A DNA stretch of 64,000 nucleotides from an uncultured Clostridia bacterium (GTDB taxonomy: Bacteria > Acidobacteriota > Aminicenantia > UBA2199). The stretch spans positions 73,438 through 137,437 of the forward strand of contig CAZCVI010000009.1 of assembly GCA_964502145.1 (NCBI GenBank), in the 5' to 3' direction. The translations under genes were made by a program, and so were the position numbers. The notes below the pieces were generated by a model. The model ran no database searches. It saw only the letters and a list, made by a program, of their open reading frames with translations, and was not told where the DNA came from. Positions 1 through 64,000 of this stretch are shown in pieces; position 1 is the stretch's first letter; each line of letters opens with the position of its first letter.

Positions 1-560
1 GAATGGTATTGGTAAAATTATCATACTCGTCAATAATGACATATAAATGTTGGTGCGCACCTTTGCAGATAGCGATGATGCGCGATAAAATATCGGCAGC
101 CGAACGGCTTTGCTCTACTTTTTGGGCATAATACTCAATCTTTTTTGAGGCGGACAGGTACTCACGGTATTTCTCAATAAAATCGACGGCCATTTCGCGA
201 ACATGTTCTAAAAAAGATTCTTTGAGCACATCCGAGGAAGGATCCACCATGGCAAAATTAAAGGCAAGAACCAGATATTGGTTCCTGTCCTCGGTAGCAT
301 GGCTGTAAATCCAGGTGTCTTTAAATAATTCCTCGAACTGGTCTTTATAATAGACATCCAAATAGGCGCTCATCATGGTGAGGAAAAGGGATTTCCCGAA
401 TCGACGCGGGCGGGTAAAAAACAGGTAACTGCCCGCTTCTCGAATCGCTTTTAAATAGGATGTTTTATCCACATAATAATAACTCTGGTTCCGAAATTCC
501 CCGTAATCGGAAATCCCGTAAGGAATTTTTTTAATGTGTTCGGTATCTTTTTCGATAGTC
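1..560 (-). CDS. AAA-ATPase-like / PD-(D/E)XK nuclease (PDDEXK_9-type) family protein, N-terminal portion only (gene runs off the window start)
   Basis: Minus-strand reading frame starting at ATG 560 translates to MTIEKDTEHIKKIPYGISDYGEFRNQSYYYVDKTSYLKAIREAGSYLFFTRPRRFGKSLFL..., the canonical N-terminus of this family (YVDKT...FLSRPRRFGKS). Absent from the ORF track because it is truncated by the window edge. Confidence 0.6.
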
Positions 561-714
561 ATAGTTACTCCTTTTCTCAGCTACTATTATAATGGATTTC
601 CACGAATATTTCAAATTGACATTTTCTTTTTTCTCCAATGTTTATCATTAATCTATTAGATATAAATCCATCTGCTGTCCACTTTTACTATTTTACTGGT
701 ATACAATAATAGTG

Positions 715-720
715 TATAAT
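715..720 (+). promoter_or_regulatory. Candidate -10 hexamer (TATAAT) upstream of the amidohydrolase-znuACB cluster
   Basis: TATAAT about 45 nt upstream of ATG 765. A GGAGG ribosome-binding site lies at 752-756. Confidence 0.3.
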
Positions 721-764
721 ACGAGTGATGAATCGTGTGATACTTATTTTCGGAGGTTATAAGA

Positions 765-2483
765 ATGAAACGTATTTACTGGCTGACTTTTTTTGGATTG
801 AGTATATTGGCTATGTGTAACATGATGACCCTTGCGGTTCAACATGAAACGGCTGACCTGATATTACAAGGCGGCAAAATCGTGACGATGGATGAACAAA
901 AACCTGCGGCTGACGCACTGGCAGTACGAAACGGATTAATACTGGCTGTGGGCACGGAAAAAGAGATGGCACCTTTTATTGGGAATGCAACCCGCGTGAT
1001 TGATCTGAAAGGGGAATTGGTTATCCCTGGTTTCATCGAATCTCACGGTCATTTTGCTGCTATGGGCCGTGCTAAAATGCAATTGGACCTGACAAAAGTT
1101 AAGAACTGGGACGAGGTGATCGCCATGGTGGCGGACGCAGTGAAAAAAACCAAACCGGGGGAATGGATTCTAGGCCGCGGCTGGCACCAAGAAAAATGGA
1201 ACAAGGTTCCTAACCCCAATGTAGAAGGTTTACCTATCCATGACACCTTGAGCGCAATTTCACCGGAAAATCCGGTCTTGTTACCGCATGCAAGTGGCCA
1301 CTCGCTCTTTGCCAACCAGAAAGCAATGGCTCTGGCTGGCGTGAATGAAACAACGCCAAACCCGGAAGGCGGGGAAATAGTTAAAGACAACACTGGTAAA
1401 CCAATCGGCATATTCAAAGAAAATGCAGAATATCTTATTTATAACGTGATGCAGGAACAACAAGCGAAACGCACGGAGTTAGAGAAAAAAACTGAGATCT
1501 TAAAAGTATTGGAACTGGCAGATAAAACCTGTTTGGAAAACGGCATTACGACGTTTGAAGACGCGGGTGTTTCTTTTGCAGCAGTCGATATCTACAAGGA
1601 ACTGGTGCAACAAGGAAAACTGGGGGTTCGTTTGAATGTCATGCTTAATGAACCAAATAGCGCACTGCTGCAACATATCGCGGAATATCGGCTTATTGGT
1701 TTAGGCGATAATCACCTGACGGTTCGCGCCATTAAAAGATTAATTGACGGCGCACTGGGTTCACATGGCGCGTGGTTGCTGGAACCCTATACCAGTTTAC
1801 CTTCCAGTAGTGGACTTAATACCGAATCGATTGCAAGCATGAAAGAAACAGCCCAGATCGCGGTGGCCCACGGCTTCCAATTCTGCACCCACGCGATTGG
1901 TGACCGCGGCAATCGCGAGACACTGGATGTGTACGAAGACGCTTTCAAGAATAACCCGACTAAAAAAGACCTGCGCTGGCGCATCGAACATGCCCAACAT
2001 CTTAATCCCCAAGATGTCCCCCGTTTTAGTCAATTGGGAGTGATCGCGGCCATGCAGGGCATTCATTGTACTTCCGATGGTCCATGGGTAGCCAAACGCC
2101 TAGGTGAAACACGGGCAGCGGAAACATCCTACCTATGGCGCAAACTGATTGATTCGGGTGCTACGATCTGCAATGGCACAGATGTGCCAGTGGAAGATGT
2201 GAATCCTATCGCCTGTTTTTATGCCTCGGCGACCCGGAAAATGAATGATGGGAATATCTTTCACGGCGAACAAAAAATGACCCGTTTGGAAGCATTACGT
2301 TCCTATACGATTAATGGCGCTTTCGCCTCTTTCCAAGAAGGCGAAAAAGGTTCCCTCATTCCCGGCAAACTGGCTGATATCACGGTGCTCTCCCAGGATA
2401 TGTTAACGGTGCCAGAGGAAAATATTTTAAAAACCACGGTTCTATATACCATCGTGGGCGGAAAAGTACTATATCAAAAATAA
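765..2483 (+). CDS. Amidohydrolase-family metal-dependent hydrolase (amidohydrolase_3-like), probably secreted
   Basis: 572 aa. N-terminal hydrophobic signal segment. HGHF metal-binding motif near the N-terminus (FIESHGHFAAMG) and conserved His/Asp residues later (CTHAIGD, NGTDVPVE). Confidence 0.75.
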   Translation: MKRIYWLTFFGLSILAMCNMMTLAVQHETADLILQGGKIVTMDEQKPAADALAVRNGLILAVGTEKEMAPFIGNATRVIDLKGELVIPGFIESHGHFAAMGRAKMQLDLTKVKNWDEVIAMVADAVKKTKPGEWILGRGWHQEKWNKVPNPNVEGLPIHDTLSAISPENPVLLPHASGHSLFANQKAMALAGVNETTPNPEGGEIVKDNTGKPIGIFKENAEYLIYNVMQEQQAKRTELEKKTEILKVLELADKTCLENGITTFEDAGVSFAAVDIYKELVQQGKLGVRLNVMLNEPNSALLQHIAEYRLIGLGDNHLTVRAIKRLIDGALGSHGAWLLEPYTSLPSSSGLNTESIASMKETAQIAVAHGFQFCTHAIGDRGNRETLDVYEDAFKNNPTKKDLRWRIEHAQHLNPQDVPRFSQLGVIAAMQGIHCTSDGPWVAKRLGETRAAETSYLWRKLIDSGATICNGTDVPVEDVNPIACFYASATRKMNDGNIFHGEQKMTRLEALRSYTINGAFASFQEGEKGSLIPGKLADITVLSQDMLTVPEENILKTTVLYTIVGGKVLYQK

Positions 2484-2497
2484 CAGCAAAGAAAAAA

Positions 2498-3487
2498 ATG
2501 GCAATTAGAGGCTCATATATGACTGGAAAAATAAGACAGAAAACAGGACACAAGGGAACATGGTTGATTGCTTTCCTGATGGTGGTTTTATGGATAGGGT
2601 GTAGCAGCACGCCAGAGAAAGGCGATAAAGACGCGGCGCGTAAAGATAAAATGATGGTAACGGTCAGCATCATGCCGCAGCAGTATTTTGTACAGCGGAT
2701 TGCCGGTGAGCGGGTCGTGGTTAATGTGATGGTTCCTTCTTCCCAGAGTCCTGATTCCTATGAACCCACGCCGCGGCAGATGCAGGAGTTAAATCGTTCG
2801 CAGCTTTATTTTCGCATTGGGCCATTGATTTTTGAAACCGTGTGGATCGCGGGAATGGCAGCCAACAATCCTAACTTGAAAATTATTGACACATCGGTGG
2901 GCACACCGTTGCTGCACTATGAAGATAAAACTTACGAAACGGGTGCAGCCGGGGCAATGCCGCAGCATGAGGGTCATGAACACACGGGTATTGACCCACA
3001 TACCTGGGTTTCGCCCACCGCGGTGAAAGTACAGATCGGCCATATCAAAGATGCGTTCATTCAACTGGACCCGGTCAACCGGGAATTGTATGAAACGAAT
3101 TACACGACCTTTGCCAGGGAAATTGATGCCTTGCATAACGAGCTTACCGGTATATTTCGCGACTTTTCCAAGCGCACGTTCATGGTGTTTCATCCTGCCT
3201 GGGGTTACTTTGCCCGCGATTACAATTTGATACAATTGCCCATTGAAGTGGAGGGAAAAACGCCGGGACCAGCAACATTAAAACGGGTGATTGATATAGC
3301 CAGAAAAGAGAATATCCGGTTTATCATTGTGCAGCAACAATCGGATACGCATAATGCGGAGGCTGTAGCGGCTGATATTAACGGCAAGGTGGTTGCGTTG
3401 GACCCGCTGGAACTGAACTGGTTGGAAAATATGAAAAAAATCGCGCGCACATTCAAAGAAATATTAAACGACCCATTAAAAGAATAA
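2498..3487 (+). CDS. znuA: Zinc/metal ABC transporter substrate-binding lipoprotein (ZnuA/TroA family)
   Basis: Lipobox LWIGCSS. GIDPHTWVSP motif. His-rich loop HEGHEHTG typical of ZnuA. Confidence 0.8.
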   Translation: MAIRGSYMTGKIRQKTGHKGTWLIAFLMVVLWIGCSSTPEKGDKDAARKDKMMVTVSIMPQQYFVQRIAGERVVVNVMVPSSQSPDSYEPTPRQMQELNRSQLYFRIGPLIFETVWIAGMAANNPNLKIIDTSVGTPLLHYEDKTYETGAAGAMPQHEGHEHTGIDPHTWVSPTAVKVQIGHIKDAFIQLDPVNRELYETNYTTFAREIDALHNELTGIFRDFSKRTFMVFHPAWGYFARDYNLIQLPIEVEGKTPGPATLKRVIDIARKENIRFIIVQQQSDTHNAEAVAADINGKVVALDPLELNWLENMKKIARTFKEILNDPLKE

Positions 3488-3502
3488 GAGGACAAAAGAT
3501 AG

Positions 3503-4327
3503 ATGTCTGAACAAAATCGTAAAATTTTAGAATTGCAACATATCACTGCGGGTTACCGTGACCAGATCGTGCTGGAAGACGTCAGTCTTATCGTAAAGGA
3601 AACGGATTTTATCGGGGTCATTGGGGCCAATGGATGTGGGAAGACGACGCTTTTAAAAGTAATATTGGGCTTGAACCAGCCAATGAAAGGGAGCATGTCT
3701 TTTGATTTTGAAGGGAATGGCAATAACAAGCCCAGCTATTATGTCGGTTATTTACCACAGGTGGCGGTGTTTGATCGGAAGTTCCCTATGACTGTGAATG
3801 ATGTTGTGCTTTCCGGTTTGAGTGCCAAGGTCGGGTTATTCAAGCGTTTTTCCAGGGAAGATAAGTCCCGCGCCCATCAGGTCATGGAACAGATGGGCAT
3901 TTTGCACATGAAAAAGAAAGTGATTGGCGAGTTATCCGGTGGGCAGATGCAGCGGGTATTTTTAGCGCGGGCGTTGATCAATTCGCCCCGGTTGTTGTTA
4001 TTGGATGAGCCCAACACCTTCGTGGATAAAAGTTTTGAACAGAGTTTTTTTGATGTTTTAAAAGAGTTGAACAAGGAGATTGCCATTATTTTAGTGTCCC
4101 ATGATCTTGGTATGATCTCTTCTTATGTCAAAACGATTGCCTGTGTGAACCGTTCGGTTTATCTTCATGAATCCAATGAAGTCACGCAGGAGTTATTGGA
4201 CAATTACAAGTGTCCGATTGATTTGATCACCCATGGCCAGTTGCCGCACCGGGTATTAAAAGCCCATGTGCATGGCAGTGCCGATGTGTGTCATTGTTTA
4301 CTACAGCGTTTGCAGGATGGAAAATGA
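3503..4327 (+). CDS. znuC: Zinc ABC transporter ATP-binding protein
   Basis: Walker A GANGCGKTTLLK, ABC signature LSGGQMQRV, Walker B LLLDEP. Confidence 0.85.
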   Translation: MSEQNRKILELQHITAGYRDQIVLEDVSLIVKETDFIGVIGANGCGKTTLLKVILGLNQPMKGSMSFDFEGNGNNKPSYYVGYLPQVAVFDRKFPMTVNDVVLSGLSAKVGLFKRFSREDKSRAHQVMEQMGILHMKKKVIGELSGGQMQRVFLARALINSPRLLLLDEPNTFVDKSFEQSFFDVLKELNKEIAIILVSHDLGMISSYVKTIACVNRSVYLHESNEVTQELLDNYKCPIDLITHGQLPHRVLKAHVHGSADVCHCLLQRLQDGK

Positions 4328-5160
4328 TTGAATTATTTAAGTACCAGTTTTTTATCAATGCGCTTATTGCCGCTTTATTAACCAGTATTACCTGTGGGTT
4401 TATTGGCACCTATATTGTTTCCCGGCGGATTGTATTTATTAGTGGCGGGATTAGTCACGCCTCGTTTGGTGGTGTGGGTATCGGGTATTATTTAGGTATT
4501 AATCCCATTCTTGGTGCCGCTGTATTTTCCGTGGTATCTGCTATTGGTATCGAAGTCTTTGCCCGTAAAGCCGAAGTGCGGCGGGATTCTTTGATTGGTA
4601 TCATGTGGTCATTTGGTATGGCTGTCGGGATGATTTTTATTTCTATTACTCCCGGTTATTCAGCCAATTTGATGACTTATTTGTTTGGTAATATACTTAC
4701 CGTGACCGCTTTTGATCTTGTTCTCATGCTCGCGTTGGCTGTGTTGGTCGTGTGTTTCTTTTTCCTTTTATTCAAGGAGATATTGTATGTTTCCTTTGAC
4801 GAGGATTATTCCCGCACCCAGGGGATTCCCGTTAGTTTTATTAATTTCGCGCTCATTAGTTTAGTCGCATTGACCATAGTCATCAATATCCGGGTCGTGG
4901 GCATCATTTTAGTAATGTCTTTATTAACCATCCCGCAGGCTACAGCCAGTTTGATTTCCAATAATTTCAGACATTTGATTTTCTTTTCCATTGGGTTTGG
5001 GTTATTGTCGTCTGTGTCTGGGTTGTTCTTGTCTTATCAATTTAACATTCCTTCCGGTGCGGCCATCATCTTTTTTTCCATCATCATCTTCTTCATCGTC
5101 AGAACAATCGTCGCCCTGCGCACCCGCATGAGCTTGCACAAACAACTGGATAAAGCGTAG
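4324..5160 (+). CDS. znuB: Metal (zinc) ABC transporter permease
   Basis: Polytopic membrane protein of ABC-3 type. ATG 4324 overlaps the znuC stop (ATGA), so I prefer it to the longer track ORF starting at 4288. Confidence 0.8.
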   Translation: MIELFKYQFFINALIAALLTSITCGFIGTYIVSRRIVFISGGISHASFGGVGIGYYLGINPILGAAVFSVVSAIGIEVFARKAEVRRDSLIGIMWSFGMAVGMIFISITPGYSANLMTYLFGNILTVTAFDLVLMLALAVLVVCFFFLLFKEILYVSFDEDYSRTQGIPVSFINFALISLVALTIVINIRVVGIILVMSLLTIPQATASLISNNFRHLIFFSIGFGLLSSVSGLFLSYQFNIPSGAAIIFFSIIIFFIVRTIVALRTRMSLHKQLDKA

Positions 5161-5178
5161 TGTAGGAATCCTTGGAGA

Positions 5179-5210
5179 AGGTGAATTCACTGGACTATCT
5201 GGACAAACTC
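5179..5210. repeat. Partial copy of the TGGAC 9-nt-period repeat family (GGTGAATTCA + CTGGACTAT CTGGACAAA)
   Basis: Two CTGGACNNN units preceded by GGTGAATTCA, which matches the 'tail' of the full elements at 10952, 16789 and 36372. Confidence 0.4.
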
Positions 5211-5241
5211 TTACCAATTAAATAGGATATTTAAAAAACCA

Positions 5242-5250
5242 TGGTATAAT
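5242..5250 (+). promoter_or_regulatory. Extended -10 promoter (TGGTATAAT) upstream of the AlbA_2/HATPase gene
   Basis: AAAAAACCATGGTATAATATAATGG lies about 20 nt before ATG 5271. Near-identical context recurs at 17945 and 47638. Confidence 0.45.
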
Positions 5251-5270
5251 ATAATGGCAGGTAAATAAAG

Positions 5271-6488
5271 ATGACGCAATTTATAAATTATACAGACGAC
5301 CAGCTAAAGTCGCTATTAGATGATCTCGAAGCAGACAATGCGGAGCGTAAAGAGAGTTGGAGCGACGATGCCAAGGACAAAGGCCGACAGGCGGTGTGTG
5401 CTTTTGCCAATGATCTTCCCAATTACCAAAAACCGGGAGTCCTTTTTGTAGGTGCCAAGGATGATGGCACTCCTTCAGGTTTAGAGATCAGCGATAAATT
5501 ATTACAGACTTTGGCGGATATCAAAACCGACGGACAGACTTTACCACCACCCACTATTATCGTTCAAAAACGGAAACTAAAAAACAAGGACATGGCCGTG
5601 GTGTTTGTGCTACCTGCTGATACTCCACCCGTTCGTTACAAGGGTAGAGTCTGGATTCGCACAGGTCCCAGGCGTGGCATTGCTACCGCACAGGATGAGC
5701 GTATTTTAAATGAAAAGAGACGATTTAAGGATAAATATTTCGATAGTGCGACAGTGCCAGGAACATCCCTCTATGACCTGAACCGCTTGCAATTCGAACA
5801 GGAATTTCTCCCCAATGCTTTTGCAGTGGATATTTTGGAAGCAAACCAACGCTCTTACGAGGAACGACTGGCATCACTTAAAATGATTGAATCTGTGGAT
5901 AATCCCATACCTACGATATTGGGTTTATTGGTAATCGGGAATAGACCACGTGATTTTCTTCCAAGTGCATATGTGCAATTTTTAAGAATTAATGGCGTGG
6001 GATTGGCTGACCCGATCGTCGATTCTGAAGAGATTGATGGAACAATAGGGCAAATCATCAGGAAGCTTGACGAAAAAATGACCTCACATAATCGTATTGC
6101 CGTGGACATCACTTCCGCCTCCCTGGAACGAAGAAATGCAGACTATCCACTCGTTGCCCTGCAACAACTGACACGAAACGCCTTAATGCATCGTACCTTT
6201 GAGGGCACAAATGCTCCAGTCAGGGTATATTGGTTTAATGACCGCATCGAAATATTCAATCCCGGTGGCCCATACGGAGAAGTAACGGCTGAAAATTTTG
6301 GGCACCCGGGAATAACCGACTATCGCAATCGAAACTTGGCCGACGCCATGAAAGTATCCGGTTTTGTGCAACGATTTGGCGTGGGTATTTCTATCGCTAA
6401 TAGAGAGCTGGAGAAGAACGGTAATCCCCCCTTCAGTTTCGATATTCAACCAACGGTTATTCTTATTACTGTAAGGAAGTCAAAATGA
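5271..6488 (+). CDS. AlbA_2 (Schlafen-like putative DNA-binding) + HATPase_c_4 domain protein, the family often annotated 'RecG-like putative transcriptional regulator'
   Basis: N-terminus VCAFANDLPN...GVLFVGAKDDGTPSGL...RYKGRVWIRTGP matches AlbA_2. C-terminus LTRNALMHRTF...IEIFNPGGPYG matches HATPase_c_4. Confidence 0.7.
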   Translation: MTQFINYTDDQLKSLLDDLEADNAERKESWSDDAKDKGRQAVCAFANDLPNYQKPGVLFVGAKDDGTPSGLEISDKLLQTLADIKTDGQTLPPPTIIVQKRKLKNKDMAVVFVLPADTPPVRYKGRVWIRTGPRRGIATAQDERILNEKRRFKDKYFDSATVPGTSLYDLNRLQFEQEFLPNAFAVDILEANQRSYEERLASLKMIESVDNPIPTILGLLVIGNRPRDFLPSAYVQFLRINGVGLADPIVDSEEIDGTIGQIIRKLDEKMTSHNRIAVDITSASLERRNADYPLVALQQLTRNALMHRTFEGTNAPVRVYWFNDRIEIFNPGGPYGEVTAENFGHPGITDYRNRNLADAMKVSGFVQRFGVGISIANRELEKNGNPPFSFDIQPTVILITVRKSK

Positions 6489-7483
6489 GTATCCCAGTTC
6501 TGACCTTTTTTAATAATAAAGGTGGTGTTGGAAAAACATCACTCATATACCATTTAACATACATGTTTGCTGAACTGGGTAAACGAGTATTAGCCGTGGA
6601 TCTAGATTCACAAGCCAACCTAACGGCTGCTTTTCTTGATGAAGAAGAGTTGGAAGCACTCTGGGAGGGAAATGAACCAGATTCCACTATATCTAAAATT
6701 ATCTCGCCACTGACCGGTGTCGGGGATATCCTAGAACCAAAACCCAGACATATTACGCATCATATTTATTTAATCCCAGGCGATGTAGCCTTGTCTGGAT
6801 TTGAAGAAACTTTAGCTGGCGAATGGCCGAATAGTATGGGGGATACCCTGCTATACCGTCCATTCAGAATTCTTACCGCTTTTTGGCAAGTGATGCAATT
6901 AGGCGCAAAAAAAATAAATGCAGATATTATATTGGTTGATATTGGTCCCTATCTCGGTGCGATTAACAGGTCAGTTTTGATTGCTACCGATTACGTTATT
7001 ATTCCACTGGGTACCGACCTTTTTTCGATTGAGGGGTTGAAAAATCTTGGTCCAATATTACGGAGTTGGCGTAACTTGTGGAAAAAGAGGTTGGACAACT
7101 GGGTTAAGCCTGAATTTATTCTACCACAGGGCAAAATGTCGCCTATTGGCTATGTATGCCAACAACATGGTGTTCGGTTAAGCCGCCCAGTTAAAGCCTA
7201 TGACAAATGGATAAACAAAATTCCCGATGTGTATCGTGAAAGCATTCTTGGAGAAAGTCCAAACGGGATGACACCTGCCGAAGACCCTCTCTGCTTAGCC
7301 ACTATCAAACATTTCCGTAGTCTTATCCCAATGGCCCAAGAACAACGGAAACCAGTGTTTAAATTGACTCAAGCTGATGGCGCTATTGGCAGCCATGCAC
7401 AATCTGTTAATAATGCTTATTCAGATTTCAAAATCCTGGCCAAAAAAATCGCGGACATCATTCATTTGGAAGGCTGCCAGTAA
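6485..7483 (+). CDS. ParA/Soj/MinD-family P-loop ATPase
   Basis: Deviant Walker A FNNKGGVGKTS, A' motif AVDLDSQANLT, Walker B ILVDIGP. The start overlaps the upstream stop (ATGA). Confidence 0.8.
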   Translation: MSIPVLTFFNNKGGVGKTSLIYHLTYMFAELGKRVLAVDLDSQANLTAAFLDEEELEALWEGNEPDSTISKIISPLTGVGDILEPKPRHITHHIYLIPGDVALSGFEETLAGEWPNSMGDTLLYRPFRILTAFWQVMQLGAKKINADIILVDIGPYLGAINRSVLIATDYVIIPLGTDLFSIEGLKNLGPILRSWRNLWKKRLDNWVKPEFILPQGKMSPIGYVCQQHGVRLSRPVKAYDKWINKIPDVYRESILGESPNGMTPAEDPLCLATIKHFRSLIPMAQEQRKPVFKLTQADGAIGSHAQSVNNAYSDFKILAKKIADIIHLEGCQ

Positions 7484-7647
7484 TGGTAATTGGCGGTGGA
7501 TTTAGGACTAAGAGAGTCCTTGATACAACGCTTATTTCCCGATTTTATTATTAATTTGATAATTACTGCCGCATTGCTTGCATTATTGCTGCAATTGATT
7601 TACAATTCTACTATGAATAGGATAACGTTTGCCGCTAGGAGTCTTCA

Positions 7648-9396
7648 ATGAGTTGGGCCAAAACATTTCAAATCAAAACTAATGGAACGGTCTTGGGCGT
7701 CATCGCCGAGTCAGACACTTGGTTCATCCGACAAGATAAAGAGTTACTCGCGTATAACCCCGATGAGAACCGCGTGGTCTGGCGTCTACAAATGCAAAGA
7801 GATAGTTTGCAAATGGATAAAACCCTGTTACGAACAGATGATCTCTTGATTGCCACCCTACACGCCGACCAAAAAACTGACCGGGCTTGGCTCTTTGCCG
7901 TGGACTCGGAATCCGGTCACATGGTTTGGTCCCAACGGGTAGCTGAACAATCCCTGCAAGGAAATGGCAATATCCTGGGCGAAAACCACTGGCATATCCT
8001 CTTTACCCAGATAAAAGACCACCACGCCGACCTGCTCCTGCTGGACAAATCAAACGGTGAAATTATTAAATCTCTCCCCCTGTCGCAAATTCCTAAAGGA
8101 AGCGCCTATACAGAACACTATTATTATTATCATTCCTTGCACGATGCCCTGCGCCGCGTTGATCTGGAAAGCGGCGAAGAGTCCATGATACTGGTTGAAA
8201 AAACCGCTGGACTCGCCCTGGTTTATGACCAACTCCTATGTATTTCTGGCAATGCCCTCTTCTCCTTGGACGCATCATCCAGCCAAATCATAGGGGAAAT
8301 TGATCTAAATGGAAAAAAAGCCAAAAAAATTATTCCTTTTGATAACAAAGATCACGTCCTGGTTTTTTTTGAAGGACCCCGTTCTTCTGTAGCCCTGTAT
8401 GATTTCAAAAGAAACCAGCCTATATGGGAGACAACCGTGCCCCTCCATTCAACTGCCTTTTGGACCGGACACGAAGTGATCGTAAAGGACCAGACATGCA
8501 AACGAAATTTTTCCATTGACGGCCAAAGCGGGGCAGTTAGCCCGATCACCACCCATTCTTTTGCCAAACTGGCCTATTTTAGCAATGGCAAGTGGTTTGA
8601 TTACGCCTTTCACAATCTCGCCGTGTATGAATGGACAGATTTGGAAGCGCCGGAAATAGATATGCCCGATCCCGATGAAAGCGAAACCGAAGTGATGAAT
8701 ATCGAAGATTTTATCCCCGGTTTCTTGGGCCATGAGGATGAACAAAAAGACCACTTGCTACGAGTACACAATCAAACCCTGGTAGATGGCAATTTTGAAT
8801 TGTTGTTCCAAGAGATCGCCAGATGTTTCCATATTCCCGTGGTTCATGACAAGGTGAAAAAATACCTGGTGGATACCTGCAACATAGAATACATTGACGG
8901 GCCATTGAGTCTTGAAGGCGCCAAAAAGAGTATTGGTCAATTCGGCAGTTACAAAAAGTTATTCGGTTTTGGACCCGAGGAAAAATTATATCCCGCCTTG
9001 CAAGTCGGTTCAGGTCGTAGCAATGCGTTTCTTCTGGCCCTGGAAAGCGGGAATATTATTTCTGGTCACCAGAGTGTCCTGTATGGCGAATATGCCAGTG
9101 AAGAGTGGGAACTCGCTGGAAAGGAATTGGTCAGTTTTAATCAACAGTTGGAAGAGAAGTACAGTTGTTTTGATATCCAGCAACTCATCGCCTTCCAAGC
9201 GTCGTTCGAAGACTATAAAGACCATTATGATATCCCCCTGGAAGAATTGTACCGCCAAGCTGGCTGTACTCTGACCCATTCCTACCCACAGCTCTTACGC
9301 AACCTCAATGCCGAGCCCATGGAATTCCTCACTGGCTACATGGATGAAGCAGAAACGGAAGCCATGATCAAGAGCTTCTTTCAACCCGAAGAGTAA
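7648..9396 (+). CDS. Hypothetical cytoplasmic protein with an N-terminal PQQ/BamB-like beta-propeller and an uncharacterised C-terminal domain
   Basis: 582-aa ORF with repeated motifs of the type NRVVWRLQM / SGHMVWSQ. No signal peptide. Confidence 0.5.
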   Translation: MSWAKTFQIKTNGTVLGVIAESDTWFIRQDKELLAYNPDENRVVWRLQMQRDSLQMDKTLLRTDDLLIATLHADQKTDRAWLFAVDSESGHMVWSQRVAEQSLQGNGNILGENHWHILFTQIKDHHADLLLLDKSNGEIIKSLPLSQIPKGSAYTEHYYYYHSLHDALRRVDLESGEESMILVEKTAGLALVYDQLLCISGNALFSLDASSSQIIGEIDLNGKKAKKIIPFDNKDHVLVFFEGPRSSVALYDFKRNQPIWETTVPLHSTAFWTGHEVIVKDQTCKRNFSIDGQSGAVSPITTHSFAKLAYFSNGKWFDYAFHNLAVYEWTDLEAPEIDMPDPDESETEVMNIEDFIPGFLGHEDEQKDHLLRVHNQTLVDGNFELLFQEIARCFHIPVVHDKVKKYLVDTCNIEYIDGPLSLEGAKKSIGQFGSYKKLFGFGPEEKLYPALQVGSGRSNAFLLALESGNIISGHQSVLYGEYASEEWELAGKELVSFNQQLEEKYSCFDIQQLIAFQASFEDYKDHYDIPLEELYRQAGCTLTHSYPQLLRNLNAEPMEFLTGYMDEAETEAMIKSFFQPEE

Positions 9397-9472
9397 AAGA
9401 TCACGTAAAGCTGACGTCCAGATTATAAATGTCCTACCCGCTTAACTTCCTGGCGGCTTAACTGCCTTTTTT

Positions 9473-10585
9473 TTAGGATTTATCGTTCAAGAAATCCTGG
9501 TTAGTGGGGTATTTGACTAAAAATTTCAGGAACAGTTCCATTCCTTCCTGTCCTGATTTAACCGCGGATAGCGCGCGGCGTAGTTTGGTGATTTGTTCGA
9601 ATTCCGCTTCTTTAAAAAGCACTTCTTCCCGTCGTGTACCCGAGGCATTAATATTAATAGCCGGGAATATCCGGGCTTCCGCCAGTTTGCGATCCAAAAC
9701 GATCTCGCTGTTGCCCGTGCCTTTAAACTCTTCGAAGATCAATTGGTCCATGCGTGACCCAGTATCTACCAATACCGTGGCAATAATTGTTACCGAACCC
9801 CCGTTTTCAATGTTGCGGGCCATACCGAAGAAGCGTCGTGGCACTTCCAGCGTTCCTGCTTGGATACCACCAGACATGATGCGTCCCCTGCCTTCCGGGG
9901 AACCTTTTAAATTAAAAGCGCGGGCCATCCGGGTCAGGCTGTCTACCAGCACTACCACGTCCCGGCCACATTCCAATTCTGCGATCACGTGGTTCATGAC
10001 AAATTGAGTCAGCGTGGTATGTTCGTTGATGTTCCGGTCATTCGAACTGGCAATTACTTCCGCGTCGACTTGGCGACGGAAATGCGTGACTTCTTCCGGT
10101 CGTTCATCGATTAAAAAAGCAATGATGCGAGTTTTAGGATCTCCGGCATGGATACCCATGGCGATTTGTTCCAGAATCATGGTTTTACCAGCGCGGGGTG
10201 GTGATACAATCAAACCGCGAGTGCCTTTAGCAATTGGGGCCAATAAATCTACCACCCGCATCGACGTGTTGCCCGCCGCAGCCAGATTAAAGCGTTGATC
10301 TGGCGTGATCGCCGTTAACTTTGTATAAGGAATACGTTTGGCAAATTGTTCCGGCGACAATCCGCACACCGTTTCCACCGAATGTAATTGCGCGTTTCTG
10401 CCGCTCCCCCGTACCTGTCCCACCACGACCGCCCCTTCTACCAGATTGTACTGTTTCACCATTTGAAAAGGTACCGTGATGCCTTCCGCTTCGCCCCCTG
10501 AATATTCTGCTGGGTCTACCAGCAAGGCACGGTTCTTGCCTTTCTGTTTTAATAATTTTAACACTCCTGTTCCGCTCTGCGGCAT
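9473..10585 (-). CDS. rho: Transcription termination factor Rho
   Basis: Walker A PPRAGKT, conserved ATVLVDTGSRMD and Q/R-loop regions. Strong ribosome-binding site GGAGGAAAATA before ATG 10585. Confidence 0.9.
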   Translation of the reverse strand: MPQSGTGVLKLLKQKGKNRALLVDPAEYSGGEAEGITVPFQMVKQYNLVEGAVVVGQVRGSGRNAQLHSVETVCGLSPEQFAKRIPYTKLTAITPDQRFNLAAAGNTSMRVVDLLAPIAKGTRGLIVSPPRAGKTMILEQIAMGIHAGDPKTRIIAFLIDERPEEVTHFRRQVDAEVIASSNDRNINEHTTLTQFVMNHVIAELECGRDVVVLVDSLTRMARAFNLKGSPEGRGRIMSGGIQAGTLEVPRRFFGMARNIENGGSVTIIATVLVDTGSRMDQLIFEEFKGTGNSEIVLDRKLAEARIFPAININASGTRREEVLFKEAEFEQITKLRRALSAVKSGQEGMELFLKFLVKYPTNQDFLNDKS

Positions 10586-10951
10586 TATTTTCCTCCTGGA
10601 TTACTTATTTATAGTCGTATTTTCATATTTATTTACATGAATCTCATACCGGTTCACCTTTATTTTGTTCCAGTATGTCTTAAAAAACCGCGTTCCTGCC
10701 AATATTTTTTTAACGCCCGTGTTTTTTTTTAAGGTCAATAGTTGTGGTCACTAAACTATCCAGCAATAAATACCTTGTGAAATATAAATTTCATTGCTGT
10801 AATATAATATAATGATAATTTCTTCTTTTGTCAAGTCTATTGGGATGTTCGTATCAGGCAAACTTCCAGTTCAACCCGTAGTGACAGTGCTTCCAAGAGC
10901 CGATACAGATAATAAAAATAAAAAAATAACATCTCGCCAAAATAACCTAAA

Positions 10952-11106
10952 TCCACCGCCAAATTTCTGAAATCGTTGTGGACGATATGGGCAGAGTGGA
11001 CGACATGGACAATAAAATGCTTTTTATTTTTGCTCCACATCGTCCATATCGTCCACTCTGTCCATATCGTCCATGTTTTTTCACGAATCTGATGGTGAAT
11101 TCAGTT
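10952..11106. repeat. TGGAC 9-nt-period palindromic repeat element (full copy)
   Basis: Leader CACCGCCAAATTTCTGAAATCG. Arm TGGACGATATGGGCAGAGTGGACGACATGGAC, an AT-rich loop, then the inverted arm GTCCATATCGTCCACTCTGTCCATATCGTCCAT. Tail GATGGTGAATTCAG. Lies between the end of the MBL-fold gene and the region upstream of rho. Confidence 0.7.
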
Positions 11107-11118
11107 ACTACTCTTTTT

Positions 11119-11871
11119 CTATTCTTTTGGGGGTTGGGGGATTCTTAGTTCCGTGGTTTTGTTATCTTTAAACATGGCGATCAAACCAGGGAAATCGGTT
11201 TTGTCCGGGAAGAAGTGGTAGATGTAGAGGATTTTTGGGGAGAACAATTTGGCTGCATCAACAAGCATTTCCGGAGTCATTGTATAGGGCAGGTTCATGG
11301 GTAGAAAAGCGACATCAATGTCTTTTAGTTCCTTCATTTCCGGGATATTTTCCGTATCACCGCCGATGTAGACCCGCTTATTGGCAAAGGTGAGAATATA
11401 CCCGTTCCCCTCGCCTTTCACATGAAAAAGGGTGCCATCTTCCCTTTTATGCACGATATTGTAGGCTGGCACAGCATCAATACCAATTTGAAACACTTCT
11501 TTATGTCCGCCATTGGCGATAATCTCGCCATCAGTTAACTTTGGCGCACAAAGTGTGGTACAGATGATCCGGGTGGTAGAAGTGCGCAGGGGTTCTAAAG
11601 CAATGGGGTCGAGATGATCGCCATGATGGTGGGTAATCAGTATCAAATCCGCCTTGGGTAGTTTCGTATAATCGGCTATTTTTGAGACAGGGTCGATTTG
11701 GATGACCTTGTTATCAAAATTGATCATCAAGGACGCATGACCGATAAAAGTAATCTTCAATGGCCCTTTGGTAGTGTCAAACACGGCAGAGTCAAAAGGC
11801 AATTCCTCCGCCGTTAAATAAAAACAACCGATTAGAAAAAAAAGTATTGTGATAAGATGTTTTACTTTCAT
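11119..11871 (-). CDS. MBL-fold metallo-hydrolase, secreted
   Basis: HHHGDH motif (ITHHHGDHLD). Signal peptide MKVKHLITILFFLIGCF. Start moved to ATG 11871, which has a GGAGG ribosome-binding site. Confidence 0.8.
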   Translation of the reverse strand: MKVKHLITILFFLIGCFYLTAEELPFDSAVFDTTKGPLKITFIGHASLMINFDNKVIQIDPVSKIADYTKLPKADLILITHHHGDHLDPIALEPLRTSTTRIICTTLCAPKLTDGEIIANGGHKEVFQIGIDAVPAYNIVHKREDGTLFHVKGEGNGYILTFANKRVYIGGDTENIPEMKELKDIDVAFLPMNLPYTMTPEMLVDAAKLFSPKILYIYHFFPDKTDFPGLIAMFKDNKTTELRIPQPPKE

Positions 11872-12146
11872 TTTTACCTCCAAGGTAAGTATAGCAAAAA
11901 ATGCAGAGGAATTAAAGACCCTATCACGGTAAGTTTCAAATGGAAGAGGCATGGATGTCCTGTACTTTTTCGGAAGCATTAGTAATCAAAGCGGGTATTT
12001 TCCTGGTGTCTGTTGGTTCGTTTAATGTCATACAAGATATGTCTCCCACGTATATTTCTTGGGTAAGAAAACAGAGCCAAAAGAAAAAAAGCGGATTACA
12101 ATTTTAAAACTGGAATACTAGAAGGGGTGAAAATTGATTTATGGTA

Positions 12147-14621
12147 TCACTGAACCACGCCCACGATTTCCTCTATATCTTGTTTCTCTTTATGTTGTAA
12201 CGTATGGGCGACTAACCGGGCCAGTTGTTCTTTTTCATAAGGTTTTATTAATAAGGTTGTAATCCCAATTTCTGTTATTTTTTTCTGATCCACTAGCTCA
12301 TCATAATGGCTGTACCCGGTGGTCAGTATAACGGGAATATCAGGTCGTAGGCACAAGACTTGCTTCGCCAGTTCGATACCATTTATATAAGGCATGTTTA
12401 AATCTGTGATGACAAGGTCAAAACGATCCGGGTTTTTCATGAATACGCGTTCTACTTCGCGGCTATCGGAAATTATAGTGACGCAATATCCGAGGGATTC
12501 GAGTATTTTGGATTCGGCTTGACATATCGGGATTTCATCGTCGATAAACAGTATATGGCCGCCGACACAGGAGACGAATTCAGGGGATTCCAGCTTATTT
12601 TCTTCAAGCATATCCTCGTCTAACAGAGGGAGATACACATCGAAGCAGGACCCTTTGCCGGGTTCACTTTTAACAGTAATTTTCCCACCGGCATTTAATA
12701 CGATCCCATGGACGATAGATAATCCCATGCCACTTCCCTGACCCATGGGTTTGGTGGTAAAAAAGGGTTCGAAAATACGTTCGCTAATTTCAGGAGTCAT
12801 GCCCATCCCCGTGTCATGAACCGATAGCTTACAATAATTCCCATTTTTCAAACCGGGTATTTCACCGCCGAGGTTGGGAATTTTTTCCACTGCAATCTCA
12901 AGGATACCGCCCGATTCCTGCATGGCATAACCGGCATTGGTACAAAGATTCATCAGTATTTGGTTACATTGGGAAGGTGTGACTGCGATAAAAACCGGTT
13001 CTTCGGGTAAATGATTTTTGATAATAATCGTTTTGGGCAGCATGGCGGTTAACAATTTTTCAGTTCCCATAACCAACTTCAAAATATTCACGCTCTTTTT
13101 TTCCCGCTTAACCTGGCGTCCGAAGGTCAGGATTTGTTCTACCAGTTCGGTGGCGCGACGGATGGAAGCGACTATTTCTGCCATATTCTCTTTGGCTGGG
13201 CTGCCCTCGGGAAGTTCAGCCAAAACAATATAAGAATAAGCAAACATAGAGGTCAAAATATTATTAAAATCATGGGCAATCCCCCCGGCTAATGTACCTA
13301 TCGCTTTTAATTTCTGGTTGTATTGAATATGTTCTTCCAATTTTCTTTTTTCTTCCCATTGCCCGACAAAAGCAGCGATTAAAAGGTTGGCACTGTGAAC
13401 CACTTTTTTAAAATCCACGCCCACGGAATCTTCATCCCCGCGCACCTGGAGCTCGCCATTTAACACGTTTTTTATCATGTTCTCCAACTGCTGAATAGTA
13501 TTCTTGATGCCGCGACTTATAAAAATCGAAATAACCAGGGACAACAACAACAGAATCGCCGCCGAAATGATAAAAATCAGGATAATCTTGGTATTTAACG
13601 CCCCTGCAATCTGCCGTTCGATTTCTTTTAGCGCGATTTCTGCGATCATCGCCCATTTCACCCCACCAATGTCGACGGGCGTATAAGAAGATAATACTTC
13701 CTGACCCCGGTAGTTGACAATAATCCCGGTAGCAGTGATACCTGCCAGTGCTTTTCGTGAAGCGGGGGTGTTAACACCGTTTTTTTCCACGGACCCATTA
13801 AAAGAGGCATGAACGGAATGATTCTTTTGATCCATATAGGAATCCGACCTCATTTTTAGGTCCGGTCCTACGAGATATGTTTCACCCGTCTGCCACATTC
13901 CCGAACGTTCTTTCATAATACTATCAATCGAGTCGATAGAAATCTGCACCGCCACAACACCGAGCACTGTGCCGTTCTCAATAATGGGCGCAGCCAGAAA
14001 TTGCGCGGGATCATTCTGGGAGGGAGGATAGGGTTTGGTGTCTGACAGAGCTATCCTTTTTTCTGCACAGGATTTCAGCCACACATCGCGGAGGGAAGAC
14101 GATACGTCCGCGATTGGAATCCCGAAATCGGATTCTTTCCTAACAGTAAATATCGTATGGCCATGGATAGGTTCGATTAAAAAAAAGTCGTAGTACCCGT
14201 ATTGCCGGATCATGGATTTAAGAAAAGGAAAATAACGGTCGTGGACTTTTTTATAAGATACAGGGGCATCATAAACTTCGTCCAAGCACCCCTTAAAGCA
14301 TTTACTTTCTGGCCCCCCGGCGTCTGCAAATGCCTTTTTGAGATTTTTATAGGCATCAATAATATAGGGGTCAATAGCAAACACGGAGACATTATTAATT
14401 CGTTCGGTGAAAAAATTCTTAATTTGTTCTTTTTTTATATTTCGAACCGACTCCAATTGGCGGAATGCCTGTTCTTTTAATTCGACTTTGGCAGTATTAA
14501 GTCCTATTAACGATACGATCATGATCGGAATCAACCCGGAAATGAGGAAACTGCAAACCAGTAGTAGTTTGATTGAAATATCCCTGGTCATTGAACCTGG
14601 GATGGGGGTGGTGTTACTCAT
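12147..14621 (-). CDS. Hybrid sensor histidine kinase (TM / Cache-like periplasmic domain / HAMP / HisKA / HATPase / C-terminal receiver)
   Basis: H-box AGGIAHDFNN. G-box HDTGMGM...GQGSGMGLS. C-terminal receiver domain ILFIDDE...DLVITDLNMPYINGIE. Confidence 0.85.
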   Translation of the reverse strand: MSNTTPIPGSMTRDISIKLLLVCSFLISGLIPIMIVSLIGLNTAKVELKEQAFRQLESVRNIKKEQIKNFFTERINNVSVFAIDPYIIDAYKNLKKAFADAGGPESKCFKGCLDEVYDAPVSYKKVHDRYFPFLKSMIRQYGYYDFFLIEPIHGHTIFTVRKESDFGIPIADVSSSLRDVWLKSCAEKRIALSDTKPYPPSQNDPAQFLAAPIIENGTVLGVVAVQISIDSIDSIMKERSGMWQTGETYLVGPDLKMRSDSYMDQKNHSVHASFNGSVEKNGVNTPASRKALAGITATGIIVNYRGQEVLSSYTPVDIGGVKWAMIAEIALKEIERQIAGALNTKIILIFIISAAILLLLSLVISIFISRGIKNTIQQLENMIKNVLNGELQVRGDEDSVGVDFKKVVHSANLLIAAFVGQWEEKRKLEEHIQYNQKLKAIGTLAGGIAHDFNNILTSMFAYSYIVLAELPEGSPAKENMAEIVASIRRATELVEQILTFGRQVKREKKSVNILKLVMGTEKLLTAMLPKTIIIKNHLPEEPVFIAVTPSQCNQILMNLCTNAGYAMQESGGILEIAVEKIPNLGGEIPGLKNGNYCKLSVHDTGMGMTPEISERIFEPFFTTKPMGQGSGMGLSIVHGIVLNAGGKITVKSEPGKGSCFDVYLPLLDEDMLEENKLESPEFVSCVGGHILFIDDEIPICQAESKILESLGYCVTIISDSREVERVFMKNPDRFDLVITDLNMPYINGIELAKQVLCLRPDIPVILTTGYSHYDELVDQKKITEIGITTLLIKPYEKEQLARLVAHTLQHKEKQDIEEIVGVVQ

Positions 14622-15307
14622 ACGCGGAATTTATAGCCAACGCCTCGGACAGTTTCGATAAAACGACCCAACGGGGCGAGTTTTTTTCTTAGCCCGGAGA
14701 CCTGATAATCCACGATTCGTTCGGTCACATCATAATTATCGATCCTGATATAATCCAATACCTGGGCACGGGAAAAAACAATATTGGGTTTGCGCGCCAA
14801 GAGTACCAGCAAGTCGAATTCGGTTTTAGTCAGGTCGACTGTTTCGCCATCGATTCGGAGTTCATGGGCATTTAAGTCGATCGTTAAGCGGTTAAAATTC
14901 AAAATATTCGTTTGGGTATCGGTAGTGTCGCTTTTTAGCTTGCGGCGTAGTACTGCCTGGATACGGGCAATCAGTATGGCCGGTTCAAAGGGTTTGGTAA
15001 TATAATCGTCGGCATATTGCGCCAGTCCTTTGGTAATATCCGTGATCAATCCTTTCCCGGTTAACATGATGATAAAAATCCGCGCGGTTTGCGGGTCCCG
15101 TTTCAGAATTTTACAAACTTCAAACCCGTCGATTCCTGGGAGCATTAAATCCAGAAGCAGCAAGTCGGGTTTCTCCTTTGCCGCCAAGCGAACCGCTTCT
15201 TCACCGGTCCGGGTGGTCGTGACGGAAAAGCCCTCTTTTTCAAGTATATACGCAATGCTTTTTTGAAGGCTGACTTCATCCTCCACAAAGAGTATTTTGC
15301 AATTCAT
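14618..15307 (-). CDS. OmpR/PhoB-family response regulator
   Basis: Receiver domain (ILFVEDE, LLLLDLMLPGIDG) plus a winged-helix trans_reg_C C-terminus (VRGVGYKF). Overlaps the kinase gene by 4 nt. Confidence 0.9.
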   Translation of the reverse strand: MNCKILFVEDEVSLQKSIAYILEKEGFSVTTTRTGEEAVRLAAKEKPDLLLLDLMLPGIDGFEVCKILKRDPQTARIFIIMLTGKGLITDITKGLAQYADDYITKPFEPAILIARIQAVLRRKLKSDTTDTQTNILNFNRLTIDLNAHELRIDGETVDLTKTEFDLLVLLARKPNIVFSRAQVLDYIRIDNYDVTERIVDYQVSGLRKKLAPLGRFIETVRGVGYKFRV

Positions 15308-15484
15308 GGTAGGTCCTGTATCGTATGGAATAGATATTATATAGGTATTATAATACCATTTTTATCTGACTCAAGCAAGAAAAAACAAAAATCCAATTAA
15401 ATCCAAATAAAACCACAATAATCATAGGATAAAGTTTGCCATATCACTCGAATAAAACGCGATTAAATAAATAGGAGGTAATCG

Positions 15485-16699
15485 ATGATTAATTCAGGAA
15501 ATGCTGGTTTTATGATTCTTGCTGCCAGCCTGGTCATGTTGATGACACCGGGGTTGGCCTTTTTTTACGGTGGACTGGTGGGCAGAAAGAATGTGTTGAC
15601 AATAATGATTCAGAGTTTTGTTTCCATGGGCATAACCACTGTATTGTGGTTTATCTGTGGATATTCTTTATGTTTTAGCGGTGATGTGGGTGGAATAATC
15701 GGAAATCTGGACAAGGCATTTTTTCAAGGTATTACTCTGACCCAGATGTTTGGCAACGGTGCCACAGGTGTGCCTGAGTTTGTGTTTCTGACGTACCAGA
15801 TGATGTTCGCCATCATTACACCCGCTTTAATTACCGGTGCGTTTACCAACCGTGTCACTTTCAAAGCGTATATTGTGTTCCTGTTGGGATGGTTGCTTTT
15901 TGTGTATTTCCCATTCGTGCATATGATATGGGGTGGGGGGCTTCTGGCCAAATGGGGGGTCCTAGATTTTGCAGGTGGCATTGTGGTTCATGCGATAGCT
16001 GGTATGGCAGCTTTGGCATCCGTATTCTTTGTGGGAAAAAGGCGTGTTGAAGATAAAGGCATGCACAGTATCCCACTGGTCGCGCTGGGTACTGGGTTGC
16101 TGTGGTTTGGATGGTATGGCTTTAATGCGGGTTCAGAACTTCAAGTAGACCATGTCACGGCAATGGCCTTTATTAATACGGATTTGGCCGCTTCATTTGC
16201 CGCTGTAACCTGGTTAGCTATCGAATGGTATAGAGCAAAAAGACCAAAATTCGTGGGTTTATTGACCGGTGCAGTAGCTGGGTTGGCTACCATTACCCCG
16301 GCTGCCGGTTATGTTACGCCCCTCATGGCATGTATTATTGGAATATTGGCCGGAATTATATGCTATATTGCCATCTCTCTCAAAAACAAATTTAAATGGG
16401 ACGATGCCCTGGATGTATGGGGTGTTCATGGCGTAGGTGGTATGTCTGGGGTTGTTCTGCTGGGAGTATTCGCCTCCACGGTGGCTAATCCTGCTGGCGT
16501 TGACGGTCTGTTGCGAGGGAATGTCTCCTTCTTTTTCAAGGAAGTCATAGCTGTTCTGGGTGCAGGGCTTTATGCGTTCCTATTTACTTATGGGATGCTG
16601 TGGCTTATCAACAAGTTCACCCCCGTAAAAGTCAGCGACAAAGACGAAGAGGATGGCTTAGACATGGCACTTCACGGAGAAACAGCCTATGAATTTTAA
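15485..16699 (+). CDS. amtB: Ammonium transporter (Amt family)
   Basis: N-terminus INSGNAGFMILAASLVMLMTPGLAFFYGGLV and conserved Amt transmembrane motifs. Confidence 0.9.
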   Translation: MINSGNAGFMILAASLVMLMTPGLAFFYGGLVGRKNVLTIMIQSFVSMGITTVLWFICGYSLCFSGDVGGIIGNLDKAFFQGITLTQMFGNGATGVPEFVFLTYQMMFAIITPALITGAFTNRVTFKAYIVFLLGWLLFVYFPFVHMIWGGGLLAKWGVLDFAGGIVVHAIAGMAALASVFFVGKRRVEDKGMHSIPLVALGTGLLWFGWYGFNAGSELQVDHVTAMAFINTDLAASFAAVTWLAIEWYRAKRPKFVGLLTGAVAGLATITPAAGYVTPLMACIIGILAGIICYIAISLKNKFKWDDALDVWGVHGVGGMSGVVLLGVFASTVANPAGVDGLLRGNVSFFFKEVIAVLGAGLYAFLFTYGMLWLINKFTPVKVSDKDEEDGLDMALHGETAYEF

Positions 16700-16745
16700 G
16701 TTACTAACAATGCTCGTTTAGTCACATTATAAGATAAACATTTAG

Positions 16746-16789
16746 GCGCAGAGTCTCTGTAAAATCAGAGACTCTGCGCTGTTTTTTTT
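16746..16789 (+). terminator. Rho-independent terminator of amtB
   Basis: GCGCAGAGTCTCTG / TAAAAT loop / CAGAGACTCTGCGC, followed by T9. Confidence 0.75.
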
Positions 16790-16900
16790 GTGGACGATAT
16801 GGACAGAGTGGACGACATGGACGATGTGGAACAAAAACAAAAGCATTTATTTGTCCATATCGTCCACACCGATTTTGGATATTTGGCGATGAATCCAGGA
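16789..16900. repeat. TGGAC 9-nt-period palindromic repeat element
   Basis: TGGACGATATGGACAGAGTGGACGACATGGACGATGTGGAAC, loop, GTCCATATCGTCCAC. This is followed by an inverted copy of the leader (CGATTTTGGATATTTGGCG) and the tail GATGAATCCAGG. Confidence 0.7.
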
Positions 16901-17021
16901 CAACCTCCCGCTATTGACTTTCACCCGCAGTTCCTTTAATATTTTCATATGGTAAATAGAAAAGATAATTTTATCATCGGCTTCACCGGTGTAGCGATCC
17001 GGTATTGGAGGAAAAACTAAG

Positions 17022-17879
17022 ATGAAACGCTTTGTAAAACGATATATGCCCGATTCCATAAAATCTCTATTCCGTCGCCTTTATTATCGTTTCCCAGTTT
17101 TACGGCGCATCTATTATCTCCCGGTCAACCTGTGGGAATGGCTACAAGGAAAGCGAAAAGGATTGCGACCGCCACGTTCAAAGATTTTTGTGGGGGATGG
17201 GAATTTCGAGATTATTGGTCAGGAATTTTTGAATTATTTTATTGAGTTGTGTCATTTGAAACCCACAGATAAAGTTCTGGAAGTAGGGTGTGGAATCGGG
17301 CGTATGGCCATACCTTTGACACGTTATCTGAATAATCAAGGCACTTACATTGGAATGGATATCGTGCCCGAAGGTATAACTTGGTGCCAGCGTAAGATCA
17401 CCCCCCAGTTTCCCAATTTTACTTTTTTTCTATCTGACATTTACAATGATCAATACAACCCAAAGGGACGTTTGCCAGTGATGGAGTATGTTTTTCCATT
17501 GGCTGATGGTTCGTTTGATTTCGTATTCTTAACCTCCGTTTTCACCCACATGTTGCGGGCGGATATCGATCACTATCTGGCGGAGATTAGCCGGGTATTA
17601 AAACCAGGAGGCCGATGCTTGATTACTTTTTTTCTACTTAATGACGAAACCCTGGTTTTGTTAAAAACCAGAGATCATCCGTTCAAGTATACTTATGAAG
17701 ACTGCTTGGTTATTGACAGCAAAATGCCCGAAGCGAGTATCGCCCACCCGGAACAAAAAATCCGCGCGCTCTGTCTGTCCCACCAGCTCAAAATCGTGGA
17801 ACCGATTCTCTACGGCAATTGGAGCGGCAGGGAGAAATACGTATCTTCCCAGGACATGCTTTTGGCTGTAAAAATTTAA
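17022..17879 (+). CDS. Class I SAM-dependent methyltransferase
   Basis: Motif I VLEVGCGIGRMA and post-I LKPGGRCLITFF. Confidence 0.75.
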   Translation: MKRFVKRYMPDSIKSLFRRLYYRFPVLRRIYYLPVNLWEWLQGKRKGLRPPRSKIFVGDGNFEIIGQEFLNYFIELCHLKPTDKVLEVGCGIGRMAIPLTRYLNNQGTYIGMDIVPEGITWCQRKITPQFPNFTFFLSDIYNDQYNPKGRLPVMEYVFPLADGSFDFVFLTSVFTHMLRADIDHYLAEISRVLKPGGRCLITFFLLNDETLVLLKTRDHPFKYTYEDCLVIDSKMPEASIAHPEQKIRALCLSHQLKIVEPILYGNWSGREKYVSSQDMLLAVKI

Positions 17880-17944
17880 ATATAAACTTCGACTGTCCCG
17901 TTATATTTATTGGTATATGCAAAAAAAAGCCACTATGGTATAAT

Positions 17945-17953
17945 AATATAGAA
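17945..17953 (+). promoter_or_regulatory. Extended -10 promoter (TGGTATAAT) upstream of the TIR operon
   Basis: AAAAAAAGCCACTATGGTATAATAATATAGAATGG, about 20 nt upstream of ATG 17974. Paralogous to the 5242 and 47638 promoters. Confidence 0.45.
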
Positions 17954-17973
17954 TGGAGTGATAGCGAGACAAA

Positions 17974-18582
17974 ATGAGCTACCAATACGATGTCTTTTTA
18001 AGTTACAACCGAAAGTTCCCCCACGGTCAGTGGGTAGATGAGATTTTTTATCCATTGTTTGTTCCCTACCTGGAAGATGCCCTGAATCAAAAAGTATTGA
18101 TATTCAAAGACACCGAAGAGATTAATACCGGTTCTGCTTGGCCCCATAGATTAAAGAATGCAGCCGTCCATTCGAAATGTATGGTATCCATTTTTTCGCC
18201 CGCTTATTTTCTTTCGGAATGGTGCATGAAAGAATTTGCCATCATGTTTTACCGGCAAAAGCAATTGGGATATTTAACACAAAAAAACCCTGATGGATTG
18301 ATTGTTCCCGTTAAAATCTTCGATGGTGAGCATTTCCCTGAGTATGCAAATTTTTTGCAGATGTTAGATTGTCGGGATTTATTTCTTGTCGGCGAGGGAA
18401 TGAAGCAGGCAAAATCTTATATGGATTTGCAAACACGCTTACAGAGATGGGTCTACAATGTAGCTAAAGTTATAAAAAACGCCCCGGAATGGGACAACCA
18501 ATGGCTGGAGAAGCATTGGTTGGAACCACTGGCGGCTAAAAAAAACTGGGCAGCAATACAAGAGGAGAAACCAATCCTATGA
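17974..18582 (+). CDS. Stand-alone TIR-domain protein (ThsB-like)
   Basis: YDVFLSYNR start. Conserved S-x-WC-x-x-E region SPAYFLSEWCMKEF, with the Glu in the position of the TIR NADase catalytic residue. Confidence 0.8.
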   Translation: MSYQYDVFLSYNRKFPHGQWVDEIFYPLFVPYLEDALNQKVLIFKDTEEINTGSAWPHRLKNAAVHSKCMVSIFSPAYFLSEWCMKEFAIMFYRQKQLGYLTQKNPDGLIVPVKIFDGEHFPEYANFLQMLDCRDLFLVGEGMKQAKSYMDLQTRLQRWVYNVAKVIKNAPEWDNQWLEKHWLEPLAAKKNWAAIQEEKPIL

Positions 18583-20048
18583 GTCAAGTCATAACTTTTT
18601 ATTCTTTTAAAGGCGGTGTTGGTCGTACCATGGCGTTGGCTAACGTGGCAGTTCTATTGTCGCAATGGGGATATAAAACGTTAGTTGTTGACTGGGACCT
18701 GGAAGCACCTGGGCTGGAAAATTTCTTCAAAGAATATATCAATTTAGAAAAGATTTCCAAAAGAAAAGGCCTGATCGAATTGTTAAATCCCAAAGATGCA
18801 ACTGAAAAAAAATTTACCTGGAAGGACTTGCGGATTCCAGTATTCATTCCTGAAGGTCAGGAGCCCATTCACCTGCTCACTGCTGGCGACCGCAGCAACG
18901 GCTATTACGACAGAGTGAGAAATTTTGATATTGATCTGTTCTATAAAAAGCAGGACGGCGGGCAAAAGATTGAACAACTGCGGGAGGAATGGAAAGCAGA
19001 ATACGATTTCGTTCTGGTGGATAGCCGTACCGGTATTACCGACAATGGAGGTATTTGTACTATTCAACTCCCAGACATCCTTGTCTTGCTTTTTACCGCC
19101 ACGGACATAGGACTAAATGGGATATTGGATGTCGCTCAGCGGGCAGTTAAAGCCCAACAGTCACTCGCTTTCGAACGCTTTAAATTGCTAGCCCTGCCCG
19201 TTCCCACCCGCCTTGAAACCGCTCTTGAATTTAAACTATCGCAAGAGTGGATGAATAAATTTTCAAAAGAATTGGAGCCCCTCTATTATGATTGGCTACC
19301 AATCAATGTGGACCGTCTGCAATTCGTTGAATTAACTAAGATTCCTTCTGTTCCATATTTTAATTTCGGAGAAAAACTTCCGGTCATTGAACAGGGCGTC
19401 AACGATCCGGCTGGCCTGGGATATGCATACGAGACTATCACCGCCCTTCTGGCAAACAACTTCCAATCCATCCAAGACCTGATGAATAACCGTGATGCAT
19501 TCATCCATATGGCTGCCAGTAACCGGGGTACAATAATCAAAAGGAAATCCAATCCTAAAGTAACCAATCAACCAGTTAAAATTTTTATTTCCTATTCCCA
19601 TAAAGAAAAAGCGATTAAAAGTATACTGGAATATTATCTGGAAATACTTAAAACAAAAGGATTGGCCACCTTTTGGTCAGATGAAAAACTTTTGCCGGGT
19701 ATGAAGTGGTCTGAAGAGATTGAAAAGAATATCTCTGACTCCCAGGTTTTCTTAATTTTATTAAGTAAAAACTATCTCTCCCCTACCACTTCAGCGGAAT
19801 TGCAGCAAATAGAAAATTTTGGAAAACAAAAGAATATCCTGATAATTCCAATTGTACTCGACGATTCCACTTGGTATCAGGACACCTTTTTAAAAGATCG
19901 TTTTTCAATATGGATGGATTACGCGACAATAAATACCCATGTAAACTGGGAGGAGGCTCTTTTTGAAGTTGTTCAACAGATTGAAAAATCAATTCTTTTA
20001 TATCAACAACAAATCAATGAAACAAAACCTATAGGAGAAGTGAAATGA
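18579..20048 (+). CDS. Fusion protein: N-terminal MinD/ParA-like (SIMIBI) NTPase with a deviant Walker A, C-terminal TIR domain
   Basis: N-terminus FYSFKGGVGRTMALAN (P-loop Lys replaced by Arg), A' VVDWDLEAPGL, Walker B LVDSRTG. C-terminus VKIFISYSHKEK...FLILLSKNYLSPTTSAELQQ, typical of the bacterial TIR_2 family. ATGA overlap with the upstream TIR gene. Confidence 0.75.
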   Translation: MSQVITFYSFKGGVGRTMALANVAVLLSQWGYKTLVVDWDLEAPGLENFFKEYINLEKISKRKGLIELLNPKDATEKKFTWKDLRIPVFIPEGQEPIHLLTAGDRSNGYYDRVRNFDIDLFYKKQDGGQKIEQLREEWKAEYDFVLVDSRTGITDNGGICTIQLPDILVLLFTATDIGLNGILDVAQRAVKAQQSLAFERFKLLALPVPTRLETALEFKLSQEWMNKFSKELEPLYYDWLPINVDRLQFVELTKIPSVPYFNFGEKLPVIEQGVNDPAGLGYAYETITALLANNFQSIQDLMNNRDAFIHMAASNRGTIIKRKSNPKVTNQPVKIFISYSHKEKAIKSILEYYLEILKTKGLATFWSDEKLLPGMKWSEEIEKNISDSQVFLILLSKNYLSPTTSAELQQIENFGKQKNILIIPIVLDDSTWYQDTFLKDRFSIWMDYATINTHVNWEEALFEVVQQIEKSILLYQQQINETKPIGEVK

Positions 20049-21238
20049 TTGCTGAAATAAGCCAAGAAGATTTAAATGTATGGGCGGATTATATCCTGAA
20101 CCATTCTTTGGGGGGCATTAAACCGGATGATATCGTGATGCTTAAAGGGGAACATATCACCTGGCCATTAATGTCTATTTTGCAAGATAAAATTTTTGCC
20201 GCAGGCGCCATTGCCGATATCAACATGGTCGCACCGGATAATAATCGCGGCCAAGTGTGGGGCGCTTCCATTGCCAAACACGGCACGGTCGAACAAATCC
20301 ACCGGGTACCCGCTTGGCATGGGCAACGTTACAATGCTATGACCAAATATATCGAAATCCTGGGCGCAGAAAACCCAGCCCTCTTCGCCAACCTGCCCAG
20401 CGAAACATCCACGGAACTGGTCAAAGCAGATAACCCCTTCAAATCCATCCGTCTCTCCAAACCCTGGATTCTAACGCTCTACCCGACACAAGGTTTTGCC
20501 GACATGGAAGGGTTGTCGCTGGAAAAATACACGGATATCATTGTCAAAGCCTCTACTACAGACCACAAAGTGCTGGGAGAAATCGAGGAACCGCTGGCCC
20601 AACTGATGGAAAAAACCAAAAAGGTCCGCATTCTGACCCATTGTGCCAAAACAAACCGCAACCTGGAATTGGAAATGAATATCGCAACACGCAGGGTCAC
20701 CCGTTGCGTGGGCAAACGGAACTTCCCGGACGGCGAAATCTTCACCAGCCCTGATGCCAACTCGGTGAACGGTGAAATCTTCGTGGACCTGCCAGTTTTC
20801 TACAACGGCGTAACCATCCAGGGCATTTACCTGCATTTTAAAGACGGGGTTATTATCGAATACGATGCCCAAAAAGAAAATGAAACACTGGCCAAGATTA
20901 TCGAAACAGACGAGGGCTCACATCGGTTGGGTGAAGTCGCGCTGGGCATGAACAGTGGTTTACAAACAGCCCTGCAACACCCGCTTTTCGTGGAAAAAGT
21001 AGGCGGTACATTGCACATTGCTATTGGTGAAAGTTACCCGGAAAGTTATGTGGCGAATCCAGCATCAGAAGAAGGGAAAGCCCTGCTGGAGAAATACCAC
21101 CAGGAGGGTATCATCAATAAATCGTCGCAACACGTGGATATTGTCACCGATTTCAGACCCGGTGGCGCAGGAATCGCAGTCTACTTTGACGACACCCAAC
21201 TGGAAATAAAAGATAATATCTGGAGCATCCCCAAATAA
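20045..21238 (+). CDS. M29-family aminopeptidase (AmpS/PepS/aminopeptidase T-like)
   Basis: ETDEGSHRLGEVALG and GGTLHIAIGESY match the conserved M29 motifs (LDTDEGARRLGEVAL, HIAFG). ATGA overlap with the upstream gene. Confidence 0.85.
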   Translation: MIAEISQEDLNVWADYILNHSLGGIKPDDIVMLKGEHITWPLMSILQDKIFAAGAIADINMVAPDNNRGQVWGASIAKHGTVEQIHRVPAWHGQRYNAMTKYIEILGAENPALFANLPSETSTELVKADNPFKSIRLSKPWILTLYPTQGFADMEGLSLEKYTDIIVKASTTDHKVLGEIEEPLAQLMEKTKKVRILTHCAKTNRNLELEMNIATRRVTRCVGKRNFPDGEIFTSPDANSVNGEIFVDLPVFYNGVTIQGIYLHFKDGVIIEYDAQKENETLAKIIETDEGSHRLGEVALGMNSGLQTALQHPLFVEKVGGTLHIAIGESYPESYVANPASEEGKALLEKYHQEGIINKSSQHVDIVTDFRPGGAGIAVYFDDTQLEIKDNIWSIPK

Positions 21239-21295
21239 TAAAAAATCTTTGTAACTGTTCAGCCCATAGGTAATAGATGAAAGAAAGAAAAAGAT

Positions 21296-21383
21296 TTGCC
21301 CACGAATTACACGAATGATCACGAATTTATCGGAAAAAAAACGTTTATTTCCTTTTAATTCGTGACAATTCGTGGAATTCGGT
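21296..21383. repeat. Palindromic element built from CACGAATNN sub-repeats
   Basis: CCCACGAATTACACGAATGATCACGAATT, loop, AATTCGTGACAATTCGTGGAATTCGG. Confidence 0.6.
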
Positions 21384-21436
21384 TATGCCGGGTACAAAAC
21401 CCTGCCAATCTATCCAATTGTGAGGTATTGGAAATG

Positions 21437-21960
21437 TTAATTAGTCGTATGACATTTAGTCGCGCGCTGGCGTGTGCAAGAGACAGGTGACCAATCACGC
21501 GAAACACCGCGGTCAAGCAAGAAATCGCAAGGCGAGAGCGGATGGTATCCGCTCCACGACGAAGACGCGAGCCCTAACGCAAGTGAACTCATTACGGCCT
21601 CGTTACACGAACCGATGACGGTCAAGCTGCCGGATATGCTGAAACCTATCATTCATGGGGAAGAAACGATTAGATGCACCTGTGAAGTCATCCGGGGGAT
21701 TGGAGAGAGCGCGTGTCGAAAGATCGGCAACAGGTCCCGGGAGACCCGCCCCAGTGTATCAACGGAGAGGAATCCGTGATACAAGGGCACATGGGAATCA
21801 ATAACCATGTATCTTGCTGGCGGCGGGAGTCAGAGCGGTCCATAGTAGCGAAGAAGCGGGGTAATTCCCGTGGAGCCAAGGGACTGTACGTTAGTCATGT
21901 ATCCAACAAGAGAGTGAGAACCGCTTGAGCGAAAAACGCTTCACCACGGAAATAAATTTT
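21437..21960. other. GC-rich (~55% by eye) non-coding island carrying overlapping spurious ORFs on both strands; possible structured RNA or decayed mobile-element remnant
   Basis: Composition contrasts with its flanks. Four overlapping track ORFs on both strands have no recognisable protein features. The island sits immediately 5' of the decayed ATPase paralog and replaces that paralog's N-terminal half. Confidence 0.4.
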
Positions 21961-22553
21961 CACTGTCGAGATGGACACTATACCGTGAAGCCAAGCAGGA
22001 AAGTTAACGGAGGAGCAGATACTCCGATTTTTTTGACGTACCTGTGACCGAAGTGACCGCTTTTCTGAGCGCGCAACTGGCAGAAGGAAATCCTTTTTAT
22101 GTCAGTTCTATCTTATGTTCCCAATTCCCAGACAAAGATTTAACCACTTTGGAAGGATTGGTGCGCACCCTGGAATTTGAAACCTTAAACGATAACGGGG
22201 AGATCAAATCTACCTGGATGACTTATGTGAATTCGGCCTTCAACCAAGTTAACAATAAAATTTCCAAGAATATTGTGTTGTATTTATGTAAAAATAGAGA
22301 CCATGAGGTCACCCGCAAAGAGTTATTGGAAAAATTACATCTGGATATGACGGATGGCGAATTAGAGTTCAAACTCAAAGCTCTAATAAAAGCCGATATT
22401 ATCCTCCAAGGAGCGACCAACTACGATTACCACGGGAAGTGGAAGACTTCCTTCGTGAAAAAAGTATCGCCTATACGGAAGATGAACGCTGGTTGGAGCT
22501 TTAAAGGTTTTTTAACCACAGATTACACAGATTCAAATGATTTCCCAGATTAA
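21961..22553 (+). pseudogene. Decayed paralog of the Arch_ATPase/DUF234 gene at 48996-50756: N-terminal P-loop half missing, internal deletion, frameshifts
   Basis: RYSDFFDVPVTEVTAFLSAQLAEGNPFYVSSIL...LYLCKNRDHEVTRKELLEKLHLDMTDGELEFKLKALIKADII aligns with KYSGFFNVPVTEETAYLIAQMAEGSPFYISSIL...LYLCQNRDHEVTRQELLDNLALDMTDRELELKLKALVRADII of the intact gene. After NYDYHG the frame jumps to ...SIAYTEDERWLEL*, which matches the intact C-terminus GIAYSEDERWLEN*. Confidence 0.75.
22516..22552. repeat. Half-copy of the CACAGATTA repeat element
   Basis: CCACAGATTACACAGATTCAAATGATTTCCCAGATTA is nearly identical to the left arm of the palindrome at 50834-50933. Confidence 0.6.
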
Positions 22554-22612
22554 AAAGAAAAAAGTCGCTGTAACGAAATAACCCGATTATTTTTGATGGT
22601 ATTTCGTTACGC
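22550..22612 (-). terminator. Rho-independent terminator downstream of clpA
   Basis: Minus-strand hairpin GTAACGAAATA ... TATTTCGTTAC, followed on the minus strand by TTTTTTCTTTTT. Confidence 0.6.
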
Positions 22613-22672
22613 TCCCTTTGTCGATTTAATTCCGGGCGCAACTGTTCAATAGCAGTAATTGATCATAGTCCC

Positions 22673-24997
22673 CTATTTCTCCAAAACGTCTTTCTTCTTA
22701 CGTCCAACACGCTTTTCCTCATTTGTACTTTGTAGCGTTAAGGTGACGTCGTCACCTCTGATGTCTGCCAAAACTGCACCACCATTGATCAATTGTCCGA
22801 ACAGAACTTCATCCACGAACCACGTTTTGATTTTATCTTGCAACAGACGCGCGACTTCACGGGCACCGAAAAGTTTGGAGTATCCTTTTTGGGCTAACCA
22901 GAGATAACATTCATCCGTAACCGTTAGCGTCACCTTTTTATCTGCCAATTGCGTGGAGAAAAGATCGAGGTTTTTCTTGACAATAAGTTTCACATGGTCT
23001 TCGGTCAGTTGCCCAAAAGAAACGACCGCGTCCAAACGGTTGCGGAACTCGGGGGAGAAATGTTTTTCCACTGCTTCTAAAATTGCGCTGGTATCGGTAG
23101 AGCGTTCATCAAAACCAATCTGCGTTTTCCCCAGTTTGCGAGCACCGGCGTTGGAGGTCATGATAATAATCACGTTGCGGAAATCTGCTTTTTTGCCGGT
23201 GTTATCGGTGAGGGTCGCGTAATCCATGATTTGCAGGAGCGTGTTGAAAATGTCCGGGTGGGCTTTTTCAATTTCATCCAATAATAACACGGCATGGGGT
23301 GTCTTGCGAATGGATTCGGTTAATAATCCACCCTGCTCAAAACCAACATATCCGGGCGGGGAACCAATCAAACGGGCCACGGCATGTTTTTCCTGGTATT
23401 CAGACATATCAAAACGATGCAACGGAATACCCAGGGTATTGGCGAGTTGGCGCGTTAATTCTGTTTTACCTACACCGGTGGGACCGACAAAAAGAAGCGA
23501 AGCCACCGGTTTATCTGGTTCTCTGAACCCGGCACGGGCACGTTTGATGGCCTGGGTTACCATTTCTATGGCCGGGTCTTGGCCGAAGATTTGTTTTTTT
23601 AGCTCCGATTCCAGTTTTTTCAGCTTGTGCGTCTCGTTTTCGGTCACGGTTTTTTCCGGGATACGGGCGATCTTGGAAACGACTTCCTCAATCCCTTTAC
23701 GTTTAATACTCACCCGCTTTTCCGAGTTGTCCGGGTGCTTCATACGAATCCAAGCGCCCGCCTCATCAATCACATCAATGGCTTTATCCGGCAAGTAGCG
23801 ATCATTGATGTATTTATTGGAAAGATCCACGGCGGCTTCCAGGGCACTTTCACTGTAAGACACATGGTGGAATTCCTCGAACTTTTCTTGCAGACCTTTG
23901 AGAATAGCGAGTGTTTCGGTGGGCGTGGGTTCGGGTATCTCGATCTTTTGGAACCGACGGGAGAGGGCACGATCTTTTTCAAAGAATTTTTTATATTCGT
24001 CATAGGTGGTGGAACCAATACACTGCATCTTGCCGCTGGAAAGGGCGGGTTTAAGGATATTGGAGGCATCCATGGAACCACCAGACACGGCACCCGCGCC
24101 TACCAAGTTATGGATTTCGTCGATAAATAAAATGGCTTTGTCTTCTTGCAGTATCTCGTTGAGCACGCGTTTCATGCGTTCTTCAAAATCGCCGCGATAT
24201 TTTGTACCGGCCAATAAACCACCCATGTCGAGTTGGTAGATTTTGGAACCTTTAAGTGGCAAGGGCACTTTATCCTGGGCGATCAAACGGGCCAGACCTT
24301 CGGTGATAGCTGTTTTGCCTACGCCCGGTTCGCCCACGTGGACCGGGTTGTTTTTAGTTCTGCGACAGAGTATTTGCATGGTTCGTTCGATGATATCTTC
24401 TCTGCCGATGATTGGATCGATTTCGTCGCGGGCTGCTTTCGCGGTTAGTTCGGTTGTGAACATGTCCAGGTACTTTCGTTTTGTTTTTTTATCTGCTTCC
24501 CGTTCACTTGATTCTGGTACGGTTTGTTGATCGCCTATGGCCCCGTTTTCCGGGTATCCGCCATCCGGGACCACCGAGATGCCGTGGGAGATGAAGTTCA
24601 GAATATTGAGGCGCGAGATGCCTTGTTGTTCTAAAAAAGTCACGGCAAATGATTCTTTTTCAAAGTAGATCGCGGCGTACATATCACCGATATCCAAGAC
24701 ATTTTTGCCTGCGGAAACAACGTGGAGCATGGCGTTTTCGACCACGTTTTGGAAACCTTCTGATTGAATGGGGTCTTTGCCGTTACTTTCCGGGATATAA
24801 CCTGCTTTAAAAAAGGTATCCAGCTCGATTTTCAAACCATTAGCATTGCCACCACACGCGGTGACAATTTTCGTGCCACCGCCGAAGAATAACGACGCAT
24901 AGAGGATATGTTCCGGTGTCACGTACTCGTGGGTCCGGGCCTTTGCCTCGTTGTAAGCGGCGGTGATTATATTATTAAGTTCTTCACTGATTTTCAT
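22673..24997 (-). CDS. clpA: ATP-dependent Clp protease ATP-binding subunit ClpA
   Basis: Clp N-domain plus two AAA+ modules (GEPGVGKT and GPTGVGKT Walker A motifs). Genomic context with clpS. Confidence 0.95.
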   Translation of the reverse strand: MKISEELNNIITAAYNEAKARTHEYVTPEHILYASLFFGGGTKIVTACGGNANGLKIELDTFFKAGYIPESNGKDPIQSEGFQNVVENAMLHVVSAGKNVLDIGDMYAAIYFEKESFAVTFLEQQGISRLNILNFISHGISVVPDGGYPENGAIGDQQTVPESSEREADKKTKRKYLDMFTTELTAKAARDEIDPIIGREDIIERTMQILCRRTKNNPVHVGEPGVGKTAITEGLARLIAQDKVPLPLKGSKIYQLDMGGLLAGTKYRGDFEERMKRVLNEILQEDKAILFIDEIHNLVGAGAVSGGSMDASNILKPALSSGKMQCIGSTTYDEYKKFFEKDRALSRRFQKIEIPEPTPTETLAILKGLQEKFEEFHHVSYSESALEAAVDLSNKYINDRYLPDKAIDVIDEAGAWIRMKHPDNSEKRVSIKRKGIEEVVSKIARIPEKTVTENETHKLKKLESELKKQIFGQDPAIEMVTQAIKRARAGFREPDKPVASLLFVGPTGVGKTELTRQLANTLGIPLHRFDMSEYQEKHAVARLIGSPPGYVGFEQGGLLTESIRKTPHAVLLLDEIEKAHPDIFNTLLQIMDYATLTDNTGKKADFRNVIIIMTSNAGARKLGKTQIGFDERSTDTSAILEAVEKHFSPEFRNRLDAVVSFGQLTEDHVKLIVKKNLDLFSTQLADKKVTLTVTDECYLWLAQKGYSKLFGAREVARLLQDKIKTWFVDEVLFGQLINGGAVLADIRGDDVTLTLQSTNEEKRVGRKKKDVLEK

Positions 24998-25004
24998 GTT
25001 GTTT

Positions 25005-25325
25005 TTATGCTTCCTCGTAGCCGCAACGTAGCGGAAAACCCTCTTTTTGTGCCTCGAAATGCACTTGTTTTACTTTGGTGACCGCGATATCGTAGGAATA
25101 AATACCGCAGACCCCCTTCCCATTTTTATGGACATCCAGCATGATCTTGGTGGCTTCAGCCGCCGGTTTGTTGAAGATGGACATCAATACTTGAACCACA
25201 AATTCCATAGAGGTATAGTCGTCGTTGAAAATAATTACCACGAACATGCTTGGCTTCCTGACTTTTAAATCGGGGGCAAGTTTCACCTCGCCGGGTTCGG
25301 CTACATCATAACTTCCCGTCCCCAT
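25005..25325 (-). CDS. clpS: ATP-dependent Clp protease adaptor ClpS
   Basis: VVIIFNDDYTSMEFVVQVLMSIFNK core motif. Sits immediately upstream of clpA. Confidence 0.9.
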   Translation of the reverse strand: MGTGSYDVAEPGEVKLAPDLKVRKPSMFVVIIFNDDYTSMEFVVQVLMSIFNKPAAEATKIMLDVHKNGKGVCGIYSYDIAVTKVKQVHFEAQKEGFPLRCGYEEA

Positions 25326-25536
25326 GTTTGACCTCCATACGTTAATAAAAAATTATAACACTTATAAGAATAGTTGTCAAAACTGAATTTTTCAACTAAA
25401 AAATTTAGGAACTGGTCAGGTCTCGGACGAAAGGTGCTGAAGCGCTTGGCTCGAAAGCCAAAAATGTTTTGCAAAAAGAAATGAAAGGAGACTGATGGGT
25501 TATAAAAGAGGTCTTAAAAAGGGACAAGTTTTTTTT

Positions 25537-25812
25537 CTATTTGGAAGCGATCTTGGTGCCGCCATAAGCCAAGAACGAAAGGGCCAAGGTCTTAAACACG
25601 GTCTTGAGGGTGAATAAAATATCTTCCGCTAGATACTCTTCGAACATGTAGACATAGTCAGCGAGGAAAAATAAAACAACGGTGACCAAGATGATTTTGA
25701 TCACTTCCCCGATTCTGCCACCAGAGTATTTTTTTCGCGCTTTATTAAAGGAAATAAGTATCAAAACATAGATAAAAAGAGAGAATATCAATACGATAAT
25801 GCGGGGCGCCAT
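25537..25812 (-). CDS. Small hypothetical membrane protein with two TM helices
   Basis: 91-aa ORF with two hydrophobic helices, in an intergenic gap. No homology recognised. Confidence 0.35.
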   Translation of the reverse strand: MAPRIIVLIFSLFIYVLILISFNKARKKYSGGRIGEVIKIILVTVVLFFLADYVYMFEEYLAEDILFTLKTVFKTLALSFLAYGGTKIASK

Positions 25813-25829
25813 GCTCCACCTCCTTGGTG

Positions 25830-27191
25830 TTAACGGGTATCCCAGGCACGCATGCCTTTTTTATCAATAAGATAGAGAATATGATCGGGTACTTGGGGTT
25901 GGTCGGGAACAAACGAAATGGCAGACAACAAGCGATGTTTGGCAGCTTCAATGCGGTCTGGATAGTTGGTGTGAATGGTGAGTAACACCTCGCCTTTTTG
26001 AGTGAATTCACCGACTTTCTTGTGAAATACAAATCCAGCACTGTGGTCGATCACATCTTCTTTCTTCCGTCTGCCAGCACCGATATCAATGGCAGCCATG
26101 CCAACTTCAAACGCATCCATTTTCAAGATAAAACCAGAAGTCTCAGCAATCAGCGGCACTTGGTGTTTGCTTTGGGGTAACAACGAATAATCGTCACATA
26201 TGGACGGGTCACCGTTTTGAGCGGCGATAAATTTTCTGAAAATATCCAGGGGAGTGCCAGATTCGAGTGTTTCTTCCAATTGTTCTTGAGCATGGTAAAA
26301 ATCATTGGCCACACCTGCCGCAACCAACATGGCGGCACCGAGCGCAAAAGTCACGGCCATGACATCCTCAGGGCCATTTCCTTTTAAGGCTTCAATGGAT
26401 TCTATTATTTCCAGGGAATTACCCACTGCTTGACCGAGGGGTTGGTCCATGTTGGTGATTAGGCCGATAGTAGTGCGTTCGGCTTTTTCACCGATAGCGA
26501 CCATGGTACGGCCCAACTCTATGGAATCTTCGAGCCGTTTCATAAAGGCACCACTACCAGTTTTAATATCTAATACAATGCCATCAGTGCCCAGAGCGAG
26601 TTTCTTACTCATGATACTGGCGGCAATCAGGGGGATGCTGGTCACTGTGGCGGTTGTGTCGCGGAGGGCATAGAGTTTCCGATCTGCGGGAACGATGTTT
26701 TCGGTTTGCCCACCAATCACCATGCCCACATCGGCCAGGACATTTTTGAATGCCTGGGTGTGCAAGAACACGTTGAAGCCGGGGATAGATTCGAGTTTAT
26801 CCAAGGTGCCGCCAGTATGGCCCAAAGACCGACCGGAAAGCATGGGCACATGAACACCGCACGCGGCTACAAGAGGCGCGACAATAAAGCTGATCTTATC
26901 ACCAACGCCACCAGTACTGTGTTTGTCTATCTTTTTTCCAGCACTGCCATCAAGGCTGATTAAATCCCCGGACAACATCATCAAGCGGGTCAAATCAGCC
27001 AACTCGCGATAATCAAGACCACGGATATAAATGGCCATCAATAATGCGGCGGCTTGATAATCAGGAATATCGCCGGAGACATACCGACTTATAAAAAATT
27101 CAAGTTCGGCAGAACTTAATATATGACCATCCCGCTTCTTAGAAATAATCTCATACATGCTAAAATCATTGTTTTTTGTGTTATTGCTCAT
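25830..27191 (-). CDS. deoA: Thymidine / pyrimidine-nucleoside phosphorylase
   Basis: HSTGGVGDKISF phosphate-binding motif and family-typical N-terminal region. Confidence 0.9.
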   Translation of the reverse strand: MSNNTKNNDFSMYEIISKKRDGHILSSAELEFFISRYVSGDIPDYQAAALLMAIYIRGLDYRELADLTRLMMLSGDLISLDGSAGKKIDKHSTGGVGDKISFIVAPLVAACGVHVPMLSGRSLGHTGGTLDKLESIPGFNVFLHTQAFKNVLADVGMVIGGQTENIVPADRKLYALRDTTATVTSIPLIAASIMSKKLALGTDGIVLDIKTGSGAFMKRLEDSIELGRTMVAIGEKAERTTIGLITNMDQPLGQAVGNSLEIIESIEALKGNGPEDVMAVTFALGAAMLVAAGVANDFYHAQEQLEETLESGTPLDIFRKFIAAQNGDPSICDDYSLLPQSKHQVPLIAETSGFILKMDAFEVGMAAIDIGAGRRKKEDVIDHSAGFVFHKKVGEFTQKGEVLLTIHTNYPDRIEAAKHRLLSAISFVPDQPQVPDHILYLIDKKGMRAWDTR

Positions 27192-27268
27192 TCTTCTTCC
27201 CTAACGGTTATTTCTTATGCGCTGAGTTCTGGTGGATTTTTACGAAAACTGACGCGATCATTTTTCAA

Positions 27269-27670
27269 TCACTTTTTGATATCCAGAAAAAAAGCAAAGG
27301 GTATTAACTCGCCCACGGTGGTTTTTTGCCAAGTCCCCTGCTGGTTGCACATGTAGACGGGGGTTTCCTGGCTTGAAAATTCAGCGATTACTTGCCGACA
27401 TGCACCGCAAGGGGGTAAAAATTCCGGGGTATCACCAATCACCAGTATTTCGGCGATCTGTTGTTCTCCCTCGCTGACCATCTTAAAAATAGCGGTGCGT
27501 TCAGCACAGTTGGTCAAGCCATACGAGGTATTTTCGACATTGCACCCGGAAAAAATCTTCCCGGAACTGGTTCTGATAGCTGCGCCGACGTGAAAGTGGG
27601 AATAGGGGGCATATGCTCTATCTTTGGCCGCTTTGGCCGCGTTCAATAATTGCTCGATTGCTGCGCTCAT
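27269..27670 (-). CDS. cdd: Cytidine deaminase
   Basis: Zinc-binding motifs CAERTAI and PCGACRQ. Confidence 0.9.
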   Translation of the reverse strand: MSAAIEQLLNAAKAAKDRAYAPYSHFHVGAAIRTSSGKIFSGCNVENTSYGLTNCAERTAIFKMVSEGEQQIAEILVIGDTPEFLPPCGACRQVIAEFSSQETPVYMCNQQGTWQKTTVGELIPFAFFLDIKK

Positions 27671-27761
27671 TTTATTTTACCTTCCATTTATAATTCTAAA
27701 GAACTGCAAAAAATAAGTCAAGACTTCTTAAGAAGAATATTAAACCCCAAAATTTCCCGAA

Positions 27762-27801
27762 GGGGTGGGCACGAGGCAGCCCCACCCCGACACCTTTTTT
27801 T
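27762..27801. terminator. GC-rich hairpin with flanking T-runs; likely a (bidirectional) intrinsic terminator
   Basis: GGGGTGGGC...GCCCCACCCC followed by T7 on the plus strand and AAATTTT on the minus strand. Located just after the stop of the 27805-30453 minus-strand gene. Confidence 0.5.
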
Positions 27802-27804
27802 ATA

Positions 27805-30453
27805 TTAATTGGCAATAATCACATTCTCCAGCAGGAAAGGTACGCTTTCCTGCGTGGCGGTATCCACGGCTATGGCACTGAGGGTGTATGTGCCATTGGG
27901 ATAAAGGGTGGTGTTGAGAGATACATTAAAAATGACCTCTTTCTGTGGGCTTTCATGCCAATCATCGACCAATTGAGTGCCCAAATATAATCGTATTGCT
28001 CCTACTCCCTTGTAATCATTGGCATAGACAGCGACTTTAACGGTTCCGCTTAGGGGCGAGGTATTGGGCGTGAGCTGGATGCCAGTCACGGTGGGGGGAT
28101 TATCGACAACAGTCACAGAAATAGAATCGGTATCAATTTGATCGGCGAAATCGTAGACGATGGTTTTTATTTGATGGGGGCCAGCGAGCACATTGGCAGT
28201 AGACCAATCATACCTGTAAGCAGGGACGGTGACAGTTTCTTTTAGTATGTCATCGACATAAAACTCCACTTTTTTAACCCCAAAATCATCTCTGGCCACT
28301 ACATTGATGGTGACATCGCCGGAAACGATATCACCGTCATCAAGGTCTTTAATAGAAATTTGCGGCGGTGCGCCAAAACCGTTATCCAGTTCTGTGGCGG
28401 TAATATCCATGTCTTTAACACCTTGGGCGGAGATGCGGAGAACAGCCACGCCATTTTTATCAATAACCTCGGTAGGGTCCTCGTCTTTGGCGGCTTGGAC
28501 GGTAACAGTTTGCAAGGTACTCCAGTCGGAGGTGGAAAAAACAAGTTGTGGGTTTGAGGTGATGCTGATATCGGTATCACCGCTAAAACGGATTACGTTG
28601 GCGGTGATGGAGGTGGTGGGTTTGGCGGTGAGTCGAACCTGAAAGGTGCGGGTTTCAGTCTCTGGAATAGTGAACGGGGTGTCAATAATGACCTCAAAAC
28701 TAAGGGTGTTTTTGTCTATGACTGTAACAGGTACATCAATATCGGTAAACCCGTCGGCACGAAAGCGGATGGTGCCGGTATCGTTCAATGCATCATCATC
28801 CTTGGCTGCAGACACGGTAACGTCTTGGAACGTGTCATAGTTGCTGGCATCAAAAATTAAACTGGTTACTGGCAGGGTGATATCACTGGAACTGTCATTG
28901 ACGGTGCTGACCTGGACGGTCAAAGGGCTGATGGGAGCGGCGGAAATTTTAACTTGGATGATCCCGCTTGCGCCCTCGTCGAATTCCACATGATCTGGGT
29001 CGATCACAAAATGAAATGCATCGTCATCGATCACTGTCACATAGACAAATTTGTCCTCCATATCTGCGGCACTGACCCGAATGACCGCGTATCCATTAAC
29101 GGTATCGGGATCATGGTTGGCATAGACGGTGACGGATTGCTCCACCCTGAAATTTTCAGCGTTAAAAGTAAGCATGCCACCGGGCGGGGCAGGGATGGTA
29201 ACTGTTTTATCGCCACTCACCCAACTGGCAGTCACGGTTACGGGGGTAGTGGGTGCGGAAATCAAGCTAACCTGGAACCTGGCGTCTTCATTCTCCCTTA
29301 CCACCAAGTTCTCGACGGAAATTTTTAAGCCGAGAGAATCGTTATCTATTTCCTTGGCCAGAACAATTTTGTCAGGGATTCCCCCGCCCGGGTTTTGGAT
29401 ACGAATATGTGCCTCACCATTGATGATATCGTCATCTGACCTGGCGTATAATACAACGGTTTGTTCGACTTGATAATTGCCCTGGGTGAAGGTGATCAAG
29501 TTCCCGGAGGTAACCTGGAGGTCCATGTCGTCACTTACCTCGCCAGCATTATTGACGGTAACAACGACATCGTTCTGGGGTTTGGCGGAAAGGCGCAAGG
29601 TAAAGGTAGCGGTGCCGTTCTCAGGTACGTTCACGATATCGGTGTTGGTGATGAACCCGACCTTATCGGCACTGACAGTGAGGGTATGATTTTTGTTCAT
29701 GGTAACGGTGCCATTTACCGCGACTTCCACGCCGTCGAGCCGCACGGATAGATTGCCGTAGCCGTTTTGGGCGGAAAAGCTGTAAGGTACGGTCTCGTTC
29801 TTGCGGTAGATGTGGTTCCCGGCGATAGGAACGCCAGTGACACCTTCCCCGGTATTGATGGTCAGGGTATATTTCTTGCTTTTCTTGATCAGAATATACA
29901 CGGTAGCGCCCACTAACACGGCGCCAGCGGCCACGAGGAACCAGGGGAATTTTTTCTTTTTACGTGTGCCCGGACCAAAAATCATCTTGGACAACACGTG
30001 TTTTTTGTACAAGGGCAGGCTGTTCAAATCTATGCCGGGGACCTGGGTCACATGGCATTCATCCACGGCTTTTTTGTAATTTTCCACGGCCAGGTCATTG
30101 ACGGAATCTTTTTCATAGATAGCGCCCATCAATAGAAAAGAGCGGCCCATTATTTCTTTGAGTTCCATGTTCTTTTCTAAAATAATTCCCACTATCCCTT
30201 CAAGACGTTTTAGCGCGTTTACTTTTTGCCCTTTTTTATAACTCTCGGCAGCCCGTTGAAATTGATTTTGGATTTCATCATTGCTCTGCGCGAGCAACAT
30301 GAAGTCCATCTGCCAAAGAAACGTAACTATAACAAATAAAACAATAATTTTTTTCGACAATGTGATTCTCTCGGAGTTTTGATTATACGTCACAACTGTA
30401 TTAACTCCCCGGATTTTCTTCTTTAATACATCTAAAACCTTCTTCATCTTCAT
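27805..30453 (-). CDS. Large surface/secreted protein: N-terminal TM anchor and TPR-like region, then multiple Calx-beta/Ig-like beta-sandwich repeats
   Basis: 882 aa with hydrophobic segments (IIVLFVIVTFL; FPWFLVAAGAVLVGATVYILI) and a Thr/Val-rich repetitive C-terminal beta region. Confidence 0.6.
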   Translation of the reverse strand: MKMKKVLDVLKKKIRGVNTVVTYNQNSERITLSKKIIVLFVIVTFLWQMDFMLLAQSNDEIQNQFQRAAESYKKGQKVNALKRLEGIVGIILEKNMELKEIMGRSFLLMGAIYEKDSVNDLAVENYKKAVDECHVTQVPGIDLNSLPLYKKHVLSKMIFGPGTRKKKKFPWFLVAAGAVLVGATVYILIKKSKKYTLTINTGEGVTGVPIAGNHIYRKNETVPYSFSAQNGYGNLSVRLDGVEVAVNGTVTMNKNHTLTVSADKVGFITNTDIVNVPENGTATFTLRLSAKPQNDVVVTVNNAGEVSDDMDLQVTSGNLITFTQGNYQVEQTVVLYARSDDDIINGEAHIRIQNPGGGIPDKIVLAKEIDNDSLGLKISVENLVVRENEDARFQVSLISAPTTPVTVTASWVSGDKTVTIPAPPGGMLTFNAENFRVEQSVTVYANHDPDTVNGYAVIRVSAADMEDKFVYVTVIDDDAFHFVIDPDHVEFDEGASGIIQVKISAAPISPLTVQVSTVNDSSSDITLPVTSLIFDASNYDTFQDVTVSAAKDDDALNDTGTIRFRADGFTDIDVPVTVIDKNTLSFEVIIDTPFTIPETETRTFQVRLTAKPTTSITANVIRFSGDTDISITSNPQLVFSTSDWSTLQTVTVQAAKDEDPTEVIDKNGVAVLRISAQGVKDMDITATELDNGFGAPPQISIKDLDDGDIVSGDVTINVVARDDFGVKKVEFYVDDILKETVTVPAYRYDWSTANVLAGPHQIKTIVYDFADQIDTDSISVTVVDNPPTVTGIQLTPNTSPLSGTVKVAVYANDYKGVGAIRLYLGTQLVDDWHESPQKEVIFNVSLNTTLYPNGTYTLSAIAVDTATQESVPFLLENVIIAN

Positions 30454-32719
30454 CCCTCCCCAAACGATTTTTACTGATCTTTAAATCTTCTTTTGAAGAA
30501 AAAAAGCTTCCCCCTTTTAATATATTCCCTTTCACCCACTCCCAAACATTGCCGGCCATATTAACGACATTAAAAGGAGAGGCAAAGGCCTCGAAACTTT
30601 TAACGGGTGCGGTGCCGCTGTACCCGTCTTTTTCCACGGATTCTTCGAGGGAGTCAAAGTTGGCACGCCAGATCCCCCCGGCGTCAGGCAACTCTTCACC
30701 CCAGGGATACGTGGTATCTCCTTTCCCAGCGACATATTCCCATTCCTCAAGCCTGGGCAAACGGAACCCATATTGCTTGTTGTACTTTTCAGCCTCAGCA
30801 TACCACACAACAACGGGGAACTCGTCCTCATTGCGGATGAATTTACTGTTTTTTTTGGTTGGTCGGCTGATATTTAGGGCTTTCAGGAACCGCCGGTATT
30901 GTGCATTGGATACTTCATACTTATCGATCCAGAAATTTTTCTCCGGGATATACATCATGTGATGGAAATTACGATCCTCACCGAAGGTGTATTCATAATA
31001 TCCCTTTTTATTTTTAACAATGGCACCGTCCCAGTACTTTTCGGGGGGTAAGCGGCGTTCTGTCCTGGTTAATTGTTCTTTTAGCTGGTTGAGATAAATA
31101 GAATCGGGGTAGTTGCGTTTAAAATCGAGATAAGCATTCAGAGTCACGGTGTCTTTGATATTTTGGTAAATCGTTTTGCCGTTTTGTTTTTCAAAATCCC
31201 GGCGTTTTTGTTCCAGGGTTTGTGCCAGTTGTTTAATTTCCTCGTTCTCCGGCCCCATTAATGCGCTGGCTTTTTTTAATTGAAGGGAAGCGGCCTCGTA
31301 ATCATTGGCATTGATTTGCAGGGCGGCGGCGTCGATAGCAACACGGAATTCCTGTTGGGTCCGAATGGTTGTATCGAGTGTTTCCATGGTTTTAGCCAGG
31401 TTCTTCAGTATCTCTTTGCCCATGGGGTCCTTTTCCATATCGCGATAGCTATAGCGGAATTGGCGGCATCTTTTTTGTTTTTCAATGTCTTGGGCTTGGC
31501 TGGCCAGGAATAAACCAAGCTCAGCATATGTTTTTTGCATCTCCGCCAGACGCACGGGTCCTGGTTGCGATTCGGAAAGGGGGTCCACCTGGGAATTTTT
31601 TTTGTCAGGGGGCAGGGGCGGAGTAGTGATAGGGTGACCCTGGGTCTTTGCTATTTTTATATCTGGCGCGAATTCTTTTCCAACTCTTTTCCCAGAATCA
31701 CCTGAAAAGGGTTGGAAGATCAAGGTGGCACCGATCAGGATACATATCAAAATGCTGGCATACACTGCCCAAAGTGGTAAGCGTCGTTTCACAGAGCGGG
31801 GAATTTTTTTGATGACGTGAATTTCCCGCAAAGCTTCCCTGAATTCGAGGGCGGATTTATAGCGATGGGTTGGAGCTTTGGCCATGGCAGTGGCCAGGAT
31901 TAGGTCGGTTCCGGGTGGTAAGACTGGATTTTTAGCACACACGGAGGGCACAGGTTGACTGCGGTGGGCATTCATCACCTCGATAAAATTCCCTCCTTTA
32001 AAGGGGGTATCCCCGGTCAGCATTTCAAACAACACGACGCCAAAGGAATAAATATCCAGGGCAGGCCCTACATTACTACTGTCCAGAAATTGTTCGGGAG
32101 CCATATAGGCGGGGGAACCGAGGAGGGCACCGGTGGTAGTTAACTTGGTGCCGCCAACAATGTCCTTGGCAATACCAAAATCAATGATAACGGCTTCACC
32201 GGTAGCTTCGCGGATCATGATGTTAGAGGCTTTGATGTCCCGGTGGATAATATTGCAGCTATGCATGGCTTCCAATGCTTCCAAGACGTTATTGGAGATA
32301 TCTATGGCCTGACTAATATCTATAGGGGCGTTATGCTTGATGAATTCAGCGAGATTCTCGCCCCGGATATAACTCATGATAAAATAGGGTATTTCGATAT
32401 CCTCTATGGGATCGGCCAGAACGCCCGTATCGTAGATTTCAACAATACTGGGATGATTGATTTTCTCATAAAGCCGGGCTTCAGAAATAAAACGCCGTTT
32501 GATTTCATTGAATTTGGGTTTCACATCGGAGAGATTTTGTTTCTTTAATCGTTGCAACAGATAGTGATAATCGAGTATTTTTAAGGCCCGGTCCTCGCCA
32601 GTGGGGGTATATTTCATCAGGTAGACATTGGAATATTCACCGCCCCCCAAGTGTTTGGTGAGTTTATAGCTACCGCTTAATTCATGCAAAATGGCATCTA
32701 AAATAGTATCCTTCTCCAC
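30401..32719 (-). CDS. Ser/Thr protein kinase fused to an FGE-sulfatase (SUMF1-like) domain
   Basis: Kinase motifs GGGEYSNVY, HRDIKASN, DFG, APE. A TM segment follows. C-terminus RLPRLEEWEY...NVWEWV...GGSFFS matches the FGE-sulfatase domain. Confidence 0.85.
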   Translation of the reverse strand: MEKDTILDAILHELSGSYKLTKHLGGGEYSNVYLMKYTPTGEDRALKILDYHYLLQRLKKQNLSDVKPKFNEIKRRFISEARLYEKINHPSIVEIYDTGVLADPIEDIEIPYFIMSYIRGENLAEFIKHNAPIDISQAIDISNNVLEALEAMHSCNIIHRDIKASNIMIREATGEAVIIDFGIAKDIVGGTKLTTTGALLGSPAYMAPEQFLDSSNVGPALDIYSFGVVLFEMLTGDTPFKGGNFIEVMNAHRSQPVPSVCAKNPVLPPGTDLILATAMAKAPTHRYKSALEFREALREIHVIKKIPRSVKRRLPLWAVYASILICILIGATLIFQPFSGDSGKRVGKEFAPDIKIAKTQGHPITTPPLPPDKKNSQVDPLSESQPGPVRLAEMQKTYAELGLFLASQAQDIEKQKRCRQFRYSYRDMEKDPMGKEILKNLAKTMETLDTTIRTQQEFRVAIDAAALQINANDYEAASLQLKKASALMGPENEEIKQLAQTLEQKRRDFEKQNGKTIYQNIKDTVTLNAYLDFKRNYPDSIYLNQLKEQLTRTERRLPPEKYWDGAIVKNKKGYYEYTFGEDRNFHHMMYIPEKNFWIDKYEVSNAQYRRFLKALNISRPTKKNSKFIRNEDEFPVVVWYAEAEKYNKQYGFRLPRLEEWEYVAGKGDTTYPWGEELPDAGGIWRANFDSLEESVEKDGYSGTAPVKSFEAFASPFNVVNMAGNVWEWVKGNILKGGSFFSSKEDLKISKNRLGRDEDEEGFRCIKEENPGS

Positions 32720-32832
32720 AGTCGTTTTATTACTCCAGCACGTAATATTGAATTTTAAGACATTGTCCAGTTTTTTTCAAGTAGGTAAGGGTAAAAATAA
32801 ATAAATCCCAACGTTTTGTTATTATATTATTA

Positions 32833-34287
32833 CTATTCGGGGTCCTTCATTTTGCTACGCAGGGCGCTACGGGTAAGTCCCAGATATTGGGCGGTTTTTG
32901 TTTTATTGCCGTCAAACCGTTGCAATACCTTTTGCACGATCTCATCCTCCAGAGCTTTAAGATCGAGTTTATCGGGTGGTAATTTGATTTTCCCTGGTTC
33001 CAACACGCAGGTTTCCACCATCATGGGTTCCATCGGGTTATGTCCGGAGCTTAAAAACTGGAGGTGTTCAGGCCGGATTTCGAAATCATCATAGAGCAGA
33101 ATCACGCGTTCGATAGTATTTTGAAGTTGGCGAATATTTCCGGGCCAGGGAAACTGTTCGAGGGTGGTGATGGTCTCGCGGTGCAAGAAGCGGAATTTAC
33201 GGTTCTTTTTTTCTGCATACTTGAAAAGAAACAACTGGGCAAGGGGTGCGATGGCTTCTTTACGTTCGCGTAGGGGCGGCACAAACACGTAACCGACATT
33301 CATGCGATAATAGAGGTCCTCGCGGAAGCGTCCTTCCTTGACTTTTTGGCTCAAGTCCTGGTTGGTGGCGCACACCACACGGATATCAAGGTTGATCTTC
33401 TTTAAGCCACCGACGCGGTAGATGGCTCTTTCTTCAAGTACGCGGAGTAATTTGGGTTGGATTTCCAAGGGTAGATCGCCGATTTCATCTAAAAATATGG
33501 TGCCGCCTTGGGCAAGTTCGAATTTACCGATCGCACCTTTCTTTTTGGCGTCGGTGAATGCGCCTTCCTCGTAGCCGAACAATTCTGTTTCAAAAAGATT
33601 GCCGGGAATAGCGGAGCAGTTGATAGAAATAAAAGGGGTGGTGATATCACCATTGCCATAGTGGATCATGCGGGCTACGACTTCTTTGCCAGTGCCGGTT
33701 TCACCTTCAATGAGTATGGGAATAGCGCGGTCCTGGTGTAGTTTGACCACAAGGTCGCGGATTTCGCGCATCTTGGCCGAATAAATCCCGATGTCTCCCA
33801 GCCCAACGATTTTACTATAGGCGCTCTGGATGCGCTCATATTTTTCGCGTACCTCGGTGGTGGCTTGATAGAGTTTTTGGTCGAAGTGTTTTTTCAGGTC
33901 GGTATTTTCTTTGAGCAGGGAGATATGTTCTTGGACGCGGAGAACTATGGAAGCCAATTCTTCGACATCAATGGGTTTGAGCAAATAATCATAGGCCCCG
34001 GCGCGCATGGCCTGGATGGCAGAATCCATGTTCCCATAACCGGTAATCAATACTATATCGGTAAAGCGACTTTGCGGCAATCCAGTGATATAGCGGGAGA
34101 GTTCGATACCGTTAATGCCGGGCAGACGAATATCAGAAATGACAAGGGGAAAAGGATTGTCCTGATATAATTTTAATGCCTCGCTACCATTATCACAACG
34201 TGTGACATCATGGCCCAACTGGTGGGTTAAAAAACCGTATATGGCTTGCAAACTGAGTTCTTCATCATCAATTAACAAAATTCTCAT
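32833..34287 (-). CDS. Sigma-54-dependent response regulator (NtrC family)
   Basis: Receiver domain plus AAA+ sigma-54 activator core ([14 protein letters not shown]) and C-terminal HTH. Confidence 0.9.
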
Positions 34288-36352
34288 GGCTGGTATCCTT
34301 GGTTACTGGACTAACTGGACCTATAACTGGAGCTTTTTTTGTGTCATGTTTGGGGGGATTATTTTTTGCATAGAGGGGGAATCTTAAGGTGAAGCGGGCG
34401 CCGACGATGTTATCATCGACTTTCTGGTTGGCGGCATGGATTGTACCGTTGTAACGGTCCACATATTGCTTGACAATAGCGAGTCCCAAACCCATGCCCT
34501 CGCCACCACTGTTGGTGGAAAAGAAGGGGTCCCAGAGTTTTTCAATACTTTCATGGGGGAGTCCGGGGCCGTTGTCGCAAATGACCAAGACGACGTGGTC
34601 GTTGTCCATGGACGTAATCAGTTCGATCTTTTTTTGAACCTGTTTTTTTCCTTTTAGGGCATTAGCAGCATTAACCACGATGTTAACAATAATTTGTTCG
34701 AAATGAATCAGGTTCCCCTGTACCATCAAGGGGTTGGTTGAGGTGCTTAAATATTCTTGGATTCCGTGGTCATGGAGTTGCTGGTGAATAAGGGAGAGGG
34801 CATTGGCCACGGCGACATTAATATCTACAGCGACGATGGCAGGAGAATCGGGGACGACCCAGAAGGCGCGCATGTTCTGGATAATTTCCACGATCCGTTT
34901 AACGGATTTAGAGATGAGGTTTAATTGCTCAATAAAGGGTTCGGGGAGTGCGTTGGGGTTTCGTTTTTGCCAGTATTGGATACTGTCAGCGGTCACTTTA
35001 ATAGCATTGAGGGGTTGGTTGATCTCGTGGGTAATACCGGCGGCCATCACGCCGATAGAAGCAAGTCTGGCAGATTGTTCCACTTGTTTGATGGCGGAAA
35101 TCTGTTTTTTTTCCGCTATTTCTCGGGCCTGACACTCTGTTTCCAATGCTTGTTGCGCCAGTTTATGTTCTTCGATTTCGAGGTTTAATTTGCGGTTGGT
35201 TTCGCGAAGTTCAGCGGTGGCTTCATGAACGGTTTCTTCAAGGTGTTTACGATACTGTCGTAACTCGGTTTCGGCGCGTTTGTGAAAGAAAATCATCAAA
35301 AAGGTAACCAGTCCCATAAACACAAGCAGCATAAAAACAATCTTTTTTTTCTGCCGATTCACGGCATTAAAAGTGTTGGAAATGTCTTTCAGTATAAAAA
35401 CACCGCCTACTTTGCGACCCATGGCATCATAAAAGGGAAACACGCCCCGGACAAAGCGTGTGTCCCCCACGGAGATCATGCCCAGCACCAACCCTTCGTC
35501 AGGGATAGTGGATAGATTATCCAGATTCTTTTGCAATAATTCGGTCTGGGAAGCGATACTGGTGGAGGTGACCAGCAGGTGATGGGTCATATCGTCCCAG
35601 TTGTCCCGCGCCCCTTTTACAGTGACCACGGACATCCAGTCAGCGCGATTGAGATATTTTTTTTCGATCAACAAGCCGTATTCGTGCCCGGTTTGTTTCT
35701 TTAAGTGCCTGAAGAGGTATGCCATTTCAACTCCCAGTTCAATATAACCGATGAGTTGAGTTTTGTGGTAAAAGGGATGGACGGCACGTAAGGCCAGGGC
35801 GGTTTTACCCAGTTCGCTACCAGTAGCCAGTTGCCCGGTACTGATACACTTTTGCAAGGTAAACCGCATGTTTTTATCATTGCGGAAGCCAGGGTTATGA
35901 ACGCGTAAAAAACAGGTTTGGTCTGGTTCGGGAGTAATAAAATACCAGTGGGTAATCCCATTTTGTAACTTGAGATGTTGATAGATAGGCCGGGTGAATT
36001 GATACAACTGCTCGCCATCCCGCATATAAAACAACTCGCCAATAGTCTGATTGGACACCAAACCTTCCAAAGTAGCGGACAACATGTTAACGGTGTTCCG
36101 TTCAAGTTCTTTAAATGCGACGGCGGAATTTTCGATGGTGTTCCGGGTCATAAAATCGACGTTGCTGGTATTGGATATGTTAAATATAATTAAAACACCG
36201 GTAACGCTTATGCCTGCAAGACCAAGAATAAAAAAAATGGCCCGGTAAACAAAAACGAAACGCCTGAGCTTCTTATTACGACTTGTATTATACGTTTCCT
36301 CTATTAAACTTTTCACGCTATATATAATAAGGAAACGGACGACGATTGTCAA
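34268..36352 (-). CDS. Sensor histidine kinase, cognate to the NtrC-like regulator
   Basis: TM segments, sensing region, coiled coil, H-box HEINQPLN, HATPase_c (DNGPGL...GMGLGLAIV). Confidence 0.85.
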   Translation of the reverse strand: MTIVVRFLIIYSVKSLIEETYNTSRNKKLRRFVFVYRAIFFILGLAGISVTGVLIIFNISNTSNVDFMTRNTIENSAVAFKELERNTVNMLSATLEGLVSNQTIGELFYMRDGEQLYQFTRPIYQHLKLQNGITHWYFITPEPDQTCFLRVHNPGFRNDKNMRFTLQKCISTGQLATGSELGKTALALRAVHPFYHKTQLIGYIELGVEMAYLFRHLKKQTGHEYGLLIEKKYLNRADWMSVVTVKGARDNWDDMTHHLLVTSTSIASQTELLQKNLDNLSTIPDEGLVLGMISVGDTRFVRGVFPFYDAMGRKVGGVFILKDISNTFNAVNRQKKKIVFMLLVFMGLVTFLMIFFHKRAETELRQYRKHLEETVHEATAELRETNRKLNLEIEEHKLAQQALETECQAREIAEKKQISAIKQVEQSARLASIGVMAAGITHEINQPLNAIKVTADSIQYWQKRNPNALPEPFIEQLNLISKSVKRIVEIIQNMRAFWVVPDSPAIVAVDINVAVANALSLIHQQLHDHGIQEYLSTSTNPLMVQGNLIHFEQIIVNIVVNAANALKGKKQVQKKIELITSMDNDHVVLVICDNGPGLPHESIEKLWDPFFSTNSGGEGMGLGLAIVKQYVDRYNGTIHAANQKVDDNIVGARFTLRFPLYAKNNPPKHDTKKAPVIGPVSPVTKDTSHENFVN

Positions 36353-36371
36353 CCTTTTTTCTTAACCTAAA

Positions 36372-36530
36372 TTCACCGCCAAGTTTCAGAAAAAACTGGA
36401 CTATCTGGACATACTGGACATTCTGGACTTACTGGACTTCACAAAAGCTTTGATTTTTCCAGCTTGTCCAGTATGTCCAGCGTGCCACGGTTATCTGTGG
36501 CTCTTTTAAAAATGATGGTGAATCCAGGTT
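36372..36530. repeat. TGGAC 9-nt-period palindromic repeat element
   Basis: Leader ATTCACCGCCAAGTTTCAGAAA. Five CTGGACNNN units, a loop, then GTCCAGTATGTCCAG. Tail GATGGTGAATCCAGG. Confidence 0.7.
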
Positions 36531-36626
36531 AACTGGGGGAAAAATAGCGGGTGGGCCACATGACCGACCCCGCCATCCACGCTATTCATGAATCAGTCTA
36601 ACCCAAGACCTCACCTTCCCCCCTAT

Positions 36627-36808
36627 TTGGTCATCAGAGCGCCACAAATAACCAACGATCACACTATTTGGCAAAAAAACGCCGTCATAGGTCAATGATG
36701 GCCTAAAAATGCTCTCGTTTCACTAAAAATGGTGAGCAATGACCAAAATGGACCGATTTTTTCAGCAAATGAACCCATTTTCAGATAAAAGGTCATCCAT
36801 TGACCAAA
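36627..36808. promoter_or_regulatory. Cluster of GGTCA-N4-5-TGACC inverted-repeat sites (candidate operators)
   Basis: AGGTCAATGATGGCC at 36689, GGTGAGCAATGACC at 36731 and GGTCATCCATTGACC at 36791, plus a half-site TTGGTCATCAG at 36627. Lies in the 1.2-kb intergenic region upstream of the minus-strand histidine-kinase gene. Confidence 0.4.
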
Positions 36809-36862
36809 AAACATCATCAGAGTCCAAAAAACTCCTCACTTCTCCTCAAACTGTCAATGGTG

Positions 36863-37021
36863 CAGAAAATTACTCAATCAATTGAGAAAATTACTGTTAT
36901 GTTCGAGAATTTTTCAATAATATTACAGTAATTTTCTATTATATTTGAGAAAATTACTTGAATCACAAAGTAAATTACTGAATCATTCGAGTTATTTTCT
37001 TACTGATTTGAGAAAATTACT
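36863..37021. repeat. ~60-bp tandem repeat array with conserved core TTGAGAAAATTACT (three to four copies)
   Basis: Cores at 36882, 36944 and 37008, a variant at 36863, and an inverted copy AGTAATTTTCT at ~36929. Spacers share TTCGAG and ATTACT. Confidence 0.6.
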
Positions 37022-37512
37022 GCAACCCTAGCCTTATATCGTCATGGATGACGTGATGGCTGAAAATGGCACGCTTTTTTGTTATTTATGGCATGAATAG
37101 GTCTATTTATCACCGTTATTACTGGCGAATTCAGAAATTTCCGAATCCGTGACCTGCCTACGACAAAATTGCCGATCAATATTCAACTATTTGCTTCTAT
37201 CGCTTAAAAACCACTTTATTCATGCTCTTGCGACCCACCAGGGGCAATGGGCAGCACCAAGATGAAATTATGCCCTAAGTGGGCGAATTTTCCCCAATAA
37301 CGGTCATTCTTCATTTTCTCAGAAATATCACTCTATTTAAATATAAAGCCTTTATTCTCAGCATCTTTTCTCCATTATGAAAGTATGCCATAAAAAGAGC
37401 AGAGGAAAAAGCAAAAGAGCCTCCCTAAATTCACTCCCAATACTTTAAATGACTATTAAACAATATGGGAAGAATGGGAGAGCGGGGGATAGGCAGCGCC
37501 CCAAAGAGCACT

Positions 37513-37543
37513 AGGATCAACTCCCGTTGATCCTAGTGTCTTT
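37513..37543 (-). terminator. Perfect 13-bp stem hairpin immediately downstream of the S8 protease gene
   Basis: CACTAGGATCAAC / TCCC loop / GTTGATCCTAGTG. T-tracts on both sides are modest. Confidence 0.45.
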
Positions 37544-37560
37544 AGGATTGTATTACTGTT

Positions 37561-40500
37561 TTATTTAAACTTCGGTGTTATTTTTATTTCTACAACTACT
37601 TTTTGTGGCGTATCGTGGGTACTTTCACGGATAAACTCCAGGCGATACTTGCCCAGAAAGCCAGCACCGGGTTGCCAATAAAAGATTCCCCGCTGACTAT
37701 CCAAGGTAGAACCTATAGGTAATGAAGACAACGCAGTCACACTGACCACACTACCTTCAACCGGGGCAAAATGCATCTCCACCCGTTCCAACTCTTTGAT
37801 TTCCGTGGTTACCACACCATCCACATCCGGGGCAATGGGTTTTAATTCCGTATCCTGACGATAACCCCGGCTCACTCTCACCGGCGTGACAGAATCGACG
37901 GGAAAAAGAGACATATCCCGCTCAACAGTGGATTCACCCGAATGAGAATTCATCTGAGTGACAGCAGTATCGCTTCGGCCATGAATGTTTTGAATAGTGA
38001 AATAGCGACTACCAATACCATCTGAATCCCCACCACTATCTGTAGCTGTCCACTGGATGGTGTGAATCCCGTTCTTATACGTCGTGGTATTCAACGTGCG
38101 CACGCCAACTGCACCATTGCTGTTGGCATAACCGGGGAAAAGGGTTGCTATATCTGACCGATAGAGATTGTAAGTGGGATGACCCAGATTGACACCGTCT
38201 ACCCAAACATCAATTTTGGAACCATTGGTAGCTATGGAATGGGGTTGCGGGGTTAACACCCAGCCCCAGTTGGCAAAACTGGAACCTGCCGCTGTTCCAC
38301 CCTGGGCAGGAGTATCCAGCGCACCAAAGGGTTTGACTGCACTGTTATTGGTCAGGTTTATGGTCTTGGAACCGAGTGAAACCTGATTGCCCTCAGCATC
38401 GGTAGCCACGGCATACAATGTATAATACCCATTCCCACCACCGGGTAAGAAGTAGGTCAGAAGCATGTACCCCCAACCGGCTTTATAACTCTTCGGATGA
38501 GTGGGATAAGCAGCGGCGACATCGGGTCGCGAACCTTCCACAAAAACGGCATCGCCAACATAATCTGGGCCATTGTATATCTTCACACTGACAACTTCAA
38601 TATCATCCAAGGCCCATCCAGTCACGGGAATACTGCCATTACCAGTAGAACCATCCAGCGGGGTGGCAAATTCACCAAAAGGCACGGTATTTACGCCCCA
38701 GTTAGACACGGTCAGGTCAACGGAAATAGTTCGCGGGGTATTAGAGGCCCCGGAAGCACTCACGGTGATTTTACCACTATAACTTCCCGCTGCCAAACCA
38801 GTCGGATTGGCTGTTACGGTCAGTACTCCAGACTGCGAGCCAGACGCGGGACTGACACTCAACCAGGAGGAATCAGACACGGTAGTCCACGTTAATGTAC
38901 CAGCACCACTGTTGTCGATCAATATGGTTTGCGCGGTAGTCACAGTATTGTCGACACGGGCACCAAAATTAAGCTGGGTGCGACCCAGATTGATTTTCGG
39001 CGGGGTGGATGAGATAATACTGAACACGGCGTTGGAAGTATCCGTGGGACTGCTATCAGAAGCCTCGCTGACCCTCACCAAACAGGTCGAGGACGTGGTG
39101 GCGGGCAGGGTCCAGGGATGGGTAGCATCATTGGGGGTACTGGCCACGATTACTGTCCAATTGCTGCCATTGTTGGTGGAATATTCGATTTTTACGTTCC
39201 CCACGGCATTGGTCGTGCTCCAGGTAATATTGTGGGCAGAGCTTGTCACCCAGCTCTCACCGCCATTGGGAGAGGTCACGGCAATGGTGGGTGTAGTGGA
39301 CGTGATAATTGAAAAAACAGCATTCGAAGCATCGCTGGGACTTCCATCGGAAGCTTCACTGATCTTGATTTTGCATTGGGCTGATGCGGAATTGGGCACA
39401 GTCCAGGTAAAGGAACCATCATTGGATGTGGATGAAGTCACTGTAGACCAACTACTGCCGTTATTGCTGGAGTATTGGATTTTAACATTGCCCACGGTGC
39501 CACTGCTCGTCCAGGTAATATTTCGGGAAGAGTTTATCGTCCAACTCTCCGCACCATTCGGTGCAGTCACGGTGATGGAACTGGACCCACCCAATAATTG
39601 GGTGATAGCCGCGCCCACATCAATTCGGGGCACAGTTCCAGTGCCACAAACGCTGCTGACCGCTTTGCCAGTACTACGTAACGCATTGTAAATATCCGTG
39701 ACACTCGCGGAAGATTTGGCTTGCCTCAGTAACGCCCAGGCACCCGTGACATGGGGGGTGGCCATGGAGGTTCCGTCCCACGATTTATAGCTGGAATTGC
39801 TTTCGCCGATGGAGGAATAAACGGAAACGCCCGGCGCGAACAGTTCGGTCAGGGTGCGGTGCCAGTTATTAAAAGAGGCTTCAGAATCGCTGTCTGTCGT
39901 GGCCCCTACGGCCACCGCCGAAGAGATACAGCTAGGAGAACCGACATAACCACAGTACCCGTTATTACCGGTGGCAATACAGGTGGCGATATTAGCCGAT
40001 TTCAGATTATCAATGGCCGCTTTCTGAATGGCGCTATCGCAATAGGCGCTATAAGAACCCCCGCCTAAACTCATATTAACCGCGCCAATACTGTAGGAAC
40101 CACGCAACGTATAGATATATTCCAAACCGGCTACCTGATCTGAATTATAGGACATGACGCACAGGTCACCATCGCAATCTTCGGTACCAAAACGGGAGAA
40201 TACCTGTACGGCGATAATATTGCTGTTTTTAGCCACGCCAGTTAAGCTGCCATAGTTCCCAGTGGCAATACCAGCTACATGGGTACCATGATCATAACCA
40301 TCGTATGAACTTTCATAATGCGCGGCAGACCCGGTGCCAGTCATGGATGTACTGCCGTTAGGGCAATCGCTAAGAGCTGAAAAACAGGCTTCCTTGATCG
40401 TTTTTCCGGTGAAAAACTGGTGCGTGCGCAAGATGCCCGTGTCCAAAATAGCCACATACCAACCACTACCCGTGTAACCCATGGTCCACGCATCATCGGC

Positions 40501-41070
40501 GCCGATTACTTTCACCGTGTTGCTCAACATGGTGCGACTTAAATTATCGTTGTTTGTGGGGGTAGTTTTGACCAATGGCTGCTTGAATAGTTGCGCGTCA
40601 GATAAATCATCGGCCAGTTTCACCGGTTTATCCTCGACGATTTCCAGCACATTGGGAAGGGTCGCTATAAATGACATGGCTTGGGGTGAGACATCCAAGG
40701 CCAAGTAAGGTAATGTTCGATAAGTATGGTTGATCCGGTAATCCAAACCGTTCAAACTATGCAGTACTGTAGAAGTCACTGCTTCGATGGCATTGGCCAA
40801 CGCCAAGTCCGCATCAATTCCAGCCTGCGGAAATACAATGCCAGGTTCTATCGTCCCAAACTGGGTGGACGCTGCGGTTAATTGGTTTATACCCGGTACA
40901 TCTAACTTAACGATCACTTTGGTATAACCTTGTGCCGCTACCGGTGTGTCCACGGCAGAAGAGATGATGGGGATACATAAGATAGCCATGAATAATAACC
41001 ACACAGAATAATGGCCGATTTTGTGCAGCACTTTTTTGTTTTTAACAGGCAAATTGCATCTGCTCCTCAA
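37561..41070 (-). CDS. Secreted subtilisin-like serine protease (peptidase S8) with multiple Ig-like repeats and a conserved C-terminal module
   Basis: Catalytic-triad motifs DTGI (Asp), HGTHVAGIA (His), GTSMATPHVTGAWALL (Ser). Signal peptide. Repeated ~90-aa domains TVTAPNGAESW...ITWTSSGTVGNVKIQYSSNNGSSW. Confidence 0.85.
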   Translation of the reverse strand: MRSRCNLPVKNKKVLHKIGHYSVWLLFMAILCIPIISSAVDTPVAAQGYTKVIVKLDVPGINQLTAASTQFGTIEPGIVFPQAGIDADLALANAIEAVTSTVLHSLNGLDYRINHTYRTLPYLALDVSPQAMSFIATLPNVLEIVEDKPVKLADDLSDAQLFKQPLVKTTPTNNDNLSRTMLSNTVKVIGADDAWTMGYTGSGWYVAILDTGILRTHQFFTGKTIKEACFSALSDCPNGSTSMTGTGSAAHYESSYDGYDHGTHVAGIATGNYGSLTGVAKNSNIIAVQVFSRFGTEDCDGDLCVMSYNSDQVAGLEYIYTLRGSYSIGAVNMSLGGGSYSAYCDSAIQKAAIDNLKSANIATCIATGNNGYCGYVGSPSCISSAVAVGATTDSDSEASFNNWHRTLTELFAPGVSVYSSIGESNSSYKSWDGTSMATPHVTGAWALLRQAKSSASVTDIYNALRSTGKAVSSVCGTGTVPRIDVGAAITQLLGGSSSITVTAPNGAESWTINSSRNITWTSSGTVGNVKIQYSSNNGSSWSTVTSSTSNDGSFTWTVPNSASAQCKIKISEASDGSPSDASNAVFSIITSTTPTIAVTSPNGGESWVTSSAHNITWSTTNAVGNVKIEYSTNNGSNWTVIVASTPNDATHPWTLPATTSSTCLVRVSEASDSSPTDTSNAVFSIISSTPPKINLGRTQLNFGARVDNTVTTAQTILIDNSGAGTLTWTTVSDSSWLSVSPASGSQSGVLTVTANPTGLAAGSYSGKITVSASGASNTPRTISVDLTVSNWGVNTVPFGEFATPLDGSTGNGSIPVTGWALDDIEVVSVKIYNGPDYVGDAVFVEGSRPDVAAAYPTHPKSYKAGWGYMLLTYFLPGGGNGYYTLYAVATDAEGNQVSLGSKTINLTNNSAVKPFGALDTPAQGGTAAGSSFANWGWVLTPQPHSIATNGSKIDVWVDGVNLGHPTYNLYRSDIATLFPGYANSNGAVGVRTLNTTTYKNGIHTIQWTATDSGGDSDGIGSRYFTIQNIHGRSDTAVTQMNSHSGESTVERDMSLFPVDSVTPVRVSRGYRQDTELKPIAPDVDGVVTTEIKELERVEMHFAPVEGSVVSVTALSSLPIGSTLDSQRGIFYWQPGAGFLGKYRLEFIRESTHDTPQKVVVEIKITPKFK

Positions 41071-41195
41071 TTTTTCCTCCGATCTTTAGTATTTTATATT
41101 TCTGAAAGGAACTACACCTTTCAATTAATTCAAAAAAAGTTTAGCACATTTTCAAAGGAAATTCAACTGGGAAATTTAAGATGGATGCACAGCCA

Positions 41196-41305
41196 ACTTC
41201 TTGAAATCGTTATGGACTATATGGACTATATGGACGAAATGGACGTTATGGACGAAATGGACGTTCTGGACAAAAGAGGCTATTCGTCCAGATCGTCCAT
41301 ACGGC
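41196..41305. repeat. TGGAC 9-nt-period palindromic repeat element
   Basis: CTTGAAATCGT leader, then ATGGACTAT ATGGACTAT ATGGACGAA ATGGACGTT ATGGACGAA ATGGACGTT CTGGAC, loop, CGTCCAGATCGTCCAT. Lies between the two protease genes. Confidence 0.7.
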
Positions 41306-41306
41306 T

Positions 41307-44300
41307 TTAAAATTTAGGGACTATGTTTATTACTACACTCACTTTCTGCGGCTGACCATCGGCCCCCTGGCGGGCAAACATTAGGGTGTACTTACCTAAA
41401 AAGCCAGGGCCGGGCTGCCAGTAAAAGATGCCTTTATCTCTATCCACGGTAGAACCGACGGGCAAAGGAGAAATCGCCTCCACCGGACCCTGGCTCCGCA
41501 AACGTATTTCTACCCGTTCGTCCTCTTTGATCTCTAACGCGAAAACACCATCAGACGCAGGGAGAATCTCTTGGGGTTCAACATCCTCGCGGTAACCGCG
41601 TAACAGACCGATGGCAACGGTGGTATCTTTCTGCAATTCACGATGACTGGCACTGAAATCCAACGTGGCGGAAGTTTCTGCGTGGCGGCTACTGGCATTA
41701 TAAATCGAGAAATAGCGACTGCCGATTCCATCCGTATTACCAGCGGTGTCTTTGGCTGTCCACTGGATAGTGTGAATGCCATTGGCATAGGTGGTGGTAT
41801 TGAGGGTACGATACCCGACAGCACCATTACTGTTGGCATAACCGGGGAAAAGTGTCGCAATATCAGAGCGATACAAATTATAAATGGGATGTCCGAGATT
41901 CACGCCATCTACCCAGACATCAATCGTGCTGCCATTGGTTGCAATCGAATTGGGCTGCGGGGTTAATACCCAGCCCCAGTTCAGAAAACTTGAACCTGAA
42001 GCCGAACCACCCTGTAGCGGCGTATCAATGGCGCCAAAAGGTTTGACTGCACTGCTGTTGGCCACGGTAATAGTTTTGAAACCCAGGGAGAGTTGATGGC
42101 CCTCGGCATCGGTAGCAATGGCATATAAGGTATACTCACCATTCCCACCACCGGGTAAGAAATTTGTCAAAAGCATGTACCCCCACCCGGCCTGGTAATT
42201 TTTAGGGAAACCAGGATAAGCGCCTTCCACATCGGGTCGAGCGCCTTCAACAAATACGGCATCGCCAATGTAAGCGGCTCCATTGTATATTTTCACGCTG
42301 ACCACTTCAATATCATCCAATACCCAGCCGGTCACCGGAATGCTGCCCATGGCAATAGTGCCGTTTACCGGGGTGGAAAATTCACCGAAGGGCTGGGTTG
42401 TAGTTCCTGAATTAATCATGGTCAGGTTAACGGTGATGGTTTGCGGGGAATTGGTAGCCCCGTTCGCACTAACAGTGATAGTGCCGACATCCATCCCAGC
42501 GGAGAGGACAGTAGGAACAACGGAAACAGAAAGTATCCCGGACTGGGTCCCAGACGCGGGACTGACGTGCAACCAGGATGCATTGGAACTAGCGCTCCAC
42601 GTCAATGTACCACCACCACTGTTGCCGATTAATACAGTTTGCGTGGAAGTTTTTGCGCCACCTGTATCCGCACCAAAATAAAGCTGGGTGCGGTCCAGTT
42701 TAATTTTAGATGGAGTTGGAGAGCTGGAAGAGATAGTGAAAACACTATTGGAACTATCAACGGGACTGCCATCGGAGGCTTCACTAACCCTTACTTTGCA
42801 AGTAGTAGACGTGGTGGAAGGCAGGGTCCAAGAATGGGAACCATCATTGGCGGTAGCTGCGATTATTGGGGTCCAACTACTGCTGTTATTAATGGAGTAT
42901 TCGATTTTTATATTGCCCACTGAGCCAGTAGTGCTCCAGGTAATGTTATGGGTAGAACTTGTGAGCCAATTTTCACCACCATTGGGAGAGGTCACGGTAA
43001 TAGTTGGGGAAGAAGAAGTGGTGATGGTAAAAGCAGCATTGGAAGAATCAGTAGGACTGCTATCGGCTGCTTCGCTGATCCGTACTTTACAAGTCGCGGA
43101 AGCAGCATTGGGGACAGTCCAGGAATAGGAACCGTCATTGCCTGTGGTATTGATTGCCGTGGTCCAATTACTGCCATTATTCGTGGTGTATTCAATTTTT
43201 ACATCTCCCACGGTGCCGCTAGTACTCCAAGTAATGTATTGGGTGGAACCCACTGCCCAACTTTCACCACCATTGGGAGAGGTCACGGTGATAGTTGGAG
43301 TAGGAGTACTGCCCGATACCCTAAAATTAGCCACGGTGGAGGCGGTATTGTTTAAAGCCCGGCGATTATCTGCGGCCAAGGGGTCGGAATATAATACACC
43401 CATGGGTTGTCCCCCATAGGTTTTATCTGGGTTTGACCAATAATTCACACGGGTACAACCCGGAGTAGCGCAATTGTAAGCCATAATCGTGCGGAATGCT
43501 TTATCTGGGGCTTGGTAGCCATACGCATAAGAATAAGCGCCCTGACCACCCCCGGTATTGGCACGGTCATGATGACAGCCCATGTTATGGCCCAACTCGT
43601 GGGCAAAAGAGTAATACCCCGTGGCACAGGTCAAAGATACCAGTGCAAATGCATCGGAGGCAAAAGAGGTGCTCACGGTAGTCATTAGGTACGCTAATCC
43701 GCAATAGCCGGTGTCATTGACCAGCAACACGACCTCGTCAGCAACGTAGGTATTACGCAAAGTATGAACTTCATCCATATACCCGTCCGCTGTGCCTTGC
43801 AGTCTATCCAGAGTGGCGCTCCAGTTAAAACTGGTTTCGCTGTAATCGACTTCTGCCGAATGGACCAGCCTGATCCGTTGGGAGACGCCGCTGTTGCTGT
43901 ATCCCGCATTGGATTCGGTAACTGCCAGGGTGATCAAGGTTTGCATGGCGCTGGTGCCACCCGCCGCAGCACGGGCCGCTTGGTCATACACTACCAGCAC
44001 GTCAATAGTGTCGCCACTGTCCGCCACCACGCCGTCTAGAACTGGCTCTTTTGTAACCATGGCCAAGGTTTGATGGTTGATTTTTTCCGTGTCTGTTAGC
44101 GCGCACGATGGAAATTTGGAGTGATCTATTTCGTGGATAGCATGAATACCATCGCTGATATACCGGATCTCATAAAAGGCATCAGGCAAAGAAATATTTC
44201 CCGACATAATACCATCTTTATAGACCAGGATCACTTGGCCATAATTTATTCCGTCAATAGTTCCAATCCATGAGAAACGGCCCCCATCATCAATTTCCAA

Positions 44301-44597
44301 ACGTTGGAGCATAGCCCGGTAATACACACCGCCGAATAAATTTAATTCCAAAGTATTGCCTAGATCGGCTTTTTTATCAGTCTCGGCAGGTAATAAGTTG
44401 AAATCCACGGTTACAAAGCGGGTGCGTATAATAGTTGGCACCAGAAACCGTTGGGGATCACCCTGGAATATTGTATCCGCAAAAAGGTCCTGTGGTTCTT
44501 GCACTGCCAAGAGCGGTGTACTCATTCCTATTATCTGCAAGAATAACAGACCTATTAATACAGCTACCAGTACCTTTATCTTTGATATTTTTCTCAT
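41307..44597 (-). CDS. Secreted zinc metalloprotease (metzincin, HExxHxxGxxH) with Ig-like repeats and the same C-terminal module as the S8 protease
   Basis: HELGHNMGCHHD zinc-binding motif. Signal peptide MRKISKIKVLVAVLIGLLF. The C-terminal ~400 aa are nearly colinear and highly identical to those of the 37561-41070 product (for example PFGEF.TP..G...GSIPVTGW.LDDIEVVSVKIYNG). Confidence 0.8.
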   Translation of the reverse strand: MRKISKIKVLVAVLIGLLFLQIIGMSTPLLAVQEPQDLFADTIFQGDPQRFLVPTIIRTRFVTVDFNLLPAETDKKADLGNTLELNLFGGVYYRAMLQRLEIDDGGRFSWIGTIDGINYGQVILVYKDGIMSGNISLPDAFYEIRYISDGIHAIHEIDHSKFPSCALTDTEKINHQTLAMVTKEPVLDGVVADSGDTIDVLVVYDQAARAAAGGTSAMQTLITLAVTESNAGYSNSGVSQRIRLVHSAEVDYSETSFNWSATLDRLQGTADGYMDEVHTLRNTYVADEVVLLVNDTGYCGLAYLMTTVSTSFASDAFALVSLTCATGYYSFAHELGHNMGCHHDRANTGGGQGAYSYAYGYQAPDKAFRTIMAYNCATPGCTRVNYWSNPDKTYGGQPMGVLYSDPLAADNRRALNNTASTVANFRVSGSTPTPTITVTSPNGGESWAVGSTQYITWSTSGTVGDVKIEYTTNNGSNWTTAINTTGNDGSYSWTVPNAASATCKVRISEAADSSPTDSSNAAFTITTSSSPTITVTSPNGGENWLTSSTHNITWSTTGSVGNIKIEYSINNSSSWTPIIAATANDGSHSWTLPSTTSTTCKVRVSEASDGSPVDSSNSVFTISSSSPTPSKIKLDRTQLYFGADTGGAKTSTQTVLIGNSGGGTLTWSASSNASWLHVSPASGTQSGILSVSVVPTVLSAGMDVGTITVSANGATNSPQTITVNLTMINSGTTTQPFGEFSTPVNGTIAMGSIPVTGWVLDDIEVVSVKIYNGAAYIGDAVFVEGARPDVEGAYPGFPKNYQAGWGYMLLTNFLPGGGNGEYTLYAIATDAEGHQLSLGFKTITVANSSAVKPFGAIDTPLQGGSASGSSFLNWGWVLTPQPNSIATNGSTIDVWVDGVNLGHPIYNLYRSDIATLFPGYANSNGAVGYRTLNTTTYANGIHTIQWTAKDTAGNTDGIGSRYFSIYNASSRHAETSATLDFSASHRELQKDTTVAIGLLRGYREDVEPQEILPASDGVFALEIKEDERVEIRLRSQGPVEAISPLPVGSTVDRDKGIFYWQPGPGFLGKYTLMFARQGADGQPQKVSVVINIVPKF

Positions 44598-44780
44598 TTG
44601 CTAAACCTCCAAAGTCCTTGCCGTTTATTATGTTCTGTTCTATTATTGCATAAGCATAACATTTTTTCAACCCAAATTATTCTTATTTACTATGAATAGA
44701 AGGGTGAAGCGGCGACTCCATGAAGACAATGGAGGCACAACACACATGAAAAAAAAATGACCCCGTTTTGGTTCTTTAAT

Positions 44781-45584
44781 TTATTGTTTTAGGGCGTCAT
44801 TGATAGCGGCTCTGAATTTAGGGTTGGCTTTAAAGCCGAAACTTTCTGCTTTATCCAGATAATCCAATGCTTTTTGGTATTGTGTGGACATGAAACAGAG
44901 GTTAGCCAGATTCCCCAGTGCGTTGCTGTGTTTTGGATCGGATTTGACAGCCAGCATGTATTGGTCGTAGGATTCTTGGAACTTATTCATTTTAAATAAG
45001 ATATTGCCATGGATATAAAAATAATCTGCCGGGATTTCTGCCAACTGGGCGATAGGGGAATTCAAGCGATTATTAATTTGCGCGATACTTGCTTCGGAAG
45101 CGGAAATACCATTCTCCAGGTCAGAGCGAGCCTTATTGATACCTCCAGAACCTATAGTAGACAATTTCTGTTTCATATCTATGATCTGCTGTTCCAAGCT
45201 TGATTTTTGTTCCCGCAATTGGTCCAAATATTCCTGGTAAGTAGATGCGCTCAACTTCGAAAAAATGATATGCGTTTTTTTGGCACTCTCGATGTACTCC
45301 AGTGCTTTGGTAAAATTTTTAAGCTCGTAAGCAATGCGACTCAAATAAAAATGCGCATAGGAATAACCGGGGAAATTCTCCAGGCACTCCATCAACATCT
45401 TTTCTGCTTTATTCCAATCACCCTTGTTAAATAATTTTTCGCCTTTATAAAATTGCGTTTTTGCAATGCGAAATTTCGACAGGGCGTTTTGGTCCATCAC
45501 TTGGGCATCCTGCCCAAAAACAAAACCTGACCAGCAGACGACCAATAAGACTATCAGGCCCACCATCATCTTCAACCGATACAT
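44781..45584 (-). CDS. TPR-repeat protein with an N-terminal signal/anchor
   Basis: Start set at MYRLKMMVGLIVLLVVCWSGFVFG. Multiple TPR-like helical repeats (AHFYLSRIAYELKNF..., LAVKSDPKHSNALGNLANLCF...). Confidence 0.65.
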   Translation of the reverse strand: MYRLKMMVGLIVLLVVCWSGFVFGQDAQVMDQNALSKFRIAKTQFYKGEKLFNKGDWNKAEKMLMECLENFPGYSYAHFYLSRIAYELKNFTKALEYIESAKKTHIIFSKLSASTYQEYLDQLREQKSSLEQQIIDMKQKLSTIGSGGINKARSDLENGISASEASIAQINNRLNSPIAQLAEIPADYFYIHGNILFKMNKFQESYDQYMLAVKSDPKHSNALGNLANLCFMSTQYQKALDYLDKAESFGFKANPKFRAAINDALKQ

Positions 45585-45957
45585 ACTTGCTACTTCTCCA
45601 GAATGAGTGTCTCTTTTTTCTCTTTGAATTTTTTTTGTCACGTTTACCTCCAAGGCAACATTGTTCTTTAAAATCTTGTTGCTATCCTCATTATACACTA
45701 TACGGATGTTATAAGCAAATACGGATGAGTGTTTATTTTATAACAGAATTTAAATCACCTGAAGAAGAAAAGAACCGGGTTGAGCGATAAAACTGGACTA
45801 CAGATTATGCAGATTACAGGCCTCACCGCAGAACAAATAAATCAGTGCATGAAAAAATGGCCCTCCATTCATAAAATTTTACCTTTGGAGTTTGCCTTTC
45901 AACCTGCAAGTTTAGGCCATTTGAGAGTTGTAGAACTTTATTGACAAATTTGCTCCT

Positions 45958-46650
45958 CAAAACAATCTGTGGGTGAATTCTGGTTCGGGTAACTTCCCCA
46001 ATGCATGATAACACAGTATTTCCGCAGCCGTATAGGTTCTAAATCCATAAGCTTTTCTGAATGTCAATTTCAGCTTGTTATTTAACCCTTCAACAGCCCC
46101 CGACGACAACTCTTTTTTTGCCTTAAACCAATTCAATATAAGCGGTTTATGCCTATGTATTTTTTTTGCATTATCTTAAATAGGTCCGATCTTTGAATAC
46201 ATGACTTTTTTCATCCAGCGATTGATAAACCATTCCGCCCAATAAGGAGAGACGTAATCCCATAGACGTTGAAAGTCTTCTTTAAGAAGATAGCTCTTCA
46301 CAGTTTTTAGGTTCTGCTTAAGGAGTTCGGCTAATTTCTGTTCCTGTGATTCCGATAGATTTTCCAGGTTCTTCAAAAAAATTCACTTGCACTTCCTCAG
46401 AACTGGTTGTTTGCCATCTTTCTTCATTTTTGTAATTTCCTGGTTCCTGACTTTATTAATGGCTTTGCTTATCTGAGCCATGATATAGAAACGGTCGAGA
46501 ACATGAAGTGCGTTTCCTGCATTTTTTGCGATGACATTAATATATGCTTCCCCATATCACTGCAAATAAACTTCAGCTTCTTAATCCTCTCCTCTTGGAA
46601 GAAATTGAGATATCTTTATGTCCCATTTCAATCAAATTCATTTTGCGGCC
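45958..46650 (-). mobile_element. ISL3-family transposase remnant (C-terminal ~230 aa, frameshifted, N-terminus missing)
   Basis: Minus-strand translations (spread over more than one frame) give ...WKAYINVIAKNAGNALHVLDRFHIMAQISKAINKVRNQE..., ...QRLWDYVSPYWAEWFINRW..., ...SSGAVEGLNNKLKLTFRKAYGFRTYTAAEILCYHALGKLPEPEFTHRLF*, the conserved ISL3 DDE and C-terminal motifs. Confidence 0.65.
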
Positions 46651-46687
46651 TACATCGAAAGCCCAGGTTTTTTTTAGCCAATCCCGC

Positions 46688-46909
46688 TCAATCAAGATTT
46701 TCCTGGGTTTTTGCTTTGCTATTGCTACTATTGGATTCGGAAAATATCTCGCTGGCTTTTTCAAGAAAAATCTGTTTCCATTTGGTCAGTTGGGTCGGAC
46801 GCACCCCGTGTTTGCTGGCTATTTCTGAAAGGGTCTGGGTGCCGCCAAGCATTTCCAGAACCATTTTGGTCTTGAACTCTGCGCTATGTTTGCGTCTGCT
46901 TTTACTCAT
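46688..46909 (-). pseudogene. IS3-family transposase OrfA (HTH_Tnp_1) fragment, truncated before the leucine-zipper region
   Basis: RRKHSAEFKTKMVLEML.GTQTLSEIASKHGVRPTQLTKWKQIF matches HTH_Tnp_1. An A8 run at ~46670 resembles the IS3 A-AAA-AAG slippery site, but the downstream frame is not OrfB-like. Confidence 0.6.
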
Positions 46910-47085
46910 GGATTACTCCTCAATACAATGCCCTAATTTTAAAACAAACAGAGCTGGTTGCCCATCACCTTTTTTTATTTTAAGACCCCTTCCGATTCCA
47001 CCATGATGGGGAGGGAAAAATGACCATAAACATGCAAAATCTATCGTTATTGAGGAGTCCTTAACCATTGCACCGCCCCCTAATT

Positions 47086-47508
47086 TCAAAGGAGCCGGGA
47101 AACCGACACGCGGAGCCGTTGAATTATCAATTGATCGGTGCTGGGATAAATTACAAACCTTTTGCCCATACAAAATTCATAATCCTCCAACCACAACCCT
47201 GATATTCGAATCCTTGAAACATAGGTGTCCTTTCTGAATTTTGAGTTACTGGCCCGGAATAGCCAACCTACCCTATATAGCCTTGGATATGAATTCAATA
47301 ATGATTTCATATCCGGCTCTGGGGGATATATGGTTGGAAATATTTTAATCTGCAAATCCGGGAAATCAAGCAATAGACGCCGCCAGATAATGGATATCTT
47401 ATGAAAGGACAACTCTTCAAAATCGCCTTCTAACAGGGTTGTGCATGTCTCTAACAATAATAACAACACTGCTCTCTTTAATTTTTCATTCAACTTCTTC
47501 GTGCTCAC
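47086..47508 (-). CDS. Hypothetical protein (140 aa), no recognisable domain
   Basis: Open reading frame only. Lies between the IS remnants and the next gene; it could be non-coding. Confidence 0.25.
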   Translation of the reverse strand: MSTKKLNEKLKRAVLLLLLETCTTLLEGDFEELSFHKISIIWRRLLLDFPDLQIKIFPTIYPPEPDMKSLLNSYPRLYRVGWLFRASNSKFRKDTYVSRIRISGLWLEDYEFCMGKRFVIYPSTDQLIIQRLRVSVSRLL

Positions 47509-47637
47509 TGTAAACTCCTTAAAATTTGACCCAAAAACAAGCTTAACATGTTGTCAAATTATAGGGGTCCATTATAATTCGTGGGCAAATCTTTTTTTCT
47601 TTATCACAAATTAAAAACTTTTTAAAAAAGTTATTTC

Positions 47638-47646
47638 TGGTATAAT
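47638..47646 (+). promoter_or_regulatory. Extended -10 promoter (TGGTATAAT)
   Basis: TTATTTCTGGTATAATGTATGAGAGGTGAAAACATG. Places the transcription start near 47653 and the ribosome-binding site GAGGTG before ATG 47664. Confidence 0.45.
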
Positions 47647-47663
47647 GTATGAGAGGTGAAAAC

Positions 47664-48755
47664 ATGTCTACTAACAATTCGAACGATAAAAAACAAGGCC
47701 CTGGATACCAGGAGAAGTCCAATCGTATCAGTGTCTGGAGTGAGTTCATACGCTCATTCAGTAAATTTGTTTGGCTGATCGTGGCGATCATTGTACTGGT
47801 TACATTGGGGAAAATCTTTGTCTTTAAATCCGACAAAGGACTCCTGGAACATAAATTCGTCAAGAAACCGGTAGTACAGCGGGTGGATTGGAGCAAAGTC
47901 AATAAAACCATTGCCAAAACTATGACTGAAGCCAGGCTGAGCACGGAACAAATGGCTGCCAGCAAACTGGATCTATGGATTGCTGACAATATGAAACGGG
48001 TAGATGATGATTTCTTAGAATGGTATTTTGGATATTGGACCCAACAGAAACTTGGTTTAAAAAGTTTATTGGCGCAGGTATGGCACTGGGTTGACAGCGA
48101 CAGTCCGACTGCGGCAGAGAAGTTGACCATGGAAGTACAGGAGGAGTTCACCAACCGCGTGATACGTCCGCAAATCGCGCAACTGGAGATTGAGCGTATT
48201 ATCGGTGAGATTGTGGCTCACTACTCTGCTACTTTAAAAGATAAATTGAAAAATATCCCGGTGGAGTATAAAATCAGTCCTGCCGAATGGGACCGGTATA
48301 TTGGCGATATTGCGTTAATAGTTAAGAATGTTGAAGCAAATCGCAGCACGCCGCTAACCTTAAAAGCCATGGTTGGTCTCACTGCGGGTGGTACTATAAT
48401 GGTAGTCAGTACATTGCGGCCCATGATCACCAGGATTGGTGCCCGTATCTCTGCCCGTTTGGCCACAAAAACGGCGGCGCAAATGGCAGCGAAAACAGGG
48501 GGAAAAGTGGCGGCGAAAACAGGGGGAAAGTTCCTGGGTTCTATTATCGCCATCGGTATTATTATATGGGATGTATGGGACCACTACTCGACCAAAGCGA
48601 AAGCACAACCAATTCTAAGACAAAATATCCATGATTATTTGCAAGAAGTGAAACAGTCGATCTTGCACGACCCGAGTTACGGTATTATGACTATTATTTA
48701 CCAGATGGAACAGGGTATTTCAGTTGATGTGAAAACGCAAAATACAGGGACTTGA
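47664..48755 (+). CDS. Hypothetical membrane protein with N-terminal and C-terminal TM segments and an AAKTGGK repeat
   Basis: Start moved to the second ATG (MSTNNSND...), because the first ATG falls inside the predicted 5'UTR. TM helix FVWLIVAIIVLVTLGKIFVF. C-terminal repeat AAKTGGKVAAKTGGK, then LGSIIAIGIIIW. Confidence 0.55.
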   Translation: MSTNNSNDKKQGPGYQEKSNRISVWSEFIRSFSKFVWLIVAIIVLVTLGKIFVFKSDKGLLEHKFVKKPVVQRVDWSKVNKTIAKTMTEARLSTEQMAASKLDLWIADNMKRVDDDFLEWYFGYWTQQKLGLKSLLAQVWHWVDSDSPTAAEKLTMEVQEEFTNRVIRPQIAQLEIERIIGEIVAHYSATLKDKLKNIPVEYKISPAEWDRYIGDIALIVKNVEANRSTPLTLKAMVGLTAGGTIMVVSTLRPMITRIGARISARLATKTAAQMAAKTGGKVAAKTGGKFLGSIIAIGIIIWDVWDHYSTKAKAQPILRQNIHDYLQEVKQSILHDPSYGIMTIIYQMEQGISVDVKTQNTGT

Positions 48756-48995
48756 TGGAAACGAACAGATGGACCAGTAATCGGCGGCCATTTCTGCTAT
48801 TTTATGGGTGTCGCAAAAGAGGAAGATGAGTTTCTCTTCATGTTGCATGAGGTGGCGAAGGTTGCTGAAAATGGTCTTGGCTACGATTTCGGGCGAGTTT
48901 CTTGGAAGAAGAAGAAATGAGACGGGAATTAGCCACACCTATTCCCTCGAATTGAAATCAACGAATCCTGCCTGTCCCCTCTTTTTTCTATAATT

Positions 48996-50756
48996 TTAAT
49001 TTTCCAGCCAGCGTTCATCTTCGCTGTAGGCAATCCCCATTTCTTGGCAGTACTCTTCCGCTTCCCGGGTAAACCCGGCACGGGAAAAGACAAAAGGAAG
49101 CACCCGATCCAGATTTTCAAACTTTTTAAGTCTCGCCAATTTTTCCATAAAAGATACGGCTTCCTGCTTGGAAAATTTTTTAAGCTCCCGGTTCTTCACC
49201 TCTCCGATAATGGAATAATCCGTGGCAGATTTGGCACGGGCGTATATATCCACATTAAATTTATAGCCAAACTCGGTGGCACCATCATAAGACCATGCCC
49301 TTGCATAATCGCAAAAATTAAAATCCAGGGGTAAATGGAGGGTGATGGACTTCAACAGATCATTCACTTTGCGGGCCCGGTTCTTTAATAGATCCAAGAG
49401 CAAATATTCGGCAAAATACCCCTTCTGATAATTCACTTTTCCCAGGAGCTGCTTGTACTTCTGCTTTAATTTCAAAAAATCCTCGTGGTATTCCTTGGCA
49501 ATAGTATTCACATCAAAGAGATTGATCTCTTTTTCATAAACACCCCGAAACACCTTGTCAAAAATATTATCCTGCACACCGCGATAATCAAAGTTGGTTC
49601 TCCCCTTTTCAATAATATCCGCTCGTACCAATGCTTTGAGCTTTAACTCCAGCTCTCTGTCCGTCATATCCAGGGCCAAGTTATCCAGAAGTTCTTGGCG
49701 CGTCACCTCGTGGTCCCTGTTTTGGCAAAGATAGAGCACCACGTTCTTGGCGTTTCGCTCATTCACCTTATTAAAGGCAAACGCCACGTACTCCATCCAG
49801 GTGGCTTTGATTCTACCATGGTCATCCAGGGTTTCATATTCCAGGGTTTCCGTTAACCCCTGCAACGTGGTCAGGTCTTTGTGGCTGTAATTGGAGCGGA
49901 GAATGGAACTAATATAAAAAGGACTGCCTTCAGCCATTTGCGCAATCAAATAAGCCGTTTCCTCGGTAACCGGCACGTTAAAGAAGCCAGAGTATTTATA
50001 CACCATTTCCACCGCTTCGGTTTCGGGCATATTTTCAAAAGAGTGATATACAAAACGTGCGGGCAACAGGGAATTTAATTCATCCATCAGCCATCCCACC
50101 CAGCTACCGGAAATTAATAAGGGGGCGATTTTACTTTCGGCTGTGCTCAAGTACCCGCCCGCCAGATTTTTCATCAGGGTTGTCTTGGAAAAATTTTTAC
50201 TCCGATAGATCATTGCATTCATGAACTGAAACTCGTCGATCATTTGTACGATGAATTCATTCTGGTTGCTGGCGATTTTTTTGGGAGCTTCCCGAACGAT
50301 TTCCCAGAGAATACCCGTATGTTTAGAGCGAATGGCATTGGCGACATCATTTATATATATCAGTAAGTAGTCTAATTTTTCGTCTTTTGCCACTTGCCCC
50401 GCTTTTTTAAGATTACTCCGCTCATAGGATTCAATATACTGATATTTTCTTGTTTTAAAAGCAATGTACTGGTAGACAAAAGTCAGGAAGAAATCCAGAC
50501 AAAAGTCAACGATATTCATCTCAATCTCTTTGATCTCATAGTAAAAGGGAATCACGCCGTTGTTTTTGTGAAAGGTGATATTAAACAACCGTTCCATGAA
50601 AGCGGTTTTTCCCATTTTGCGGCGGGCCAGGATAGCGGAACTCTGGGATTTTCTTTCTTTGATATCGGTGATCCAATTGGAAAAAAAAGCCAGCTCTTCT
50701 TTTCTGCCGGTAAACAGGTCCGGGTTGCCAATTCGTTCTTCTTTTGCGTATTCCAT
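48996..50756 (-). CDS. Archaeal-type AAA+ ATPase (Arch_ATPase) with a C-terminal DUF234 restriction-endonuclease-like domain
   Basis: Walker A ILARRKMGKTAF. C-terminus GEVKNREL...FVFSRAGFTREAEEY is typical of DUF234. Start moved to ATG 50756 (MEYAKEE...), because the upstream part of the track ORF overlaps the palindromic repeat. Confidence 0.75.
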   Translation of the reverse strand: MEYAKEERIGNPDLFTGRKEELAFFSNWITDIKERKSQSSAILARRKMGKTAFMERLFNITFHKNNGVIPFYYEIKEIEMNIVDFCLDFFLTFVYQYIAFKTRKYQYIESYERSNLKKAGQVAKDEKLDYLLIYINDVANAIRSKHTGILWEIVREAPKKIASNQNEFIVQMIDEFQFMNAMIYRSKNFSKTTLMKNLAGGYLSTAESKIAPLLISGSWVGWLMDELNSLLPARFVYHSFENMPETEAVEMVYKYSGFFNVPVTEETAYLIAQMAEGSPFYISSILRSNYSHKDLTTLQGLTETLEYETLDDHGRIKATWMEYVAFAFNKVNERNAKNVVLYLCQNRDHEVTRQELLDNLALDMTDRELELKLKALVRADIIEKGRTNFDYRGVQDNIFDKVFRGVYEKEINLFDVNTIAKEYHEDFLKLKQKYKQLLGKVNYQKGYFAEYLLLDLLKNRARKVNDLLKSITLHLPLDFNFCDYARAWSYDGATEFGYKFNVDIYARAKSATDYSIIGEVKNRELKKFSKQEAVSFMEKLARLKKFENLDRVLPFVFSRAGFTREAEEYCQEMGIAYSEDERWLEN

Positions 50757-50833
50757 GCCTTTATTTATATCATAAATCAAAGAAAATAACAAATTCCAAA
50801 GATCACCATCCTTCCCCCGGCAATTAAAAGATA

Positions 50834-50933
50834 GTCCACAGATTACACAGATTAAAATGATTATCACAGATTTTTTTTTAAAAAACTTTTTTAATCATGT
50901 TAATCCATGGAATCTGTGTAATCTGTGGATATC
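50834..50933. repeat. Palindromic element built from CACAGATTA sub-repeats
   Basis: TCCACAGATTACACAGATTAAAATGATTATCACAGATT, a T/A loop, then AATCATGTTAATCCATGGAATCTGTGTAATCTGTGGA. Confidence 0.65.
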
Positions 50934-50934
50934 T

Positions 50935-51261
50935 TTACAGGCTTTCGCGGACTTTTCGCAACGGGTATTTGGCAGCCACCCACTTGCGCAGGAGATTAAC
51001 AGGGAAATGGTAGACCATGTTCCTTTCGGCAATAATCTCTTGGTGAACCAATGTGGTGAGGGTGTCCATCATCTCCTTGCGGGAAAAGGAGGGGGCAATC
51101 TTTTGGATATTGGAATAAATCCCTTCGACGCCAATGCCGTCGGCTTGTTTGTGGGTGAGTTCCTCGGCCATGGCGCTGAGCACGACGCGGGCGGAACTGG
51201 AGGAATCATCCCAGATGTGTTGCGAGAAATGTTCGGTGCCAGTGGCGATGATTTTATCCAC
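50935..51261 (-). CDS. Hypothetical small protein (108 aa from the first ATG; open frame extends to ~51330)
   Basis: ORF sits between the caspase-like gene and the CACAGATTA palindrome. No recognisable domain. Confidence 0.35.
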   Translation of the reverse strand: MDKIIATGTEHFSQHIWDDSSSSARVVLSAMAEELTHKQADGIGVEGIYSNIQKIAPSFSRKEMMDTLTTLVHQEIIAERNMVYHFPVNLLRKWVAAKYPLRKVRESL

Positions 51262-51368
51262 GGCATCGTCGACATCGTCGATCAGGGCATCGTTGCGTTG
51301 TTTTTTTTCGTTGAGATGGTTGACGATTAAAGTCTAATAGGATTATGATCTGATATGAACAGATATTT

Positions 51369-53801
51369 TTATTCATTATTCGAGCCAATAATAAATCGGA
51401 CTGGGCGTAGGTATGAAGGTGTTTCTTTTTTTACACCATCTTCTATATAATCAGAAAGTGAAAGTCTTGCTGTCCTGAGATCAATAAGCCAAAAAAGGTA
51501 ATTCCCTTTCATATCACCTGTCCACATTATGTATTGCGTTGGAGAAAACAATGGGTTGATATAAAGGCCTGATGCTGAATTGTGTGGTCTAACGAGAGAT
51601 GCCGCTTCTTCCAGATTTGGGTATCTCCAATCTTTATACCCCGCATAACCAGTTTGATTTAATTTGTTTAACCACGTCTCTACCTTTCTGTGGTATGTGT
51701 GAAGCAAATCGGTTTTTAAACGAGGAGATCCTGATTGATGCCACATCAATCCAGTTGAAAAGTCCGCGATTACAATATCTCCATTAATTGTTAATTGCTC
51801 AAGCTGACTGGCAGCATCTGCCTGGGAAATATCTTGAATCATGAGGATATTGAGCAACCCTTTTTCTTTCAGCATTTGCATTGCATCATCAATACTTAAT
51901 CCAATATTTAAGTAGTTTGTTCTAAGTGTTGGCGTGCAAAGGGACAATTTAAATTTTCCAGCTATAGGGTCAATGACAAAAACTTCACCCATTCTAAGAT
52001 CATACAAATCTTTAAAATATCCTTCCACTTTGAGAAGTTCTTTCCTACTGTACATTCCTTTGGCGATATCTGGACTTACTAATAGTGAATAATATCTTTT
52101 TTTCGCCTGAGAGTCCATTACGATAGTGGCATAATTTTTGGTGTCAGGGTTATAAGATAGAAGTTCAATAGTCAATCCTTCTACCGGGTATTTTATATTT
52201 CTTATTATTTCAATTTGTTCTTTGTAGGGTTTCATCAAGGATTCGCATTCATCTTCGTATTTTTTGGATAAATCCAAATCTTCTTTTTCATATTTTTCCA
52301 TAGTTTGCTGAATCTTTTCGTAATGCGCTTTTAACTTACCCTCATAATCAGATGTGGTTTCAAACTGATCTTTTGGAGGAATCGTCGTTCCTTTTAGCTT
52401 TTCTATGAGAGTATTATAGTACAATTTTGATTGGGCAAACGCTTTTTCCTTTTCAGTATAAATTGCTGATTTTATACCTTCAATTTTTTCCTCCAATTGC
52501 GCAATTTCTTTGCGTGCAGAATCAACAAACAGAACCTCCTGCTTAATATCCTTCAATTTTATCTGCTCATCGACGAATTTCTGCCGAAGTTTTTCCAATT
52601 CCTCTTCCCCAAATCTTTTTTTATTCTCCAGGTCGACTTTTTTTTGAGCTTCTTCAGCGGCCAATTTCTTTTCCTCTGCTTCAAAGAGTACTTTTCTCTC
52701 TTTTTCTTTTTGCAGTCTCTCCTGCTCCAATTGACTGGCTTTTAATTTTACCCGGAGATCTTCTTCTTTACGTTTATCCTCCCGTATTTCTTTTTCCGAT
52801 TTTAATTTAGCCGCCTCTTTTTTTTGTGCTTCAATTTCTGTGAGCTGTGATTGGAGTTTTGAGATTTCAGTTTGTACTTCTTCGTATCGGCGATCCACCC
52901 TTGGAATAAACACAAAATCTCCAAGGCCCCAAAATGTACCAAAAGCTGGCGTTTGGATATGCCCCATAGCATTTGAATCGGAAAATACTTTTTCCTTTAC
53001 AGTCACGGAAAGTTCCGAAGCCGTAATATAGTCCGAGGTGTCATTCAAAATTTGCAGGATTCGTCCCAAGAACACTGAGTGACCCAAAGGACCACCATCC
53101 AATACAGTTTCATCCTGTCCCCCGGCGGTCAGAACTTGACGGACGGTTTCTTTGGTTATTTTCTGCATGTATTTTAAATCACGTTTTGTTTCAGGGACGC
53201 TTCCCCGGGTCACCAATAATCCACTGTAGCAGGCATCAATCATAAAAAAAACATGTTTTGCAGGGATTGATTTTCCAACATCTTCCTTTAACTGGGTCAT
53301 GGAGATGTTTTTATATAATTCAGTTTTTTCGAAAGAACCATCATAGGGAACCAGAAACCCAAGTTCTCCATATTGTGAAGTGCCAGTATGCCCATGTCCT
53401 GCAAAAAAAATAAAAACAGCATCATCTGTGGTAGTTTGACTCATTTTCCCCAGAAGTGTCGACATAATTGCTTCACGCGAAGCTTCTCTGTCGTACAATG
53501 TTATAATTTCATCGAAAACAAACCGTTCTTTCAATATTTTTTCAATCCCTTTCGCGTCTTTAACGGCGTAACGAAGCTGTTGGTTCGGGGAAAGATTTTG
53601 GTATCGGTCAATGCCGATAATTACTCCATAAACCTTTTTGTATAGATTGACAATTTTCTCTTGTCCGGTCTGGTTGTCTTTTGCCAATATGCGAACCCCT
53701 CTCTGATCGGAAGGTAATTCCGACGTTTGTGCAAAAATGTCAAGGGGGCCATTCCATACTATGATCAAAAAAATAATAACAAAACTCGTAAGTGATTTCA
53801 T
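51369..53801 (-). CDS. Secreted caspase-like (peptidase C14) domain protein with a long KE-rich coiled coil and a C-terminal DUF1566 (Lcl C-terminal-like) domain
   Basis: Start set at MKSLTSFVIIFLIIV (signal peptide), which has ribosome-binding site AAGGAG. Caspase His/Cys dyad motifs FAGHGH and DACYSG. Coiled coil ~350-560. C-terminus STGLMWHQSG...GYKDWRYPNLEEAASL matches DUF1566. Confidence 0.8.
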   Translation of the reverse strand: MKSLTSFVIIFLIIVWNGPLDIFAQTSELPSDQRGVRILAKDNQTGQEKIVNLYKKVYGVIIGIDRYQNLSPNQQLRYAVKDAKGIEKILKERFVFDEIITLYDREASREAIMSTLLGKMSQTTTDDAVFIFFAGHGHTGTSQYGELGFLVPYDGSFEKTELYKNISMTQLKEDVGKSIPAKHVFFMIDACYSGLLVTRGSVPETKRDLKYMQKITKETVRQVLTAGGQDETVLDGGPLGHSVFLGRILQILNDTSDYITASELSVTVKEKVFSDSNAMGHIQTPAFGTFWGLGDFVFIPRVDRRYEEVQTEISKLQSQLTEIEAQKKEAAKLKSEKEIREDKRKEEDLRVKLKASQLEQERLQKEKERKVLFEAEEKKLAAEEAQKKVDLENKKRFGEEELEKLRQKFVDEQIKLKDIKQEVLFVDSARKEIAQLEEKIEGIKSAIYTEKEKAFAQSKLYYNTLIEKLKGTTIPPKDQFETTSDYEGKLKAHYEKIQQTMEKYEKEDLDLSKKYEDECESLMKPYKEQIEIIRNIKYPVEGLTIELLSYNPDTKNYATIVMDSQAKKRYYSLLVSPDIAKGMYSRKELLKVEGYFKDLYDLRMGEVFVIDPIAGKFKLSLCTPTLRTNYLNIGLSIDDAMQMLKEKGLLNILMIQDISQADAASQLEQLTINGDIVIADFSTGLMWHQSGSPRLKTDLLHTYHRKVETWLNKLNQTGYAGYKDWRYPNLEEAASLVRPHNSASGLYINPLFSPTQYIMWTGDMKGNYLFWLIDLRTARLSLSDYIEDGVKKETPSYLRPVRFIIGSNNE

Positions 53802-54265
53802 CCTTTTCTCCTTTTCCCGCCCGAAAAACATATCCGAACCAATGGGAATCATCTTTCTTTCTGTGTACGGATTGGTCAACGTTTTTTCTTCCGTCATGTG
53901 TTGCGTCCCTTCTTCTTTTTTTTCAATTGTTCGCCATAATTTCCTATTATACAAATATCGCGATTGATTTGCAATACCCACAAATGGATTTCAGGAAGAG
54001 ATCGTTTCTGAACCGTGATGCGTGGGATTATAGGATGACCGGGATGAAAGAATTGGAGTCTGCCAAATGGGATATTCCTGATTATTTTCGCTGTGGTTTG
54101 GAATGAATTTTCGACACACAGACCCTATCACCCTTAAAAAACCAGAATTTTTCAACTACCGTGATTGAATTTTTATGAGGCAAGACCTGGCCATTTCTTC
54201 CATGCACAAGCCACTTTTTTTCAAATCGTTGCGGACGCTATGAACGATTAGGAAGTCTTCACCAT

Positions 54266-54952
54266 TTAAAAGAGTTCAAACACGATGCTGACCCGACGAT
54301 TTTTGGCTTTATTTTCCGGGGAATCATTTTCAAATTGCGGGAAACTGTCCGCATATCCAACTGCTTTAAAGCGTTTTGGGTCCAAATTGCCTTCCTGGAT
54401 AAAAAAACGAACCACACATCCCGCACGTGCCGATGACAGTTCCCAGTTCGAGGGATATCGGTCACTGTTAACCGGCGAATCATCCGTATGACCTTCAATC
54501 GTGATTTTATACGGTGAGTCCTGCATCAGGGGGAGTAATTTTCTTAATGTCGTCTTGGACTCTTCCAGTAATTCCGCTCCCCCTGGTTTGAACATGGCGT
54601 TTCCCACATCTTCCATGATATCTACTTTGGCTCCATTGTTTACTATTGAGATCATCGCGTTTTTTGACAGTGATTCAGCTTCGGCAGCGCTTTTTAGCAG
54701 GTTCACCAACCGCGATTTTTCAATTTCTTCCGCTGTTGATGTTCCTTTTAAATCAATCGGCAATTCCATACCCCCATCTTTACCATAAGCCACTACTTCT
54801 TTTTGCACACCAAAGGCCTCTTCCACGGAACCTGTCGCCGATCGATACTTAACCACATCGGTATTGGCAAACGAGAGCAATAAAACAAAAACGCACAGCA
54901 ACAGTGTCATCATATCCGAATACGTGAGCATCCACTTTGGCACTTCACCCAT
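54266..54952 (-). CDS. motB: MotB-like stator protein (OmpA-like C-terminal domain)
   Basis: N-terminus PKWMLTYSDMMTLLLCVFVLL. OmpA-like region ITIEGHTDD...SNWELSSARA. Confidence 0.8.
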   Translation of the reverse strand: MGEVPKWMLTYSDMMTLLLCVFVLLLSFANTDVVKYRSATGSVEEAFGVQKEVVAYGKDGGMELPIDLKGTSTAEEIEKSRLVNLLKSAAEAESLSKNAMISIVNNGAKVDIMEDVGNAMFKPGGAELLEESKTTLRKLLPLMQDSPYKITIEGHTDDSPVNSDRYPSNWELSSARAGCVVRFFIQEGNLDPKRFKAVGYADSFPQFENDSPENKAKNRRVSIVFELF

Positions 54953-54991
54953 ACGATCCTCCTATCCTAAACGATCATTCACTAGCATAAT

Positions 54992-55759
54992 CTACTTTGT
55001 TTTCACCGAGGCGTCCAGTAATTTGCGGGCGTCTGGTTTTAAAAATGAACCCAGTTTTTCTTGCACGACTGCCGGGTGGTCGCCATTGGCAATAGAAAGA
55101 ATGCCGTTTACGATTAAATTTTTGACCATCATTTCTTGTTTATGAAAGTAGGCCAGTTTATCTGCCAAGGGCAGGCAGAATATATTGGCAATAAAGGCGC
55201 CGTAAAGCGTCGTGATGATTGCCACTGACATGGAGGGGCCAATGGATTTGGGATCATCCATGTTGGCCAACATGATCACCAGACCCAGCAACGTGCCGAT
55301 CATACCGAAAGCAGGTGCCACATCGCCAGCGACCAGCAACATCCCCCGGCTCGCATCGTGTCGTTCCGTGGTGGAAGAGATGTCGATATTTAATACCGCC
55401 TCGATCAATTCTGGTTCCACGCCATCAATGGCCAGTTGAACTCCCTTTTTTAAGAAAGGATTCTCGATTTTAACTTTTTCTAAACCTAGAATACCGTTCT
55501 TCTTCGCTTCAACCGATAGCGAGAGTATCTTCTTAATCATGTCTTCTGGGTCATCCAATTTGGTAAAAATAGTCTTCATCACAATCGGAACCAGACTGGT
55601 GAGCATTTTAAAGGGATAGCGGATAAACATCGCGCCGATAGTACCTCCAATCGTAATAAAGATGGAGGGCAAATCCCAGAACATTTTGATGTCCGCAGAC
55701 ATAGCCCAGCCGACAAACCCGACACAGACAGCTAATCCAATAATAGTTGACAGTTCCAT
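54992..55759 (-). CDS. motA: MotA/TolQ/ExbB-family proton-channel protein
   Basis: 255 aa with four TM helices and a family-typical C-terminal half. Adjacent to motB. Confidence 0.8.
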   Translation of the reverse strand: MELSTIIGLAVCVGFVGWAMSADIKMFWDLPSIFITIGGTIGAMFIRYPFKMLTSLVPIVMKTIFTKLDDPEDMIKKILSLSVEAKKNGILGLEKVKIENPFLKKGVQLAIDGVEPELIEAVLNIDISSTTERHDASRGMLLVAGDVAPAFGMIGTLLGLVIMLANMDDPKSIGPSMSVAIITTLYGAFIANIFCLPLADKLAYFHKQEMMVKNLIVNGILSIANGDHPAVVQEKLGSFLKPDARKLLDASVKTK

Positions 55760-55860
55760 GCATACCTCTTATTTGAATTTTAAATATAATCCTTCTAGAT
55801 AAAAAAGTCAATATGAAAATAGGAATTGACAAATAAAAACAAAGTCACTATCATTATACC

Positions 55861-56283
55861 ATGAAGATTAATACAAAAATTAGATACGGTTTGCGTATGC
55901 TGGTATTGTTGGCTGAATCAGGTGTTGTGATGAGTACTGCCAATTTGGGCAAACAAATGCAGGTCTCTCCCAAGTATTTACGAAAACTGGCGGGTCCTAT
56001 GGAACGGCACGAACTGATCAAAAGTGTGCAGGGTATTTATGGCGGGTACGCGATCAATAAACAACCAGCAGAAATAACCTTGTCTTCCATTTTTACGGCT
56101 TTCGAGGAAAACATCAATATCACAGGTTGCAGCAGTAAAAATGGCTGCCCCCTGAGTGTGGACTGCCTCACCAAACCGGTGTGGTCCCATTTGGAACAGC
56201 TCATTGCTAAAGAATTCCATCACATATCTATCCAAATGATCCTCGATCAACAATTCGCCATCCCTGCTCTGGTAGCCGAATAA
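55861..56283 (+). CDS. Rrf2-family transcriptional regulator (IscR/NsrR-like, with three Cys)
   Basis: N-terminal wHTH TKIRYGLRMLVLLA. Cysteine cluster GCSSKNGCPLSVDC. Confidence 0.85.
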   Translation: MKINTKIRYGLRMLVLLAESGVVMSTANLGKQMQVSPKYLRKLAGPMERHELIKSVQGIYGGYAINKQPAEITLSSIFTAFEENINITGCSSKNGCPLSVDCLTKPVWSHLEQLIAKEFHHISIQMILDQQFAIPALVAE

Positions 56284-56327
56284 TACATGCGGTTTTTGGC
56301 ATTAAATCAAAACTCCAGGAGGCATTT

Positions 56328-56816
56328 ATGAGAATTCTTCGGATTGTGTTTGCAGTATTGGGTCTTGTTATAGTAAGTTATATCATCCAATCCTATCGGG
56401 TGGACCATAAAAAAAAAGTCGACTCCCCGCAATTTGTCTATGGCTTGCCGACTTACCCGGGTTCCCAATTCAACCAGCAGATGTCCGCACTCACTGGAGA
56501 TCCCTACGTGGCTGTTTTTTTCTCCGATGACTCCTATGAGAAGGTCATAAAATTTTACAAGGAAAAACTGAAACGGGACTACAAGGTGTTGAAGTACGGC
56601 AGAAAGAGTCATGTTGTCATGGAGATTTACCAGTTTCAAATCGAAGAGGGAGTTCTTAAGGATTACATTGCCAAAGGGGTGGAAGTTATCCCCCTCAACT
56701 CCAGAAATCAATCAACATACAACGCGAAAACCAAAATCAAGATCATCTTGCCCCGCCAAGAAATCCTGGAAACCCAACAAAAACAAAATACCAAGACAAC
56801 TCCCACGCCCCAGTAA
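56328..56816 (+). CDS. Hypothetical exported/anchored protein
   Basis: N-terminal signal/anchor MRILRIVFAVLGLVIVSYII. No recognised domain. Confidence 0.45.
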   Translation: MRILRIVFAVLGLVIVSYIIQSYRVDHKKKVDSPQFVYGLPTYPGSQFNQQMSALTGDPYVAVFFSDDSYEKVIKFYKEKLKRDYKVLKYGRKSHVVMEIYQFQIEEGVLKDYIAKGVEVIPLNSRNQSTYNAKTKIKIILPRQEILETQQKQNTKTTPTPQ

Positions 56817-57059
56817 TCTTAATTAAGACTATTAGAGGAGCAACACCCAAACTCCCCTAATTCCCATAATTCCCCTATTTCCCATCACTCCCAATCCAAC
56901 ATTTAAGGAGGTCATTTTTAAAATTTGACCTCCTAATTTAGGTTTAAGCCGCCCAAAATTGATGTTCACTAGGTGAATTCCTCTTTTTTCAGGTTATTTT
57001 TCATATTTTCAATCCTAATTCTTGACATATTTTTCAAAAAAGATTAATATATAGAATCA

Positions 57060-58112
57060 ATGAAATACATAAAAATACTTATAATAGTTGCGATTATAGC
57101 CGTTCTGTTGTTTTTCTTTCTCAAAAATGTCGACTTCAAAGAAGTCGTCAGGATCATCCGCTCCGTTGATCCCATATACCCCATTATTTTTTTAGTGGGG
57201 TTGTACCTGCAATTTTTTCTCCGTGGGTATCGGTGGGGATTGATACTGCGGCCCCACAAAAAGAAGATTCCCTTGATGACCCTGTATAATTACACTGTCA
57301 TTGGCTTCTTATTGAATATGCTGCCCGGCAAAATGGGGGAACCGGCCCGCGGTATCTTGTTGGCGAAGGAAGAAAACATAAACCGTAGTTATGGTCTCGC
57401 GTCCGTCGTATTAGAACGGATGCTCGACCTGTTCATGTTGTTGATGATATTTTTTGCCGCTGTCATTTTTATGCCCGATACTGGTTCCCAGATCATGCTC
57501 AAGCTCAAACGCGCCTCATTTTTTGCCTTTCCCCTTGTATTGCTGTTCTTTTTCTTGTTCTATTTGATTAATACCGAGCGCATGTTTGGCCGTGTAGAAC
57601 GATTGATCCGGTTTTTTGCCCGGTTAGCACCCGAAAAAATCCGCGAACGGCTGGTCAATTTTACCCTCCATTTTGTAAAGGGATTACGGTTACAGATGAC
57701 CCCCTGGGAGTATGTCAAATTGATTGTTTCTTCCATGCTGGTCTGGTTGTATTTGATTCCTTTTTACTGGCTATTGATGCAGGGATTTGGGTTTGGCAAG
57801 AACGTTAGCTTGTTGGAAACCTTTCCTTATTTTTGCGTGCTGGTCGTATCAGCCGCTATTCCCACCCCAGGTATGGCAGGAAGTTTTGAATTGGCTTCCC
57901 GGCTCGGTTTGGAACAACTGTACGGTGCCGATCCTAACCAAGCTACCGCGTATACCTTGCTGGCCCATTTTATTATTCTAATCATCATGGTCATACCGGG
58001 TCTGATCGCTTTCTGGTCCAAAGGGTTTCATATGAAGACTATTAAAACAATGAAAGAAGATAATAACGAGCATAAAGTCGCTAACGAAACAAAAGCCGAC
58101 GTGCAGGTCTGA
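57060..58112 (+). CDS. Lysylphosphatidylglycerol-synthase-TM-like (UPF0104 flippase-like) membrane protein
   Basis: Polytopic membrane protein with a family-like loop region (KMGEPARGILLAKEENI). Confidence 0.65.
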   Translation: MKYIKILIIVAIIAVLLFFFLKNVDFKEVVRIIRSVDPIYPIIFLVGLYLQFFLRGYRWGLILRPHKKKIPLMTLYNYTVIGFLLNMLPGKMGEPARGILLAKEENINRSYGLASVVLERMLDLFMLLMIFFAAVIFMPDTGSQIMLKLKRASFFAFPLVLLFFFLFYLINTERMFGRVERLIRFFARLAPEKIRERLVNFTLHFVKGLRLQMTPWEYVKLIVSSMLVWLYLIPFYWLLMQGFGFGKNVSLLETFPYFCVLVVSAAIPTPGMAGSFELASRLGLEQLYGADPNQATAYTLLAHFIILIIMVIPGLIAFWSKGFHMKTIKTMKEDNNEHKVANETKADVQV

Positions 58113-58122
58113 GGGAAAAAAA

Positions 58123-58578
58123 ATGAGATGCCCGGAATGTGGGAATTTTGAAGATAAAGTAATCGAAACGCGGGAAAGCAAGGAAAAAAACTATATCCGT
58201 AGACGGCGCGAATGTCTCCAATGCCAGAAACGCTTTACTACCTATGAAAAACTCGAATATATCCCCCTGATGGTAGTAAAAAAAGACGGGCGACGGGAAG
58301 ACTTTGATATTGATAAGGTCAGAAAAGGATTGTATCGCGCGGTGGAAAAAAGACCTATCCCCAACAAACAAATCCAACAAATCGCCGATCAAATTGAAGA
58401 ATTAGTATCCGGCCAGGAAAAAGAGATTTCCACTACCCGCATTGGCGAGTATATCATGGAAAAACTGAAGGTTCTGGATAAAGTGGCTTATGTCCGGTTT
58501 GCATCGGTTTACCTCGATTTCAGAAGCCTCGAAGAATTCTTGTCGGAACTCCATAATTTGTTAAAAAAGGAGGAATAA
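58123..58578 (+). CDS. nrdR: Transcriptional repressor NrdR
   Basis: Zinc ribbon CPECG...CLQC, followed by an ATP-cone. Confidence 0.9.
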   Translation: MRCPECGNFEDKVIETRESKEKNYIRRRRECLQCQKRFTTYEKLEYIPLMVVKKDGRREDFDIDKVRKGLYRAVEKRPIPNKQIQQIADQIEELVSGQEKEISTTRIGEYIMEKLKVLDKVAYVRFASVYLDFRSLEEFLSELHNLLKKEE

Positions 58579-58995
58579 ATGGCAAAAAAGATATTCCCTT
58601 ATCCCGAAGCAGAGATTGGTAATAGTTTTTCAGCCGGGATAAGTACGTATGTCGATTGGGAACCCAGGGCAAACATCATTGATGCGGGTGAACTCCTCAT
58701 CGTGGAAGTGGAATTGCCGGGTGTGAATAAAGACGATGTGTCGATCTATCTGGAAGGTGACAACCAGTTGATCCTCCGGGGCACTAAACGTCAGCCCCGC
58801 GTTAATGCCAATCCCGACACCCAATCCAAAACTACTTATTATCTTTTTGAACGGGAATTTGGCACTTTTTACAAACGCATTGTTATTGATTTTCCATTGG
58901 ATTCTGCCAATATCAAATCGGTGATGGAAAACGGCGTCCTGGTTGTTACGCTACCCAGAAAAAAAACTGAAAAAATTTCAATTGAGATTAATTGA
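58579..58995 (+). CDS. Hsp20/alpha-crystallin small heat-shock protein
   Basis: Alpha-crystallin domain motifs DWEPRANI...LIVEVELPGV...GVLVVTLPRK. Confidence 0.9.
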   Translation: MAKKIFPYPEAEIGNSFSAGISTYVDWEPRANIIDAGELLIVEVELPGVNKDDVSIYLEGDNQLILRGTKRQPRVNANPDTQSKTTYYLFEREFGTFYKRIVIDFPLDSANIKSVMENGVLVVTLPRKKTEKISIEIN

Positions 58996-59013
58996 TCCGT
59001 TAGAGGTGGAAAA

Positions 59014-61536
59014 ATGAGCGAAGAAGAAAAGGAATTAGAAAATACAGAATCTGAGGAGGAAACCCAGGTTATAAAGAAGCCACTGGAAGACGAAAAGTTA
59101 CATATTCCAGGCACTTTGCCAGTCCTGGTGATGCGGGATATCGTGGTATTTCCATACATGATTGTACCGCTCTATGTGGGCCGCCCCAAATCGAAACGGG
59201 CCGTAGACCTGGTGTTGAATTCGGACCGCATGATCCTGTTACTTACTCAAAAAGATGTCAATGTAGAGGAACCCTTGCAAAAAGACATGTACACTGTGGG
59301 CACTGTAGCCCTGGTGGTGCGCATGTTAAAACTGCCAGACGGTCGCATGAGGGTCCTGGTACAAGGCATTTCAAGGGTCAGTGTCAAGAATTATAACGAT
59401 GACGATAAAATCGTTTATGCCGATGTCCAGATCATTGAAGATCAGGAACCCAAACGCCTCAGCATGAAAGATAAGGCGTTGATTAAAAATGTCAGGGAAC
59501 GGTTCGAACAAACCGGACGTTTAGGCAAGCAGATTCCCAGTGAAATTTTTGTTATTGTTGAAAATATTGAGGAACCGGGCAAATTGGCCGATATTATTGC
59601 TTCGAATCTGGACTTAAAAATCCCCGATTCAGCCAAGATATTAATGGAAGAAAAATCCATGAAACGCTTGCAAAAGGTCTATGAGTTTCTGACCTACGAG
59701 TTGGAGATGCTCAATATCCAGAACCAAATCAACCTGAAAGCCCAGGGCGAAATGGATAAGAACCAGCGCGAGTATTTTCTGCGGCAACAGTTAAAAGCCA
59801 TCCAAAAAGAGCTGGGCGAAGAGTCTGATAGCGGCGAAGAGATTGCCACTTATATAAAAAGAATGAAGGAAATCAATATGCCCGAGGAACCTCAGAAAGA
59901 GGTGGAAAAAAATATTGACCGCTTAAAAAAGATGCACCCGGAATCGGCTGAAAGCACGGTGGTACGAAACTACCTCGACTGGATGCTGGACCTGCCCTGG
60001 AGTGTCTCCACTATTGACAACCTCAACTTAAAACATGCCAAAACAGTTTTAAACCAGGACCACTATGGTCTGGAAAAAGTAAAGGAACGAATCTTGGAAT
60101 ATTTGAGCGTGCGTAAATTAACCACCAAGGCACATGGTCCGATTTTATGTTTTGTCGGCCCTCCAGGTGTGGGTAAAACGTCTCTGGGTCGGTCGATTGC
60201 TTCGGCATTGAATAAAAAATTCGTGCGCATTTCGCTGGGTGGTGTTCGGGATGAAGCTGAAATTCGTGGTCATCGTCGGACGTATGTCGGCGCTCTGCCC
60301 GGCAAAATTATCCAGGACATTAAAAAAGCCGGGGCCAATAACCCTGTCTTCATGATGGATGAAGTTGATAAAATCGGCTCTGATTTCAGGGGTGACCCCT
60401 CCTCCGCGTTACTGGAAGTGCTCGACCCCGAACAAAACAATGCCTTTGTAGACCACTATCTGGGCGTTGCGTTTGATCTTTCCAAGGTTCTTTTTATCAC
60501 TACCGCCAATATGCTCGAACCTATTCAACCCGCGTTCAAGGACAGGATGGAAATCATCCACATCCACGGTTATACAGAAGAAGAGAAAATTGAGATTGCC
60601 AAACGTCATCTTATCCCACGACAACTGGATGCCAACGGTCTTTCAGATAAACTCTTGGAATTCACGGATGGTGCGATTAAAAACCTGATAGCGCTGAATA
60701 CCCGCGAGGCGGGGGTCAGGAACCTGGAACGTGAAATCAGCAGTATCTGCCGGAAAGTGGCTCATAAAGTCGCGCTGGGTGAAAAGAAACTGCATAAAAT
60801 CACTATTCGTAACCTGGAAAAATACACTGGCCCGGCGAAATTATTCAGGGACCAACTGCTGGAAGAAAATTCCGTCGGTGTAGCCACGGGTATGGCGTAC
60901 ACGGCATATGGTGGCGATATCCTGTTTATCGAGGTTAAATTATTACCCGGCAAAGGAAAACTGATCTTAACGGGTTCGTTGGGAGAGGTTATGAAAGAGT
61001 CTGCCACTGCCGCGCTCAGTTTCCTGAAATCCGAGGCTGCCAATTTAGGTATTGGGAACGAGGAATTCGAGAAGAATGATATTCATATCCATGTTCCCGA
61101 AGGTGGCACGCCAAAGGATGGCCCTTCCGCCGGTGTTTCTTTGACTACTGCGCTTTGTTCTGCGTTCACTGGCATTCCCGTGAACCGGGAAATCGCCATG
61201 ACTGGCGAGATTACCTTGCGTGGCAAAGTGATTCCCGTGGGTGGTATCAAGGAAAAAGTCCTGGCTGCAAAACGGGCAGGTATTAAAAAAATTATTATGC
61301 CGGAAAAAAACAAAAAAGACCTGCTGGATATCAAGGAAATTTATCTGGCTGGCATTGAGTTTGCGTTCGTTAAGAACATCTCGGAAGTCGTGGATATGGC
61401 TCTGACCCAAAAGGTTTTTGATCGGGGTAATAATGCTCTACCCAGGCCAAAGGTCGAAGTAAAGACCGAGGGCAATGGCGAGGGGAATGCAGAGGTCAAA
61501 CCTGCGGACAAAGTGGCTGATGATGATGAGGAATAA
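59014..61536 (+). CDS. lon: ATP-dependent protease Lon (La)
   Basis: LON N-domain. AAA+ Walker [10 protein letters not shown]. Protease domain with catalytic Ser in [10 protein letters not shown] and a downstream Lys. Confidence 0.95.
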
Positions 61537-61619
61537 ACCGCTAAATTGATATAAATTGATATAAATTAATATAGTGTGAGGGTGGGCCCCCGTGCCCACC
61601 CTTGGGTAATCGTGAATAT

Positions 61620-62576
61620 ATGGGAAAAGCTATGGATGAACCCGAATTTGTAAAATTTTTGCAGCACGAGTTTCCTTTTAAATATGGTATCGGGATTGGC
61701 GATGACACCTCTGTCGTCCCTGTTAATCGTGCTGATGGTTTTCAATTGATTACCAAGGACTTGTTGATTGAGGGCGTGCATTTTAAGTTGGATTATTTCA
61801 GCATGGAGGAGTTGGCATTAAAGGCATTGGCGGTTAATCTCAGTGATATTGCAGCCATGGGTGGTGTGCCCCAGTATTTTTACCTCGGCCTGGGATTTCC
61901 TAACCATCTTGCTGCGGAAAAGACCGTGCCTTTTTTTAAAGGATTGGCTGCCGGGTGTAGCAAATGGGATGTTGCTTTGGCTGGCGGTGATTATTCCGCT
62001 TCCCCGGTGCTGGTTATTTCTATTACTGTTGTCGGCAAAGCCCAACACCCCGTTTACCGTCACGGTGCAAACGTAGGTGATCTCATCGGTATGACCGGTG
62101 TGACCGGGGAATCGGCGCTGGGTTTAAAATTACTCCTGCAAGGTCAGCATAATGCCTATTTTACCAGGAAACATAAAGAAGTGAACCCTGAATTAATCAA
62201 GGGGCCTGTTTTGAGTCGTTATGTCAGTGCCATGATTGATATTTCAGATGGTTTGTTGATGGACTTGAACCGTATTCTCACGGCTTCAACCAAGGGCGCC
62301 CGGATTGTATGGGAACAAATCCCCATTACGCCGGAACTCCATTCGTTATGCCAGGAAACAGGGTGGTTAGAATATGATGCGGTGTTGGCAGGTGGTGAAG
62401 ACTATGGTTTATTGTTCACTATTGCAGTAGAACGGGAAAAAGAACTCAGAAAGGAAGCTATAGCTTATACTATTATTGGCGAAATTACCGATTCAGCGCG
62501 TTCCCTGGTGGTGGAAGACCGAGGGAAACCTATTATACTGCCCCGCCTCGGTTACGATCATTTTGGCACACCATAG
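61620..62576 (+). CDS. thiL: Thiamine-monophosphate kinase
   Basis: AIRS/PurM-like fold with N-terminus GIGDDTSVV...DLLIEGVHF typical of ThiL. Start set at ATG 61620. Confidence 0.75.
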   Translation: MGKAMDEPEFVKFLQHEFPFKYGIGIGDDTSVVPVNRADGFQLITKDLLIEGVHFKLDYFSMEELALKALAVNLSDIAAMGGVPQYFYLGLGFPNHLAAEKTVPFFKGLAAGCSKWDVALAGGDYSASPVLVISITVVGKAQHPVYRHGANVGDLIGMTGVTGESALGLKLLLQGQHNAYFTRKHKEVNPELIKGPVLSRYVSAMIDISDGLLMDLNRILTASTKGARIVWEQIPITPELHSLCQETGWLEYDAVLAGGEDYGLLFTIAVEREKELRKEAIAYTIIGEITDSARSLVVEDRGKPIILPRLGYDHFGTP

Positions 62577-62624
62577 GGAACCCAGAACACAGGCTTTATT
62601 CTATACCGCGTCGTTTCAAAAATT

Positions 62625-63398
62625 TCACGGTGACTCAGTCGCGTCGCCGATCATGGATTCCCGGTTGCAGAAGAGCGTAGTTTCCAGTGTATTGTTTTTT
62701 TCGTTTAGTTCTGATAGGGTATCATTCACGTCGATCTGGACTTTTACCTTTGCGTTGTTGATAATCATAAAGCCGGGTTCCGCGCCGATTTTGTGCCTGA
62801 TTTCCGCGCCCGGTTCAAGCATGATTGTTTCGTAGGATTCTTCGATTAATTGGTCATTGATCCAGACATTTTCCCGGACCATAACTTTTAGTGGTTCCGT
62901 GCCCCGGTTGATATGTTTTATCCATAGCCGGCAGTTTTGGTCCAGGTAGATATCGCTGACATCAATATCTTTATAGCTCACAGTATGGAGTTTCTCCGAG
63001 CAATCCAATGAGAATACCGCTTCATTGGACGCTATAGGCAGCGGCGCAATAATTTGCAGGACTTGCCAGTAATCAGCATACACTTTGCCCGTATCGCCCA
63101 GCGTCCAAGTTGTCGTGACAATCTCCGTGCTGGCGCCGGGAAATTCGATGGTTTGTACCTCTCCTTTCACCCCATCGCTACGGTCCCAGCGGAATTTCAC
63201 CACCCCTTTACCATTAACGGTAATTTTCCCCGCAAAAAGAAACGTTTGCGGGCATTCCCCTTTGAATCGTGTAGGCGTGACTGCTGCTGATACGTCGGTG
63301 ACCAAAAACAACTTAGTCTTTTGACTGGGAAGGTTCGGGGTAGTGGATAACACCAATACAACCAGACTCCACAGGCACCATGTCAATATTTTCCGCAT
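62625..63398 (-). CDS. Secreted hypothetical protein with a CARDB-like C-terminal beta-sandwich
   Basis: Signal peptide. C-terminal ...NDTLSELNEKNNTLETT resembles the CARDB E-x-NE-x-NN signature. Confidence 0.55.
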   Translation of the reverse strand: MRKILTWCLWSLVVLVLSTTPNLPSQKTKLFLVTDVSAAVTPTRFKGECPQTFLFAGKITVNGKGVVKFRWDRSDGVKGEVQTIEFPGASTEIVTTTWTLGDTGKVYADYWQVLQIIAPLPIASNEAVFSLDCSEKLHTVSYKDIDVSDIYLDQNCRLWIKHINRGTEPLKVMVRENVWINDQLIEESYETIMLEPGAEIRHKIGAEPGFMIINNAKVKVQIDVNDTLSELNEKNNTLETTLFCNRESMIGDATESP

Positions 63399-63607
63399 AT
63401 TATCCTCCCTGGAAAATGATAGTCATAAATCACAGATAATAGTTACCACGTATTATTATCGTATTATAGAGTACTAGAAAACCTTTATAATTTCAAGTCC
63501 TTAATTATTTTTTATGCAAGAAAATCACCCCATTAAAAATTATAAGATTAATTACTGAATTAAAGCGATGTTAATTAACAGTACCACGAGGCTGCACTAT
63601 AATTAGA

Positions 63608-63991
63608 TTGAAAGGTTCAAGCCATGATAAAGATGAACAAGATAAACGAGATCATAGCGCAGATTGCCCAGTTGGTAAAGCCAAAAAATTAATTTTATTT
63701 GGTTCGTATGCTCGTGGCAATCAATCCGAGGATAGTAATCTGGATTTGATGGTAATTGTTGAGAATTCAGATTTACTCCGTCACAAAAGTGCAAGAACCA
63801 TCCGGCAGCATCTCCGGGGCATCACCGACGTACCCAGGAATATTTTAGTATACACCCAGAATGAAATAGACGAATGGGCATCTGTAAAATTGTCTTTTGT
63901 GTCCAATATTCTCCAAGCGGAAAAGCCCTCTATGAAAACTAAAGGCGAAAGACTCATAGAGCATAGCCCAAAAAATGGGAGAATATATTAA
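63608..63991 (+). CDS. Minimal nucleotidyltransferase (Pol-beta superfamily; MNT toxin-antitoxin-like). The N-terminus is probably frameshifted at an A6 run.
   Basis: LILFGSYARGNQSEDSNLDLMVIV matches the G[SG]x9-13DxD motif. A better N-terminus, MIKMNKINEIIAQIAQLVKPKN*, is encoded in another frame from ATG 63623 and terminates at the A-run ~63680. Confidence 0.6.
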   Translation: MKGSSHDKDEQDKRDHSADCPVGKAKKLILFGSYARGNQSEDSNLDLMVIVENSDLLRHKSARTIRQHLRGITDVPRNILVYTQNEIDEWASVKLSFVSNILQAEKPSMKTKGERLIEHSPKNGRIY

Positions 63992-64000
63992 AACTAAGAT

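What the first reader, a model, noticed from the sequence alone, without database searches (positions are those of the whole stretch)
5271..9396. Coupled AlbA_2/HATPase_c_4 (Schlafen-like) protein + ParA-like ATPase, followed by a cytoplasmic beta-propeller protein
The AlbA_2-HATPase_c_4 gene and a bona fide ParA/Soj-class ATPase overlap by ATGA (6485-6488). This indicates co-translation, yet no ParB/centromere-binding partner is present. AlbA_2/HATPase_c_4 proteins are recurrent in defence islands and abortive-infection contexts but remain functionally uncharacterised. Pairing one with a partition-type ATPase is unusual. A 582-aa PQQ-like beta-propeller protein with an unknown C-terminal domain follows after a 160-nt gap. 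The pair has the same extended -10 promoter context as the TIR operon and a TGGAC repeat remnant immediately upstream.
Basis: partly seen in the sequence, partly recalled or inferred. Interest (0 to 1): 0.6.

Follow-up and report, generated by a model that had tools for sequence, protein, structure and literature searches.

The report
Schlafen-type nuclease paired with ParA-like ATPase
Two overlapping genes, a Schlafen-type nuclease fused to an ATP-binding domain and an unusual ParA-like ATPase, form a fixed pair found across many bacterial phyla; it is probably an undescribed Schlafen-based defence module, and the beta-propeller gene next to it is unrelated.

Summary
Gene 5271-6488 encodes SLFN_AlbA_2 + HATPase_c_4. 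Gene 6485-7483 encodes a deviant-Walker-A ParA/MinD-type ATPase. They overlap by ATGA.

The pairing is not unique to this genome. About 48 of 51 genome loci found through the ATPase carry the nuclease gene directly upstream. In the reverse test, 72 of about 75 assessable metagenome loci found through the nuclease carry the ATPase directly downstream. A 4-nt NTGA overlap occurs in 44 of 51 pairs. One natural single-polypeptide fusion sits on 15 contigs. No third gene is conserved.

The beta-propeller gene is a near-orphan. A sister contig has it without the pair, so it is not part of the unit.

The first gene is a stand-alone "Schlatpase" (Schlafen nuclease + GHKL ATPase), the tRNA-cleaving effector module of SLFN-pAgo (2026 preprint). 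Its nuclease motifs are invariant. The GHKL catalytic Glu is Gln.

The ATPase matches no curated partition family, has no ParB, and is virtually absent from plasmids and viral contigs.

In three loci the pair lies next to or inside Hma defence operons. One variant adds a RES toxin domain. One same-subfamily Schlatpase has a wHTH instead of the ATPase.

Best reading: an effector-plus-regulator conflict module, function untested.

The parts
5242..5250 (+). Extended -10 promoter-like element TGGTATAAT, 21 nt upstream of the first start codon; likely promoter of the pair
   Evidence: Read directly; pattern search. The simple sigma-70 scan found no -35 partner. The same 9-mer precedes other, unrelated genes in the window.
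5271..6488 (+). Gene 1: stand-alone 'Schlatpase', 405 aa. It has a Schlafen/AlbA_2 nuclease domain, a middle region and a GHKL-type ATP-binding domain (HATPase_c_4). No HTH domain.
   Evidence: Pfam. 7,986 homologues, the best 120 at 63-73% identity. Fold matches to 3LMM, SLFN11/13/14 and the SAMD9 tRNase. AF2 pLDDT 70; residues 330-405 are poorly modelled.
5328..5351 (+). Nuclease motif E20-x4-E25-x-K27, matching the E(x)4(D/E)xK motif of Schlafen nucleases
   Evidence: E20, E25 and K27 are invariant in 34 sequences and present across loci. Motif defined in preprint 10.64898/2026.05.29.728809.
5397..5411 (+). Schlafen box C43-A-F-A-N47 (the SAFAN motif, with Cys for Ser)
   Evidence: C43, F45 and N47 invariant; A44 and A46 in at least 90% of 34 sequences. 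Seen in nearly all loci. Motif.
6165..6179 (+). GHKL N-box Q299-L-T-R-N303. The Mg-binding Asn is kept. The catalytic Glu position is Gln.
   Evidence: Q299 and N303 invariant. 3LMM has Glu at the aligned position. RzAgo E314/N318 are the equivalent pair. Gln in most loci; Glu in L022, L032 (both copies), L038, L050 and the fusion P0260.
6485..6488 (+). ATGA: the start codon of gene 2 overlaps the stop codon of gene 1 (translational coupling)
   Evidence: Sequence. The same 4-nt NTGA overlap occurs in 44 of 51 independent pairs.
6485..7483 (+). Gene 2: ParA/MinD-superfamily ATPase, 332 aa, of a distinct subfamily with extra insertions
   Evidence: Pfam AAA_31/CbiA. All NCBIfam partition models below cut-off. 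Best solved relative 3PG5/DIP2308. AF2 pLDDT 85, pTM 0.88. 468 clusters at 50% identity with E<=1e-30.
6518..6538 (+). Deviant Walker A K12-G-G-V-G-K17-T18, with the signature lysine used for ATP-sandwich dimers. The other ATPase motifs lie at D39/D41 (6599-6607) and D152 (6938-6940).
   Evidence: All are invariant in 35 sequences.
7484..7537 (.). Right-hand edge of the two-gene cassette. It contains a short inverted repeat AGGACT-aagag-AGTCCT at 7504-7520.
   Evidence: DNA similarity to sister contig L066, which has the propeller gene but not the pair, begins at window position 7538. Sequence read.

Best explanation
The unit is a two-gene operon (5271-7483): a stand-alone Schlatpase and a dedicated ParA-like ATPase. 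It most likely acts as a conflict module of the abortive-infection or phage-defence type.

Shown here:
- The two genes are inherited, transferred and translated together. They are sometimes fused into one protein.
- The Schlafen nuclease motifs are intact.
- The GHKL domain keeps its Mg-binding Asn but has Gln in place of the catalytic Glu.
- The ParA-like protein keeps every ATPase motif.

Inferred:
- The Schlatpase is the effector. By analogy with SLFN-pAgo and Cash, it is an oligomerisation-gated RNase, probably cutting tRNA. Its GHKL domain would bind ATP as an assembly switch with little or no hydrolysis.
- The ParA-like ATPase fills the sensor or regulator slot. In relatives that slot holds a pAgo core or a C-terminal winged-HTH domain.
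- As an ATP-dependent dimer that probably binds DNA, it would hold the nuclease inactive or license it, in response to a change in DNA or nucleotide state during infection.
- Licensing would allow the active Schlafen dimer or tetramer to form and arrest translation.
For: Linkage:
- About 48 of 51 genome loci found through the ATPase have the Schlatpase directly upstream.
- 58 full and 14 contig-truncated ParA-like genes lie directly downstream of the Schlatpase in 80 metagenome loci.
- NTGA overlap in 44 of 51 pairs.
- Pairwise identities of the two proteins correlate, r=0.78 over 946 pairs.
- Divergent members (36-41% identity) keep the arrangement.
- Single-ORF fusion P0260 sits on 15 contigs.
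- No third conserved gene.

Effector:
- E-x4-E-x-K and CAFAN conserved.
- Fold matches to SLFN11/13/14 and the SAMD9 tRNase.
- PADLOC pAgo and Aga models match the protein.
- The same two Pfam domains in RzAgo give ATP-driven tetramerisation, tRNA cleavage and phage protection.
- Cash is a second prokaryotic Schlafen tRNase.

Conflict context:
- L027 reads HmaA-[pair]-HmaB-HmaC.
- L036 reads HmaA-[pair]-HEC-01A-like-x-HmaB.
- L026 reads [pair]-HmaB.
- Seven of nine Hma-embedded candidates tested elsewhere defended against phage.
- P0328 is the ParA-like protein fused to a RES toxin domain, still preceded by a Schlatpase.
- Flanks are variable and the distribution across phyla is patchy.
- In L060 the pair lies between asd and dapA.

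Sensor slot:
- L105 holds a same-subfamily Schlatpase (61% identity) with a C-terminal wHTH and no ATPase, next to a DUF1156 methylase.
- MinD/ParA and wHTH domains are also alternative C-terminal partners of a kinase domain in other conflict systems (PMC7159879).
- The same window has a KGGVGR ParA/MinD-like ATPase fused to TIR.
Against: - No experiment exists for this pair.
- No full-length hit to any PADLOC v2 model.
- The two nearest neighbours on each side are mostly housekeeping genes. Only a minority are defence-like.
- In this window the flanks are a zinc-type ABC transporter and an orphan gene.
- No relatives on 2.9 million viral contigs.
- Only three distant relatives on 72,556 plasmids.
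- Both proteins are unusually conserved for immune genes, 55-75% identity across phyla.
- DNA binding by the ATPase, physical contact between the two proteins and the RNA substrate were not tested.
- The GHKL region of the model is low-confidence.
- RzAgo needs ATP hydrolysis for defence. The natural Glu-to-Gln change therefore means the mechanism cannot be a simple copy of RzAgo.
Confidence: 0.5

Rival explanations
1. A toxin-antitoxin-like or stress-response growth-arrest module that is not aimed at phage. The Schlatpase would be a toxic RNase. The co-translated ParA-like ATPase would be its neutraliser or ATP/nucleoid-state sensor, for example under starvation or DNA damage.
For: - Compact two-gene operon with translational coupling.
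- Mostly housekeeping neighbours; can sit inside biosynthetic operons.
- A RES toxin-domain variant exists.
- High conservation fits a host-directed substrate.
Against: - No asymmetry in gene loss. ATPase-only loci (L025, L039) and nuclease-only loci (L105, L138) are equally rare.
- Essentially absent from plasmids, where addiction modules are common.
- Placement next to or inside Hma defence operons points to defence.
Confidence: 0.2
2. A housekeeping nucleic-acid-metabolism or regulatory pair. The Schlatpase would be a DNA/RNA-binding regulator, as its database names 'transcriptional regulator' and 'RecG-like' suggest. The ParA-like ATPase would position it on the nucleoid, with no role in conflict.
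For: - Unusually strong sequence conservation across phyla.
- Chromosomal; mostly housekeeping neighbourhoods.
- ParA-type ATPases are known positioning machines (established knowledge).
Against: - Patchy distribution, and a different context even in the closest relative (81% and 75% identity, L067).
- Absent from the sister contig.
- The nuclease catalytic motif is invariant.
- This Schlatpase has no HTH.
- RES fusion and Hma placement.
Confidence: 0.15
3. A DNA partition system in which the Schlatpase replaces ParB as the centromere-binding adaptor of a ParA ATPase.
For: - ParA/MinD fold with an intact deviant Walker A.
- The operon has two genes, like parAB.
Against: - Gene order is the reverse of parAB.
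- All NCBIfam partition models score far below cut-off.
- Three distant hits on 72,556 plasmids and none on viral contigs.
- Found at scattered chromosomal sites rather than replication origins.
- The partner has no HTH or ParB domain and keeps a nuclease site.
Confidence: 0.04

Closest known systems
SLFN-pAgo (RzAgo) and the 'Schlatpase' supradomain (bioRxiv 10.64898/2026.05.29.728809)
   Same: - Same two Pfam domains in the same order (PF04326 + PF13749).
- Same E(x)4(D/E)xK and SAFAN-type motifs.
- PADLOC pAgo and Aga models align to the window protein.
- The natural fusion P0260 is built SLFN-GHKL-[C-terminal module], like SLFN-GHKL-pAgo.
   Different: - No Argonaute core. The partner is a separate ParA-like P-loop ATPase.
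- The GHKL catalytic Glu (E314 in RzAgo, needed for defence) is Gln here.
- No guide RNA is implied.
- The preprint reports no conserved partner for SLFN-pAgos and does not characterise stand-alone Schlatpases.
Cash (CRISPR-associated Schlafen; PMC13462974) and the other defence-linked prokaryotic Schlafen clusters described there
   Same: - A Schlafen nuclease domain acts as an oligomerisation-gated tRNase effector.
- That paper notes many Schlafen homologues with ATPase and DNA-binding domains near BREX, RM and CRISPR systems.
   Different: - Cash is activated by cA4 through a Csx15 sensor domain and has no GHKL domain.
- No ParA-like partner is described.
- The window pair is not next to CRISPR, BREX or RM genes.
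ParA/Soj/MinD positioning ATPases (Soj, pNOB8 ParA, McdA, MinD)
   Same: - SIMIBI P-loop fold with deviant Walker A, A' and B motifs.
- An ATP-sandwich dimer is expected.
   Different: - No ParB, MinE or McdB-type partner.
- Below every curated partition threshold.
- About 70-80 extra residues.
- Chromosomal and scattered.
- The nearest solved structure is the uncharacterised DIP2308 (3PG5).
Hma-embedded candidate systems (HEC-01 to -09; bioRxiv 10.1101/2024.01.29.577857)
   Same: - In L027 and L036 the pair lies between HmaA and HmaB. In L026 it directly precedes HmaB.
- It has an ATPase-plus-nuclease two-gene layout like HEC-01/02/03.
   Different: - Those ATPases are ABC-type and pair with TOPRIM, NERD or PIN nucleases.
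- Here a ParA-type ATPase pairs with a Schlafen-GHKL nuclease.
- The pair is not in PADLOC v2.
- Most copies, including this one, are not embedded in Hma.
C. diphtheriae DIP2308 (PDB 3PG5) and DIP2311 (PDB 3LMM)
   Same: They are the best solved relatives of the ATPase and of the Schlatpase respectively. Their locus tags are three apart in one genome.
   Different: - Only 18-24% identity in the fold alignments.
- DIP2311 is 583 aa and keeps the GHKL Glu.
- Both are uncharacterised structural-genomics targets.
- Their genomic arrangement was not checked here.

Membership tests
Schlatpase (Schlafen/AlbA_2 + GHKL supradomain) | PF04326 and PF13749 in one polypeptide, in that order, both above Pfam thresholds | tested here: met
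   53.5 bits against 25.3 and 53.5 bits against 26
Schlatpase (Schlafen/AlbA_2 + GHKL supradomain) | Schlafen nuclease motif E(x)4(D/E)xK and SAFAN box | tested here: met
   E20..E25.K27 invariant; C43AFAN47 conserved, with C43, F45 and N47 invariant and both Ala in at least 90% (Cys for Ser)
Schlatpase (Schlafen/AlbA_2 + GHKL supradomain) | GHKL N-box with catalytic Glu and Mg-binding Asn (E314/N318 in RzAgo) | tested here: not met
   N303 is present, but the Glu position is the invariant Q299. 3LMM and deep-branching pairs have Glu. ATP binding is plausible; hydrolysis is doubtful.
Schlatpase (Schlafen/AlbA_2 + GHKL supradomain) | ATP-driven oligomerisation and tRNA cleavage | not testable with these tools
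   Needs biochemistry. The monomer model is low-confidence in the GHKL part.
ParA/Soj partition ATPase | Deviant Walker A KGGxGK[ST] with Walker A' and B aspartates | tested here: met
   K12-T18, D39/D41 and D152 invariant
ParA/Soj partition ATPase | Reaches a curated partition-family threshold | tested here: not met
   Best NCBIfam scores are 55 bits (cut-off 348) and 47.9 bits (cut-off 180)
ParA/Soj partition ATPase | Adjacent ParB or other centromere-binding partner; plasmid or origin-proximal location | tested here: not met
   No ParB in the window or among the commonest neighbour families. Three distant hits on 72,556 plasmids.
Known anti-phage systems (PADLOC-DB v2.0.0) | Full-length match of both proteins to models of one system | tested here: not met
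   Only partial matches: Aga and pAgo models for gene 1; the Walker A region of PDC-M28B for gene 2
Defence system by 'guilt by embedding' (Hma-embedded candidate) | Nested between core genes of a multi-gene defence system | tested here: inconclusive
   Nested in L027 and L036, and adjacent to HmaB in L026, out of about 48 loci. Not so in this window. No enrichment statistic was computed.
Type II-like toxin-antitoxin module | Toxin neutralised by the co-expressed partner; the partner is lost less often than the toxin | tested here: inconclusive
   ATPase-only and nuclease-only loci are both about 3-4%. Toxicity is not testable here.

The most novel reading that the evidence does not exclude
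A widespread, previously unnamed bacterial immune system in which a ParA-type ATPase, a protein class known for positioning cargo on the nucleoid, acts as the infection sensor or licensing switch for a Schlafen tRNase. The nuclease's own GHKL domain would have become a hydrolysis-dead ATP latch. ParA-like ATPases would then be a general sensor chassis for immune effectors (Schlafen, RES, TIR).
Probability: 0.3. Interest if true: 0.8.

Novelty: new variant of a known kind. Interest (0 to 1): 0.62.

Why it matters
Schlafen nucleases are antiviral effectors in mammals. In 2026 they were shown to be effectors in bacteria too (SLFN-pAgo, Cash). Most of the roughly 60,000 bacterial Schlafen-GHKL proteins are small stand-alone proteins with no known trigger.

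This locus identifies a large, sharply defined subfamily: over 7,000 clusters at 90% identity, and 468 ATPase clusters at 50% identity. Its partner is obligate, co-translated and sometimes fused, and it is a ParA-like ATPase.

That gives a concrete, testable answer to how a stand-alone Schlatpase is controlled. It would also extend the roles of ParA-type ATPases beyond positioning into control of an immune or toxic nuclease.

The natural Glu-to-Gln change in the GHKL site is a ready-made experiment on ATP binding versus hydrolysis.

If the pair turns out not to defend against phage, its extreme conservation across phyla still needs an explanation.

Tried and rejected
- **Three-gene cassette.** Rejected. 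The propeller protein has one homologue, no co-occurrence with the pair, and a sister contig carries it without the pair.
- **Plasmid or phage partition role.** Rejected on distribution.
- **Third conserved gene.** All-against-all clustering of 570 neighbour ORFs found none.
- **Toxin-antitoxin-style asymmetric decay.** A first look suggested the Schlatpase decays while the ATPase is kept (L019, L037, L043, L052 split or truncated; L025, L039 absent). Those loci had been found through the ATPase, so the sample was biased. The reciprocal scan removed the asymmetry.
- **Fusion P0344.** Discounted, because its junction is Arg-rich out-of-frame-looking sequence. P0260 was kept.
- **RNA features.** Rfam and tRNA scans of the window found nothing.
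- **TGGAC repeat and extended -10 as marks of the pair.** Both occur elsewhere in the window, before unrelated genes.
- **Literature.** Searches for the pairing found no description. Terms tried: AlbA_2/ParA, HATPase_c_4, Schlafen + ParA-like, Schlatpase, Pfam accessions and KGGVGR.
- **Organism.** Its identity could not be established.

Full report
**What is in the window**

Three same-strand ORFs lie at the stated coordinates: 5271-6488 (405 aa), 6485-7483 (332 aa) and 7648-9396 (582 aa).
- The first hits Pfam SLFN_AlbA_2 and HATPase_c_4, both well above threshold.
- The second hits AAA_31 and CbiA.
- The third has only a sub-threshold PQQ_2 hit.
- The ATGA overlap at 6485-6488 is real.
- Upstream is a znuABC-like ABC transporter. 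Downstream, on the other strand, is a Rho paralogue.
- A TGGTATAAT element lies 21 nt before the first ATG.

**The pair is a conserved unit**

The ATPase has more than 7,000 homologues, the best 120 at 65-75% identity. Those that carry names come from Desulfobacterota, Nitrospirota, Elusimicrobiota, Verrucomicrobiota, Planctomycetota, Firmicutes (Heliorestis) and Proteobacteria. The Schlafen-type protein shows the same pattern.

Evidence that the two genes travel together:
- A scan of species-representative genomes with the ATPase returned 51 loci. In about 48 the Schlafen-type gene is directly upstream on the same strand.
- The reciprocal scan of metagenome contigs used the Schlafen-type profile and returned 80 loci. 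58 had a full ATPase gene directly downstream and 14 had one cut by the contig end or nearly so. Five had no room to judge. Only L105, L138 and perhaps L097 lacked it.
- The 4-nt NTGA overlap is present in 44 of 51 independent pairs.
- Pairwise identities of the two proteins correlate (r=0.78, 946 pairs).
- Members only 36-41% identical keep the same layout.
- One cluster, P0260 (731 aa), is a clean single-ORF fusion SLFN-GHKL-ParA found on 15 contigs. A second apparent fusion, P0344, looks like a frameshift artefact.
- Clustering of 570 neighbour ORFs found no third conserved gene.

**The beta-propeller gene is not part of the unit**

- It has a single homologue (68% identity) among 5.8 billion protein clusters.
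- It never accompanies the pair elsewhere.
- Contig L066 carries the homologue. Its similarity to the window starts at position 7538, inside the intergenic region. What lies upstream there shows no similarity to the window.
- The right edge of the cassette is therefore 7484-7537.

**Gene 1 is a stand-alone "Schlatpase"**

A May 2026 preprint (10.64898/2026.05.29.728809) gave this name to the SLFN_AlbA_2 + PF13749 GHKL combination and counted 60,692 such prokaryotic proteins. In the Argonaute fusion RzAgo it reported:
- Tetramerisation rebuilds a mammalian-like Schlafen nuclease that cuts tRNA.
- The nuclease (D32) and ATP hydrolysis (E314) are both needed for phage protection.
- Most Schlatpases are small stand-alone proteins, which it did not characterise. 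For SLFN-pAgos it found no conserved genetic linkage to specific partners.

The window protein compares as follows:
- It has the nuclease motif as E20-x4-E25-x-K27 and the Schlafen box as C43AFAN47. The key residues are invariant in 34 sequences and the motifs are present across loci.
- Its fold matches 3LMM, then SLFN11/13/14 and the SAMD9 tRNase.
- In the GHKL N-box the Mg-binding Asn (N303) is kept, but the catalytic Glu position is an invariant Gln (Q299). 3LMM has Glu at the aligned position.
- Deep-branching pairs (L022, both copies in L032, L038, L050) and the fusion P0260 keep Glu.
- From established GHKL enzymology, Glu-to-Gln at this site normally keeps ATP binding and removes hydrolysis. 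I did not test this.

**Gene 2 is a ParA/MinD-fold ATPase, but not a partition ParA**

- Walker A (K12-T18), A' (D39, D41) and B (D152) are invariant.
- The model is confident (pLDDT 85).
- Every NCBIfam partition model scores far below cut-off.
- The nearest solved structure is the uncharacterised DIP2308 (3PG5); Soj and ParA structures rank lower.
- No ParB-like gene is adjacent here, and none shows among the commonest neighbour families in other loci.
- Relatives are nearly absent from 72,556 plasmids: three hits at 34-36% identity.
- They are absent from 2.9 million viral contigs.
- They are very distant in phage records, at 25-27% identity.

**Evidence on function**

For a conflict or defence role:
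- In L027 the order is HmaA-[pair]-HmaB-HmaC, with adjoining gene ends.
- In L036 it is HmaA-[pair]-HEC-01A-like ATPase-x-HmaB.
- In L026 the pair directly precedes HmaB.
- Genes embedded in Hma systems have a good record as defence systems: 7 of 9 tested (10.1101/2024.01.29.577857).
- P0328 is the ParA-like protein, with a degenerate Walker A, fused to a RES toxin domain. A Schlatpase still sits upstream with the 4-nt overlap.
- Flanks vary even for the closest relative. In L060 the pair lies between asd and dapA, with dapB further upstream.

Against:
- The two nearest neighbours on each side are mostly housekeeping genes, with only a few defence-like hits.
- No PADLOC v2 model covers either protein.
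- Conservation is unusually high for immune genes.

**What the ATPase may do**

- L105 holds a Schlatpase of the same subfamily (61% identity). It has no ATPase partner and carries a C-terminal winged-HTH instead. It sits next to a DUF1156 methylase.
- In P0260 the ATPase is fused at the C-terminus, the position of the pAgo core in SLFN-pAgo.
- Kaur et al. 2020 (PMC7159879) describe MinD/ParA-like domains in other conflict systems. [quoted passage not shown]
- I infer that the ParA-like protein supplies ATP-dependent DNA binding or state sensing and controls assembly of the nuclease. This step is inference only.

**Comparison and verdict**

This is a new variant of a known kind. The effector is a known Schlafen-GHKL module. 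It has a previously undescribed, obligate ParA-like partner and a hydrolysis-dead-looking GHKL site.

The literature library held no description of the pairing. That library is incomplete, so prior description elsewhere cannot be excluded.

Its three-gene framing and its "bona fide ParA" label are not.

Noticed in passing
window 17936-20048 (+): The 'TIR operon': a 202-aa TIR protein (17974-18582) overlaps by 4 nt a 489-aa protein (18579-20048). The second protein has an N-terminal ParA/MinD-type ATPase with Walker A FKGGVGRT and a C-terminal TIR domain. TGGTATAAT lies just upstream at 17936. This is a second 'ParA-like ATPase + immune effector' unit in the same window. It is only 35% identical, over 49 aa, to the 6485 gene.
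   Followed up: partly
window 7648-9396 (+): 582-aa acidic protein (pI 4.9) with a sub-threshold PQQ_2 hit at the N-terminus and an unassigned C-terminal half. It has one homologue (68% identity) among 5.8 billion clusters. It has a conserved upstream region of about 110 nt of its own and a terminator-like hairpin at 9452-9466.
   Followed up: partly
window 9473-10585 (-): 370-aa Rho-like protein, convergent with the propeller gene. It passes one NCBIfam Rho model (399 bits, cut-off 315). It fails TIGR00767 and the 'short form Rho2' model, so it may be a Rho paralogue.
   Followed up: no
window 51369-53981 (-): 870-aa protein with a caspase-like Peptidase_C14 domain and an Lcl_C domain: another conflict-type architecture in the window.
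   Followed up: no
window, whole: TGNTATAAT occurs 8 times (3.0 expected). TGGTATAAT lies directly upstream of four genes: 5271, 17974, 47649 and, on the minus strand, 55759. CTGGACWA occurs 10 times (3.0 expected), including a tandem pair at 5190-5206. These look like genome-wide promoter or repeat features.
   Followed up: partly
PDB 3PG5 (DIP2308) and 3LMM (DIP2311): The best solved relatives of the ATPase and of the Schlatpase are both uncharacterised structural-genomics proteins of Corynebacterium diphtheriae. Their locus tags are three apart, which hints at a distant version of the same linkage. The genome itself could not be read here.
   Followed up: no
L055 (Salmonella phage ST160, NC_014900.1) 3509-5062: A distant full-length relative of the ATPase (25.6% identity) sits directly downstream of the c2 repressor, together with a DUF3024 protein. 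In temperate phages this position often holds genes expressed in the lysogen.
   Followed up: partly
L056 3814-6638 (also L057-L059): Variant system: a Schlatpase (396 aa) overlaps by 4 nt a 545-aa protein made of the ParA-like domain and a C-terminal RES toxin domain. Both Walker A lysines are lost (HGAVGTT).
   Followed up: partly
L105 3306-7695: A same-subfamily Schlatpase (61% identity) of 570 aa has a C-terminal wHTH (HTH_24) and no ParA-like partner. A DUF1156-type methylase follows it.
   Followed up: partly
L060 892-5907: The pair lies inside a lysine-biosynthesis cluster, in the order dapB-asd-[Schlatpase-ParA]-dapA. The ATPase gene ends at the base where dapA starts.
   Followed up: no
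L032 5727-7999 and 9907-12080: One Bryobacterales genome carries two divergent copies of the pair within 5 kb, on opposite strands. The second copy is 41% and 48% identical to the window proteins. Both copies keep Glu in the GHKL N-box.
   Followed up: no
L054 (Vibrio campbellii plasmid NZ_OX411214.1) 4989-5996: A 36%-identical ParA-like gene stands without a Schlatpase. It follows a resolvase fragment and lies next to 'mobile mystery protein A/B' and a type I restriction-modification system.
   Followed up: no

Follow-up and report, generated by a model that had tools for sequence, protein, structure and literature searches.

Several intergenic spacers of the DNA analysed here (a stretch of 64 kb, referred to throughout as the window) carry long palindromes assembled from 9-nt units, and the question they raise is whether such structures are mobile repeats, sites read by a protein, or hairpins that act in RNA. 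An interpretation made beforehand from the letters alone (the sequence-only reading) had described five copies of these palindromes, built of 9-nt units between conserved ends and situated in intergenic DNA or at gene 3′ ends. All five were recovered at or near the places reported, the ORF and gene context bears out the positions of every copy, and the TGGAC repeat family is confirmed in the window. There are 22 matches to TGGACNNNNTGGAC in the window, compared with 0.07 expected from dinucleotide-preserving shuffles, and not one of 100 shuffles reaches 22. When tandem periods from 4 to 17 were scanned, period 9 yielded seven segments and every other period between none and two; period 18, the double unit, yielded five. 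Nine, together with its double, is the sole enriched short tandem period in the window, and Tandem Repeats Finder recovers the same nonamer arrays. The total comes to four copies, el1 to el4, and two to three fragments, laid out as follows together with a related element.

el1, 10946-11104, minus strand: complete copy with end modules CCTAAATCCACCGCCAAATTTCTGAAATCGTT and ...GATGGTGAATTCAG; TGGAC arm at 10979-11013, A/T-rich loop, GTCCA arm at 11039-11073; flanked by ATAA (10942-10945) and TTAC (11105-11108).
el2, 16789-16899, plus strand: copy missing its 5′ end module, the remaining end module being CGATTTTGGATATTTGGCGATGAATCCAGG; TGGAC arm of four to five units, loop, GTCCA arm of two units.
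el3, 36366-36528, minus strand: complete copy with end modules CCTAAATTCACCGCCAAG... and ...GATGGTGAATCCAGG; five units of CTGGAC type at 36397-36437, opposite arm at 36458-36480, plus a further small hairpin GCCACAGATAACCGTGGC; TTAA at either flank (36362-36365 and 36529-36532).
el4, 41180-41306, minus strand: copy with a diverged left end module (GATGGATGCACAGCCAACTTCTTGAAATCGTT); seven TGGAC units at 41213-41271 and two GTCCA units at 41286-41299, with period 9 and 6.8 copies; flanked by TTAA (41176-41179 and 41307-41310), the right end being degenerate.
el0, 5180-5210, plus strand: fragment consisting of GGTGAATTCAC followed by two TGGAC units.
Unnamed fragment, 34307-34330, plus strand: two to three (C)TGGAC units.
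Related element, 56841-56990, minus strand: the same tail (GGTGAATTCC at 56972) and a AACCTAAAT motif; its nonamer array is another one, TCCCNTAAT (56841-56895), and it has a hairpin apart from the array, GGAGGTCA...TGACCTCC.

The elements measure 110-160 bp and no ORF of 90 or more amino acids spans any copy, as expected for the size and non-coding nature of a MITE. Both ends are present only in el1 and el3, while el2 and el4 retain one end module each, and the lengths of the two arms can differ strongly, as the seven units versus two of el4 illustrate. The surroundings of the copies are alike. el1 lies 14 nt downstream of the stop of a metallo-beta-lactamase-fold gene (11119-11979, minus strand), el3 is located between an S8 protease gene and a histidine kinase gene, both on the minus strand, and the second TTAA of el4 (41307-41310) includes the stop codon of an M12 protease gene (41307-44597, minus strand). 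el2 begins right at the T-run of the amtB terminator hairpin (16746-16789), a canonical terminator separate from the element. Among the fragments, el0 is situated 20 nt past the stop of a znuB-like ABC-3 permease gene, and the one at 34307-34330 falls within the histidine kinase ORF (34268-36352, minus strand), at its 3′ end. All four copies sit between co-directional genes in one orientation relative to transcription, an arrangement that with n = 4 is suggestive only.

The ends of the elements bear most directly on how they arrived. When set in the same direction (the minus strand of el1, el3 and el4, and the plus strand of el2, which is homologous to the minus strand of el1), all four copies share a 3′ module, ...AACGATTTCAGAAATTTGGCGGTGRATTTAGG, and el1 and el3 additionally share a 5′ module, CCTGRATTCACCATCA...; the element end sequence is CCTRRATTCACC. 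Twelve of 16 terminal bases match between CCTAAATYCACCGCCA and CCTGRATTCACCATCA, a match that continues, with imperfections, over about 30 nt of el1 and el3. The two end modules are imperfect inverted copies of each other and therefore constitute terminal inverted repeats, which in el1 and el3, with ends CCTRRATYCACC..., are those expected of a MITE. The "leader" and "tail" that had been described as common to the copies are indeed shared modules, although what they really form is this imperfect pair of inverted repeats. TTAA or a one-mismatch variant of it occurs at five of the six element ends that could be scored. A search for target-site duplications, a check proposed with the sequence-only reading, returned a mixed outcome, with one perfect case (TTAA/TTAA around el3), one possible case with a degenerate right end (el4) and one imperfect pair (ATAA/TTAC around el1), only two of the copies being complete. 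Among the 30 larger ORFs of the 64 kb, a Pfam scan detected neither a transposase nor a RAYT nor any other gene for mobility, and the window yielded no autonomous element whose ends match. A composite transposon between paired copies, considered at three loci of other genomes (L130, L168 and L196), was rejected, as just ordinary genes lie between them.

The window sequence is present in several assemblies of one sample series and makes up nearly all of a 64.1-kb contig. The assemblies of the same population differ from one another only by four point substitutions, located at 303-429 and remote from all elements. Short-read contigs break exactly inside the nonamer arrays: two of them (L121 and L122) end in the el2 array and another (L234) at the TCCCNTAAT array of the 56841-56990 element, as is commonly seen where repeats are palindromic or present in many copies. 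The S8 protease finds its nearest homologues at 56-58% identity, under the labels Acidobacteria or Aminicenantes. The two nearest relatives available, 47 kb together, contained no TGGAC arrays, period-9 arrays or end modules, compared with five to six copies in 64 kb here. In one of them the syntenic M12-S8 spacer is 105 nt long and devoid of the element, the relative being distant (56-58% protein identity).

Within each window copy the left and right arms match, as had been claimed, being 89-100% complementary over 17-35 nt: 91% over 35 nt in el1, 100% over 17 nt in el2, 91% over 23 nt in el3, and 89% over 19 nt in el4. Folding each copy, another check proposed earlier, placed el1 and el3 far below their shuffles. 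The predicted fold of el1 reaches -75 kcal/mol on the plus strand and -90.3 kcal/mol on the minus strand (z of -12 and -14), and that of el3 -66.4 and -73.5 kcal/mol (z of -8 and -9). The truncated copies fold moderately below shuffles (z of -5.3 for el2), and el0 has no hairpin of its own (z of +1). In three of the four window copies the sense strand folds better. T-tracts after the stem are irregular, with T6 on the sense strand in el3, a tract on the antisense strand only in el1, and none in el4. Overall, the window copies pair much better than the average of the wider class described below. Such unusually good pairing suggests that the copies are young, and a hairpin role in this genome is possible. 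Searches against Rfam gave no matches in the window at the gathering threshold and only generic long-hairpin (miRNA precursor) matches at a relaxed threshold, while 18 related loci returned only tRNA or RNase P.

The core of the palindrome is far more widespread than its ends. A search for TGGACN4TGGACN4TGGAC-N(10-40)-GTCCAN4GTCCA matched at least 106 loci in GTDB species genomes, versus about 0.03 expected by an estimate from database size. Among the matches listed, the carriers belong to Planctomycetota, Verrucomicrobiota, Lentisphaerae, Kiritimatiellae, Chlamydiae, Hydrogenedentota and Sumerlaeota; to Chlorobi, Ignavibacteria, Kapaibacteria, Acidobacteriota and Desulfobacterota; and to Myxococcota, Nitrospirota, Nitrospinota, Cloacimonadota and a few others, Chlorobaculum thiosulfatiphilum DSM 249 and Desulfosarcina widdelii PP31 being isolates among them. 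A strict polarity of TGGAC first and GTCCA second (114 versus 1 among the GTDB loci listed, mostly a product of ascertainment) is refuted by JGI metagenomes, in which at least 96 of the 120 matches listed for the reverse pattern, with GTCCA arrays first, are genuine palindromes of non-coding appearance; the reverse polarity is equally common in metagenomes. Multi-copy families private to one genome have formed around the same core, as in Lentisphaerae AS22 and Acidobacteriota CAM bin14. Flanks are not conserved between phyla; they are conserved within the genome in Lentisphaerae AS22, and in CAM bin14 the repeated unit is the palindrome itself. Other period-9 arrays are not enriched in the loci of other genomes. 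The end-module (leader) 24-mer, by comparison, has no exact match in GTDB species genomes or JGI metagenomes. The family had been called novel, a description that holds for the end modules but not for the core, with its loci in many phyla and on at least 96 metagenome contigs. No publication on TGGAC nonamer palindromes, or on their presence in the TIGR04258 genes discussed below, was found in a literature search that had most subscription journals outside its reach, and the palindrome is apparently undescribed.

What is conserved across this class is the motif rather than the pairing. Among the matches listed, the unit logo is R-TGGAC-NNN, and neighboring TGGAC motifs are spaced by 9 nt in 334 pairs versus a handful at 7, 8 or 10 nt. 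On the TGGAC strand the variable bases are poor in C. Between arms, complementarity at their three positions amounts to 32-39%; in shuffled pairings, the mean across all four spacer positions is about 31%. Reshuffling the variable (N3) bases barely alters the predicted fold (median z of -0.43, with 14% of elements below -2). Sense and antisense strands fold better in 30 and 20 cases, respectively, which is not significant (p = 0.19), and neither is the sense-strand G:U asymmetry. Since the variable bases hardly pair and the sense fold is no better, the constraint lies on an inverted array of pentamers and not on a perfectly paired stem or RNA hairpin. The structural or hairpin constraint that had been proposed earlier does not carry over to the class as a whole. 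The same hexamer variant, ATGGAC or GTGGAC, occupies both arms in 66 of 68 uniform elements among the matches listed; unit-by-unit covariation between the arms of mixed elements is not significant (p = 0.2). The gap between the arrays equals 1 modulo 9 in 30 of 117 elements listed, 2.3 times the expectation, and the arms accordingly tend to share one 9-nt lattice around a TGGAC-N-GTCCA center. In two species of Chlorobiaceae an array stands at the same place upstream of hypC, between flanks diverged beyond alignment, which speaks for selection on the motif; at these orthologous loci both arms have changed jointly from one hexamer variant to the other. Resemblance of the units to DnaA boxes (TTWTNCACA) was considered and rejected: T has a frequency of only 0.24 two bases upstream of GTGGAC, the ninth base shows no preference for A, and half of the units are ATGGAC.

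Crude gene calls over the loci listed place 48 elements between co-directional, 18 between convergent and 10 between divergent genes, with 17 inside open frames. Where a long frame precedes the element, its stop codon tends to fall 0-60 nt ahead of the first unit, and T-runs follow some copies (el3 on the minus strand, and loci L200 and L202). In-frame copies of the kind known from Rickettsia occur in the class, and in the window only as the small fragment at 34307. A Lon protease (L154) reads its copy as VDxVDx...VHxVHx, and a NACHT/TPR protein (L214) carries another. An all-against-all comparison of ORFs over the loci, made to find recurrent neighbors, singled out one family: at nine loci the element lies inside a protein matching TIGR04258 ("four helix bundle suffix domain") and TIGR02436/PF05635. 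Gfo/Idh/MocA, ABC-F, DnaK and MreB, which are common families, were discarded as specific neighbors, and the four-helix-bundle family alone is specific. Searching with the TIGR04258 protein retrieved at least 8000 homologues, 70-80% identical across phyla. In 97 of the 103 homologues listed, a linker reads (G-[RQPLH]-x)n and then (S-[TIM]-x)n, the peptide that arrays of TGGAC and GTCCAY encode when read in a single fixed frame. The residue after the linker glycine has a C-starting codon in 77% of cases in these homologues, versus 15% in the rest of the protein. Two members selected solely on protein similarity hold four TGGAC and four to five GTCCA units in their DNA, and GGA accounts for 9 of their 12 linker glycine codons versus 3 of 20 outside the linker. 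Extra arrays occur at the borders of the TIGR04258 gene in five of eight evaluable cases, and in three of the loci examined the genes reside within type I or type ISP restriction-modification loci. The window contains no TIGR04258 gene. We take these proteins to be relatives of the DGR accessory protein Avd and of the 23S rRNA intervening-sequence proteins. Conceivably, though we consider it quite unlikely, the TGGAC array would be the recognition platform of TIGR04258 proteins, whose gene, spread by horizontal transfer in restriction-modification and defence islands of more than 10 phyla, would always carry its own in-frame site, with the intergenic palindromes as satellites. If so, TIGR04258 and the palindromes would make up a previously unrecognised selfish or regulatory system of protein and nucleic acid. 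Within a very large and highly conserved gene family the TGGAC core is preserved in the nucleotides themselves, an indication that some partner recognises this sequence specifically.

Taken together, these features are best accommodated by reading the window copies as a non-autonomous selfish palindrome of MITE or REPIN type whose arms are 9-bp iterons for a putative binding protein, a reading to which we assign about even odds (roughly 0.5). A REP- or MITE-like nature was among the possibilities named at the outset, and it emerges as the best reading given the shared end modules, the terminal inverted repeats, the multiple copies and the relatives that lack the element. We infer that the elements insert at TTAA-like sites in intergenic DNA, usually just past a stop codon. 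Their arms are R-TGGAC-NNN iteron arrays in inverted orientation. The arrays would grow and shrink by 9 nt through slipped-strand mispairing, steps that leave reading frames intact for copies within genes. Only the pentamer and its spacing are constant, most likely because a protein reads the array, which may then serve as a platform for a sequence-specific protein acting in trans, be it the transposase or recombinase that mobilises the element or some other protein that binds nucleic acids. A transcribed copy would in addition form a long hairpin, with the stabilisation or termination of upstream mRNAs as a possible by-product. The same core is common to private repeat families in many phyla and to the linker of the TIGR04258 gene family.

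The main competitor on the RNA side holds that the palindromes are cis-acting elements, 3′ hairpins of mRNA that block 3′ exonucleases or terminate transcription, with the TGGAC units as mere building blocks of the stem. There is precedent for both activities, as REP elements of E. coli block 3′ exonucleases and intrinsic terminators end transcription via hairpins. The folds are very stable (-90 kcal/mol and z of -14 for el1); the four window copies and a fragment are oriented as their flanking co-directional genes, three of the four folding better on the sense strand; most class members begin 0-60 nt past a stop codon, 18 of the loci listed lying between convergent genes; and the T-runs noted above follow el3 and two other loci. 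However, co-orientation in four of four copies is not statistically significant, el2 directly follows amtB's own canonical terminator, and no Rfam family matches. Across the class the sense strand shows no significant advantage (30 versus 20), the variable bases pair no better than chance, and shuffling them leaves the fold intact, while a constraint on pairing alone would not preserve the same pentamer in more than 12 phyla. In-frame copies in genes of essential type, such as Lon, where termination would be harmful, are equally hard to reconcile with it. A structured sRNA or RNA stabiliser, as suggested earlier, is possible but not the best-supported alternative, and we judge a cis-acting RNA role of this kind unlikely. 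Much the same may be said of the proposal that the arrays are maintained by selection as binding sites beneficial to the host, on whose 9-bp iterons a nucleoid-associated, partition-like or regulatory protein would polymerise; by analogy with KfrA or omega/ParG-type operators it merits consideration, and we regard it as improbable to a like degree. It would account well for a motif and spacing that are conserved when pairing is not, for the phase-locked lattice of both arms, and for the existence of both polarities of inverted arrays, as in omega and KfrA sites. The array has persisted at an orthologous site in two species of Chlorobiaceae, its arms having exchanged the hexamer variant jointly, and such persistence is easier to reconcile with a host function than with a selfish copy in decay. 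Against this, the window and its relatives do not have element positions in common, terminal inverted repeats and TTAA flanks are what insertions typically show, in-frame copies in unrelated genes resemble insertions and not operators, and the base preferences of the units are not those of DnaA boxes.

Two further possibilities concern the origin of the repeated letters themselves. Long tandem 9-nt DNA repeats are the products of the defence enzyme DRT10 (bioRxiv 10.1101/2025.10.16.682844), and some genomes contain perfect arrays, such as (GTCCATGAA)10 at locus L129, so that by analogy a telomerase-like reverse transcriptase might have added 9-nt repeats from an RNA template that were subsequently integrated. 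DRT10 products, however, are protein-primed, single-stranded and extrachromosomal, with the motif GAATCATTG and a repeat length that varies among homologues (bioRxiv 10.1101/2025.10.16.682844). That motif is unrelated to the TGGAC unit, most genomic units differ in N3 in a way that a fixed template would not yield, the window encodes no reverse transcriptase, and the inverted second arm is left without explanation. Such an origin is very improbable, and DRT10-type synthesis was set aside as a coincidence of period only. It is scarcely credible, finally, that the arrays are low-complexity sequence arisen by chance or the trace of repeats that encode collagen-like Gly-X-Y (GGA CNN NNT). The former is ruled out by the count of 22 versus 0.07 for TGGACNNNNTGGAC together with the inverted arms. 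The latter does dominate a plain (TGGACN4)x4 search of viral contigs, which is non-specific and swamped by such repeats; viral matches mostly belong either to collagen-like coding sequence or to clusters of TGTGGACAA iterons on small replicons. Of the GTDB palindromic matches inspected, none looked collagen-like, the collagen-like class being confined to viral and metagenome matches, and the window copies are palindromic, intergenic and outside long ORFs.

The selfish palindrome with iteron arms, favored here, matters chiefly for the reach of its core. Interspersed palindromic repeats such as REP, MITE and RPE are normally private to a genus. Here, the private families of PVC bacteria, Hydrogenedentota, Chlorobi, Acidobacteriota, Desulfobacterota and others all retain a single core of 5 bases, spaced at a constant 9 bases. 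It offers a handle on what the four-helix-bundle "suffix" proteins do, on palindromic repeats that live inside genes by virtue of 9-base steps that preserve the frame, and on why short-read assemblies of these phyla break at such places.

Among known systems, the Correia (NEMIS) MITEs of Neisseria are similar in measuring about 100-160 bp, in bearing terminal inverted repeats and short A/T-rich flanking duplications, in their many intergenic copies, in a transcript that folds into a long hairpin, and in encoding no protein. Unlike them, the TGGAC elements have two inverted 9-nt arrays with an invariant pentamer, their core crosses phyla while their ends are genome-specific, and no parent insertion sequence was found. 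REP/BIME sequences and the REPINs mobilised by RAYT likewise are interspersed extragenic palindromes just downstream of genes, in genome-specific families, and REPINs comprise inverted doublets forming hairpins of about 100 nt. The window, by contrast, is without a RAYT gene or a GTAG-type motif, and the TGGAC arm is a tandem nonamer array, not a palindrome itself. Rickettsia palindromic elements (RPE) also sit in frame inside coding genes without destroying them; they are, however, restricted to Rickettsia and lack nonamer periodicity, and the in-frame TGGAC copies are seen in other genomes and not in the window. The heptamer arrays of cyanobacteria (STRR) resemble the present ones as intergenic tandem short units with several flavors per genome, but differ in a period of 7 instead of 9, in the absence of inverted arms and in taxonomic range.

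A second group of parallels comes from protein-linked systems. KfrA of plasmid RA3 binds an operator of five 9-bp repeats, in both orientations, with one protein (PMC7783346), which demonstrates that one protein can read 9-bp arrays in both orientations. The KfrA operator, the omega heptads and the ParG boxes are alike in consisting of contiguous short iterons, direct and inverted, in which the motif matters and not the pairing (PMC7783346). Those are single regulatory sites on plasmids, whereas the TGGAC elements are dispersed in many copies, possess end modules and also occur inside genes. The intervening sequences of 23S rRNA (PF05635 four-helix-bundle) offer a different likeness, that of a protein superfamily tied to insertion-like elements with long inverted-repeat stems, although the TGGAC palindrome is found within the linker of the gene, neither around the gene nor in rRNA. 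Set beside all of these, interspersed palindromic repeats are known as a kind; what is new is that the nonamer core is conserved between phyla and that it occupies a fixed, in-frame position in the genes of a large family.

The TGGAC elements, intergenic palindromes whose arms are made of 9-nt TGGAC units, share the window with a second type of 9-nt-periodic palindrome, built on the unit CACAGATTA and present in two copies, and with a third, built on the unit CACGAATTA:

22517-22552: CACAGATTA copy with one arm, after an ORF whose end is near 22553
50835-50929: full CACAGATTA palindrome, ~95 nt long with a dG of about -42 and a z of about -8, after a 623-aa ORF
21303-21381: CACGAATTA palindrome, immediately 3′ of the gene for the M29 peptidase

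The CACAGATTA palindrome is prolonged by its flanks, AAAGATA...TATCTTT, and neither CACAGATTA copy carries the GGTGAATTC end modules, the imperfect terminal inverted repeats of the TGGAC elements. The CACGAATTA palindrome (z -5 to -6) has arms of 38 nt that are 82% complementary. At 36864-37025, clustered GAGAAAATTACT repeats in direct and inverted orientation together make up a large composite palindrome, with z -6.6 and dG about -48. This cluster lies within the 1 kb that separates the S8 protease gene from the complete TGGAC copy at 36366-36528. The window also contains an unannotated 368-aa ORF with an internal 24-nt tandem repeat, AAAACAGGGCGAAAAGTGGCAGCG, in 2.6 copies (48468-48529).

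Two genes of defence-related appearance lie close to TGGAC elements in the window:

5271-6488: Schlafen/AlbA_2 protein with a RecG-C-like HATPase domain, adjoining the TGGAC fragment at 5180-5210
17974-18582: TIR-domain protein, two genes downstream of the TGGAC copy at 16789-16899

Among other genomes, many of the four-helix-bundle suffix genes (TIGR04258 family) possess an extra TGGAC or GTCCA array in addition to the palindrome in their linker. Such arrays sit just 5′ of the start codon or span the last codons (L414, 10678-10709; L415, 9936-9967; L185, 2551-2573; L173, 5109-5164; L141, 7717-7730), and inverted arrays can therefore bracket the gene. Some genomes harbor very long one-sided arrays, which show that one arm alone is capable of great expansion:

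L125, 1636-1978: 34 units of TGGACRGAA, Chlorobiaceae MAG
L129, 6400-6522: 10 perfect units of GTCCATGAA, Akkermansia MAG
L210, 3659-3762: array of 12 units, Sedimentisphaerales MAG

Across the GTDB loci bearing a TGGAC-nonamer palindrome (L123-L228), the commonest short tandem period after the TGGAC nonamers is 7, represented by 20 segments versus 5-11 for periods 6, 8, 10 and 12, a possible sign that these genomes contain heptamer arrays as well.

In metagenome contigs, a palindrome subfamily with its arms in the order GTCCA then TGGAC recurs (L296, L301, L346, L362, L368, L395 and L411). Its flanks are conserved, with …GTGACAACA… upstream. About 60 nt downstream of the palindrome is a sequence, …GGTTCGAGTCCTCTCGGGCGCA, with the appearance of a 3′ half-gene for a tRNA or tRNA-like RNA. 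Finally, small contigs of viral or plasmid-like character (4-14 kb; L256-L290) form a family with a common origin-like region, exemplified by L260 (1222-1400), L269 and L289, where tandem and inverted sets of TGTCCACA/TGTGGACA nonamers surround a GC-rich spacer. These nonamers are similar to DnaA boxes of the Streptomyces type (TTGTCCACA) or to Rep iterons.

Follow-up and report, generated by a model that had tools for sequence, protein, structure and literature searches.

The TIR genes examined here are best read as a conserved functional unit of two genes, g1 and g2, with the neighbouring M29 aminopeptidase gene (g3) standing outside it. g1 encodes a small TIR protein, whereas the g2 product combines an NTPase of the MinD/ParA fold with another TIR domain. 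We lean towards the pair being a conflict module whose ParA-like nucleotide switch would link a constant TIR NADase to a C-terminal module that varies, and a role of the pair in defence is probable. In the first-pass annotation all three genes had been taken together as a TIR-based module; the coupled g1/g2 part, of an experimentally uncharacterised kind, was retained and the M29 gene was not.

Organization of the locus

The three genes lie in a 64,000-nucleotide stretch of DNA that was analysed as a whole (the window). Positions of all features are given in Table 1. The three coupled plus-strand genes with ATGA stop/start overlaps, as described in the first-pass annotation, were found again in the ORF check, and its domain calls (TIR, NTPase-TIR and M29) agreed with Pfam, NCBIfam and PADLOC profile searches. 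In the window, g3 is also preceded by an AGGAG site. The SAM methyltransferase gene noted upstream of g1 was likewise recovered.

Table 1. Features of the g1-g2-g3 locus and positions in the window.
Feature	Position	Strand	Remarks
SAM methyltransferase gene	17022-17879		Upstream of g1, gap 94 nt
Extended -10 box TGGTATAAT	17936-17944	+	Exact position; 30 nt 5′ of g1 start
g1, TIR protein	17974-18582	+	ORF, 202 aa
g1 E87 codon	18232-18234
g1/g2 overlap	18579-18582		ATGA, stop/start
g2, MinD/ParA-fold NTPase fused to TIR	18579-20048	+	ORF, 489 aa
g2 N-terminal NTPase domain	18579-19520	+	Residues 1-314; MinD/ParA/Soj fold
g2 Walker A	18609-18629		KGGVGRT, residues 11-17
g2 C-terminal TIR domain	19575-20024	+	Residues 333-482
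g2 E407 codon	19797-19799
g2/g3 overlap	20045-20048		ATGA, stop/start
g3, M29 aminopeptidase	20045-21238	+	ORF, 397 aa
Stable hairpin, 82 nt	21299-21380	+	~60 nt past g3 stop

The extended -10 box had been placed at 17945-17953 and was moved to the exact position listed in Table 1. Four copies of TGGTATAAT occur in the window against 0.67 expected, a number reached in 1 of 100 shuffles, and all four are located 3-94 nt 5′ of some ORF start. The box is probably meaningful and serves as the putative promoter of the operon. Because no -35 match was found by the two-hexamer promoter scan, it is missing from the list obtained with that scan. Downstream of g3, the region 21236-21400 folds with an energy of -42.9 kcal/mol (z = -4.66). 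The CACGAAT repeats of the hairpin occur at no other site. The hairpin was not called an intrinsic terminator because it has no T-tract, but the transcription unit may end here.

The domain scan took in 25 of the larger ORFs of the window, between positions 765 and 41070, and 13 of these were analysed using PADLOC. Among the 25 ORFs, no SIR2, Macro/SLOG, STING, cyclase or STAND partner was detected, in line with the earlier exclusion of canonical Thoeris, CBASS and Pycsar. RiPP genes, including a radical-SAM protein, were equally lacking from these 25. The flanks of the locus in the window consist of housekeeping or regulatory genes, such as those for AmtB, a two-component system and ClpA/ClpS.

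The TIR protein and the KGGVGR ATPase

The g1 protein matched Pfam TIR_2 (1.5e-11). Its S-x-W-C-x-x-E region reads SEWCMKEF (residues 81-88), and the Glu noted previously at the catalytic position is E87; in the alignment it coincides with the catalytic Glu of the plant TIR NADases, found within 'WCLMEL' in L6/L7. In an alignment of 42 diverse family sequences E87 was invariant, as were S10, Y78, R94 and P171. The AF2 model of g1 had a pLDDT of 88.2, with low confidence for the C-terminal tail (last residues KPIL), and plant TIR domains and AbTir were its top Foldseek matches. The g1 profile aligned best with plant NLR TIR domains and the PADLOC ThsB models were not reached, so that the previous label 'ThsB-like' is a loose one. 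NCBIfam FxsC_Nterm matched g1 (2e-12) with 47.4 bits, under the cutoff of 130, and FxsC_Cterm was absent in the same search. Matches to PADLOC PDC-S66 were obtained for 31/42 members of the g1 family (best 3.8e-13). Having both the TIR fold and the Glu in the S-x-W-C-x-x-E region, g1 is best read as a predicted catalytic TIR with Glu87 at the NADase position and as the constant partner of the KGGVGR ATPase family.

The N-terminus of g2 was matched by Pfam AAA_31, CbiA and ParA. NCBIfam model NF047398 ('KGGVGR-motif variant AAA ATPase') covered residues 3-187 with 143.1 bits (cutoff 90), and PADLOC PDC-M28B covered residues 3-175 (2.3e-22). Using Foldseek, the AF2 model of this domain (pLDDT 86.3) was closest to Soj (2bek/1wcv, TMt 0.77-0.79), followed by MinD, FlhG and ParA, and the signature Lys and the switch I and II Asp residues are in place. 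The previous assignment to the MinD/ParA class was thereby borne out; no NACHT or NB-ARC was matched in g2 by Pfam.

The Walker A motif of g2 (within FKGGVGRTM, residues 10-18) is of the KGGVGR[TS] type that defines NF047398. The P-loop Lys is replaced by Arg16, which aligned onto the P-loop Lys of MinD, and g2 hence does not carry the canonical Lys (KGGxGK[ST]) needed for ATP hydrolysis. Arg16 was invariant in sets of 43 and of 51 family members, with KGGVGR[TS] in each. K11, G12, G13, G15, D38, D40 and D148-S-R-T-G152 were invariant as well, and this conserved set points to a ligand-binding site that is under selection and has not decayed. Kaur et al. (2020; eLife 9:e52696) described an 'inactive MinD/ParA-like' domain and TIR/AP-ATPase proteins in conflict systems. 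The label 'inactive' was prompted by the Lys-to-Arg change, and ATP-driven dimerisation is thus an assumption.

The C-terminal domain of g2 matched Pfam TIR_2 (7.6e-17, residues 335-432) and TIR (7.4e-15), starting with FISYSHKE at residues 335-342. It was also matched by the PADLOC ThsB1 model (2.8e-16), and PDB profile matches were Cat1, TLRs and AbTIR. Here the Glu at the catalytic position is E407. Since it is replaced in 8/43 relatives (retained in 35/43), this TIR may act as an adaptor and not enzymatically. A flexible linker, on the best reading, joins it to the NTPase. Among relatives, identity was 57% for the ATPase domain versus 29% for the C-terminal TIR, a combination of conserved core and fast-evolving peripheral module that would be typical of immune proteins. 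The C-termini of 51 ATPase family members comprised TIR_2 (22/51), TPR (12) and NB-ARC (7), in addition to WD40 and CATASP; pentapeptide repeats, NACHT and PNP (nucleoside phosphorylase) are further C-terminal modules in the family.

Neighbourhood of the pair and of the M29 gene

At 73 of 80 species-representative loci, a g1-like TIR gene was located directly 5′ of a g2-like ATPase gene, on the same strand and with abutting or overlapping ORFs. These loci belong to Bacteroidota, Acidobacteriota, Planctomycetota, Chloroflexota, Cyanobacteria, Actinomycetota and Pseudomonadota. The adjacency was retained in all eight close-relative lineages examined, and it holds whatever C-terminus the ATPase has (TIR, NB-ARC/TPR or WD40). 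No other gene common to the loci was found in the neighbourhood comparison. The KGGVGR family numbers 2,192 clusters at 50% identity (E <= 1e-30), and the pair is spread over hundreds of bacterial species (about 600 or more), mostly from large-genome, developmentally complex groups. TA modules, extra TIR genes, a type I Thoeris and Uma2 were present beside some of the loci. Housekeeping genes, e.g. those for EF-G, PheRS and NADH dehydrogenase, were frequent in the raw listing of the 145 genes nearest to the pair at 56 loci. The defence-island context of the pair is only modest, and viral contigs were essentially devoid of it.

g3 matched Pfam Peptidase_M29 (4.3e-50) and had no PADLOC match. 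An M29 gene 3′ of the pair was found at 0/80 species-representative loci. It does occur there in four related lineages (that of the window, L004, L006 and L116), confined to one Aminicenantes-like sub-clade, and is absent from the close-relative lineages L009, L011, L013 and L014 (45-59% identity), i.e. from four of the eight. In L004, L006 and L116 the M29 gene is separated by 50-63 nt without overlap, and in L006-L008, with g1 and g2 both intact, it carries an in-frame TAG (amber) at codon 72. M29 conservation is far above that of g1 or g2, with 65-84% identity to hundreds of proteins. The closest M29 orthologs (78-80% identity, on long contigs) have no TIR or ATPase genes nearby.

With M29 essentially always separate from the pair in this comparison, the three-gene architecture put forward in the first-pass annotation was abandoned; a three-gene unit with M29 is largely ruled out by the neighbourhood data. 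It is accordingly highly improbable that M29 acts as effector or processing enzyme with both TIR proteins, even if such a role would agree with the ATGA overlap and AGGAG site of g3, with its place behind the pair in the four lineages, and with the protease effectors known in other TIR systems, e.g. type IV Thoeris. The 0/80 count, the absence from half of the close lineages, the amber codon, the much higher conservation, the orthologs lacking the pair and the missing PADLOC match all argue against it. Judged by its distribution, g3 is a resident housekeeping gene and not a component of the module, though co-transcribed and translationally coupled here. Its co-transcription in the window arises only because the pair sits directly 5′ of M29 in this lineage. 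By the same comparison, the methyltransferase gene, found beside the pair at 0/80 loci and specific to the window, is a mere neighbour. Both should stay out of the system in annotation, and tight translational coupling alone is a misleading cue for module membership here.

Proposed mode of action and relation to known systems

In the conflict module that we favour, g1 and g2 would be produced at a constant ratio and assemble into a complex. The variable C-terminal module of g2 would sense a trigger that presumably stems from an invading element, and the ParA-like domain would respond by dimerising or oligomerising in a nucleotide-dependent manner. The TIR domains (of g1 and here also of g2) would thereby be brought into the head-to-tail assemblies needed for TIR activity. 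NAD+ would then be cleaved, and the infected cell would stop growing or die; an ADPR-derived signal may also be the product. Such a scheme would follow the NLR logic of sensor, NTPase switch and effector, but with a SIMIBI-class NTPase and an effector in trans. A conflict role is supported by the matches to PDC-M28B and PDC-S66, the analysis of Kaur et al. (2020), the FxsC/FxSxx homologue and some defence-like neighbours.

The same pair could be a relay of the Thoeris kind, in which g1 makes a signal (the role of ThsB), the Arg-substituted KGGVGR domain is the receptor of an ADPR-derived nucleotide instead of an ATPase, and the effector that it activates is the C-terminal module (a TIR NADase in the window). 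A TIR-only gene beside a conserved nucleotide-binding domain with a swappable C-terminus fits this logic, PNP and TIR C-termini are plausible effectors, and the invariant Walker A Lys-to-Arg change in an otherwise conserved pocket could reflect a changed ligand. TIR signalling is moreover paired with about 30 unrelated effector types (Yirmiya et al. 2025). Many of the ATPase C-termini, however, resemble sensors or scaffolds (TPR, WD40, pentapeptide, NB-ARC) and not effectors. Thoeris TIR sensors are usually the variable part of the system, whereas g1 is more conserved than the C-terminus of g2. A stoichiometric complex is the better fit for the fixed gene order and for ORFs that abut or overlap. 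In the Thoeris survey, the text contains no ATPase, MinD or P-loop term and the accessible portions of the supplements no CbiA, AAA_31 or MinD. Taken together, we regard such a relay as quite unlikely.

A non-immune role is rated unlikely as well. The pair would then be a regulatory or developmental module, e.g. for NAD- or nucleotide-linked signalling tied to RiPP processing, on the model of the FxSxx-COOH system, or for ParA-like spatial regulation, with the TIR as adaptor or metabolic NAD(P) hydrolase. Actinomycete FxsC/FxsT adjoin radical-SAM peptide-maturation genes, and the frequent housekeeping neighbourhoods, the near-absence from viral contigs and the developmentally complex carriers are all compatible with this. 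A pure adaptor is at odds with the invariant catalytic-position Glu of g1, and patchy spread over phyla together with swapping of NB-ARC/TPR, WD40, NACHT and PNP modules are hallmarks of conflict systems. The Fxs-linked systems were themselves read as conflict systems by Kaur et al. (2020; eLife 9:e52696), and the scanned window ORFs hold no RiPP genes.

Returning to the conflict module, we tentatively raise the possibility, which is doubtful at present, that the KGGVGR ParA-fold domain represents a new class of immune switch. Either a SIMIBI dimeriser with a P-loop Arg would couple interchangeable sensors to a TIR NADase in trans or, more boldly, the altered P-loop would itself act as receptor of an ADPR-derived signal made by the TIR. 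In bacteria, plants and animals alike, TIR enzymes hold a central place in immunity. To our knowledge, all characterised routes of TIR activation involve STAND NTPases, Argonautes, cyclic-nucleotide sensors or direct phage sensing. If true, a TIR with a ParA/MinD-fold switch, present in at least seven phyla and with sensor modules swapped as in NLRs, would represent a different activation principle. This class would be widespread (~600 or more species, ~2,200 protein clusters) and have no characterised precedent, and a function would be provided for the actinomycete FxsC/FxsT genes and the NCBI 'KGGVGR' domain. The compact pair of the window (202 + 489 aa, no repeats) offers a convenient minimal version for biochemistry.

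With Thoeris (types I-XI) the pair shares a two-gene operon in which a stand-alone TIR with catalytic Glu lies beside a nucleotide-binding and NADase-type protein. The partner is, however, a ParA/MinD-fold P-loop protein without a known Thoeris effector or signal-binding domain (SLOG, Macro), and ThsA, SLOG, Macro and SIR2 were detected neither in the operon (PADLOC and Pfam) nor in the scanned flanking ORFs (Pfam), which sets the locus apart from Thoeris. TIR-STAND/NLR proteins (Avs/AVAST TIR, bacterial TIR-NLR and plant TNLs) have the same proposed logic of sensor, NTPase switch and TIR acting by induced proximity, and plant TNL TIR domains are nearest to g1 in profile and fold. In contrast to the STAND-class NTPases of Avs, bNACHT and TNL, g2 has the Soj/MinD fold of the SIMIBI class with a P-loop Arg, and its constant TIR is supplied in trans; some family members do fuse NB-ARC/TPR or NACHT. 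The fold is that of the MinD/ParA/Soj ATPases, with Lys11, Asp38/Asp40 and the switch II Asp at MinD-equivalent positions. g2 differs from these by KGGVGR[TS] in place of KGGVGK[TS], by having no MinE, ParB or MinC partner and by its fusion to immune-type modules.

The earlier statement that no described system matches was correct insofar as the pair is experimentally uncharacterised: an experimental study of the KGGVGR/TIR family was not found in the literature search. It overlooked NF047398, the FxsC/FxsT homology, the work of Kaur et al. (2020) and PDC-M28B/PDC-S66. The ATPase domain already has its own NCBIfam model. PADLOC PDC-M28 (B) and PDC-S66 show a partial, domain-level likeness to g2 and the g1 family, respectively. 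PDC-M28B matches the ATPase domain, and no gene of the operon matches PDC-M28A; both systems are computational predictions for which published validation was not found.

The function of the Fxs system is likewise only predicted. In the FxsC/FxsT genes of actinomycetes (NF040588, TIGR04276, NF040586) a TIR-like gene is again directly 5′ of a gene for a protein starting with a KGGVGR ATPase. Compared with FxsC, g1 has no FxsC C-terminal domain and stays under the model cutoff; compared with FxsT, g2 has a TIR at its C-terminal end in place of NB-ARC/TPR and gives no FxSxx_TPR match. Among the 25 ORFs scanned, the radical-SAM/SPASM maturase, metallopeptidase and FxSxx precursor of the FxSxx-COOH system are lacking. 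The window locus is therefore not a member of that system and has only the TIR and KGGVGR core in common with it. The actinomycete pair at L088 matched FxsC with 195 and 144 bits and FxSxx_TPR with 1069 bits, the latter protein carrying an N-terminal AAA_KGGVGR. On the strength of these profile matches, FxsC and the FxSxx-COOH-system TPR protein are the actinomycete homologue of the g1/g2 pair.

Operon layout and surroundings

The first-pass annotation described three plus-strand open reading frames joined by ATGA stop/start overlaps, and this arrangement was borne out by the coordinates (see table): g1, a stand-alone TIR gene; g2, coding for an NTPase of MinD/ParA fold with a KGGVGR motif and a C-terminal TIR domain; and g3, an M29 peptidase gene. 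Its domain calls agreed with Pfam for g1 (TIR_2, 1.5e-11), g2 (AAA_31/CbiA/ParA at the N-terminus and TIR_2 at the C-terminus, 7.6e-17) and g3 (Peptidase_M29, 4.3e-50), and the motifs SEWCMKEF and FISYSHKE were found in g1 and g2, respectively. The extended -10 box TGGTATAAT was present before g1 as well, nine bases upstream of the place first assigned to it. Four copies of this box occur in the window against 0.67 expected, every copy lying 3-94 nt before the start of an ORF; because of this number and placement, TGGTATAAT is probably a real extended -10 promoter element of the source organism.

Features of the operon, of the second operon and of a related contig (window coordinates unless a contig is named)
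Feature	Position	Strand	Remark
SAM methyltransferase gene	17022-17879		94 nt upstream of g1
Extended -10 box TGGTATAAT	17936-17944	+	before g1
Other TGGTATAAT copies	5242, 47638	+	
Other TGGTATAAT copy	55853-55861	-	
g1	17974-18582	+	202 aa
SEWCMKEF	g1 residues 81-88		E87 = nt 18232-18234
g1 terminal motif and tail	18523-18579	+	low predicted confidence
ATGA overlap, g1/g2	18579-18582	+	
g2	18579-20048	+	489 aa
FISYSHKE	g2 residues 335-342		
ATGA overlap, g2/g3	20045-20048	+	
g3	20045-21238	+	397 aa
Hairpin after g3	21299-21380		stable, 82 nt; CACGAAT(T) repeats, sole occurrence in window
Schlafen/AlbA_2 + HATPase_c_4 protein	5271-6488	+	partial PADLOC matches, Aga PNTD/pAgo models
AAA_31 ParA-type ATPase	6485-7483	+	Walker A NKGGVGKTS, canonical; outside KGGVGR family
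M29 codon-72 TAG	L006 7694-7696		also L007, L008; contigs from three samples

No intrinsic terminator was found on the plus strand between the methyltransferase gene, g1, g2 and g3. The region of the hairpin that follows g3 (21236-21400) had a folding energy of -42.9 kcal/mol (z = -4.66). Beyond it, about 650 nt (21400-22040) lack both a long ORF and an Rfam family reaching the gathering score, and the next ORF (22044-22553, 169 aa) had no family match. Over the window, Rfam gave nothing at the gathering threshold; the sub-threshold matches at 21200-22700 were all spurious.

A second overlapping two-gene operon lies at 5242-7483 (plus strand), behind the TGGTATAAT box at 5242-5250. Its ParA-like ATPase was considered as a paralogue of g2 and rejected as unrelated, because it carries the canonical KGGVGK motif and reached only 29.7 bits against NF047398, the NCBIfam model for the KGGVGR ATPase. 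Elsewhere, a 772-aa protein (30401-32719, minus strand) consists of a Ser/Thr kinase fused to an FGE-sulfatase (FGS) domain. Its kinase matched the PADLOC PD-T4-6 models at 2.4e-73, and FGS domains have been listed as common in conflict systems (Kaur et al. 2020, eLife 9:e52696).

A conserved pair and an adjoining peptidase gene

Relatives of g2 number in the thousands. An exhaustive phmmer search of 1.84 billion representatives, using the g2 ATPase domain as query (E <= 1e-30), yielded 2,192 clusters at 50% identity, in which the KGGVGR domain was almost always N-terminal and the proteins ranged from 234 to 1,612 aa. Among 51 sampled members the C-terminus was TIR_2 in 22, TPR in 12 and NB-ARC in 7, the others including CATASP, DUF7779 and WD40; pentapeptide repeats, NACHT, nucleoside phosphorylase and PF19964 were further C-termini in the family.

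For locus analysis, one genome per species was scanned and the best 80 of 595 relatives were kept. Whatever the ATPase C-terminus, at 73 of these 80 loci the ATPase gene was directly preceded by a g1-homologous ORF of the same orientation, the two abutting or overlapping. At least one of the seven exceptions (L086) ends at a contig edge; in at least one other, the actinomycete locus L089, a long upstream ORF resembles the divergent FxsC of locus L090. The same pairing was seen in all eight close-relative lineages examined. Following all-against-all clustering of 522 neighbour ORFs, no third gene common to the loci was found, and the conserved unit is therefore the two-gene pair. Extras were clade-specific: loci of Pseudonocardiaceae type add a conserved gene of ~1,036 aa, and Fxs-type loci (those of the actinomycete FxSxx-COOH system) a radical-SAM gene. 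The former gene follows the pair in 23 of the loci within L047-L085, accompanied in 13 by a gene of ~208 aa, which points to a sensor module supplied by a separate gene (in trans) at these loci. A metagenome scan with g2 alone gave one useful locus (L099, incomplete), the remaining matches being weak or irrelevant. The window holds a compact representative of a widespread TIR + KGGVGR-ATPase pair that has been flagged by computation.

The first-pass annotation had instead proposed a trio that included the M29 peptidase, and here the neighbourhood data were contrary: the three genes are not conserved together, and g3 homologs occurred at 0 of the 80 loci. In close relatives of g2, the pair is followed by M29 on contigs L004, L006 and L116, as it is in the window; M29 is missing on L009 (g2 59% identical), L011, L013 and L014. 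L004, L006 and L116 all have a Kinase-PPPase gene at the opposite flank, and thus represent one local synteny; since they have a gap of 50-63 nt between pair and M29, the g2/g3 overlap is peculiar to the window. On L006-L008, codon 72 of M29 (CAA in the window) is an in-frame TAG, with g1 and g2 intact, and this M29 is probably a pseudogene, or else read through. The peptidase is far more conserved than g1 or g2, with hundreds of proteins at 65-84% identity, mostly from Aminicenantes and Acidobacteriota. Three orthologs on long contigs are 78-80% identical to the window copy, compared with 75% for that of L004, and no TIR or KGGVGR gene was found near them, profile search included. No PADLOC match was obtained for M29. 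It is a resident housekeeping gene that the pair adjoins in one lineage; on the neighbourhood data, a three-gene system including M29 is highly improbable. The locus is real and interesting, yet the entity differs from the one proposed. The methyltransferase was likewise rejected as a component (0/80 loci; its PADLOC 'mad2' match spans the generic MTase domain only).

The ATPase and TIR domains

The N-terminal half of g2 scored 143 bits against NF047398 ('KGGVGR-motif variant AAA ATPase'; curated cutoff 90) and matched the PADLOC candidate defence model PDC-M28B at 2.3e-22. An AlphaFold2 model built with 43 homologs as input (pLDDT 86.3) comprised two domains separated by a disordered linker (residues 320-327). 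Residues 1-310 superposed on Soj, MinD, FlhG and ParA, with a target-normalised TM-score to Soj of 0.77-0.79; in the alignment with MinD, the signature lysine corresponds to K11 and the P-loop lysine to R16. K11, G12, G13, G15, R16, D38, D40 and D148-S-R-T-G152 were invariant in 43 close relatives and, bar small differences, in 51 distant ones, so the pocket is strongly conserved. From general P-loop enzymology, the Lys-to-Arg change in the P-loop should slow or abolish hydrolysis. It was probably this KGGVGR domain that was labelled 'inactive MinD/ParA-like' by Kaur et al. (2020).

For g1, a model based on an alignment of database homologs showed with confidence a compact TIR domain (pLDDT 88.2, pTM 0.85), followed from about residue 184 by a tail of low confidence. 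Its closest solved folds were the TIR domains of plant NLRs (L7, RUN1, RPP1, SNC1) and AbTir, and the same plant TIRs gave the best alignment (2e-12) with a profile built from 42 members of the family, which span many phyla. E87 is invariant in these 42 and aligns with the Glu of the plant 'WCLMEL' motif; Y3, S10, Y78, R94 and P171 are invariant too, and W83 and C84 almost so. The description of g1 as ThsB-like was too specific, the PADLOC ThsB models having missed it; the sole PADLOC match was to the candidate defence model PDC-S66, which recognised 31 of the 42 members. The family's C-terminal end reads PR[LF] in many members and phyla, while the clade of the window has [KR]-P-x-L (g1-family alignment); we speculate that this motif, on its flexible tail, may be a docking peptide for the ATPase. 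In the TIR domain of g2, E407 is retained in 35 of 43 relatives. Mean identity among these was 29% for this domain versus 57% for the ATPase domain, the TIR thus evolving much faster.

Possible role and relation to known systems

Evidence for a defence role of the pair is circumstantial. In its favour are the catalytic-type TIRs, the shuffling of the ATPase modules with NLR-type sensors, the patchy spread over phyla and the matches to PADLOC candidate models. Defence-island-like loci are seen on L004 (1-3635) and L006 (1-4759), which have, a few kb before the pair, an extra TIR protein (467-484 aa), a WD40 protein of 1,500-1,700 aa, PIN, HicB-like and Phd/YefM toxin-antitoxin genes and a DUF1016/YhcG nuclease; type I Thoeris, Uma2 and AriA are neighbours at other loci. 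Against it, many neighbours were housekeeping genes in a crude tally lacking a background rate, and AmtB, a two-component system, ClpA/ClpS and thymidine phosphorylase flank the operon, and with it the pair, in the window; the tally carries little weight on defence-island enrichment. In 2.9 million viral contigs the pair was all but missing. Six KGGVGR-like ATPases were found there (IMG/VR; 616-1,096 aa, domain N-terminal), none with a g1-like TIR upstream, and phage carriage is therefore unsupported; these proteins may form a sub-family of their own, or stem from host DNA that was assigned to the viral set.

Across the family, g1 and the KGGVGR domain are constant and the C-terminus of the ATPase protein varies, being in many members a typical ligand-binding array (TPR, WD40, pentapeptide, NB-ARC). 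As this is expected of a sensor-switch-effector arrangement, we favour, at somewhat better than even confidence, a model in which a sensor module acts through a ParA-fold switch on a TIR NADase. The variable C-terminal module would detect a trigger, upon which the ParA-fold domain would dimerise or oligomerise in a nucleotide-dependent manner; in a g1-g2 complex the TIR domains (that of g1 and, in the window, also that of g2) would thereby be assembled into an active NADase, leading to NAD+ depletion or signal production. The folds, the conserved residues, the modular build, the pairing of the genes and the exclusion of M29 are results; the g1-g2 complex, the nucleotide-dependent switch, the NADase activity, the trigger and the biological role are inferred. 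A non-immune regulatory role, arguable from the Fxs context, seems rather unlikely. Quite unlikely, too, is a relay of the Thoeris kind, with the altered P-loop domain receiving a nucleotide made by g1. Should the ParA-fold domain turn out to act as an immune switch or signal receptor of a new type, the locus would gain in interest.

We agree with the original view that, under the present definition, the pair is not canonical Thoeris, as none of the known effectors accompanies it. Thoeris has recently been enlarged to 11 verified plus 29 predicted types; the text and a portion of the supplement of that survey make no mention of a ParA, MinD, CbiA or ATPase effector (10.64898/2025.12.03.692087). 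Nor is g2 a STAND protein, its fold being of Soj/MinD type. No paper naming the KGGVGR family or PDC-M28 was found, and nothing relevant on FxsC/FxSxx-COOH appeared among the top-ranked literature matches listed. Peptide-processing systems of this Fxs type, having TIR/AP-ATPase proteins together with an 'inactive MinD/ParA-like domain' have been read as conflict systems (Kaur et al. 2020). The same pair exists in actinomycetes as FxsC/FxsT: NCBIfam annotates the first gene as FxsC, with a TIR-like N-terminal and an FxsC C-terminal domain, and the next as the 'FxSxx-COOH system tetratricopeptide repeat protein', which begins with a KGGVGR domain as in g2; a radical-SAM gene lies upstream. In contrast, the window's g1 falls below the FxsC cutoff, its g2 is without the TPR module, and no radical-SAM gene was found among the 25 window ORFs scanned (765 to 41070). 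On these sequence comparisons, the window's pair is a stripped-down relative of the FxsC/FxsT pair.
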